Source: a virus. Taken from it: a stretch of 38,959 nucleotides of DNA. The notes under the pieces are model-generated. The model was not told the origin of the DNA. It saw nothing but the letters and a program-made list of their open reading frames with translations, and did no database searches. Where the stretch lies: the IMG/VR virus record IMGVR_UViG_3300045988_088615, positions 1 to 38,959 of that record; one strand, written 5' to 3'. This document shows positions 1 to 38,959 of this stretch, piece after piece. The translations under genes were made by a program, and so were the position numbers. Each line of letters begins with the position of its first letter. Within the stretch, counting starts at the first letter, position 1.

Positions 1-55
1 CAGGGCTTGAATGAGTTCCCGTCGCGGTAGGTGCTGGACCTACGTCAGGGCCGGA
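1..55. repeat. Terminal exact repeat, copy 1 (identical to 38905..38959)
   Basis: Direct comparison of the first and last 55 nt gives 55/55 identity. The next base differs (a at 56, whereas the window ends after 38959). Confidence 0.97.
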
Positions 56-2086
56 AACTTCATTCAAGTCCATTTTTATTAGCTTATGCGTCCGATAGTT
101 GTTGACATTTGGTTCAACTTCCACATCAAACGAGGCAATATATTGTTTGCCATTGATTTCAACGGGGGTTTCAAAATAATCGTAACGAACAGTCTTCTTG
201 GTCTTTGCCCCGTGGGGAACATATTCACCGCTGCCAACATACTCCCCATTTTGCACGATTTCCGTCAAGTTTCCCAATACGGACAGCTTTTCGGCTGTCA
301 AATTTGGGTCACTGATAACCTTTCCGGGCACGTTGTTATTGATGTCTACCGCGTAGGGCTGTCCGCCGAAAGAGGTTCCCTCTACAACAACGCCCTTTGC
401 GGGCTTGAAGATGCTCTTGTAGACGTTCTTCAGCGTACTCTTAAAGCTCTGTCCCGGAAGGGAAAATTCCAGCCCCCGCGCCCCGGCAATACTGTTCTGC
501 GCTCGGGTCAAGGCTTCGCTGCTCACCTGCACCGGTGCTGTGTTTTGCCGCTGGGTCTGTGTAGGCACTTCGCCCTTGTAAGGCTTCTTGATGGTAGTCG
601 CCTGACCCACCCGAATATTCTCCGCCGTCTCCACACCGGGGACGGCGTTTTGCGTGCCCTCTGCGCTCACCTGCTCCACGGGGGCATAACTACCCTCCCG
701 AACGTCTGCTTGCGCTCCTGCGGCGTTTGCGGGGGTGGGGGTATCAATACCCTCCCGCACCTCCGGGCGTACCTCCTGCGTGGGCTGTGCGTCCGCCTGA
801 CTGCTTCCACGCTGTCGGATGACGTCAGCGCCCGCGCCGATGCCGCCCATGGCCGCGCCCACCGCCGCGTCATACAGCGCCTCGCTCAGATCAAACCGGG
901 CAGAGGGGTCATAGGTGGCCCGCTGCAAGATGGGCTGGAAAACGTCCTCGATAAATTCCTCGCCGCCCTCGGAGATCATGGAGAGGGCCAGCCTCCCGGC
1001 GGGACGCTTGGCAAGGTCGCTCATGACCTGAGCGGCTGTACTCTCTCCAAATTTTGCGATCAATTTGCCAGCCGCCTTATCGGCAAGACCCGCGCCGAAC
1101 GCCTTCTTGAAGGGGCCTGCCACGTTGGCGATCTTCTCCGTGGCAAGGCTCAGAGCACCGCTGCCCAGTCCGTAAGCAAGCTGCTGGTCATAGCTGGCCC
1201 CGGCCTGTCTGGACTGTTGGGCGCTGCTTCCGGCAGACCGGGCCGTCATCAGAGCGAGACCGGCACCGGGGATCACGGCGCTGGCTGCCACGTCCCCCGC
1301 CATCTGTACACCCTGAACGCCCAGATCCACGGCGAACCGCCCCACCGGCCCCAGCCCTTCCTTGGCCTGCGCCACGTCCTCAGCGGAGCTTTGGGACAGA
1401 CGGTCGGCCTTCTGATACGCCTTGTCCGCCACTGCCTTGTCGGACTGCTCCACCGCCTTGGTGTAGCCCTCATGGGCCGCGATCCGCCGCTTGGCGCTGG
1501 CAAGGTAGCCCTGCACCTGCTTTACGTCCTTCGCGCTCATGGCCCGTCCGTTGGCCCACTTCACATCCCGGAGCATCTTTTCATACCGCTTCACCGCGTC
1601 ATGGTCGCTTTGCAGGGAATCCCCGGCGTTCTGGTTGGCGATCCGGGTATTCAGCTTCCCGGCCCCCTCTGCCAGCACACCGCCCAGATTTGTATAGGCG
1701 GAGCCGACGGACTTCGCTGCGCCGGAGAGAACCTTCCCCACACGCCCGTTATCAAGGGATGGGATGAGTGTCCCGCTTTGCTTCGTGTCCGCAAGCAAGC
1801 GGCTGTTGGTCCCTGTTTGCCTCCCTACATTGTCCATGGGCTGCGGGTAGCGGGTAGTGCTTTGGGTAAGGGTGGCGCTCTGTGCGCCGGTCTGCTGTGT
1901 GGTCTTTGCGGCGGCCTTTGCCCCGATTTTCGAAGTGTCGCCAATGACCTTGAAGCCTCCAAGCGTCCGGCTGCTCCCATTGGAAGAAGGCGTGGTGCTT
2001 GTCTGCACCGCGCTTCCTTTTTTGCTGCCTGCTCCGATTTTGGAGGTATCGCCAATTACCTTAAATCCGCTTAGTGTTTTTGCCAT
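1..2086 (-). CDS. Giant virion-associated protein, N-terminal 695 codons. The ORF runs off the window start and continues in frame at 38904 downward.
   Basis: ATG at 2086-2084 lies 7 nt after AGAGGTG. I translated this minus frame to nt 1 and met no stop (triplets checked one by one for nt 1-480). It is absent from the ORF track because it has no in-window stop. The long + ORF 86..2074 is its antisense shadow. Confidence 0.85.
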   Translation of the reverse strand, partial: MAKTLSGFKVIGDTSKIGAGSKKGSAVQTSTTPSSNGSSRTLGGFKVIGDTSKIGAKAAAKTTQQTGAQSATLTQSTTRYPQPMDNVGRQTGTNSRLLADTKQSGTLIPSLDNGRVGKVLSGAAKSVGSAYTNLGGVLAEGAGKLNTRIANQNAGDSLQSDHDAVKRYEKMLRDVKWANGRAMSAKDVKQVQGYLASAKRRIAAHEGYTKAVEQSDKAVADKAYQKADRLSQSSAEDVAQAKEGLGPVGRFAVDLGVQGVQMAGDVAASAVIPGAGLALMTARSAGSSAQQSRQAGASYDQQLAYGLGSGALSLATEKIANVAGPFKKAFGAGLADKAAGKLIAKFGESTAAQVMSDLAKRPAGRLALSMISEGGEEFIEDVFQPILQRATYDPSARFDLSEALYDAAVGAAMGGIGAGADVIRQRGSSQADAQPTQEVRPEVREGIDTPTPANAAGAQADVREGSYAPVEQVSAEGTQNAVPGVETAENIRVGQATTIKKPYKGEVPTQTQRQNTAPVQVSSEALTRAQNSIAGARGLEFSLPGQSFKSTLKNVYKSIFKPAKGVVVEGTSFGGQPYAVDINNNVPGKVISDPNLTAEKLSVLGNLTEIVQNGEYVGSGEYVPHGAKTKKTVRYDYFETPVEINGKQYIASFDVEVEPNVNNYRTHKLIKMDLNEVSGPDVGPAPTATGTHSSP
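1919..2068 (-). repeat. Two copies of the peptide motif GFKVIGDTSKIGA (nt 2030..2068 and 1919..1957) at the N-terminus of the giant protein
   Basis: My translation gives MAKTLSGFKVIGDTSKIGAGSKKGS...RTLGGFKVIGDTSKIGAKAAAK. Confidence 0.8.
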
Positions 2087-2099
2087 ACTGGTGCACCTC

Positions 2100-4103
2100 T
2101 CAGTAAGAAATCCCGTACTGTGCCAGCAGGTTCTGGACCTCCTGCTTCTGGCTGGCGGAGAGCTTTCCATAGTTCTTGGTAAGCCAGTTGTATGCCCGGT
2201 CCACATTGCCGTTACTCAGATCCGTGTTCAGGCTGGTGGCCGACGCTATGAAAGCGCCCTGCGTCATGCTGCCGGTGCTGCTTCCGCTGCTCCCCTGATA
2301 CTTCGCCCACGCTTGATCAGCCGTCAGGCCGCCTGCGGCCTTCTTGGAGTTCTTGCCCCACTTGCCGTCCTGAGACACGCCGTAGTATTTCTGGAGCTGC
2401 TTCACCTGCTGATTGGTCAGGGAGCCGTTGGAGTAGCTTCCCTTCTTTTTGCCCGTGCTGCCGCCGCTGGAGGACCCGCCGGAGGTCAGCTTGCCGGTGC
2501 CGTACAGAGAATCGTAGGCCCCCTGCCCGTAATAGTAATCGAAGGCGGAGATCACGTCATCCGTCACGATGCCGTTTTTCAGCGCGGACTGTACCTGACT
2601 GGCCGTCAGATTGGGCTTTACCACGGCCGCTGCGCCGGAGCTGCCGGAGCCGGAGCCGCCCGTCTGTGCGCCGTACTTGGCATAGAGATTCTGCTGGCGG
2701 ACGTATTCCTCGTACAGGGCGTTTGCCAGCTCCGCGTCTCCCGTGGCCTCTGCCTTGGCAATGGCGTTTCGGTACTCCGTGTCAAGCTGGCTCCGCTGGA
2801 GGTCGATGGCCGCCGTCTTTTCCGCCTGCTCCCGGTCGATCTGGGAGAGGTTCTGCTGAAGCACAACATCCTGCGCCAGCGCCGCCTGTCCGGTGGTGCC
2901 GGTATTCAGGCCGTTGGCCACCGCCATCTCCTGAAATCTGCCCCGGCTCAGGGCGTTCTGGTTGGCCGCACTGTTCCGGGCAATATCGTACACCGGCGCG
3001 ATCTGCGCACGGCTGGCGTCCAGTGTGGCGGTGTTCTGCTCGTAGGCGGATTTCAGCGCCGCCAGCTCTGCCGCCACCTTTTTGGCGTACAGCTCCTTCA
3101 AGTAGTCGCCGCCGTCCCCAATGTCAAAGCTCATGCCGGTCTGCGATGTGGAGAGATTACCGGACGGCGTGCCGCCCGCGTTGATGTCCGTGACCCGCTG
3201 CTGCTGGCTGTATGCCGGGGTCCCGTAGCCGGGTGTACCGGCCTGTGCGCCGCCATTCGCCGCCATGAAATCGCCGAAGGACTGCACTTTGCCGTTGGCC
3301 TGTGCGGAGGGGGAGGTGTCCGTTCCCATGAGATAGCGGTAATAGGCCAGCTCCGCGCTTTCCGGGCTGTTGTCAAGCCCCAGCCGCCGCCGCAGATCGT
3401 TCGCGGCAGACAGCGCGCCGCTGTCTGTCACATAGCCGTTCTTGTCGATGGTGTAGCCATATCCGGCACGGATGGCGTTTGCCGCCTGGTTCGCCTGATC
3501 GCCGGTGATCTCGCCCCGCTGTAGCCGGTTGCGGATGTCCTGGATCTTGGAGCGGTCCAGTGCGGACATCATTTCGTTGTCCGTCCACGCACCGCTCTTT
3601 CCATAGCTGCCGTTCCCGGCGTTGATGTCCTGATGGGGGGTGTAGTCCGCCGCGCCCTTCACCGCCTTGTAGGCATAGCCGTTATCGTCATAGAACACGG
3701 TATAGCCGTTGGACACCTGATACCGGTTCGCCAGATCTTCGCGGCGGCTCATGTCCGCGCCGACCCGGTACGATACGCCGTTTTGCTTGTAGTTCTTTAC
3801 CTCGGAATTGCTGGTGGGCGTCCCGTAGATGCCGCCGCCATTGTCCTTGCGGTCGTAGGTATACCCTCCAAAGGTCCCCTGAGAGCTGCCGCCGGAACTT
3901 CCGCTGTTCCCCCGGTTGCTGGACCCGCCGTAGGTCTGAGAATACGTCTTGTCGGAGCCGATCATGTTCGGCTCTCTGCCGCCGTACTTATCGTCGATCT
4001 TGTTCTGCCGCTCCTGAGTCAGCCGGTCCCGCTCGGAGGCCGACAGGTCCGTCCGCTGAAGTTCCTTGGAGTAGTCCTTGTTTTTATCGTAGTACCCTGC
4101 CAT
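2100..4103 (-). CDS. 667-aa low-complexity (Gly/Ser/Asn/Tyr-rich) protein with a central coiled-coil-like segment. Probably a virion or ejection protein; function unknown.
   Basis: Complete ORF, tightly packed between the endolysin and the giant ORF. The C-terminal segment VKQLQKYYGVSQDGKWGKNSKKAAGGLTADQAW resembles a peptidoglycan-binding repeat. Confidence 0.8.
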   Translation of the reverse strand: MAGYYDKNKDYSKELQRTDLSASERDRLTQERQNKIDDKYGGREPNMIGSDKTYSQTYGGSSNRGNSGSSGGSSQGTFGGYTYDRKDNGGGIYGTPTSNSEVKNYKQNGVSYRVGADMSRREDLANRYQVSNGYTVFYDDNGYAYKAVKGAADYTPHQDINAGNGSYGKSGAWTDNEMMSALDRSKIQDIRNRLQRGEITGDQANQAANAIRAGYGYTIDKNGYVTDSGALSAANDLRRRLGLDNSPESAELAYYRYLMGTDTSPSAQANGKVQSFGDFMAANGGAQAGTPGYGTPAYSQQQRVTDINAGGTPSGNLSTSQTGMSFDIGDGGDYLKELYAKKVAAELAALKSAYEQNTATLDASRAQIAPVYDIARNSAANQNALSRGRFQEMAVANGLNTGTTGQAALAQDVVLQQNLSQIDREQAEKTAAIDLQRSQLDTEYRNAIAKAEATGDAELANALYEEYVRQQNLYAKYGAQTGGSGSGSSGAAAVVKPNLTASQVQSALKNGIVTDDVISAFDYYYGQGAYDSLYGTGKLTSGGSSSGGSTGKKKGSYSNGSLTNQQVKQLQKYYGVSQDGKWGKNSKKAAGGLTADQAWAKYQGSSGSSTGSMTQGAFIASATSLNTDLSNGNVDRAYNWLTKNYGKLSASQKQEVQNLLAQYGISY

Positions 4104-4115
4104 ACATGGCCCTCC

Positions 4116-5141
4116 TTATCCGTTCCAGTCTGCCCGGGCTTCCCTTGTATCAATGTGTGTGAAGCCCTTCTGACTGTATACGCCCACGCCGCCCCAGTCC
4201 GGCATCAGCTCTCTTGCGTAGGCCGCCACCGTCTCCGGCGTCTGGCCCTTCACGGTGATATCCGCCGCCGTGCCGTAGCAGTGCTGGCTGTGGGCCACGC
4301 CGCCGACCTTGGTGTTGTACTGTGGCGTCCGATACCCACTGTTGATGGTCACAGCCGCGCCGAAGTGACTGCGGATGCTTTGCAAAACCATCACCAGCCG
4401 GGGGGCCACCAGCACAGCGTCGCTGCCGTCCCCGCAGGCAAATTCTTTCACTTTAAAATGGGTGGACAGCTTTTTGCTGCCGTCCTTCGCCTTGGAATAG
4501 GCGTTGATCTCTACCATAGGTTTCTCTCCTTCCGGCTCACACGCATCCCCGCTTTTCTTTTTCCATACAAGAAAGAACGGGATCACCCGTCCATCCCCGG
4601 TAAAGCCCTTGCCCTCGCTGTCCATAAAGCAGGTGCTCCCGCCGCCGTCCATCATAATGGCATTGTCCCAGCCGGACGCTGCCAGCAGGTCACGGAGCTG
4701 TTCCGGTGTCCGCCGGTCACGGCTCACGTAGTAGGCGAACCGGCCATTCTTGGTGCCGATGGCCGTCCGGGGTGCGCGGTACTTCATATCCGCTCCGCAG
4801 GTGACGGGGTATATTTTCTTCCCATCGATAATAAGGTGAACGCACTCCATGTAATTCCGGTCCTTGTTGGGCACGGTTTTCACGCCGAAGTCTGCCGGGG
4901 TGTCCCAGCTGATGGCCCATGCCCGGTAATTGGGGGCCTTGTAAACCTTACCGTCTGCCTTTAAATGACAGGCGGGTTGCTGGTTCCGCAGGAAGATGGA
5001 GCCATTGCAGATAGCGTCCCCGCCCGCCTCCGCCAGCATCTTCTTCAGGTTGGCCGTGGTGGAGCGGAGACGCCGCCGATTGAAATAGATTTTCAAAAAT
5101 TGGAGGTCGGAGAGCGGGACTGTGCCCGCTCTCGTCGTCAT
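4116..5141 (-). CDS. Endolysin with two domains: N-terminal NAGPA / phosphodiester-glycosidase-like, C-terminal peptidase M15A-like
   Basis: N-terminal motifs: ICNGSIF, PRTAIGTKNGRFAYYVS, IMMDGGGST. C-terminal motifs: NSGYRTPQYNTKVGGVAHSQHCYGTAADI and THIDTR. Overlaps the holin gene by 4 nt. Confidence 0.85.
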   Translation of the reverse strand: MTTRAGTVPLSDLQFLKIYFNRRRLRSTTANLKKMLAEAGGDAICNGSIFLRNQQPACHLKADGKVYKAPNYRAWAISWDTPADFGVKTVPNKDRNYMECVHLIIDGKKIYPVTCGADMKYRAPRTAIGTKNGRFAYYVSRDRRTPEQLRDLLAASGWDNAIMMDGGGSTCFMDSEGKGFTGDGRVIPFFLVWKKKSGDACEPEGEKPMVEINAYSKAKDGSKKLSTHFKVKEFACGDGSDAVLVAPRLVMVLQSIRSHFGAAVTINSGYRTPQYNTKVGGVAHSQHCYGTAADITVKGQTPETVAAYARELMPDWGGVGVYSQKGFTHIDTREARADWNG

Positions 5142-5587
5142 GTCCCGGCCTCCTGCTTGCCCTCGTCGCTGGCCTGCCGGATGGCGTCCAGCATATTCTT
5201 TACAAAGGCCGGGTAGGGAACGCCCATAATGGCCGTGTTTTCTAAAATACTCAATCCCTCATTGGCGATGAAGAACATACAAACCGCGTCTCTCACAAAG
5301 TCGCTGGATGTAGCTTGGTCTAACAGCGCCCCCATCCAGACAAGCGCCAGTTCTACGCACTTCTTCGCGAGACCCTTGAAGCCTGCATCGGAACTCAGCG
5401 CCCCGGTGCTGCTCTTCCCGGACTTGTGCCAGATCGCCGCCACCAGCCAGCCCGTGGCGTAATCCAGCACCATAAAGCAGATCAGCACTTTCAGCGCCAT
5501 ATCCAAGCCGCCCAAAGCCTGCGCGATGACGGAGCCGGTTGTTGCCAGCGCCGCCAGAATCAGATTTTTAATATGTACTGCGTTCAT
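5138..5587 (-). CDS. Holin, phage_holin_4_1 / TcdE-like family
   Basis: Contains hydrophobic segments that look like transmembrane helices. Motifs LDYATGW, SSDAGFKGLAKK and ANEGLSILEN. Lies immediately upstream of the endolysin. Confidence 0.88.
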   Translation of the reverse strand: MNAVHIKNLILAALATTGSVIAQALGGLDMALKVLICFMVLDYATGWLVAAIWHKSGKSSTGALSSDAGFKGLAKKCVELALVWMGALLDQATSSDFVRDAVCMFFIANEGLSILENTAIMGVPYPAFVKNMLDAIRQASDEGKQEAGT

Positions 5588-5613
5588 AGCTTTTGCCCTC
5601 CCTGCACAGTGCT

Positions 5614-5940
5614 TCAGTGGTTCACCCGCACGGCCTTTACCGGGTTTCCGTTGGCGTTGTAGGTCACCTCATAGCGACCCTCGGCAACGGTCACGGTCAT
5701 GGTCTGGCCCGCCAGCTCCGGCTTGTACCGCATGATGTCACGGAGATGCTTCACGTCCTCCGGCTCGGTCTCTGCGGGGATGAAGCCCTCAGCCATTTCT
5801 TTCTCAGACCAACCGGCGATACCACCGTTGGGGTTTAAATGGAAGTTGGCACCGGCCTCCTTCAGCTTGGTGTTGATAACCTCGATGCTCTCGCCGTTCT
5901 TCTTGCCCTCGTTGATGATCTCGGCAAACTTCTTCTCCAT
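5614..5940 (-). CDS. Hypothetical 108-aa protein
   Basis: Complete ORF in the late operon with SD-like GGAGAAAC upstream. No recognisable motif. Confidence 0.7.
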   Translation of the reverse strand: MEKKFAEIINEGKKNGESIEVINTKLKEAGANFHLNPNGGIAGWSEKEMAEGFIPAETEPEDVKHLRDIMRYKPELAGQTMTVTVAEGRYEVTYNANGNPVKAVRVNH

Positions 5941-6042
5941 AGTGTTTCTCCTTTCAATTTTTACGGCTTACTCAGCCGGTTTCAACTGTTCGGTTGATTA
6001 TTCAACTGCTTTCAACCGGTTTCATTTGTATCTGTGGGACCT

Positions 6043-6069
6043 GCCGGAGGATTGACCCTCCGGCTTTTT
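6043..6069 (+). other. GC-rich stem-loop (gccggagg-attgac-cctccggc) followed by T5 on the plus strand
   Basis: Read directly. Located between two minus-strand genes (6073 stop, 5940 start). On the minus strand it has an A-tract before the stem and no U-tract after it. Confidence 0.5.
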
Positions 6070-6072
6070 CCG

Positions 6073-6792
6073 TTACTTTACGCCCTTTAAAAGCATAGTA
6101 GTTTCGTCAAATAGTGCATTGCTGGGTACAATCAAAGCCGGTCTAATCCCCGACGTGGACATAACACTTGTTGTGCTAAAAACTCCATTGACCGGTATAG
6201 TAAACACCGCATCCGCCCCGTTGGACGATGTATAAGGGGTGCGGGTAAACCATGCAACCTTAGACCCATCCAAGTATGGGTATTTATAAGAATCTCCCGA
6301 TGAACCGCTAAAGATTTCAATAGTCGCTCCTTCATCTGGACTGTAACCGGAAGCAGAACCAATTTCGCGCAATGACAATAAAAATGCCTTAGTGTTCAAA
6401 CCATTTGCGCCAGTTTTGGCAGAGGTGCTTTTATTCCCGGGGCAATATGGAACTTTGACCTGCTTAATCGCAGATTGTTCCACGCTGCCAAGACTATTGA
6501 AGAAATCGCCGTTCAACCATGTATTGATAGCGCTATTGGCATACGTGTTCACGGTGGTTGTATTCCACTGTCTTCTGCTATGACAATCCTTCCTCAGCAG
6601 CCACGTGCCGTCACAGCTTGCATCATACAAGCTGCTGTTTTCAGGGATGCCCTGATTGACTACCAGATATTCAACCGCCGTGCCGCCCTCCATCAACTTC
6701 ACGGTTGAACCAACCGCAAGGCTGGAAGCCAACACCCCCGTCACCGGTGCCGTATGCACTTCGCCCTTCCGCAAAAATAAACAGTGTCCCAT
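6073..6792 (-). CDS. DUF6273-like protein; putative receptor-binding or tail-tip protein (paralog 2)
   Basis: Pattern WLLRKD ... YANSAINTWLNGDFFNSL ... KAFLLSLREIG ... WFTRTPY ... GIRPALIV, typical of that Firmicutes domain. Tandem with 6805..7509. Confidence 0.7.
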   Translation of the reverse strand: MGHCLFLRKGEVHTAPVTGVLASSLAVGSTVKLMEGGTAVEYLVVNQGIPENSSLYDASCDGTWLLRKDCHSRRQWNTTTVNTYANSAINTWLNGDFFNSLGSVEQSAIKQVKVPYCPGNKSTSAKTGANGLNTKAFLLSLREIGSASGYSPDEGATIEIFSGSSGDSYKYPYLDGSKVAWFTRTPYTSSNGADAVFTIPVNGVFSTTSVMSTSGIRPALIVPSNALFDETTMLLKGVK

Positions 6793-6804
6793 AAGGCCAC
6801 CCCC

Positions 6805-7509
6805 TTAGAAGCAGAAGCCGAAGGCCACGCCATCCGCAATGCTCGCGACGTAGTAGTCGGCGCTGCCGCCGCTGCCGACAATGCAGAAATACGCGGAGTC
6901 GCTGCCCTTCGGAGAGCGCCCCCACCAGTAGTACGCGCTGCCGTTGAGCTTCTTCACCTTGCTGTTGCCCGCCTTGTAGTAGTCGTACTGCGTACCCTCG
7001 CCGCTCTTGGAATAGCTGACGCTGCCGAAAATCTCGATCTCGCTCAGCAGAAACAGCTTGTCCGCCGTGGTGTTGATGGTGGCGCTATAGTTGCCCGCCG
7101 AGGTCAGCTTGTTCACCTCCCGGATGCCGCTCTGCACCTCCGTCGGCATCTTGGCGAGAATGGCAGGCAGGTGCGTCGTTCGCATGGCGCAGTTCGTCCA
7201 GCCGCCGACATTGGTGTTGGTGCTGTTCATGTTCTTGGTCTCGCCGTAGCAGTCATGCAGCTGGAAGGTCAGCGGAGCCTTACCGGAACCGTCCGCATAA
7301 TCGTCATGGTTTTTGCCGATAATGTCGATAGCATAATCCACACCATTGATGGTCATGGTTTTCTGGTTTTCAACCGCCCAAGTATCCGGCACTTGGTTTT
7401 TATGGCAGGCATCAATGATCTGCGCCCACGTATTATCCGAAAAATTCGCTTTGTACGAAACCGGCACCGTCATACCCTTGCTCGCGCCGCTTAAAATCAC
7501 ACGTCCCAT
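6805..7509 (-). CDS. DUF6273-like protein; putative receptor-binding or tail-tip protein (paralog 1)
   Basis: Pattern DKLFLLSEIEIFG ... YYWWGRSP. Its start shares nt 7509 with the stop codon of the fibre gene. Confidence 0.7.
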   Translation of the reverse strand: MGRVILSGASKGMTVPVSYKANFSDNTWAQIIDACHKNQVPDTWAVENQKTMTINGVDYAIDIIGKNHDDYADGSGKAPLTFQLHDCYGETKNMNSTNTNVGGWTNCAMRTTHLPAILAKMPTEVQSGIREVNKLTSAGNYSATINTTADKLFLLSEIEIFGSVSYSKSGEGTQYDYYKAGNSKVKKLNGSAYYWWGRSPKGSDSAYFCIVGSGGSADYYVASIADGVAFGFCF

Positions 7510-9350
7510 CAGCTCACCTCCACGACAATGGGAATGTCCACCGTATTCGCCTCACCGAAGATGGTGAACTTGATGCCACCCGCTACCGTCTCGGCGTAGC
7601 CGTTGGTGATGCAGTTGAGGTACTGGTTCTCCGCCTCCACAAAGGCCGCGTAATCGTCAGAAGTCCCCGCCCCCGTATAAGCGTGGTCCACCAGTGCCGT
7701 GTTCTGGGCCGTCACCCCGGCGATGGCAACGCTCTGCGTCTTAACGCCGGTGTTTTCATCCTCCGCCCACGTAGTCCCGATAGTGGCGGTGTAGGTCTTG
7801 ACGGAGGAAATTTCCGGCAGCTGGCTTGCGGGCACCTTGCCGTCCGCTCCCAGAGACGCCGCGCCAATGGCCGCAGGGGTAATGGGGTCCTCCCCATCCT
7901 TCCCGTGCTGGCTGGCGTGTTTCCCCGCCGCCTTGCCGTTCCACGTGGTTTTCTGTTCGGCGGTCACGTGGATGCCGCTGTTGCCAATGTGCCCCGGCAC
8001 GTCTTTCAGCGCCGTGTTGAACGCCGTCTCCGTTCCGGAATACCCGGCTTCCACGGCGGTCTGATATGCGCTCTTGCCGTCCGTGCCCTTTACACCGGCG
8101 GGACCTTGCGGGCCTTCCGGGCCAACGTCACCCTGGGGACCCTGTACGCCCTGAATACCCTGCGGCCCTTGTGGGCCGGTAGCGCCCTTGGCACCGGGCT
8201 CACCCTGCGGACCGGTGGGGCCTTGGATGCCCTGCTCGCCCTGCGGGCCGGTAGCTCCGGTATCGCCTTTATCGCCTTTGGGGCCTTGGATGCCCTGTGC
8301 GCCTGCGGGTCCCTGCGGACCTTCCGGGCCTTGCAGCTTGCCGACGCTTACCCAGTCGCTTTCATTCTCAGACCAGATGTAGCACTCCTTGTCCGCCTCC
8401 ACCATGTACATTTTTTCATTGCCGGTGGGGATGGCCTTCCGCAGCGCCGCCAAAGTGGGGTAAATGTCCTCGATATAAAGGCTCTTGCCGTCTTTGCCGG
8501 GAGCGCCTGTTGCGCCGGTAGCGCCGGTAGGGCCTTGGGGTCCTGCGGGTCCGATTGCGCCCTGTGCGCCATCCGCGCCCTTGGGTCCGATCTCACCCTG
8601 CGGCCCCTGAATACCCTGTAAGCCACGGGGACCTTGCGGGCCGGTAGGACCATCCGGGCCGGTCTCGCCCTGATCGCCCTTGGGACCCTGCGCACCGGCC
8701 ACGCCCTGGATACCCTGCGGGCCTCTTGCGCCCTGTGCGCCCTGCTCGCCCTGTACGCCCTGCGGGCCTTGGGGGCCGCGCACGTTTACGCTCTGGGGCG
8801 GGGACGTTACATTTTGCAGGGAAAAGGACATAACGCCGTTAATGTCCACACTGGGGACGATGGCGGGTCCCACCGGCCCCTGTGCGCCGGTGGCTCCGGT
8901 ATCGCCGGTATCGCCCTTGTCGCCTTTTTCACCCTTGTCACCCTTTACGCCGGTGACCACGGTCACGCCGTTCTGGTCCGTTACCGTGCCATTGGTGAAC
9001 TGCATCCGGCTCCGCTGGGGGAGAGCCTGTCCGTCCGGGCCGATAATTAGGTGGCCGGAAGAACCGGTTGCCTGCCAGACCTTGCCGTCCGTGCTGACCT
9101 CCAGCACCTTGTCCGCGTTCAGCCGGATATACTTGAATCCGGCCTCGTTCTGCGGCAGCAGCACCGCTGTTTCCACACCCAGATTTTCCAGTGTCGGGAT
9201 CAGGGTCTCGTTCATGTAGGTCTGGAGGGCCTTGCCGCCCTCGTCGAACTTGTTTTTCAGCTCGACGGAGGTCATCCCGCCAACGTCATTGGGTTCATCG
9301 TCCAATGCCGCAATGATCGCCATGTTTTTGTTGAATTTCTCAATCGCCAC
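7509..9350 (-). CDS. Tail fibre with a BppU-like N-terminus and three collagen-like G-X-Y blocks
   Basis: N-terminus [42 protein letters not shown]. Long GxY runs. C-terminal [16 protein letters not shown] and [20 protein letters not shown] motifs are common in phage fibres. Confidence 0.88.
8076..8951 (-). repeat. Collagen-like triplet repeats in three blocks (about 8865..8951, 8487..8777, 8076..8330)
   Basis: G-X-Y periodicity over fibre residues 134-162, 192-288 and 341-425. It generates the many spurious ORFs listed on both strands here. Confidence 0.9.
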
Positions 9351-9353
9351 AGG

Positions 9354-11021
9354 TTACACCTCCGTTTTCGGCACTTCGCCGGTCTCGTTGATCTTCCGCT
9401 GCAACTGGCCGTATCCGGCCCCGCCCCGAATGGGGGCGGCTTCTTCCTGCGTGATCGGCTGTTCGCCCTCTGCTCCCGGCTGACCACCCATCATGGCAAT
9501 CTCCTGCTGCTGGAGGGCTTGGATCAGCGCCTCCTTGTCGGTGATCTGTCCGGCGGGCAGCCGTTTCAGATACTCCACCGTGGAGATCTTGCCCTGCATC
9601 AGCAGGTTATCAAGAGTCTGCATAGCTGCGATCTCACTCCAATAGGAAGCCGCGCCCGCATCTAGTCCGATGGTGAATGGGATCTCTTTCAGGATGGAGA
9701 AGTCAAAGGGAACCACCAATTTGCTGTTGTCATAGGGGTTGGAGATCTCCACATACCGTTCTCCGTAGTATTCGCCCATGAACTCCATGTAGATGCGGCC
9801 CATATCCTCAATGCTCTGCAAGAGGTTCTGCTTCGTCAGCTCCATAGGCGTTGCCGCCGCCCGCTGCAAGGCGATGATGGCGGAGGTGTTGTCCGGGCGT
9901 GTATCGCCCAGAGCCACGTCCGATGCGCCGAGGAACTTCTGGGTGTAGCTGATAGCAATGTCAATAAACTGGCTGATCTGTGGGGAGATGCTGGCGGGGT
10001 CAATGATCTTCGCCACGCCCTCCACACTGCCGTTCACCGGGATAGCCCCGCCGATCTTGTTTGTCCACTTGGCTACCTTGGTGGAATCATATACCACCTT
10101 CGGATAGGCCAGTGTCATGAGGGAGATCATGGACATGGCGAACAGCTTGTTTACAAAGATCTGGTTTGGCAGGAGGCCGGTGATCATGGCCTGTCCGTGA
10201 TAGCAGTCCTGCACATAGTCCCAGTTCATCCACGTCAGAGGATAGAGCTTGATGCCAAGGTCCAGATCGCCCCGGATCTCCGCCTGCCGGGTGCACTCGT
10301 AGGCATGGACGGTGCCGGTCTCGTCATCCTTCCATAGCCGGAGCAGCACCGTCACTTTGTTCCCGCTGCCGCTCATGGAATCCATGTAGTTGTTTCCGCA
10401 GTCCTTGTTGTCCGGCTGGATCTCGTCCGGGTCCTTGCCGTACCGCTTGGCCCGCTTCCGGGCCTCGCTCAGCAGCATCCGCCGTTCCAGAAGGATGTAG
10501 GGCTGGCTCTGCACGTCCCGGTTGTTGGGATTGCCGAACAAAACCTGCGTATTCATCAGGACCTCCGTGCGGATGGCCCCCTTGCTGGCCTGTCCGGTCT
10601 CCGCCGTATCGTCCCAATAGGTATACATACAGCCGTCACCGTCCACGGCGGCGTTTCTGGTAAACTCCCGGATGCGCCCGCCGATGCTGTTATGCTCAAA
10701 AATGGACGCGAACTGATCGTTGAGAATGTCAGCCACCAGCTCCAAGGTCTGCGTGTTCCGCTCCCCGCTGGAGGACATGGCCCGCGCCCACAGTTTCAGA
10801 TTATCCGTGGAGATATTCGCCACGGAGAACAGTACCACCCGCTTCAAGAAGTTAAATACGGGGGTTGGGAGTCCGTTGCTCTGCACACCCTCCCACTGCT
10901 TCCCGATGAAGAAATTTTCGTTGGTCTCCACGCAGTCATAGAGATCAATGCCGCTGTTGAAGCTGATCCCCGCGCTGTATTCCTTGCCGACCCGCTCAGG
11001 GGTCATCGTCTGTTTGCTCAT
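9354..11021 (-). CDS. Portal protein
   Basis: 555 aa in the head module. The N-terminal NENFFIGKQWEGV...GLPTPVFNFLKRV pattern and the acidic C-terminal tail are portal-like. Confidence 0.7.
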   Translation of the reverse strand: MSKQTMTPERVGKEYSAGISFNSGIDLYDCVETNENFFIGKQWEGVQSNGLPTPVFNFLKRVVLFSVANISTDNLKLWARAMSSSGERNTQTLELVADILNDQFASIFEHNSIGGRIREFTRNAAVDGDGCMYTYWDDTAETGQASKGAIRTEVLMNTQVLFGNPNNRDVQSQPYILLERRMLLSEARKRAKRYGKDPDEIQPDNKDCGNNYMDSMSGSGNKVTVLLRLWKDDETGTVHAYECTRQAEIRGDLDLGIKLYPLTWMNWDYVQDCYHGQAMITGLLPNQIFVNKLFAMSMISLMTLAYPKVVYDSTKVAKWTNKIGGAIPVNGSVEGVAKIIDPASISPQISQFIDIAISYTQKFLGASDVALGDTRPDNTSAIIALQRAAATPMELTKQNLLQSIEDMGRIYMEFMGEYYGERYVEISNPYDNSKLVVPFDFSILKEIPFTIGLDAGAASYWSEIAAMQTLDNLLMQGKISTVEYLKRLPAGQITDKEALIQALQQQEIAMMGGQPGAEGEQPITQEEAAPIRGGAGYGQLQRKINETGEVPKTEV

Positions 11022-11033
11022 GGGTTCACCCCT

Positions 11034-12881
11034 TTATTTCACATTCCCGGTATAGCGGAGCTGCACATCCGTCTCCAGAACCGTTGCGGTAGACGATGCC
11101 GATTTGCTCTTGAATACCAGCTTGTAGAAGGTGGCCTTCTTCACCTTCATCTTCACCCGCCGTACCTGCGGCTTTCGGTTGGTGCCGAAAGACCAGTGGG
11201 CGAAATCCGCATGGGCAAAGGTGGTCAGTCCGGAGGATACGGTTTTCTCCGGGTAGTCGCTGCGGCGGTTGGTCTCCACCGTCACGTGCACACGGGCGTT
11301 GCTCTCCGGCTGGATCGCCACGAAAATAAGCGGGCTGTATTTCAGAACCCAGTCCCGGTCAAAATCCATGGAGCCGGTAGCTGCGTAGGCGTCAATGTCC
11401 TTGCCGTCGTCGTTCCGGTACTGCCGGGAAAGATGCACAACGCCGCCGTCGGGCCGGAAGCCGTAAGTTTCCAGCCCTACCTCCACCATGGCCCGGAAGC
11501 TCAGTCCGGTATAGAGATACCATGCGTCCGCGCCGTAGTTCAGGATCAGCGCCTTGTCTCCGTACATCCACCAGTATTCCTGCGCCGATTTTCGGTTGAA
11601 GGTCCGGGTCTCTGCCATGTCAAAGCCTTGCAGCGTCACCTCTACCCGGTTGCTGATCCGTTCCGCGTTCCGCTCGTCAAAGGTGATATTGCCGCCGGTA
11701 GATACGCTCCGCCACCGGTACACCGCCTGATCGTCCAGCGTCAGTGGGTTGTTCTCCAGAATGTCCACCTGCCCCGGAGCCTTGTTGCCGAACTGCCGGT
11801 TGACAGGGGTCACGTAAAACGCCGCCGTGGTGACGTCCGTAGCCGTTACCAGCGTGGAATAGCTCATGGAGTAGGTGGCGTCCTGTTTGAATACCACCAG
11901 CCGTGCGTAATGACGCACCATGCCGGTGATGGGCGTGTTGGCCTCGCCCACCTCTGCCTCGTACAGATCCGGGAAGTATTCCGCCGAAGGCTTCCCGGTG
12001 GCGGAGTCAATGCCGGAGTAAATGGTCTTGTTGGTGCCGTCTCCGTAGAGGAACACGCGGCTGTCTGTCTGGCCGTTGTAAAGCTCGGAGAAGCGCATCC
12101 CAGTCACCTGCGCCCGTTCTCCGTTGCCGCTGCGGTAGACCAGCTCCAGTGTGTTGGTCCCGGCGGCTGGGGCGGGGGTAATGGTGAAGGTCCGTGCCTT
12201 CAGGTCAGAGGTGTAAGTTTGTGCCGTGTCTCCAATCTTCACGGAGATGATCTCATCCACCGTCTTTTCCGGGATATGGAAAACCGTCTCCTTGCCGTCC
12301 GGCGAATACAGCACCTTCCGCTTGCCCGTCAGCCGGTTCACGTTTTCCAGCAGAAACCCACCGCCCGCAGGCGTGGTGGCGTTCATCACCGTGGGGATGT
12401 AGCCCTCCACCGCCGAAAAGCTGCTGTCCTCCTTGCCGTCCCAGCTCATGTACTCATGGCCGTTCAGCAGATAGACCTTGTTGGAAAAGCCGAAGAACGA
12501 GGTCTGGTCCTGTGTGCACTGGCCTACCACTTTGACGGTAAGCGCCGCCGGGTCCAGAGAGAAGATCAGCCCGCCGAAGGCGGCAAGGGTCCGCTGCTTG
12601 CTGTCTACCACGCCCTCCCACGCCCCGGAGAAAACAGGGCTCTCTGTGGGGGCTGTGTGGCCGCTCTCCGCACACCATGCGTCCCATGCCGTTTTCAGGT
12701 TCAGGACCGTCTTGGTGCCGGGGCGGAGCTGTAAGTGCTTCTCCCGCGTCACCCGGAAATTCCGCATCTTGCTCATTTCGCCGTTCTTGATTTTGGTATC
12801 CCCGTCCGGGTTCTCGTTCAGGCCCAGAAACTGGCGGATCTTCAACACCTGAATGTCGTTGCTGGATGTGATTTGAGCCAT
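11034..12881 (-). CDS. 615-aa virion structural protein, beta-rich; possibly a tail-tube/nozzle-type protein
   Basis: Complete ORF between terminase and portal. Only position and composition support a structural role; the specific function is a guess. Confidence 0.6.
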   Translation of the reverse strand: MAQITSSNDIQVLKIRQFLGLNENPDGDTKIKNGEMSKMRNFRVTREKHLQLRPGTKTVLNLKTAWDAWCAESGHTAPTESPVFSGAWEGVVDSKQRTLAAFGGLIFSLDPAALTVKVVGQCTQDQTSFFGFSNKVYLLNGHEYMSWDGKEDSSFSAVEGYIPTVMNATTPAGGGFLLENVNRLTGKRKVLYSPDGKETVFHIPEKTVDEIISVKIGDTAQTYTSDLKARTFTITPAPAAGTNTLELVYRSGNGERAQVTGMRFSELYNGQTDSRVFLYGDGTNKTIYSGIDSATGKPSAEYFPDLYEAEVGEANTPITGMVRHYARLVVFKQDATYSMSYSTLVTATDVTTAAFYVTPVNRQFGNKAPGQVDILENNPLTLDDQAVYRWRSVSTGGNITFDERNAERISNRVEVTLQGFDMAETRTFNRKSAQEYWWMYGDKALILNYGADAWYLYTGLSFRAMVEVGLETYGFRPDGGVVHLSRQYRNDDGKDIDAYAATGSMDFDRDWVLKYSPLIFVAIQPESNARVHVTVETNRRSDYPEKTVSSGLTTFAHADFAHWSFGTNRKPQVRRVKMKVKKATFYKLVFKSKSASSTATVLETDVQLRYTGNVK

Positions 12882-12895
12882 CGTCCGGGCCCCCT

Positions 12896-14281
12896 TTATC
12901 CGTAGGATAGATAATCGGCGGTCATTTCCCCGCCCGTCATCACGTCATTGTAATCCTCGCCCTCGTCGAAATCGTCCACGATCTTTTCCACGGTTTTCTG
13001 TGCGCCCAGAACGCGGGTCACGCAGAAATACCGGGCAGCGTCGCAGATATGGGTGATCTCGTGGGGCTCCGTGGCGCAGTCCGATGGGTTTTTCTCGTCA
13101 TGCTGGATGGAGGGCAGGTTGCGGATCAGGCCCACGCAGTTTTCCGTTACCAGCAGTCCGGGCCGGTCCGTGTCGCTCTTCATAGGCTTCAGCAGCTCCT
13201 TAACGGCCATCCAGCCCTGAACGCGGTTGTTACTGGCCTTCAGCAGCCCCAGCCCGTTCTGCGCGAAGATCTCCGCCATGCTCCGGCCGCTGTCCTTCTG
13301 CCGGTTCCACATATCCGGCGGGGCAATGGTGAACTCAATGTGCTCCTCCGGCGGGGTCAGGGCATTTGCCAGCTTTGCCGCCTCGGATACGATCAAGCCG
13401 CTTTGCTGTACCTCACGGTACACATAGGCCCGCCCCTCAAAGTCCACCGCCACCCAAAGGCAGGCGAACATATCAAGGCCGTAGTCGAACGCCCGGTATT
13501 TCTTCCACTCCCGGGGCACCCGCACAAAAGGCGAGATCACATGGGTCTCCCGCCGGAACTCCGGGAAGAACGTGCCTGCCATGGCGTTCCAATCGCCGTA
13601 GCGCCACGCCCGCCGCACATCCTCCGGCAGTAGGTCCAGCATTTGCTTGTACTCCGGGGATGCCTCCAAAAGCTGGGGGTTATCGTCCACCGTGGCGGGG
13701 ATGAAGGTGTAATCCTTGGCCTTTTCCCCCTCCCGATACTCTCGGTCCACGAACAGCCGCTTTACCCACAGATGGCCGATGCCGCCGGGGTTGCAGGTCA
13801 GGTACATCCGCCGGGGAACCTTCGTGGAGCCGCGCAGACACGCGCCCAGCGTCCGAAACTGTCCCTCTGTAAACTGGGTGGCCTCCTCCATGAAGATCCA
13901 GTCAAATTCAAGTCCCTGATATTCCTGATCGTCTCCGGCTCCATAGTGCCCGAATTTGATGATGCTGCCGTTGCAGAAGAACATCATGCGCATACTGCCG
14001 TTGTAGCTGCCCACCTCCGGCGGGATCAGCTTCTGCATAGGCAGAATGATGTTCTGCTCCAATTCCGGGTACTCCTGGCGCACGATCAGGATCTTGATGC
14101 CGGGGTAGGTGAGCGCGCCGCCTGCCGCCTTCCGCAGCAGAACGTGTGTCTTGCCGCCGCCTCTGGCACCGCCGTAAGCCGTGTACCGGCTCCGGGACTG
14201 GCAGAACTGCTTCTGTTTGGGGTTCAGCGTCCCCAAATCCACTTGTACCGTTCCGCCTGCTGTCTGTTTATATCGAGGCAT
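12896..14281 (-). CDS. terL: Terminase large subunit
   Basis: Walker A YGGARGGGKTH, Walker B-like FDWIFMEEA, and a C-terminal nuclease-like half. Confidence 0.9.
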   Translation of the reverse strand: MPRYKQTAGGTVQVDLGTLNPKQKQFCQSRSRYTAYGGARGGGKTHVLLRKAAGGALTYPGIKILIVRQEYPELEQNIILPMQKLIPPEVGSYNGSMRMMFFCNGSIIKFGHYGAGDDQEYQGLEFDWIFMEEATQFTEGQFRTLGACLRGSTKVPRRMYLTCNPGGIGHLWVKRLFVDREYREGEKAKDYTFIPATVDDNPQLLEASPEYKQMLDLLPEDVRRAWRYGDWNAMAGTFFPEFRRETHVISPFVRVPREWKKYRAFDYGLDMFACLWVAVDFEGRAYVYREVQQSGLIVSEAAKLANALTPPEEHIEFTIAPPDMWNRQKDSGRSMAEIFAQNGLGLLKASNNRVQGWMAVKELLKPMKSDTDRPGLLVTENCVGLIRNLPSIQHDEKNPSDCATEPHEITHICDAARYFCVTRVLGAQKTVEKIVDDFDEGEDYNDVMTGGEMTADYLSYG

Positions 14282-14341
14282 AATCGCTCCTTATATCTGG
14301 TGGACGGGCCGGGTTCATGCACCCGCTCCGTCCATATAGGT

Positions 14342-14365
14342 GGGAAGGGGCCGCAGCCCCCTCCC
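14342..14365 (-). other. GC-rich stem-loop immediately after the capsid gene stop
   Basis: gggaaggggc-cgca-gccccctccc with one mismatch, 7 nt from the stop at 14372. No U-tract on the minus strand. Confidence 0.5.
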
Positions 14366-14371
14366 ATGAGA

Positions 14372-15424
14372 TCACTCGTAATCCTTGGTGCCCTCGATGC
14401 CCACGCAGCCGTCCTTGGTGGCCACAGCCCGCATGGTCTGACCGGCGGTCAGGGTCACAGCGGCGGTGTAGACCTCGGCGGTGGAGGAATACCGGGGGTT
14501 GGTGCCGTCGGTGGTGTACTTGAACACCACGCCGGACACGGCGGTGATGCTGACGGCATGGCCGGTAATAGACATCGCGGGTGCCGCCAGAACCGCAGCG
14601 TTGCCGCAAACGGCAATACCGTCGCCCTTAGCGCCCAGTACGAAGCTGTCATAGTAGGTCACGCCCTGCACCACGGGGCCGGAATAGCCCTGCACCTCGG
14701 TCAGAATGTTGTACTTCTGGAGCTTCACAGGGTCCACGGTGCAGCCCTTGTGCTTGATGAAGAAGTACACACCGGCGGGCATGTAGCTGGTGGGGATGGG
14801 CTTCACGCGGCAGCCGTCGAACTCGCCCACAACGCCCTTTGCCAGAACCTCCTTGCCCAGAGCGTCCACGCCGATGTAATCAGGCATCTGCTTGAGCAGC
14901 TTGTAATACTCGGTGGCGATGTAGAGGGTGCGGCCCTCCAGAGGCACTAGCGCGTCGGTCATCTTCGCGTTCAGGTCGATGATGAGACCGCCGATGGTGG
15001 CCTTGGTGGGGGCGGTGGTCTCCTTGGTGGCGATGTTGGCGCCCATGACCCACTTCTTGATGCGGTGCTTGTCCATGCCGGGGATGGTCACCTCGTCCAG
15101 CTGGCGGCGCAGGGCGCTGCCAGCGGACTTCTGGATGGCCTGATCGGTCTGGTCCAGCGCGTCGATGGTGAAGGAGAAGGCGGGCTGCATCTCGCAGGTC
15201 ATCTCCTGAAGAGTGTCGCCCACGTCATGGACCTCGCCGAAGCGGTTGGAGCCGCTGCGGGTGTACTGGGTCTCAGGCACGGTGTTCACACTGCCGATGC
15301 GAATGGTGCGGCTGTTGGGGTTCAGCCAAGAATAGCTGTTGCCGCAGTCATCGGCGGTGATGGAGGCTTTCTTGAAGCGCTCCGCGATTTTGGTTGCGTA
15401 CTTGATTGCATAGTTGATAGCCAT
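14372..15424 (-). CDS. Major capsid protein with an extra C-terminal Ig/Fn3-like (chitobiase-C-like) decoration domain
   Basis: Follows the scaffold gene. About 280 aa look like a capsid core. The C-terminal 70 aa carry the motif FKYTTDGTNPRYSS...YTAAVTL. Confidence 0.75.
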   Translation of the reverse strand: MAINYAIKYATKIAERFKKASITADDCGNSYSWLNPNSRTIRIGSVNTVPETQYTRSGSNRFGEVHDVGDTLQEMTCEMQPAFSFTIDALDQTDQAIQKSAGSALRRQLDEVTIPGMDKHRIKKWVMGANIATKETTAPTKATIGGLIIDLNAKMTDALVPLEGRTLYIATEYYKLLKQMPDYIGVDALGKEVLAKGVVGEFDGCRVKPIPTSYMPAGVYFFIKHKGCTVDPVKLQKYNILTEVQGYSGPVVQGVTYYDSFVLGAKGDGIAVCGNAAVLAAPAMSITGHAVSITAVSGVVFKYTTDGTNPRYSSTAEVYTAAVTLTAGQTMRAVATKDGCVGIEGTKDYE

Positions 15425-15471
15425 AGGTAAAAACCTCTCTTTCGTCCGGTTTCCCCATAGGCAAAGTGCCG

Positions 15472-16383
15472 TTACATGGCGCTGTCAAAGGCATCTCCGA
15501 AATCGTCCCGCGTCTTGGAGCTGTCCCCGGCGCTTCTCATGCTGCCGGTGGAGCGCTCCGCGTTCCGCTGGTTCTGCTGTACGGAGGCGGTCTCCCGCTT
15601 GGCGTCTGCTATTTCTTGCTCTAATCGTCCATTGTTGAAACGTGCATAAGCTGCCACCAAAGAGGAACCGTTCCGCACATCCGCCCACACTTGAGGCGGA
15701 ATGCTGTTGGGGTCCTTTGCTGCCTCGGGGAATGTCTGTTGAAATTCCTGAATGTCCGCCTGTCGGCGGCTTGCCGCCTCGGCCTCGGCCCTCTGGGCCT
15801 GCGCCATGGCGTCCTGCTGGGCCTGCCGCTCCGCTTCTGCGGCGGCCACAACGGCCTCCCGGTCCTCAAGCTCCACGGAGCGCCGTGCGTCCGCTTCACT
15901 TAAGCCCTCGGCCTGCTTGGCCTGCGCCCGGAGCATGGAAATGTATTCCTTGGTGTTCAGCCCCTGCTGGTTTGCAAAGCGGTTGACCATCTCCATCACA
16001 GGCTTAAACTCGTCATACTGGCTGCGGATGCGGCCATAGTCCATGCCCTTCTGGGCCAGTGCCACCATTTCCGCTTCGTTTGCCTGCCGCACCTCGCCCA
16101 TGTGCCGCAGTTCCCATGTCTGGGGCCGTGCGTCCACGGTCTCCGCCTCGGTCTGCTGCGTCTGGGCTGCCTGTTCCGCATCCGCGGGGGGCTCGGTGTC
16201 CTCATCCGGCGTCTCTGCGCTCTCGCTGGGGTCCTCGACAGGCGTTTCCTCGCCAGTCTCCATCGGCTCTGCGGTTTCCTCCGGCTGGTCTGCCGTCATC
16301 TCCGCACCGCCGTCCCAATCGTCCAAAAAGGCGTCCGTGGTCTCGGGCTCCTGTTCGGGGATCTGGTTCGTGTTTTCTAACAT
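15472..16383 (-). CDS. Scaffolding protein (acidic N-terminus, Ala/Gln/Glu-rich coiled coil)
   Basis: I prefer the internal ATG at 16383 (SD AAGAGG 5 nt upstream) over the track start at 16497, whose SD spacing is 2 nt. Composition is typical of scaffolds and the gene sits directly upstream of the capsid gene. Confidence 0.7.
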   Translation of the reverse strand: MLENTNQIPEQEPETTDAFLDDWDGGAEMTADQPEETAEPMETGEETPVEDPSESAETPDEDTEPPADAEQAAQTQQTEAETVDARPQTWELRHMGEVRQANEAEMVALAQKGMDYGRIRSQYDEFKPVMEMVNRFANQQGLNTKEYISMLRAQAKQAEGLSEADARRSVELEDREAVVAAAEAERQAQQDAMAQAQRAEAEAASRRQADIQEFQQTFPEAAKDPNSIPPQVWADVRNGSSLVAAYARFNNGRLEQEIADAKRETASVQQNQRNAERSTGSMRSAGDSSKTRDDFGDAFDSAM

Positions 16384-16397
16384 ATTTGCCTCTTTCC

Positions 16398-16447
16398 CCG
16401 GCCTGGTCTGGCCGGATCTTTGTATTTCCAAAGCCTGGTCTGGCTTT
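16398..16447 (-). promoter_or_regulatory. Two hairpins sharing the core GCCTGGTCTGGC (16398..16415 and 16430..16447) in the scaffold-gene leader
   Basis: ccggcc-tggtct-ggccgg and aaagcc-tggtct-ggcttt, read directly. Each has a 6-bp stem and the identical 6-nt loop. Confidence 0.5.
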
Positions 16448-16518
16448 GTTGATAAAACAAAAACGAGACCACAAGAAACGGCTTTCGCCGTTCTCATGGC
16501 CTCGTTGGGCTCTCGCTG

Positions 16519-16707
16519 TTATTCGGTTTTGATGGGGAAGGGGACGTCTGTATCCAGCTCCCGCCCCTCAAAAATGGTGGGGTAATGGCTCACCTTGCAT
16601 CTTCGGCAGTAAATGGGCGTGTTGTAGATCACACTGCCCGGTTCGATGTGCTGAAGTGCCTTGCCGCAGATAGGGCAGCGGTAGACCCACGTCCCGTCTA
16701 CCACCAT
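16519..16707 (-). CDS. Cysteine-rich KTR-like zinc-ribbon protein (62 aa)
   Basis: W-x3-CPICGK ... NTPIYCRRCK has the two CxxC pairs and spacing of the cysteine-rich KTR domain. Overlaps the upstream gene by 10 nt. Confidence 0.65.
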   Translation of the reverse strand: MVVDGTWVYRCPICGKALQHIEPGSVIYNTPIYCRRCKVSHYPTIFEGRELDTDVPFPIKTE

Positions 16708-17147
16708 GCCCCAAACTCCCCGTGTTCAATGCCGCCGTACAGGTTTTCCACGTCACCGATCACGCTGGGCAGGCTCTGGCGGCACAGCTCCAGCTGTTCC
16801 AGAAACGTCTGCCACAGAAAGTTGGCTCTGCTGGGGTCCTCCTCCAGCAGCAGCAGACCTGCCAGACCGTAGGGCAGCGCCCCGGTGCAGATCCGCTCAT
16901 CTAACGCCACCTCGTCCGCCATATCCGCCACCTTGGGGCAGATAGGCCGCTTGCCGCCCGCTGCTTCCAGCGCTTCCCGGTAGTTGTCGCTGTACGGAAA
17001 TGCCCGGTCTAAAACGCTGTTCAGCAGGGAAACGGTCCGCAGCTTGTACTCCTTGGTGTCCGCCGTGTCCGTGGAACCGGTGGATTCGTTCTGGGAATCC
17101 ATCAGGTGGATGGCGATGTCAAAAATCTGCTGTACCGTAACCGCCAT
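16698..17147 (-). CDS. Hypothetical head-module protein (149 aa); possibly a head-completion or adaptor protein
   Basis: Complete ORF, tightly packed. No diagnostic motif. Confidence 0.7.
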   Translation of the reverse strand: MAVTVQQIFDIAIHLMDSQNESTGSTDTADTKEYKLRTVSLLNSVLDRAFPYSDNYREALEAAGGKRPICPKVADMADEVALDERICTGALPYGLAGLLLLEEDPSRANFLWQTFLEQLELCRQSLPSVIGDVENLYGGIEHGEFGAWW

Positions 17148-17148
17148 A

Positions 17149-17391
17149 TCACACCTCCCGCCCCTTCAGGCTGGCTTTCATGGTGTTCAGGTCGTAGGTC
17201 ATCAGGTTGTCAATGCCCTGTTCAACGCTTTTCTGCCGGTCCGTAGGCTCTTCCGTCTCCGGCTTCTCCGGTTCGGTGGGGGAGGGGGCTTTGATCTCCC
17301 GCAGCAGCCGCAAAATCAGCACTGCGCATACGGCAGCGCCTATACTGGCCGCGCCGCAGATCAGGGATAAAACCAAAATCAGGCCGTTCAC
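17149..17391 (-). CDS. Small membrane-anchored protein (80 aa)
   Basis: N-terminal hydrophobic helix LILVLSLICGAASIGAAVCAVLIL followed by a Pro/Glu-rich linker. Confidence 0.6.
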   Translation of the reverse strand: MNGLILVLSLICGAASIGAAVCAVLILRLLREIKAPSPTEPEKPETEEPTDRQKSVEQGIDNLMTYDLNTMKASLKGREV

Positions 17392-17403
17392 CTTGCCGCC
17401 TCC

Positions 17404-17925
17404 TCACTTGAAGTCGCTTGCGTCCACGCCGTCCCCGAAGGTCACGTTCACGCTGATGTCTTGACGGGTCTCCTGCTTGTCCTGGTAGCCGCCCAGACGT
17501 TTCTGCTTGTTCAGGAAAATGCCTCGCGTCACCATGCCCTTTTCCTGGTAGATGGGGCTGGTGTCGATCTGCTCCTGAATGCGCTGATAGGCCAGCCGCA
17601 CGTAGTAGCTGAACACGCAGCGGGGGTCGGTGATTTCTTCATCACCCGCTTCAAAGGCTTCCACCTGCGCCTCCACCACCTCGGCCTCCCGGCCATCGTT
17701 GTAGTCGTAATACCCCTGAAGCCGCTGAACCGTCCATCGCATCGCATTGGCAAGACCCGCCTCGCTGTATGCCTGTTCCAGCCGGTCCTGCACGTCAAAG
17801 TATTCCTCGGACTGCTTCAGGAACGCCTTGATCCTCTCGATCGTCTGCTTCTTGTGGGCCGCGGCGGCCTTCTTGTTCATATCGTCCATGTGTGCCTTGC
17901 TGTGGTTCGATGCTGTTTTGGCCAT
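17404..17925 (-). CDS. Hypothetical protein (173 aa), first gene of the late operon. A small-terminase role is possible but unsupported.
   Basis: Complete ORF. Only its position suggests a packaging role. Confidence 0.65.
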   Translation of the reverse strand: MAKTASNHSKAHMDDMNKKAAAAHKKQTIERIKAFLKQSEEYFDVQDRLEQAYSEAGLANAMRWTVQRLQGYYDYNDGREAEVVEAQVEAFEAGDEEITDPRCVFSYYVRLAYQRIQEQIDTSPIYQEKGMVTRGIFLNKQKRLGGYQDKQETRQDISVNVTFGDGVDASDFK

Positions 17926-17953
17926 GCTCCCGGCCCCCTCTCACAAAAAATTC

Positions 17954-18031
17954 TGGTGGTTTCGGCAGGAATCGAACCTGCGACATATCGGCTCACGAAG
18001 TCCGCTGCTCTTCCGACTGAGCTACGAAACC
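17954..18031 (-). tRNA. tRNA-like gene with encoded CCA and an irregular anticodon arm; best reading is Thr(CGU)
   Basis: Minus strand reads GGTTTCG-TA-GCTC-AGTCGGAA-GAGC-A-GCGGACTTCGTGAGCCGAT-ATGTC-GCAGG-TTCGATT-CCTGC-CGAAACC-A-CCA. Acceptor, D and T arms are canonical. The anticodon arm is 19 nt instead of 17. Confidence 0.6.
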
Positions 18032-25076: not shown

Positions 25077-25331
25077 TTATTTATGCAAAATTCTCAAAAT
25101 GATCTCGGCAATGCCGGAAAAGTGCTCCGCAAGGACGCCAAGGATGAACGTTATAAGCGGTACAAGCACCTGTGCTATCGCAATCTTCTTCTGAAATCGG
25201 CGCTCACGTTCCTCTTCGGCTTTCTTCTCGGCCACTTCCTCGGCCTGCTGCTGTTTCCGTGAAGCATCCGCCAACGCTTTGGCGTATTCTTCAAATTCCC
25301 TCTGCACCGCATATCCCCCCCTTACCCCCAA
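25077..25331 (-). CDS. Possible small tail-anchored membrane protein (76-84 aa); strand ambiguous
   Basis: The minus ORF (TTG 25331 or GTG 25307) has a charged coiled segment plus a C-terminal transmembrane helix. The plus-strand alternative 25083..25262 has GAGGTG-N6-ATG and also encodes a transmembrane helix. I cannot decide between them from sequence alone. Confidence 0.35.
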   Translation of the reverse strand: MGVRGGYAVQREFEEYAKALADASRKQQQAEEVAEKKAEEERERRFQKKIAIAQVLVPLITFILGVLAEHFSGIAEIILRILHK

Positions 25332-25372
25332 ACATACACCAATTCACACCAACTTGCAATCAGCAATCACGA

Positions 25373-25385
25373 CAATACCCAAAAA
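25373..25385 (+). promoter_or_regulatory. Leader motif GCAATCACGACAA, 9 nt upstream of AGGAGGA
   Basis: Exact 13-mer, read directly. Confidence 0.55.
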
Positions 25386-25396
25386 GGAGGACCCTT

Positions 25397-25600
25397 ATGG
25401 AACATCCCGCATATCGAGACAATCTGGAACAAATCCTCGCCTTTACCGGCGGTCGGCAGCTTCTGAACCTATCTGACATTCGGAAATTCACCGGCATGAA
25501 GGATCTGCGCACCATTCAGCGTCATTTCCCTTTGCAGAAGGGCGGCTACATCTCCGCCGCCACGCTGGCCCGTCAGCTTTGCGAAGGTACCAGAAAATGA
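25397..25600 (+). CDS. Small DNA-binding-like protein (67 aa); possibly an excisionase or regulator
   Basis: ATG 7 nt after AAGGAGG. LLNLSDIRKFTGMKDLRTIQRHF looks like a winged-helix/Xis-type motif. The functional call is weak. Confidence 0.6.
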   Translation: MEHPAYRDNLEQILAFTGGRQLLNLSDIRKFTGMKDLRTIQRHFPLQKGGYISAATLARQLCEGTRK

Positions 25601-25809
25601 GCAAGCTCAACCTCTGCGGCTTCAAACCGGACCCCAAGCCGCCCGCACCGCCGGAGCTGGGGACGCGGTATGACCTCCGCCTTTGTCTGGGCGATGCAGA
25701 GAGCCCCACCCGCCCGGGAACTGTTACCTACATCAACATCCCGCACCGCTGGTTTCTGGACACCTTTGAGAACGGCCTGCGCCAGTGCTACCACTTTGAG
25801 GAGGTTTGA
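25597..25809 (+). CDS. Hypothetical protein (70 aa)
   Basis: ATGA overlap with the previous stop. Confidence 0.55.
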   Translation: MSKLNLCGFKPDPKPPAPPELGTRYDLRLCLGDAESPTRPGTVTYINIPHRWFLDTFENGLRQCYHFEEV

Positions 25810-25811
25810 CT

Positions 25812-25922
25812 ATGGATACCACAACATTCGTTTTCGTTCTGATCGGCGTGGCCACCGCCGCCGCGTGGCCTTTCAAAATTGTAGACATGATTGAGAGGAG
25901 GCCCCGTCATGAAAAGAGATAG
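25812..25922 (+). CDS. Small transmembrane peptide (36 aa)
   Basis: MDTTTFVFVLIGVATAAAWPFKIVDMIERRPRHEKR, in a chain of coupled ORFs. Confidence 0.4.
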   Translation: MDTTTFVFVLIGVATAAAWPFKIVDMIERRPRHEKR

Positions 25923-26037
25923 CCGCACGCGGGAGGAGCGCCGCCGGGACCGGGCCGACTTCTCCGCCCGGATCTCCTTCGGCTGCTTCCTCGGCTTTCT
26001 GCTCACGGTGCTGGCCCACTTGCTGGGCGTGATCTGA
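25909..26037 (+). CDS. Small transmembrane peptide (42 aa)
   Basis: GAGAGGAGG SD. MKRDSRTREERRRDRADFSARISFGCFLGFLLTVLAHLLGVI. Its TGA overlaps the next ATG. Confidence 0.45.
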   Translation: MKRDSRTREERRRDRADFSARISFGCFLGFLLTVLAHLLGVI

Positions 26038-26228
26038 TGCGCAGACGCCGTGGCCGGATGGCAGAATTACCGCCCTGCCCCCGGTGCCATATGTATGGCG
26101 GAAAACGAATGGTAGCCACCGGAAAGGAGGACCTGTTTTTCGTCCTCTGCGATTCCTGCGGCTACCGCACGAAAAAATATACGGACATCGCCCATGCGGT
26201 CCGTGTCTGGAGGGAGACCCAACTATGA
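26037..26228 (+). CDS. Lar-family restriction-alleviation-like zinc-ribbon protein
   Basis: CPRCH...C-x2-CGYRT...AHAVRVWRE resembles the Lar family pattern CPFCG...C..C...eA...WN.R. Confidence 0.6.
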   Translation: MRRRRGRMAELPPCPRCHMYGGKRMVATGKEDLFFVLCDSCGYRTKKYTDIAHAVRVWRETQL

Positions 26229-26449
26229 CCAGAAAAACATATCCCATTTGTGCCCACTGCGACCATCCGATGAACCCCGCCGCAGAGGATGACTGCGACC
26301 GGATGTTCCAGCTCCCGAACGGCGAGCTGTACTGCCCGCTCTGCTTCAAGGATTACCTGCTGGATAAGATTGATGACGACATGGATCTGTTTGCCGATGC
26401 TCTCGGTATCCCGGTTCTGTACACGGGGGGTCCCAATGCTGATATTTGA
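26225..26449 (+). CDS. Small Cys-rich hypothetical protein (74 aa)
   Basis: ATGA overlap. Contains CAHCDH...YCPLCF. Confidence 0.6.
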   Translation: MTRKTYPICAHCDHPMNPAAEDDCDRMFQLPNGELYCPLCFKDYLLDKIDDDMDLFADALGIPVLYTGGPNADI

Positions 26450-27014
26450 CGAAGCCACCCACACCTACACCCTTGATGGCGTCCAGCTTCCCAGCGTGAC
26501 CGAAGTCACCCGCTTCTGCGCCTATGATTACAAGTCCGACCGGCCATGGCTGGCGGAGGCTGCCGCCTGCCGGGGAACCGCCATTCACGAAGCCTGCGCC
26601 CTCATCGACTACGGCGAGGAGCCGGAGGAAACACCGGAGATCGCCGGATACCTGAAAGCCTACCGCCGGTTTCTGGCGGACTATAAGCCGGACTGGCAGC
26701 TGATCGAACACCCCATGGGGAGCCTTGACGTAGGCTTTGCCGGAACACTGGATCGTTTCGGCACCATCCGCGAAAGTCCATTGATTTTAGACATAAAGAC
26801 CGGACAGCTCCATGACGCCGCCCTTTCCGCTCAGATGACCGGCTATTACCAGCTGCTCCAGCATGAACGCGGCGGCATCCTGTTTGCTGAACTCTACGCC
26901 CTGAAACTCTCCCACGATGGGACATATCAGCTTGCCATGGTCACACCGCGTCCCGGCCTCTTAGGGGCCTGCATTACCCTCCACCATGCCACAGAAAGGA
27001 AGAAACGCACATGA
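26436..27014 (+). CDS. PD-(D/E)XK nuclease (Cas4/RecB-like recombination exonuclease)
   Basis: HTYTLDGVQLPSVTEV, GTAIHEA, AGTLDRF and LILDIKTG (D...D-x-K signature). The start at 26436 is preferred over the track's upstream extension. Confidence 0.75.
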   Translation: MLIFDEATHTYTLDGVQLPSVTEVTRFCAYDYKSDRPWLAEAAACRGTAIHEACALIDYGEEPEETPEIAGYLKAYRRFLADYKPDWQLIEHPMGSLDVGFAGTLDRFGTIRESPLILDIKTGQLHDAALSAQMTGYYQLLQHERGGILFAELYALKLSHDGTYQLAMVTPRPGLLGACITLHHATERKKRT

Positions 27015-27730
27015 ATGAGCTGACCCTGTACAACTATAACGCCGCCGCACTGATGGTGGCCCCCGTCCCCCGCACCGGAAATTACACCATCTGCGCCCCA
27101 GACGGAGCACCCGCCGTCCTGAAACGCGGCATCGACTTCGGCATGATCCGCAAGAAGAACGGCGACGCCATGACGAAAAACCCCACCCTCTTCAAATCCG
27201 GTGCGGAGAAGGTGGCCGTGGCTTATGGCCTCTGCCAGCGCTACACGCTGGAAAGCAAGCTGGAGGACATCGAGCACGGCTTTTTCTATTTCCTCGTCCG
27301 CTGCGACCTCATCAAGATCTACGACGGCAAGGAATACGTCATCACCTCCGCCTACGGCTCCGGCAACACCCGGGAGGGCCGCACCGGTTCCCAGTCCCCC
27401 TATGACGGTGCCAACAGCGCAGTCAAGATGGCCCAGAAGCGTGCCTTGGTCTCCGCCGCCCTGTCCCTCGGCTGCGTCTCTGATATGTTCACCCAGGACA
27501 TTGAGAGCGACACCGAGGACGGCAGCGCCTACATGACCAACAAGGACCCCAACGCCCCCATTACCGCCGCACAGGTCAAATTCTTCTATTCTGCCTGTTC
27601 CCGCCACGGCCTGACGAAGCAGGAGGCGAAAACCCTCTTGAAGGCCCACGGCTATGACAGCGCCAGCAAGGTCCTCAGCAAGGACTTTGACGCCCTGCTG
27701 GACGCGCTGGAACCGAAGGAGAATGCCTGA
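27011..27730 (+). CDS. Putative single-strand annealing protein (Rad52/ERF-like motif)
   Basis: ANSAVKMAQKRALVSAALSLG motif. Sits between the nuclease and SSB. The family assignment is tentative. Confidence 0.55.
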   Translation: MNELTLYNYNAAALMVAPVPRTGNYTICAPDGAPAVLKRGIDFGMIRKKNGDAMTKNPTLFKSGAEKVAVAYGLCQRYTLESKLEDIEHGFFYFLVRCDLIKIYDGKEYVITSAYGSGNTREGRTGSQSPYDGANSAVKMAQKRALVSAALSLGCVSDMFTQDIESDTEDGSAYMTNKDPNAPITAAQVKFFYSACSRHGLTKQEAKTLLKAHGYDSASKVLSKDFDALLDALEPKENA

Positions 27731-28143
27731 TGTTTATCAACGGCTTACCGGACTGCAACCGGGAGGGCGTCCCGCAGAAAACCGGCCTGATCTGTGGCCG
27801 CTGCGCCAAGGACGCCCAGATCTTTACCTCCAAAAAAGGTACCGTCATCGGTTCCGTCTCCGTCCCGGCCTATAACAAGCCTGACGGCACCACCGTCTGG
27901 ATGACCGTCAAGGGCTACGGCTCCATGGGCCGCGTAGTCGCCAGCGCCTCCAAGGGCGATCCAATCATCGCTGTGGGCCGCGTAGAACCCCATGACTACG
28001 AGGGCAAGACCTATATCAACTTCATCGCGGATTGGGCCTCTGTGGGTGCTCAGCGCATCGACGTCCGTACCGCCGCCGCCCCGCCCATGAACAGCAGCGG
28101 AGGATTTGAAGAAATTCAGGATGACGGGGAGCTTCCCTTTTAA
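27730..28143 (+). CDS. ssb: Single-stranded DNA-binding protein
   Basis: OB-fold-like core and an acidic C-terminal tip, EEIQDDGELPF. The N-terminal 19 aa are atypical, so the start is uncertain. Confidence 0.8.
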   Translation: MFINGLPDCNREGVPQKTGLICGRCAKDAQIFTSKKGTVIGSVSVPAYNKPDGTTVWMTVKGYGSMGRVVASASKGDPIIAVGRVEPHDYEGKTYINFIADWASVGAQRIDVRTAAAPPMNSSGGFEEIQDDGELPF

Positions 28144-28367
28144 CAACGTTGCCGTGTGTGTCTAAAGAGTGATGACGGGCGGATGTAAGCAAGCCGCAGC
28201 ACGATCACCGACCCCCACGGCAGCCGCAGAGAAAAGAAGAACGCCCCCCCACACCCCCCTAAGAAGAAAAGATTATATATATTTATCTCTCTTAGCTGCT
28301 GCAGCAGCTAAAAGAAGCTATTAAGAAGCTATTAGAGACTTCTACGGAAGTCTTACAGGAGAAGAAC
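28144..28367. promoter_or_regulatory. Structured intergenic region; candidate replication origin or control region
   Basis: C7 (28244-28250) and C6 (28254-28259); (TA)n at 28274-28282; perfect 18-bp palindrome TAGCTGCTGCAGCAGCTA at 28293-28310; 11-bp tandem AAGAAGCTATT x2 at 28312-28333; hairpin agacttc-tacg-gaagtct at 28336-28353. Confidence 0.7.
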
Positions 28368-28772
28368 ATGGAGAAACAGGATACCCGGCGCTTGTTCAGC
28401 CTGATCGAAACGATCTATCCCAATGCGAAGCAGCAGTCCCGCACCGCCGCAGACTTAGAGGCATGGACACTGGTTTTGGCCCCATGGGACTACGAGGACG
28501 TGAAACAGGCGGTCATTGTCCGGGCGAGGGAAAACCGGTTTTACCCGGATGTGTATGAACTGGTTCCATTCCTCCCAAAACTGGAAAAACCCAACGCGGA
28601 GGAGGCACCCATGCCAGAGCCGTCCGACGCCTATCTGGAAAAGTTCTATGCGAAGTACAAAGCCCTGCATGAGCGGTGGAAAGCCGCAGGCATCCCCACC
28701 CCCTCCGAAGCGAAGAAACATGGGATGACCTATGCGGACTGGGAAAAGATGGCGAAAGGAGCTGGCGTGTAA
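28368..28772 (+). CDS. G39P-like replicative-helicase loader / replisome organiser (tentative)
   Basis: LIETIYPNAK...LEAWTLVLAPWDYEDVKQAVIVRARENRFYPDVYEL matches the SPP1 G39P N-terminal pattern as I recall it. Confidence 0.5.
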   Translation: MEKQDTRRLFSLIETIYPNAKQQSRTAADLEAWTLVLAPWDYEDVKQAVIVRARENRFYPDVYELVPFLPKLEKPNAEEAPMPEPSDAYLEKFYAKYKALHERWKAAGIPTPSEAKKHGMTYADWEKMAKGAGV

Positions 28773-29036
28773 TGGCTGCGGATATTAAGCTGTCGGATTG
28801 CCTCATTGCCCCCCCACAGTCAGCTCTGCTGGGACTGCGCAAAAGCCTGCGGCGGGTGTTCCTGGTCCGGTATTGATCCAGTGACCCACAAACCCCGTTT
28901 TGAGCCGGTTCCGGGCTGGAAGGCAAAGCCCACCCGGACGGAGCGATCCACCAGGATGGGACGGAAGAAGCGGGTGCTGACATCTTATGCCATCCGGTCC
29001 TGCCCGGAGTTCGTGAAGGAGGAACGCCGTGGTTAG
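28772..29036 (+). pseudogene. Cys-rich protein gene whose reading frame is interrupted at a C7 tract (28809-28815)
   Basis: ATG at 28772 is coupled to the previous stop (TAATG) and reads MAADIKLSDCLIAPP. The conserved-looking part (HSQLCWDCAKACGGCSWS...PVPGWKA...) is in the +1 frame and has only a TTG at 28806 with no SD. Total length 265 nt = 3n+1. Confidence 0.55.
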
Positions 29037-29037
29037 A

Positions 29038-29166
29038 ATGGTCATTGACATCCATGAGGACGGTGACCTGCTGGCCTGCAAGGAAACCGTGGCCATGCTG
29101 CTGGAGCCTCTGGGCCGTGTCCGGGTGGTCAGCGTCATCATTGACGGAAAGGAGGAAAAGCGGTGA
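29038..29166 (+). CDS. Small hypothetical protein (42 aa)
   Basis: ATG 2 nt after the previous stop. Its 3' end carries the SD for, and overlaps, the GTG start of the methyltransferase gene. Confidence 0.4.
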   Translation: MVIDIHEDGDLLACKETVAMLLEPLGRVRVVSVIIDGKEEKR

Positions 29167-29858
29167 ACGTAGCCTATAACATGGACTGCATGGAGTATAT
29201 GCGGACGCTGCAGGACAAGGCGTTTGATCTGGCTGTGGTAGACCCTCCATATTTCAGCGGGCCGGAGCGGCGCGGATATTATGGCTGCAAGGTCAGCAAA
29301 ATCGGTGTGCACAGAGACTACCCCATATCGCCGAAGTGGGATATTCCGACACGTGAATATTTCGATGAGTTGGAACGTGTCGCAAAGCGCTATATCGTTT
29401 GGGGCTGCAACTATTTCGACTATCACTTTGCGCCGGGGCGCATTGTTTGGAACAAGTGCAACGAGGGCAGCTCTTTTAGCGATTGCGAGATCGCAGCCAC
29501 AAACTGCCATGACAGCGTACGGCTTTTCCACTACATGTGGAATGGCATGATGCAGGGCAAAAGCATCGCAGAGGGGTTTATCCAGCAAGGGAATAAGGCG
29601 ATGAACGAGCAGCGCATTCATCCGACGCAGAAGCCTGTGGCGCTTTACGTGTGGTTGCTTCAGAAGTACGCCAAGCCCGGAGACAAGATACTTGACACCC
29701 ACTTAGGCAGCGGCAGCAGCCGCATAGCCGCCTATGATCTTGGTTTTGATTTTGCTGGATGCGAGATCGACCCTCACTATTTTCAGGCGCAGGAAAAGCG
29801 CTTTGCGGAACACACGGCGCAGATCAGTTTGTTTACCTGTGAGGAGGGAAAACGATGA
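29163..29858 (+). CDS. DNA methyltransferase, beta-class N6-adenine/N4-cytosine type (orphan)
   Basis: Motif IV VVDPPYF precedes motif I LDTHLGSGSS. Also HPTQKPVAL. No adjacent restriction endonuclease. Confidence 0.9.
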   Translation: MNVAYNMDCMEYMRTLQDKAFDLAVVDPPYFSGPERRGYYGCKVSKIGVHRDYPISPKWDIPTREYFDELERVAKRYIVWGCNYFDYHFAPGRIVWNKCNEGSSFSDCEIAATNCHDSVRLFHYMWNGMMQGKSIAEGFIQQGNKAMNEQRIHPTQKPVALYVWLLQKYAKPGDKILDTHLGSGSSRIAAYDLGFDFAGCEIDPHYFQAQEKRFAEHTAQISLFTCEEGKR

Positions 29859-30262
29859 AAGTTACATTTACGGTTCCCGGTATTCCGGTGGGCAAAGGCC
29901 GTCCCCGGTTTATGAAAAATGGTCACACCTACACCCCGCAGAAAACGCGTGATTACGAGGACAAGGTGGTGCAGTGCTGGAAGTGCCAGAGCGGAAAGGG
30001 CTTTGCGGCGGGTGTGCCGCTCAGGGCCACCGTCACGGCGTTCTTCACGGTGCCAAAGAGCACATCGAAGAAGAAGACTGCTGCTCTGGACGGTACGCCC
30101 CACACCAAGCGCCCTGACGCTGACAACGTGGCAAAGGCCATTCTGGATGCGCTGAACGGCCACGCTTACAACGATGACAGCGCAATCGCACTGCTGACGG
30201 TGCGGAAGTATCAGACAACCGGAGCCTCCCGCGTGGAGGTCATCATTGAGGAGGCAGAATGA
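29855..30262 (+). CDS. rusA: RusA-family Holliday junction resolvase
   Basis: VGKGRPRF, YTPQKTRDYE and KRPDADNVAKAILDALNGHAYNDDS. Confidence 0.9.
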   Translation: MKVTFTVPGIPVGKGRPRFMKNGHTYTPQKTRDYEDKVVQCWKCQSGKGFAAGVPLRATVTAFFTVPKSTSKKKTAALDGTPHTKRPDADNVAKAILDALNGHAYNDDSAIALLTVRKYQTTGASRVEVIIEEAE

Positions 30263-30603
30263 TGCACTACGATATTTACTTAGAAAAGGACGGCCAGAGA
30301 GTGGCGACCTGTGGGAACTATGAAGCCCGCAAAGATGCCTTCGGCTATCAGGTGAAGGTGTCTAACATTTATCCGGAAATTACACCGGACAACACCTTTG
30401 TTGACGTAGTGAATCTGACTGACTTTAGGTTGGTGTGCGAAACCGCTTCCCGAAAGGTCGAGTATTTATTTCGAAACTGGACTTATGATGCGGCCCGCGC
30501 CCCAGAAATTAACGGCGGCATCTCACAGTTATACGGTATGGCTCAGTGGCGCAAGGAAATTGCATGTTGCATGCGAAGCGGAAACAGTGAGGAGGCAGAA
30601 TGA
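30259..30603 (+). CDS. Hypothetical protein (114 aa)
   Basis: Complete ORF with ATGA coupling at both ends. Confidence 0.7.
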   Translation: MMHYDIYLEKDGQRVATCGNYEARKDAFGYQVKVSNIYPEITPDNTFVDVVNLTDFRLVCETASRKVEYLFRNWTYDAARAPEINGGISQLYGMAQWRKEIACCMRSGNSEEAE

Positions 30604-30944
30604 TGGATGCGGTGAAGTTTGTAAAAACGCTTGGCAGAATGTGCAACGCTGAATGCATCAAATGTGAGTTTTGGAAAAGAAGAGGCAAGTGGGAATCCTG
30701 CAATTCCTGGCAAAAAAACCACCCGGAGGAGGCCGTTGCTATCGTGGAACAGTGGGCCGCGGAGCATCCCATCAAAACCCGCCAGAGCGAGTTTTTGAAG
30801 CAGTGGCCGGACGCGCGTATTAAAAAAGCGGATGGGTTACCGATGGCCAGCCCTTGCGACCTCGACGGCAAGCTGGCGGGCAAATGCGATGGGATTCCTT
30901 GCCCGGAGTGCCGCCGTAAATTCTGGCTTGCGGAGGTGGAATGA
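30600..30944 (+). CDS. Cys-rich hypothetical protein, tandem paralog A
   Basis: Shares IVEQWAxEHPxKTRQSxFLxQ and CxxCRxxFWLAExE with 30941..31309. Confidence 0.75.
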   Translation: MMDAVKFVKTLGRMCNAECIKCEFWKRRGKWESCNSWQKNHPEEAVAIVEQWAAEHPIKTRQSEFLKQWPDARIKKADGLPMASPCDLDGKLAGKCDGIPCPECRRKFWLAEVE

Positions 30945-31309
30945 TGGAAGCGTTGGAATTTTTCAAAGCAAGAAAACGGATGTGCGAAGCAACGAAATGC
31001 GCCAGTTGCAAACTGTTTCATGTTCAAGGAGGTTGTTGTATCGCTCCGGAAAACGAGAAGATTAACGCCGTCAAAGAAGTTATTGACATTGTGGAACAGT
31101 GGGCAAAGGAACATCCCGTCAAAACCCGCCAGAGCGTGTTTCTTGAGCAGTATCCTACGGCAGATGCCGATGAAAACGGCGTTTTGGAGGTATGCCCCGC
31201 TCTACTTTTTGCCTCGCACAGGGGAAAGAAAGGCGGGTGCTCAACCCTAAACCGCTCATGCGACGATTGCCGCAAGGAATTCTGGCTTGCGGAAGCGGAG
31301 GACGTATGA
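30941..31309 (+). CDS. Cys-rich hypothetical protein, tandem paralog B
   Basis: See paralog A; same length class and same motifs. Confidence 0.75.
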   Translation: MMEALEFFKARKRMCEATKCASCKLFHVQGGCCIAPENEKINAVKEVIDIVEQWAKEHPVKTRQSVFLEQYPTADADENGVLEVCPALLFASHRGKKGGCSTLNRSCDDCRKEFWLAEAEDV

Positions 31310-31530
31310 AACTATTGATCGGCGGAAGTCCCTGCACCCATTGGAGCATCGCACAGACCAAGAACCGCGAGACCGAGGCCAGCGGCATCGGCTGGGAGCT
31401 ATTTCTAAACTACCGTATCGCCCGCGACAAGTACAAGCCGGATTTTTTCCTGTACGAAAACAATAAAAGGCGGGGACACACAAAAGAAGAAGCTATTAAG
31501 GAGTGGAACAGGAGGGCTGACAATGGCTGA
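31306..31530 (+). pseudogene. Chimeric remnant: C5-cytosine methyltransferase motifs IV-VI fused to a Lar-like C-terminal tail
   Basis: LLIGGSPCTHWS (compare GGxPCQxFS), GWELFLNY and KPDFFLYENN (compare ENV), then KEEAIKEWNRR. No motif I (FxGxG) and no target-recognition domain. Confidence 0.55.
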
Positions 31531-31747
31531 ATATAAAATCTGCTTTAGAGTGGCTGGGGCGTTTGGCGCTCAAATCAGCTTTGAGGCAAAACCCGGCGTA
31601 TCCTATGAGGACGCTGCGGCGGCCCTTGACAAAGACAAACTGGCAAAGCTGATATGCCTCGACACCTTGGGCTACTCCGCAAAGGATATTGAGATTATCA
31701 CGCCGGAACAGTACGAGGCGGAATTTGGAGGGGATGAGGATGGCTGA
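31523..31747 (+). CDS. Hypothetical protein (74 aa)
   Basis: Coupled ORF starting MAEY. Confidence 0.6.
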   Translation: MAEYKICFRVAGAFGAQISFEAKPGVSYEDAAAALDKDKLAKLICLDTLGYSAKDIEIITPEQYEAEFGGDEDG

Positions 31748-32021
31748 ATACATTGAGCGGGAAGCGGCTGTAAAAGCATTTAATAATTTTGATGCTGGTA
31801 GGGCAGATAGTCCGCCTTTCACGCTTTTGACGCCAGAAGAGTTCGCAGAATATCTTTACGAACTTCCAGCCGCCGACGTGGCCCCGGTGGTGCATGGACA
31901 TAGGGTTGACAACGGAGGGTCCTACGCCAGATGCTCTCAATGCGACGGGGTACTGCCTCTTTGTGCCAATTACTGCCCCAACTGCGGGGCCAAGATGGAC
32001 GGAGGTGCTGACAATAGCTGA
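31740..32021 (+). CDS. Zn-ribbon paralog family member A (93 aa)
   Basis: ADVAPVVHGH and YCPNCGAKMDGGAD. GGAGGGG SD lies 7 nt upstream. Confidence 0.7.
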   Translation: MAEYIEREAAVKAFNNFDAGRADSPPFTLLTPEEFAEYLYELPAADVAPVVHGHRVDNGGSYARCSQCDGVLPLCANYCPNCGAKMDGGADNS

Positions 32022-32310
32022 TATTAAGACAAAACTGAATATTGGAGATACCGTTTGGTGGGTGAATTGCTCCAACAAAGTGTACAAGGGGACAATCAAA
32101 GAAATTGTATGCTGTGATTATCAGGGCGCACTCTACTGTGGCATTTACAGCCCATCTTACAGACGGAATATAAATCCGGTCGTTCACTATTCTTCTGTTT
32201 TCGAGTCCAGAGAAAAGGCACAAAAATTCGCAGAGTACCAGAAAGAAAACCCTGACGATGTGTTTCCCAAGTGTATGGGGTGCCACTACAATGCGTTTAA
32301 GGAGGATTAA
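32014..32310 (+). CDS. Hypothetical protein (about 98 aa) with no canonical start; ATA at 32014 or GTG at 32005
   Basis: The frame is open from 31894, but that part overlaps the previous gene. GGAGGTG-N6 positions ATA exactly where the duplicated junction at 32668 has ATG. Confidence 0.5.
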   Translation: MADIKTKLNIGDTVWWVNCSNKVYKGTIKEIVCCDYQGALYCGIYSPSYRRNINPVVHYSSVFESREKAQKFAEYQKENPDDVFPKCMGCHYNAFKED

Positions 32311-32312
32311 CA

Positions 32313-32681
32313 ATGGCTGAATACTTGGACGAAATTCCTGCTGCTAAGGCAGTATCACTTCACGACATTTACAGAGTTATTGCAGGGCATAGCTATTATC
32401 ATGGCGACCGTATCCTTGCAGCATTGACATGTATCGCAGAAGGAAAAGAGGTGAACCCTGTACGCCCTGCCGATGTTGCCCCGGTGGTGCATGGGCGGTG
32501 GATCTGCGAGTGGGACACCGATTTGGGGATCACAACCGTTATATGCTCCCGGTGCAAAGATGCGCGGGAAGTCAGGGGGTGCTATGTCTCGACTGGCGGA
32601 GAGGGTATGTACGATGAAGATGATTACTGCCCCAACTGCGGGGCAAAGATGGACGGAGGTGCTGACCATGAGGCTGATTGA
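32313..32681 (+). CDS. Zn-ribbon paralog family member B (122 aa)
   Basis: ADVAPVVHGRW, CSRC and YCPNCGAKMDGGAD. AAGGAGG SD. Confidence 0.75.
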   Translation: MAEYLDEIPAAKAVSLHDIYRVIAGHSYYHGDRILAALTCIAEGKEVNPVRPADVAPVVHGRWICEWDTDLGITTVICSRCKDAREVRGCYVSTGGEGMYDEDDYCPNCGAKMDGGADHEAD

Positions 32682-32958
32682 TGTTGATGAATTGGGCGTG
32701 GGGCGGTGCAGCAAAGATGTTCTCCCTGCGGCGTATTGTGCTGGTTGGAACGGCTTACTTGGCTTGATTGAAAAAGCCCCCACCGTGGATGCCGTGGTCG
32801 TGACGCGGTGCAAAGACTGTAAGCATTTGTGCGTGTGGAATCGAAAAGATATATACGCATTTTGCTCCAAAACAAACATCGCGTTTTTGCCGTTTGAGCT
32901 GGACACAAGGACATTCTTTTGCAGTTACAGCGAGAGAAAGGATGACGGGGCTGAATGA
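32668..32958 (+). CDS. Zn-ribbon paralog family member C (96 aa)
   Basis: APTVDAVVVTRCKDCKH...FCSYSERK. ATG 6 nt after GGAGGTG. Confidence 0.65.
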   Translation: MRLIDVDELGVGRCSKDVLPAAYCAGWNGLLGLIEKAPTVDAVVVTRCKDCKHLCVWNRKDIYAFCSKTNIAFLPFELDTRTFFCSYSERKDDGAE

Positions 32959-33098
32959 AACTGAAAGACTGGCTGATGATAGCCTTTTGGACGCTGGTTA
33001 TAGCCGCTGGCATTGCGTTTATCGTGTTTTATTTCAAAAGCATTTTGACCGCCGACATCCCCCTGTGGTTGAAACTGTACTTGTTGGGTGGAAAGTAA
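32955..33098 (+). CDS. Small transmembrane peptide (47 aa)
   Basis: ATGA overlap. MKLKDWLMIAFWTLVIAAGIAFIVFYF... Confidence 0.45.
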   Translation: MKLKDWLMIAFWTLVIAAGIAFIVFYFKSILTADIPLWLKLYLLGGK

Positions 33099-33099
33099 G

Positions 33100-33399
33100 A
33101 TGGATGAGTACATCGAGAAACGCAAAGTGGTCAATCTGCTGATCGAATTAGAGAAAGAATTTCAGCAGTTTAAGCCATTCAAAGGCTTTGAACACGCAAT
33201 GTATCGCAAGTTGTGTGAAGCTGAAATTGCTATCGGCAAGCTGCCTGCCGCCGATGTGGTGCAGGTACTTCGCTGCAAGGACTGTAAAGATTGGGGACCC
33301 GGAACCGGTGATGTCCCCATCTGCTGGGAAACATACGAACCAATGCCGCCAGATGGCTTTTGCAGCATCGGTGAGCGAAAACCCAGTGCGGACGGCTGA
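33100..33399 (+). CDS. Zn-ribbon paralog family member D (99 aa)
   Basis: LPAADVVQVLRCKDCKDW...FCSIGERK. Confidence 0.7.
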   Translation: MDEYIEKRKVVNLLIELEKEFQQFKPFKGFEHAMYRKLCEAEIAIGKLPAADVVQVLRCKDCKDWGPGTGDVPICWETYEPMPPDGFCSIGERKPSADG

Positions 33400-33435
33400 T
33401 TGCCAGCCGTCCCGCGTAACAAAAGGAGGTAAGCT

Positions 33436-33636
33436 ATGGAGGATCGGGACAGAAAACTTCTGAAAGCCTATGCGGAGAACAACATGAGCATGAAAAAGAC
33501 CAGCGGCGCGGTTTACCTGCACTACAACTCCATCCGCTACCGCTTTCGGCTCATTCAGCGGGAAACCGGGCTGGACCCCCGGAATTTTTACGATCTGGAA
33601 AAGCTGTTAGCCATGATAGATGCGCAGGGGTCCTGA
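33436..33636 (+). CDS. PucR/CdaR-type C-terminal HTH regulator (66 aa)
   Basis: AVYLHYNSIRYRFRLIQRETGLDPRNF matches the HTH_30 pattern (vH.NTvryRl.ri.e.tG.d). Confidence 0.7.
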   Translation: MEDRDRKLLKAYAENNMSMKKTSGAVYLHYNSIRYRFRLIQRETGLDPRNFYDLEKLLAMIDAQGS

Positions 33637-33689
33637 ACCCCTGCATCGGTAGATCAAAGGGGAGGGGCACTTCATAAAGGAGGACCATT

Positions 33690-33908
33690 ATGAAATACCG
33701 ATACACCGTCCAGCAGCTCAAGAAAATGGAGCAGTGCCGCTATCTCACCGACCGGGAGCGGCGCGTGTTCAATCTGGTTTGCCGCCGCGGCTGGGCGATT
33801 GAGGATGCGGCAGCAGAGCTGTACTTGTCCCGATCCTCCGTCACCTCCTGTCTGCGTTCCATCCGTGATAAAGCGGGCATATCCCGCCCAAACAAAAAAC
33901 ATCCATAA
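33690..33908 (+). CDS. Sigma-70 region-4 / LuxR-like small HTH regulator; candidate late-gene activator
   Basis: LTDRERRVFNLVCRRGWAIEDAAAELYLSRSSVTSCLRSIRDK. Last gene before the terminator. Confidence 0.65.
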   Translation: MKYRYTVQQLKKMEQCRYLTDRERRVFNLVCRRGWAIEDAAAELYLSRSSVTSCLRSIRDKAGISRPNKKHP

Positions 33909-33914
33909 GCCATG

Positions 33915-33962
33915 ACAAGCGGTGTCCTGTGGTACGGTAACCATAGAACACCGCTTGTTTTT
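33915..33962 (+). terminator. Rho-independent terminator at the end of the early operon
   Basis: 11-bp stem acaagcggtgt / acaccgcttgt with a structured loop, then TTTTT. Confidence 0.75.
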
Positions 33963-34008
33963 CGCGCGGAAACAGGAGGTGTATTTTTAGAGAAGGAGGA
34001 ATCTCTCT

Positions 34009-34602
34009 ATGGCTGAATTTGCAAGCAAGGGCGTCGCAGGCACTGCTCTCGGCACCGGCATTGCCGGTCTGTCTCTGGGCGTCCTGAACTCTCTGGGCGG
34101 TCTCGGCGGGATGCTGCTGGGCAATCGCGTCATCCCCTTTGCCGCTGGTATGGCGGCGGAGGCCGGATGCAGCGAGAACCACACGGTCAACCGCTACGAG
34201 CTGTCCATGGTGCAGGAGAACGCCAAGCTCCGCAGCGACATTGCCCTGCGGGATGCCAACACCTACCAGGACCAGAAGATGTTGGAGATGTACAAGTACA
34301 TCGACGGCAAGCTGGGCGAGGTGCATGGTGCGCTGGCTTCTCAGGCGGTCAATAATCAGGCCACCAAGGACAGCTTCCAGCTGTTGCAGGAGCGTATGGA
34401 CTGCTGCAAGAACGAGCTGTGCGGGGCCATTTCCCGGGAGCGGGACGAGCGGAAGTGCGCTGACAATACCATTGTCACCTACACTAACGCCACCTTTTAC
34501 CCCAAAATGGTCGCGGACATCACCACCGGAACCGGCACCACGCCCCAGTCCACCTATAACCCCCTCCCCGTTTCCACCTGTGACTGCAACTGCGGTCGCT
34601 AA
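34009..34602 (+). CDS. Hypothetical membrane-associated protein (197 aa): Gly-rich hydrophobic N-terminus, coiled coil, Cys-rich C-terminus
   Basis: GVAGTALGTGIAGLSLGVLNSLGGLGGMLLG; central heptad-like region; ends STCDCNCGR. Confidence 0.7.
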   Translation: MAEFASKGVAGTALGTGIAGLSLGVLNSLGGLGGMLLGNRVIPFAAGMAAEAGCSENHTVNRYELSMVQENAKLRSDIALRDANTYQDQKMLEMYKYIDGKLGEVHGALASQAVNNQATKDSFQLLQERMDCCKNELCGAISRERDERKCADNTIVTYTNATFYPKMVADITTGTGTTPQSTYNPLPVSTCDCNCGR

Positions 34603-34620
34603 GAGACGAAGAGGGAAAAA

Positions 34621-34643
34621 GAGAGGGGCATAGCGCCCCTCTC
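34621..34643. other. Hairpin gagaggggc-atagc-gcccctctc, preceded by A5 on the plus strand
   Basis: Read directly. A U-tract would follow only on the minus strand. Confidence 0.5.
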
Positions 34644-34663
34644 TCCCGTCATTGGAGGAATAT

Positions 34664-35002
34664 ATGGTAACATTAGAACAGATCAAGCAGGGCGCTGCCC
34701 GCTATGTAGATGAGGAATTTACCGGCAAGCTCACCGGCTGGCAGAAATGGGCCGTCGGTGCCGGGGCTGCTATGGCCCTTGGCAATCTGGACGCCAGCCT
34801 TTCCGCCCTCCGGGAGCATCCCGCCGTGAAGGCCCTCGGTGTCTTTGACGAGGCGGGGAACGTCGATCTGGACAAGATCTACGCCTGCCTGAAAACCGAA
34901 GCCGCCAAAGGCCCCGTCACTACCAATATCCCCCTGATTGGGAACGTCACGCTGAATGAAACGGATGTGGACAAGCTCTACACCCTCATCAAGCAGAGTT
35001 AG
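34664..35002 (+). CDS. Hypothetical protein (112 aa)
   Basis: ATG 6 nt after GGAGGA. The track start at 34652 is TTG. Confidence 0.65.
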   Translation: MVTLEQIKQGAARYVDEEFTGKLTGWQKWAVGAGAAMALGNLDASLSALREHPAVKALGVFDEAGNVDLDKIYACLKTEAAKGPVTTNIPLIGNVTLNETDVDKLYTLIKQS

Positions 35003-35011
35003 GAGGATTTT

Positions 35012-35311
35012 ATGCACGAGATCAGATACTTTGCCGAAGGCATCCGGGAAGAGCTGGACGATGCCGAGAAGTACGCCCGGGAGGCTGTCAAGCACGCCGA
35101 GGACCCGGAGGACGCCAGCACTTACGCCGACCTCAGCCGTCAGGAGCTGGGCCATGCCAATCGGCTCCACGAAATGGCTGTCCGCCATATCGAAAAGGCG
35201 AAGGACGCCGGTCACCATCCCACGGAAGCCGAGCAGGCCGTCTGGGACTGGGTGCGTGAGCGGATGCTGGACCGCGCCGCCCATGTGAAAACGCTCCTGT
35301 CCATGATGTAG
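35012..35311 (+). CDS. Helical protein (99 aa) with ferritin-like E/H spacing
   Basis: TAGGAGGA SD. EELDDAEKY...QELGHANRLHEM suggests a ferritin-like four-helix bundle. Weak call. Confidence 0.6.
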   Translation: MHEIRYFAEGIREELDDAEKYAREAVKHAEDPEDASTYADLSRQELGHANRLHEMAVRHIEKAKDAGHHPTEAEQAVWDWVRERMLDRAAHVKTLLSMM

Positions 35312-35320
35312 AAACCAAAC

Positions 35321-35352
35321 AAAACACCCCCGCCAGACGGCGAGGGTGTTTT
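35321..35352. terminator. Bidirectional terminator between convergent genes
   Basis: aaaacaccc-ccgccagacggcga-gggtgtttt has A-run and T-run flanks on both strands. Lies between stops at 35311 (+) and 35354 (-). Confidence 0.75.
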
Positions 35353-35353
35353 C

Positions 35354-38300
35354 TTACTTATAGGGGTTCTTGGCGTTGGTGGTGCAGATAATGTCCCACA
35401 GATCCGCCCGGTGCTCCTGACCGGCAAGGGCGGCGCTGGCCTCCGCCTTGCTGACCCTGCCGTTTCCGTCCGCGTCGGCGCTGTCCTTCATGGAGAAATA
35501 CTCCTTGGGGGAAAGTCCGGCATCATGCGCCTGCTTTACCTTCTCATAGGCTTTCCCGCTCATTTTCTCGCTGCCGTACTTTTGGTACAGGGCCAGAAAT
35601 TCCCCGGTGGACACGCCGATGTCCCGCTTGGACGTTTTTGCATTCTCAATCCACTTGTCGCTGGGCTCATACTTGGGGTCCACCTGCTGACGGGCCGTCT
35701 CACGCGCATATTTATACACGTTCTGGATGTAGTCAGACTTTTCGCTGTCGCTCATGGACTTGTATGCGGGCAGCTTCACTGCCGCCTCCACCAGCTCCTT
35801 TCGAGTCTGGCCCATGGTCTTGGCGTACCGGGTGTATTCCTCGCCGGTCAGGGTCCGGGTCTCACCCTTCACCGTATAGGACTTCTCCGCCGCCGCAGGA
35901 TAAACGGCGCTGTCTCCGGTGGCCTTTGCCAGCCGCCGGATCTCCTGCGTGGCGGGGCTGTTGTCCTGCGCTTTCAGGAAGCCGGGGGAGAAGAAAGACT
36001 GGAACACCCGCTCCGGTGCGGAGCCGTTGGAGACCTCGTTGCCCCACATATCCACCATGGGCTGAAGCTGATTCCGTGCGCCGGGGACCTTCTTCGCCGC
36101 CCCCTGCAAGAAATAGTTCACGTCAGAGGCTACCTGCCCCGTGCCCTTTTCCACATAGCTTTTGCGCACCGTATCATCAAATACGGAGGCAACCTTGCTT
36201 CCGATGGTGGGGATATACTGTCCGGCGTAGCTGCTGGCCGCCCGGTCAAGCAGATAGCCAACCTTGTTGTCGGCGTAGCTCCAATAGGAGATCAGGTCAT
36301 TCAGGGAGGACAGCATGGAGGTTTCCAGCACAACGTCCTGCATCCCCAGCAGAGAATCCACCAGCGCGTCGAAGGTGCTGCCGCCCTTTTCATGGGATTT
36401 TTCGGTGGCAGCGCCCGCAAACAGGGGCATTGCCGCAGGAAGCGCCCAGTCCAGCGTGTAGGACTTGTCCCCGATCTGAATAGCATAATCCTGCCCCCCC
36501 ATGGACTTCTCAAAGGCTTCCTCCTTGTCATCGTCACCGGCCCGGACGTGGAGCAGCCCCTCCGCCGCCAGATAAGCGCCCAGCGCGAAAATGCCGGTTC
36601 CGGTGAGGCCGGATGCAAGGGAATCCACGGCGTCCGCCGCCGTGCAGTTGCCTCTCCGCACATCCCACAGAGCTTCCTTCACACTCTTTGCGATGCCAAC
36701 AGGGCTGTAATCAAGACCCGTGGTCAGGATGTTGGCCGGGGTCTTGCGGAAGGGTAGAAGCGCATCGGTTACAAAACTTATACCGCGCTCAACAATATTG
36801 TCGCTCGCATCATACCGGCCTCTCTTGGACAGCGCCTCGGAAAGAGCTGTGGTGTTGCGGTAGGTAGCCTTCTGCGCTTCCTCAATGGCGTAGGCCCGTG
36901 CCGCCTCCACGTCTGCGGTTCTGGTGCCTGCGTGGGCCTCTGCCGCCGTCACGCCCTTGGCTTGCAGCGCTTGGGCGAAACTGTCCACATAAGCCGCACG
37001 GTTGAAGATCACGTCCTCATAGTCAAGGGCGCGGCTGTTCAGGTCTCCAATGCCCTGCACGGCACGGGAGAGAACGTCCTCCCCCTTGAACATTTTTCGC
37101 TTGCTCTGGATCTCACGCTCAATGCCTGCCGCCGTGGCGTCGGAATACTTTCCGCTGCCCATCGCCGCGTTCTGGTCCGTCTCATACTGGCCCTTGGCAA
37201 AGGCTTTCAGATCCTTGTCAACATTCACGGCCTTTGTCCGCTGGCTCTGATCCTTGATGACCGCCCGCTCGATTGCGGTTCCGATGCCGTCCTTGATCTT
37301 CCGCGCACCCATCTGAATGGCGTTGCCCATGATGTTGCGGATGTGGGTGGTGGGGTTAGTCAGCATGGAGGTGTACCGCCAGAAATTGGCCTTCTCCCGG
37401 AACGTGCTGGGGATCTGGTCTGCAATGGACGTTGTGATGGCGTCCCACGCCGCCGCCCGCTCCGCGTCCGTCTCTGCCATCAGGTAGTTGGTGGCCAGCT
37501 CGTCAGAGAGGGTGAAGCCCGTCACCTTGTCAATGTAGTCCACCCGTGCGCCTTCCACGTCTCCGCTGTCGGCGGTGTTCTGCCGGGGCGTCCGGTTCTG
37601 CCGTGCCGCCCGGTCATTCATCCGGTCTACCAGCCGCCGCAGCGTCAGCAGACGGCCCTCCGGCGTCAACCGGTTCATCAGGTTCATGGCCTGCACCATC
37701 TGTGCGCTGTCGTGAGCCGCGTCCGCAATGGCCGTTGCCAGCTCAAAGGCGGCCTTGTGGTCTCCTTCGGAAATGGCAAGGTTGTAGGCGCTGATAGCCT
37801 CGGCGGTGTCCGCCTTGGTGATCCGCTGTCCCAGCTCCGCCTTGGCAATGAAGCTGTTCGCTACCTCACGCCAGCCGTCCCGCGCAATCTTGGCCTGCGC
37901 CTGCTGCACGGCGCTCCGGTCCGTCACCACGTCATAGTCGAACGCGCCGCCTGCAATGGCGTTTTCATACACGGTTGCCATTTCCGGGGAGGTCAAGGGG
38001 CTATTGAGAATGGTGGAGACCGTTTTCTCCACATTCCGCCCGGTGTCAGGGTTCACAACGGGTACTTCGGAGGGGGCGCGGCGCTGGTCATTTTGCACCC
38101 GCTCCGCACTGTTAGGATTTACCGGGTGGAACTCCTCGCTTTTGGCCTGCATGGCGTCAAAGGGCGTGTTCACCGTCCCGGCCTTGGCGTCACCCGGCGT
38201 GTCGAAAGCATCCACATCGTCCAAACCGCGGCCCCGCGCCTGCTTGCCCGCGCCCAAAATGCTCTGCTTGGCGGTGAGATACCCGCTGTTGGGTCCAACC

Positions 38301-38959
38301 TGTTCGCCGGTCATGGTGGTGTAGCCGTGAGAGAGCATATCGTCCAGAATCAGCTCCACCCGCTTGGCCGCCGCCACGTTCTCTTGCCCCTGATCGGTGA
38401 TGATCCGCTGAGCTGCGTCGATAATGGCGTCACGGGAAAGCCCGGTTTCGTCCATGGCCTGCCGCAGATGGGGCGAGGTCTGTGCCGCCTGTTGGACGGC
38501 GTTGCCCTCCATGGTTCGCTCATAACGGCGGCTCATGGGCTGCTGGAGGGAGAGGTCTGCGTCCGCGATCAGGGCGTTGGCCGCTTCCTGATAATAGTGA
38601 TGCAGCTCCGGGTGGTCGAACTGGAAGGCGTTTACGTCTCTGCTGCCCACCGTCTCCATGCGGCGCCGGTCGATGTGCTGCTCCGGGTCGATCTGGAACA
38701 CCTTTCCAGCGGCGTCCATGCCCACAGTGCCCTCCTCGTTGGCACGGAAAATGGCGTCCTGCTGGGCCTCCGTCATGGTATTCAGGTCCGCCCGCTTCTT
38801 CCCAAACAGAACCTCGGAGAGAATGTCCCGGCTTCCCCCGTTCTTGACATTTTCCGCCCCCTGTGCTATGCTATCATTAGCATTGAGGGGACGCGTACCC
38901 TCAACAGGGCTTGAATGAGTTCCCGTCGCGGTAGGTGCTGGACCTACGTCAGGGCCGGA
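35354..38959 (-). CDS. Giant virion-associated protein, C-terminal part. The frame is open to the window end and continues from 1..2086 through the 55-bp overlap.
   Basis: The track starts it at Met 38776, but the same frame has no stop up to 38959. Position 38905 (equivalent to position 1) is a first codon position in both pieces. Combined length: 2086+3551 = 5637 nt = 1878 aa plus stop. Confidence 0.85.
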   Translation of the reverse strand, partial: SGPDVGPAPTATGTHSSPVEGTRPLNANDSIAQGAENVKNGGSRDILSEVLFGKKRADLNTMTEAQQDAIFRANEEGTVGMDAAGKVFQIDPEQHIDRRRMETVGSRDVNAFQFDHPELHHYYQEAANALIADADLSLQQPMSRRYERTMEGNAVQQAAQTSPHLRQAMDETGLSRDAIIDAAQRIITDQGQENVAAAKRVELILDDMLSHGYTTMTGEQVGPNSGYLTAKQSILGAGKQARGRGLDDVDAFDTPGDAKAGTVNTPFDAMQAKSEEFHPVNPNSAERVQNDQRRAPSEVPVVNPDTGRNVEKTVSTILNSPLTSPEMATVYENAIAGGAFDYDVVTDRSAVQQAQAKIARDGWREVANSFIAKAELGQRITKADTAEAISAYNLAISEGDHKAAFELATAIADAAHDSAQMVQAMNLMNRLTPEGRLLTLRRLVDRMNDRAARQNRTPRQNTADSGDVEGARVDYIDKVTGFTLSDELATNYLMAETDAERAAAWDAITTSIADQIPSTFREKANFWRYTSMLTNPTTHIRNIMGNAIQMGARKIKDGIGTAIERAVIKDQSQRTKAVNVDKDLKAFAKGQYETDQNAAMGSGKYSDATAAGIEREIQSKRKMFKGEDVLSRAVQGIGDLNSRALDYEDVIFNRAAYVDSFAQALQAKGVTAAEAHAGTRTADVEAARAYAIEEAQKATYRNTTALSEALSKRGRYDASDNIVERGISFVTDALLPFRKTPANILTTGLDYSPVGIAKSVKEALWDVRRGNCTAADAVDSLASGLTGTGIFALGAYLAAEGLLHVRAGDDDKEEAFEKSMGGQDYAIQIGDKSYTLDWALPAAMPLFAGAATEKSHEKGGSTFDALVDSLLGMQDVVLETSMLSSLNDLISYWSYADNKVGYLLDRAASSYAGQYIPTIGSKVASVFDDTVRKSYVEKGTGQVASDVNYFLQGAAKKVPGARNQLQPMVDMWGNEVSNGSAPERVFQSFFSPGFLKAQDNSPATQEIRRLAKATGDSAVYPAAAEKSYTVKGETRTLTGEEYTRYAKTMGQTRKELVEAAVKLPAYKSMSDSEKSDYIQNVYKYARETARQQVDPKYEPSDKWIENAKTSKRDIGVSTGEFLALYQKYGSEKMSGKAYEKVKQAHDAGLSPKEYFSMKDSADADGNGRVSKAEASAALAGQEHRADLWDIICTTNAKNPYK
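38905..38959. repeat. Terminal exact repeat, copy 2 (identical to 1..55)
   Basis: 55/55 identity, read directly. Confidence 0.97.

Follow-up and report, generated by a model that had tools for sequence, protein, structure and literature searches.

Giant proteins of short-tailed phages and the present locus

Giant polyvalent and internal-virion fusion proteins of short-tailed phages have already been described (PMC5512222, PMC4819975), and the gene studied here is real but encodes a protein of this already described kind. It lies in a stretch of viral DNA of 38,959 nucleotides (hereafter the window) that represents the complete circular genome of a temperate short-tailed phage from the human gut, and its product has 1878 aa. 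Like the polyvalent proteins (Iyer, Burroughs, Anand, de Souza, Aravind 2017; PMC5512222), it is very large, comes from a gene that lies among the virion genes of a phage, and includes LPD3, which that work defined; its orthologues and relatives carry further members of the same set (PBECR3, PBECR5, MuF_C and ART-PolyVal). The mosaic turnover of domains between orthologues of the polyvalent Helicobacter protein jhp1044 also resembles that of the present family. Our protein departs from the polyvalent proteins in having one recognisable domain of this type, while its larger relatives have several; in lacking a zincin-like processing peptidase, which is frequent among them without being obligatory (a Pfam search gave no peptidase domain at E <= 0.1); and in being mostly a constant scaffold, whose C-terminal module of ~850 aa matches no Pfam model.

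A second described system is that of T7 gp16 (internal virion protein D) and the IVP-D family, for which the proposed role is the one we favour here, that of a large internal protein, helical in structure, which is expelled when the phage infects; these proteins are likewise paired with another large helical protein. In some phages they host domains destined for the cytoplasm, such as the virion RNA polymerase of N4 (gp50) and the methylase of H66 (gp60) (PMC4819975). In contrast to T7 gp16, the giant protein has no lytic transglycosylase domain. Two proteins of Stx phages, phi24B gp47 (2811 aa) and VT2-Sakai orf71 (2806 aa, named 'LPD5 domain-containing protein'), are also giant polyvalent proteins of temperate short-tailed phages, in which their gene closes the late operon; for the former, proteomics has shown presence in virions, and a role as ejection protein has been proposed (bioRxiv 10.64898/2026.04.10.717836). 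The Stx-phage giants differ from ours in their domain set (LPD5, LPD1, LPD38, MuF-C) and their Gram-negative host, and no similarity was detected between VT2-Sakai orf71 and our C-terminal module.

Marine T7-like phages carry, in the slot of gp16, proteins that have the motifs NPxTHIxN and PFxxTPxN and a hydrophobic helix in common with this module. The set that we considered comprises those of the Pelagibacter phages Eyrgjafa (gp22), Gjalp and HTVC011P and of the Synechococcus phages S-CBP3, S-CBP2, S-RIP1 and S-TIP28. Their gene, like the giant gene, is the largest late gene of a short-tailed phage of ~38-40 kb. However, these proteins measure 870-1230 aa and lack the N-domain, the cassette and the mid-domain described below, and they are encoded by lytic Autographiviridae that infect Gram-negative hosts and have tail tube genes of T7 type, whereas our phage is temperate, has a portal of P22 type and probably infects a Gram-positive host. 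Nor does the giant gene stand where the marine genes do, in the stretch of a T7-type late operon that follows the gp14/gp15-like genes and precedes the tail fibre. Finally, the MuF-type polymorphic toxins of temperate phages, reportedly treated by Jamet et al. in 2017, are said to join a MuF head-morphogenesis domain to a variable C-terminal toxin. Here too a variable toxin-like module sits on a constant phage structural scaffold, and MuF_C is one of the alleles of our cassette; the giant protein differs in having no N-terminal Phage_Mu_F domain and in having its cassette inside the chain rather than at the C-terminal end.

The genome contains an integrase, a major head protein, a large terminase, a P22-type portal, a collagen-like fibre, a holin and an endolysin. 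The giant gene is the last of the late operon, 3' of holin, endolysin and the gene of a 667-aa product, with the fibre gene upstream, and it lies at the border with the early region. The 667-aa gene (2100..4103, minus strand) is its conserved partner: in all related contigs it directly precedes the giant gene, and here it is read in the same direction, with a gap of 13 nt. The core of its product is 45% identical (E 4e-33) to a 490-aa protein whose gene likewise precedes the giant gene in a Pseudoflavonifractor prophage (cultured strain sp. Marseille-P3106, scaffold LT827126.1, around 103.6-126.2 kb), where the pair also ends the late operon. Lawsonibacter celer NSJ-47 and Agathobaculum sp. 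Marseille-P7918 are further candidate cultured lysogens with a family member. Apart from a sub-threshold PG_binding_1, this partner gave no family match, and BLASTP of it against the gp15-slot protein of Eyrgjafa returned nothing. No GenBank phage matched the late region in a megablast search, and a scan of genome contigs with the single giant protein found none. The family of the C-terminal module comprises 8,390 clusters at 50% identity and is almost confined to genomes of Clostridia and Oscillospiraceae, with a concentration in abundant human-gut Clostridia; the host is probably a bacterium of one of these groups.

A constant scaffold with one exchangeable cassette

The giant gene encodes one protein in which a constant scaffold (N-domain, mid-domain and C-terminal module) carries a single exchangeable cassette, a predicted effector, between the N-domain and the mid-domain. 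The chain is extensively alpha-helical in AF2 models, and LPD3 is the sole domain that Pfam recognises in it, the three parts of the scaffold being conserved but unnamed. Its first 111 residues (1754..2086, on the minus strand as is the whole gene) are rich in Thr, Ser, Gly and Lys and disordered, with pLDDT of 31-39, and include the repeat GFKVIGDTSKIGA twice, at aa 7 and aa 44 (window 2030-2068 and 1919-1957). They are followed by the conserved helical N-domain (aa 113-428; 803..1750; AF2 model mc4b498afdfd5), which is found in 45 of 149 family representatives and within which hydropathy marks a Gly/Ala-rich, moderately hydrophobic helix (aa 262-280; window 1247-1303). The two repeats, the Gly/Ala-rich stretches and a compact domain had all been described in an earlier note made from the bare sequence, and all are present as described there. 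Beyond the cassette comes the conserved mid-domain (aa 725-920; 38231..38818, minus strand), with the consensus HIDxR...AFQFDHPE...GQEN; it is present in 85 of the 149 representatives and missing from the 1653-aa variants P0089, P0093 and P0110.

The conserved C-terminal module (aa 960-1810; 35561..38113, minus strand) is all-helical in its AF2 model (mean pLDDT 84.4, pTM 0.71) and contains invariant columns. Its motifs are WRYxxMLxNPxTHIRNIxGN (37322-37381), EAQKATYR (36854-36880), LPFRKTPANIL (36725-36757), a hydrophobic helix with GLTGTG (36551-36640), TLDWxxP (36437-36457) and DxWG (36041-36055). Searches against named families and solved structures were negative: the module had no match in Pfam (LPD families included), NCBIfam, PHROGs or the PDB, its best Foldseek hit in the PDB having E = 1; the full-length protein had none in PHROGs, its two halves and the neighbouring genes none in NCBIfam, and the PDB yielded nothing for it by phmmer or by profile. 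The C-terminal tail (aa 1811-1878; 35357..35560, minus strand) contains an EF-hand-like loop, DADGNGRVSKAE, read from the sequence (aa 1839-1850; window 35441-35476). The tail has no Pfam match; several homologues in BFVD carry the name 'EF-hand domain-containing protein'.

The cassette (aa ~430-717; 1..799 and onward through 38840-38904, minus strand) is delimited by a drop in identity to orthologues, from mostly 90-100% in its flanks to 8-28% within it. It is made up of a disordered linker (aa 429-499), a domain of alpha+beta type (aa 500-680; window 47-589) with an AF2 pLDDT of about 90, and a second disordered linker (aa 681-724). Pfam places LPD3 (PF18798) at aa 574-660 (window 107-367) with E 3e-8 and 34.3 bits, against a curated cut-off of 27. 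Among the 118 sequences in which both anchors were found, i.e. 117 of the best 120 matches and the window protein itself, there are four types of cassette: LPD3, a second LPD3, a PBECR3 nuclease and MuF_C, with PBECR3, MuF_C and LPD3 confirmed by Pfam. The larger relatives (n=16) have ART-PolyVal in seven cases and PBECR5 in three, and LPD3, GNAT and methyltransferase domains are also seen among them. The suspicion in the earlier note that the compact domain was a polyvalent module is supported in this protein, where LPD3 scores above the cut-off and has PBECR3 or MuF_C in its place in orthologues that are otherwise near-identical, and in the wider family, through the ART-PolyVal, PBECR5 and GNAT domains of its larger members. 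To our knowledge, no activity has been reported for LPD3. A barnase/BECR-like nuclease fold for it is unsupported, because the Foldseek search of the N-terminal model against the PDB gave only weak matches to the LPD3 domain, of the NTF2/ketosteroid-isomerase type (E >= 0.06, probability <= 0.54); an NTF2-like fold may be taken as only a hint. Near-identical phages that swap cassettes at a single site amount to a clean natural experiment, from which one could learn which effectors matter in the gut.

Proposed packaging and ejection, and the competing readings

Homology links the C-terminal module to the protein that marine T7-like phages encode in the gp16 slot, labelled 'internal virion protein'. 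Aligned by hhalign to Eyrgjafa gp22, which lies in the position of T7 gp16 between a gp15-sized gene and the tail fibre, it gave a probability of 98%, with E 1.7e-13 and 24% identity over 482 columns, and the NPxTHIxN and PFxxTPxN motifs fell in register. Foldseek against BFVD recovered the same Eyrgjafa protein (E 2.9e-13, TM 0.42), as well as proteins of Synechococcus phages S-CBP3, S-CBP2 and S-RIP1 (E 1e-10), and tblastn reached it with E 7e-4. The label of these marine proteins was given on size and synteny, without experiment, as is stated for P-SSP7 (PMC4819975). T7 gp16 itself showed no similarity to the module (hhalign probability 0.1; no PDB match by phmmer, profile or fold), and a chain through Eyrgjafa gp22 could not be built because that protein gave nothing against the PDB. 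The IVP-D family was extended by Hardies et al. in 2016 with profiles joined stepwise, among podoviruses only (PMC4819975); besides T7 gp16 it includes N4 gp50-C and epsilon15 gp17. The earlier note had seen in the giant protein a candidate for an ejected internal-virion or polyvalent effector protein; this gains real but indirect support from the homology to the marine gp16-slot proteins and from the lack of any tape measure or tail tube gene among the late genes scanned.

Our preferred reading, to which we give a probability of roughly 0.6, is that the giant protein is packaged in the capsid and ejected, delivering a polymorphic effector; packaging and ejection are inferred here, as are membrane insertion and any activity or target of LPD3. 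A few copies would be packaged together with the 667-aa partner encoded upstream, and at infection both proteins would be expelled through the short tail, before the DNA. The C-terminal module, in which a Gly-rich hydrophobic helix is conserved, might then help to form or anchor a passage through wall and membrane, in the manner of gp16-slot proteins of T7-like phages, and the cassette would enter the cytoplasm to act early on functions of the host or of competitors. Its cargo would be LPD3 in this phage, whereas sister strains would deliver PBECR3 or MuF_C, each a predicted RNase, and an arms race could lie behind the turnover of cassettes between phages that are otherwise near-identical. Several observations weigh against ejection. 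The gene stands after the lysis genes, where cargo genes also sit, and it has only one recognisable domain of effector type. The hydrophobic segments of the protein reach Kyte-Doolittle values of just 1.4-1.5, below the usual transmembrane threshold of ~1.6. Also, the likely hosts are monoderm, and T7-type ejectosomes are undescribed for such hosts (PMC8954989). The missing similarity to T7 gp16 and to VT2-Sakai orf71, the missing processing peptidase, the size-and-synteny basis of the marine label and the lack of a known activity for LPD3 count on this side as well.

A broader proposal, which we put forward tentatively and at somewhat short of even odds, is that the C-terminal module and the partner form the DNA-ejection apparatus of a very large group of uncultured short-tailed phages of Gram-positive gut Clostridia, and at the same time a delivery chassis. 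If this were true, ejection proteins of T7 type would extend to monoderm hosts, where reviews report that none has been found, and the chassis would be a general one, with two fixed sites that take up different cargos (RNase, ADP-ribosyltransferase, acetyltransferase or LPD) and with strains of a single phage species swapping these in the human gut. The link to the gp16 slot suggests that ejected proteins occur in short-tailed phages of Gram-positive hosts as well, and it provides a testable function for thousands of giant phage proteins annotated as 'hypothetical'.

Of the alternatives to an ejected protein, the one that survives best, although we consider it unlikely, is a non-virion cargo (a polymorphic toxin, or a factor of superinfection exclusion or lysogenic conversion) that would be made in the cell from a moron-like gene behind the lysis cassette and never be packaged. 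The location downstream of holin and endolysin, next to the early region, would fit such a gene, and polymorphism of the cassette is typical of toxin systems. However, the gene and its upstream partner occur together in every relative examined, distant prophages carry both at the same place in the late operon, and the giant gene is co-oriented with this late gene at a distance of 13 nt. A small genome would be spending 14.5% of its length on cargo, of which ~850 aa are a constant module homologous to gp16-slot proteins of T7-like phages, and no cognate immunity gene was evident in an unsystematic look.

Still less probable, in our view, is an external tail component, i.e. a central fibre, a needle, a nozzle extension or a ruler akin to a tape measure, instead of an internal ejected protein. 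A long helical protein with Gly/Ala-rich hydrophobic stretches does look like a tape measure, and there are few other recognisable tail genes in this phage. Against this, Pfam and PHROGs found no tape measure, tail tube, sheath or tail-terminator among the late genes scanned, in line with the absence of a tape measure stated in the earlier note, and the portal is of P22 type. The ART and RNase effector domains of family members are sensible only inside a target cell, and the homologues in the gp16 slot belong to T7-like phages that already have tail tube genes of their own. The specific readings as a tape measure, as an N4-like virion RNA polymerase and as a MuF toxin were rejected because the defining domains are absent: neither the giant protein nor the late genes scanned matched a tape measure family, or a tail tube, chaperone or terminator, in Pfam or PHROGs, the defining domain of the polymerase was absent, and the Pfam search of the giant protein gave no Phage_Mu_F match.

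One gene across the ends of a circular contig

The two ends of the window carry an exact direct repeat (1-55 equals 38905-38959), the longest found when they were compared, and 55 nt is a typical k-mer overlap of assemblers. The molecule is therefore a circle of 38,904 bp. The second copy (38905..38959) is the assembly overlap of a circular contig; it encodes aa 678-695, on the right margin of the variable cassette. The 5' part of the giant gene (1..2086, minus strand) comprises codons 1-695 and the first base of codon 696, free of stops from the ATG (2084-2086) to nt 1. The 3' part (35354..38904, minus strand) runs from the rest of codon 696 to codon 1878, with the stop at 35354-35356, and the frame of the ORF listed as 35354..38776 is open as far as 38959. 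Once one copy of the repeat is removed, the pieces join in frame into 5637 nt, i.e. 1878 codons whose one stop is at the end; no other product of the genome exceeds 667 aa. The repeat, the two open frames and the joined gene, by far the largest of the phage, had all been claimed in the earlier note, and each was confirmed. The split is an artefact of representation, produced by the arbitrary opening of a circular contig.

The reading as two separate genes or as an assembly artefact, in which the genome would be linear with the 55-bp repeat truly at its termini, or the repeat would be a mis-join, has as its sole support that both frames are cut off by the ends of the window as given, and it is effectively already refuted: the 1200 nt that span the join occur, 100% identical and unbroken, in the interior of five contigs, each from a different sample; more than 100 relatives, mostly on contigs of 38-41 kb, encode one uninterrupted full-length protein of 1812-1878 aa (~1850 aa); their contigs are opened elsewhere, with the same neighbour genes around the giant gene in all of them and the gene internal in one contig of 67 kb (ERZ28637412 scaffold_251); and an excess of substitutions in third codon positions, detailed below, is present in both parts of the gene. 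When gene callers treat circular contigs as linear they miss the largest gene of the phage, and here they yield instead a 1140-aa fragment and a 662-aa antisense shadow. Rotating contigs ahead of annotation avoids the loss of genes that span the junction.

The ATG proposed earlier is preceded by the Shine-Dalgarno-like GAGAGGTG (2094..2101, minus strand), at a spacing of 7 nt and overlapping the stop codon of the upstream gene. A mechanical re-call of ORFs on the circle did return the single joined ORF, but it extended it to a GTG at 2206 (1918 aa), through a stretch that overlaps the upstream gene. The ATG is supported because the proteins of close relatives align from the same first residues as the window protein, with 96-100% identity over aa 1-50.

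The 662-aa ORF on the plus strand (86..2074), which had been called an antisense shadow, indeed behaves as one. Its GC content by codon position is 0.70/0.49/0.63, an excess in position 1; the genuine genes of this genome have theirs in position 3. The frame was tested by counting substitutions by codon position only, and the amino-acid identities of the two frames, whose comparison was spoiled by alignment gaps, were discarded. Against two relatives, substitutions in the minus frame concentrate in position 3, both in the N-terminal part (43, versus 17 and 15 in the other positions) and in the remainder (175, versus 53 and 30).

A single gene across the contig ends

The first 55 nt of the window are identical to the last 55 (1-55 and 38905-38959), forming its longest exact terminal direct repeat, and a 55-nt overlap is expected on a circular contig from a k = 55 assembler. 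Once one copy is dropped, the circle measures 38,904 bp and has 57.7% G+C. The minus-strand frame from the ATG at 2084-2086 runs to nt 1 for 695 codons plus one base without a stop, the frame of the listed ORF 35354..38776 is open as far as 38959, and on the circle both pieces join in phase to form one ORF of 5637 nt (1878 codons) that has a single terminal stop. This confirms the proposal of the earlier note that one 1878-aa gene spans the ends. ORF calling on the circle also returns one ORF across the junction, with a mechanical start at a GTG at 2206 and an added stretch that overlaps the upstream gene. The ATG itself is preceded by GAGAGGTG with 7-nt spacing and by the stop of gene 2100-4103, which is 13 nt upstream, and the proteins of close relatives align to the window protein from its first residues.

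An artefactual join is ruled out by other contigs and by the proteins of relatives. The 1200 nt centred on the join are contiguous at 100% identity within five contigs from five different samples (L001-L005), and at 85% identity in two more (L006 and L007). A search of ~5.8 billion proteins gave 1922 matches, the best 120 of which are single proteins of 1653-1878 aa, 83-98% identical and mostly from 38-41 kb contigs, so that the two halves are not always separate genes in relatives. The split is a consequence of the opening of a circular contig.

The plus-strand ORF 86..2074 was called the antisense shadow of the giant gene in the earlier note, and it is: its G+C at the three codon positions (0.70/0.49/0.63) is in excess at position 1, whereas the real genes of this genome have the excess at position 3, and substitutions relative to two relatives concentrate at position 3 of the minus frame (43 vs 17 and 15; 175 vs 53 and 30).

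A modular protein with exchangeable cassettes

Two AlphaFold2 models were built from family alignments, one for the N-terminal 695 residues (mean pLDDT 68.7) and one for the C-terminal 919, which is nearly all helical (mean pLDDT 84.4, pTM 0.71). The protein begins with a Thr/Ser/Gly/Lys-rich stretch, disordered in the model (aa 1-111), that bears two copies of GFKVIGDTSKIGA, at aa 7 and aa 44. The model then predicts a helical N-domain with two very long helices (aa 113-428), inside which lies a Gly/Ala-rich, moderately hydrophobic helix (aa 262-280), a disordered segment (aa 428-488), and an alpha+beta domain (aa 500-680, pLDDT ~90). The repeats, the Gly/Ala-rich stretches and the compact domain are thus all as first described from the sequence. 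The resemblance of that domain to polyvalent-protein modules also holds, since aa 574-660 match Pfam LPD3 above the curated cut-off (E 3e-8); its model has no fold matches other than weak NTF2-like ones (E >= 0.06).

Comparison of 149 family representatives resolves a four-part scaffold. The N-domain is present in 45 of them, the mid-domain (aa 725-920) in 85 and the C-module (aa 960-1810) in nearly all, 131 spanning it almost end to end; the family varies at two sites, between N-domain and mid-domain and between mid-domain and C-module. Invariant residues of the C-module fall in the motifs WRYxxMLGNPRTHxRNxxGN, EAQKATYRD, LPF(R/K)(K/R)TPANIL and YSP, as well as GLTGTG (within a hydrophobic helix), TLDWLAP, QxxPT and DAWG. 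Neither hydrophobic segment of the protein reaches the usual transmembrane threshold (Kyte-Doolittle 1.39-1.47). Beyond the C-module, the tail (aa 1839-1850, window 35441-35476) contains the loop DADGNGRVSKAE, which resembles an EF-hand calcium-binding loop and has no Pfam match; several homologues in BFVD are named 'EF-hand domain-containing protein'.

Among orthologues, identity drops to 8-28% over aa ~430-717, between flanks that are mostly 90-100% identical. We typed this cassette in the 118 sequences with both flanking anchors (117 of the best 120 matches plus the window protein) and found four types, all assigned above Pfam cut-offs: LPD3-A (n=89, including the window protein), LPD3-B, a different LPD3 (n=24; for instance P0076 and P0091), PBECR3 (n=3; P0084, P0104 and P0120) and MuF_C (n=2; P0106 and P0116). 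Relative to its closest relative (P0001, 98% identity), the window protein has 19 extra residues in the left linker, an insertion common to it and the PBECR3 alleles. The remaining three of the best 120 (P0089, P0093 and P0110, 1653 aa each) lack aa ~717-917, that is, the mid-domain, and are 95-98% identical elsewhere; perhaps the mid-domain is dispensable, or perhaps the three copies are defective.

Aa 695/696 is the exact point at which the contig opens; the 55-bp overlap covers the codons of aa 678-695, which lie at the right edge of the cassette. The break stands just before (S)SPVEGTRPLNAND, common to three of the four cassette types, the MuF_C allele rejoining ~24 residues later. Cassette alleles co-existing in the sample would branch the assembly graph at this point, which may explain the position of the break.

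Homology to annotated internal virion proteins and the wider family

The C-module has no match in Pfam, PHROG, NCBIfam or PDB sequences, and no fold match in the PDB. Against predicted viral structures (Foldseek, BFVD) it gives 54 matches at E <= 1e-3. The top ones are the same family in uncultured gut phages, named by their cargo (PolyVal ADP-ribosyltransferase, LPD3, MuF-C, nuclease, EF-hand); next come an 'internal virion protein' of Pelagibacter phage Eyrgjafa (E 2.9e-13) and those of Synechococcus phages S-CBP3, S-CBP2 and S-RIP1. The same Pelagibacter phage proteins are found independently by tblastn (E 7e-4), with weaker matches to S-TIP28 (E 1e-2) and to 'internal virion protein D' of HTVC011P (E 0.6). 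Profile comparison with the Eyrgjafa protein (hhalign) aligns 482 columns, among them the NPxTHIxN and PFxxTPxN motifs, at a probability of 98% and E 1.7e-13. In Eyrgjafa (Autographiviridae) the gene for this protein (1234 aa) comes after those for tail tubes A and B and after genes of 154, 200 and 614 aa, and before the tail fibre, which is the position of T7 gp16. The marine annotation is based on size and synteny (PMC4819975), and the C-module has no detectable similarity to T7 gp16 itself or to VT2-Sakai orf71. Homology to proteins of the gp16 slot, rather than to T7 gp16 proper, supports the view that the C-module would work like IVP-D.

Searched exhaustively with HMMER, the C-terminal 1140 residues retrieved 8,390 clusters (50% identity) at E <= 1e-3 and 3,618 at E <= 1e-30, most of the matches listed being the C-terminal end of a 1,500-4,000-aa protein. 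Sixteen of the largest members carry ART-PolyVal (7/16), PBECR5 (3/16), LPD3 (3/16), MuF_C, PBECR3, GNAT acetyltransferases, a methyltransferase or a DprA winged helix; their domain content makes them 'polyvalent proteins' as Iyer et al. use the term (PMC5512222).

A relative is encoded at 135 loci in 185,579 species-representative genomes, and nearly all of these loci are in Oscillospiraceae or other Clostridia (Dysosmobacter, Pseudoflavonifractor, Lawsonibacter, Oscillibacter, Agathobaculum, Yeguia, Faecousia). Several are internal to large scaffolds of cultured isolates and are therefore prophages. None of the 135 is close enough to name a host, the best long match being 37% identical. The closest genome-collection match to the C-module (48% identity), the 2.6-kb contig L008 (JBAXYW010000574.1), is binned as Lentisphaeria, distant from the Clostridia in which nearly all matches lie, and is probably a mis-binned phage fragment. 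In the prophage of Pseudoflavonifractor sp. Marseille-P3106, genes for a virion protein, a fibre, an endolysin and a 490-aa protein precede a 1791-aa giant gene, beyond which replication genes lie in opposite orientation. The 490-aa protein and the 667-aa protein of the window share a core that is 45% identical (E 4e-33), so the giant gene and its upstream partner form a conserved pair.

The internal virion proteins of podoviruses have been concluded to 'variably host... domains destined for the cytoplasm', among them the N4 virion RNA polymerase, which resides in an IVP-D homologue, and the methylase of H66 gp60 (Hardies et al., PMC4819975). For polyvalent proteins encoded among virion genes, packaging and injection have been proposed (Iyer et al., PMC5512222). 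Also, the 2811-aa polyvalent protein gp47 of phi24B has been proposed as an ejection protein because it is abundant in virions yet invisible in the reconstruction (bioRxiv 10.64898/2026.04.10.717836); its VT2-Sakai homologue is the last late gene, as the giant gene is here. The giant protein fits this pattern, and its interpretation as a polyvalent or internal-virion fusion protein, a kind already known, is supported. It would combine a constant ejection-type scaffold with hot-swappable cargo between disordered linkers; packaging, ejection, membrane insertion and cargo activity are all inferred. The host range is less expected: according to a review (PMC8954989), podoviruses that infect Gram-negative hosts have ejection-protein genes and the phi29-like phages of Gram-positive hosts do not, whereas this family is almost entirely in Clostridia. 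We consider the case of moderate interest, for the very large family, a defining module without an existing family model, and clean cassette exchange among near-identical phages.

Genome context

The late operon is on the minus strand. In order of transcription, three small genes with no product given (upstream of 15424) are followed by those for the major head protein (14372-15424), large terminase (12896-14281), a 615-aa virion structural protein (11034-12881), a P22-type portal (9354-11021), a collagen-like tail fibre (7509-9350), two Hoc-like/DUF6273 proteins (6805-7509 and 6073-6792), holin (5138-5587), endolysin (4116-5141) and the 667-aa protein, to which no product is assigned (2100-4103), the giant gene (2086..1 joined to 38904..35354) being the last. 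The genome also has a tyrosine integrase gene (21999-23081) and early genes, which makes it that of a temperate phage. As the earlier note held for the tape measure, the late genes scanned yielded no recognisable tail tube, sheath, terminator or tape measure; a short-tailed virion is therefore a reasonable reading. The late region has no close relative among 50,697 GenBank phage records (megablast); the closest match of the terminase (54%) is in an unannotated human-faecal contig, and related contigs come, to judge by their sample names, from human-gut metagenomes.

The gene order is unusual in that the major head protein gene lies upstream of that of the large terminase (12896-15424), and the 615-aa virion protein gene between terminase and portal. 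A second site of exchange is the tail-fibre region (7509-9350, 6805-7509 and 6073-6792; compare ~2600-6100 in L001-L007), where close relatives whose giant-gene junctions are identical have fibres of 421, 825, 831, 1003 or 220+578 aa, followed by two DUF6273/Hoc-like genes, as in the window, or by a 96-aa gene and an XkdX-like gene. Between the endolysin and 667-aa genes, a homing-endonuclease gene (HNH/NUMOD4, 173 aa) that the window lacks is present in some relatives (L002, 7450-7971; L004, 1792-2313). Just upstream of the late operon, ARAGORN calls a tRNA-like gene (17954-18031, minus strand) to which it assigns no type and a two-base anticodon, 'cg'; a degenerate tRNA, the remnant of an attachment site and a false positive are all possible readings. 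The contig of one relative, L006 (ENA ERZ28637412 scaffold_251, 67,342 bp), exceeds the phage length by ~28 kb; either the prophage is integrated and has host sequence beside it, or the assembly is concatemeric, and the contig could yield the attachment site and the host.
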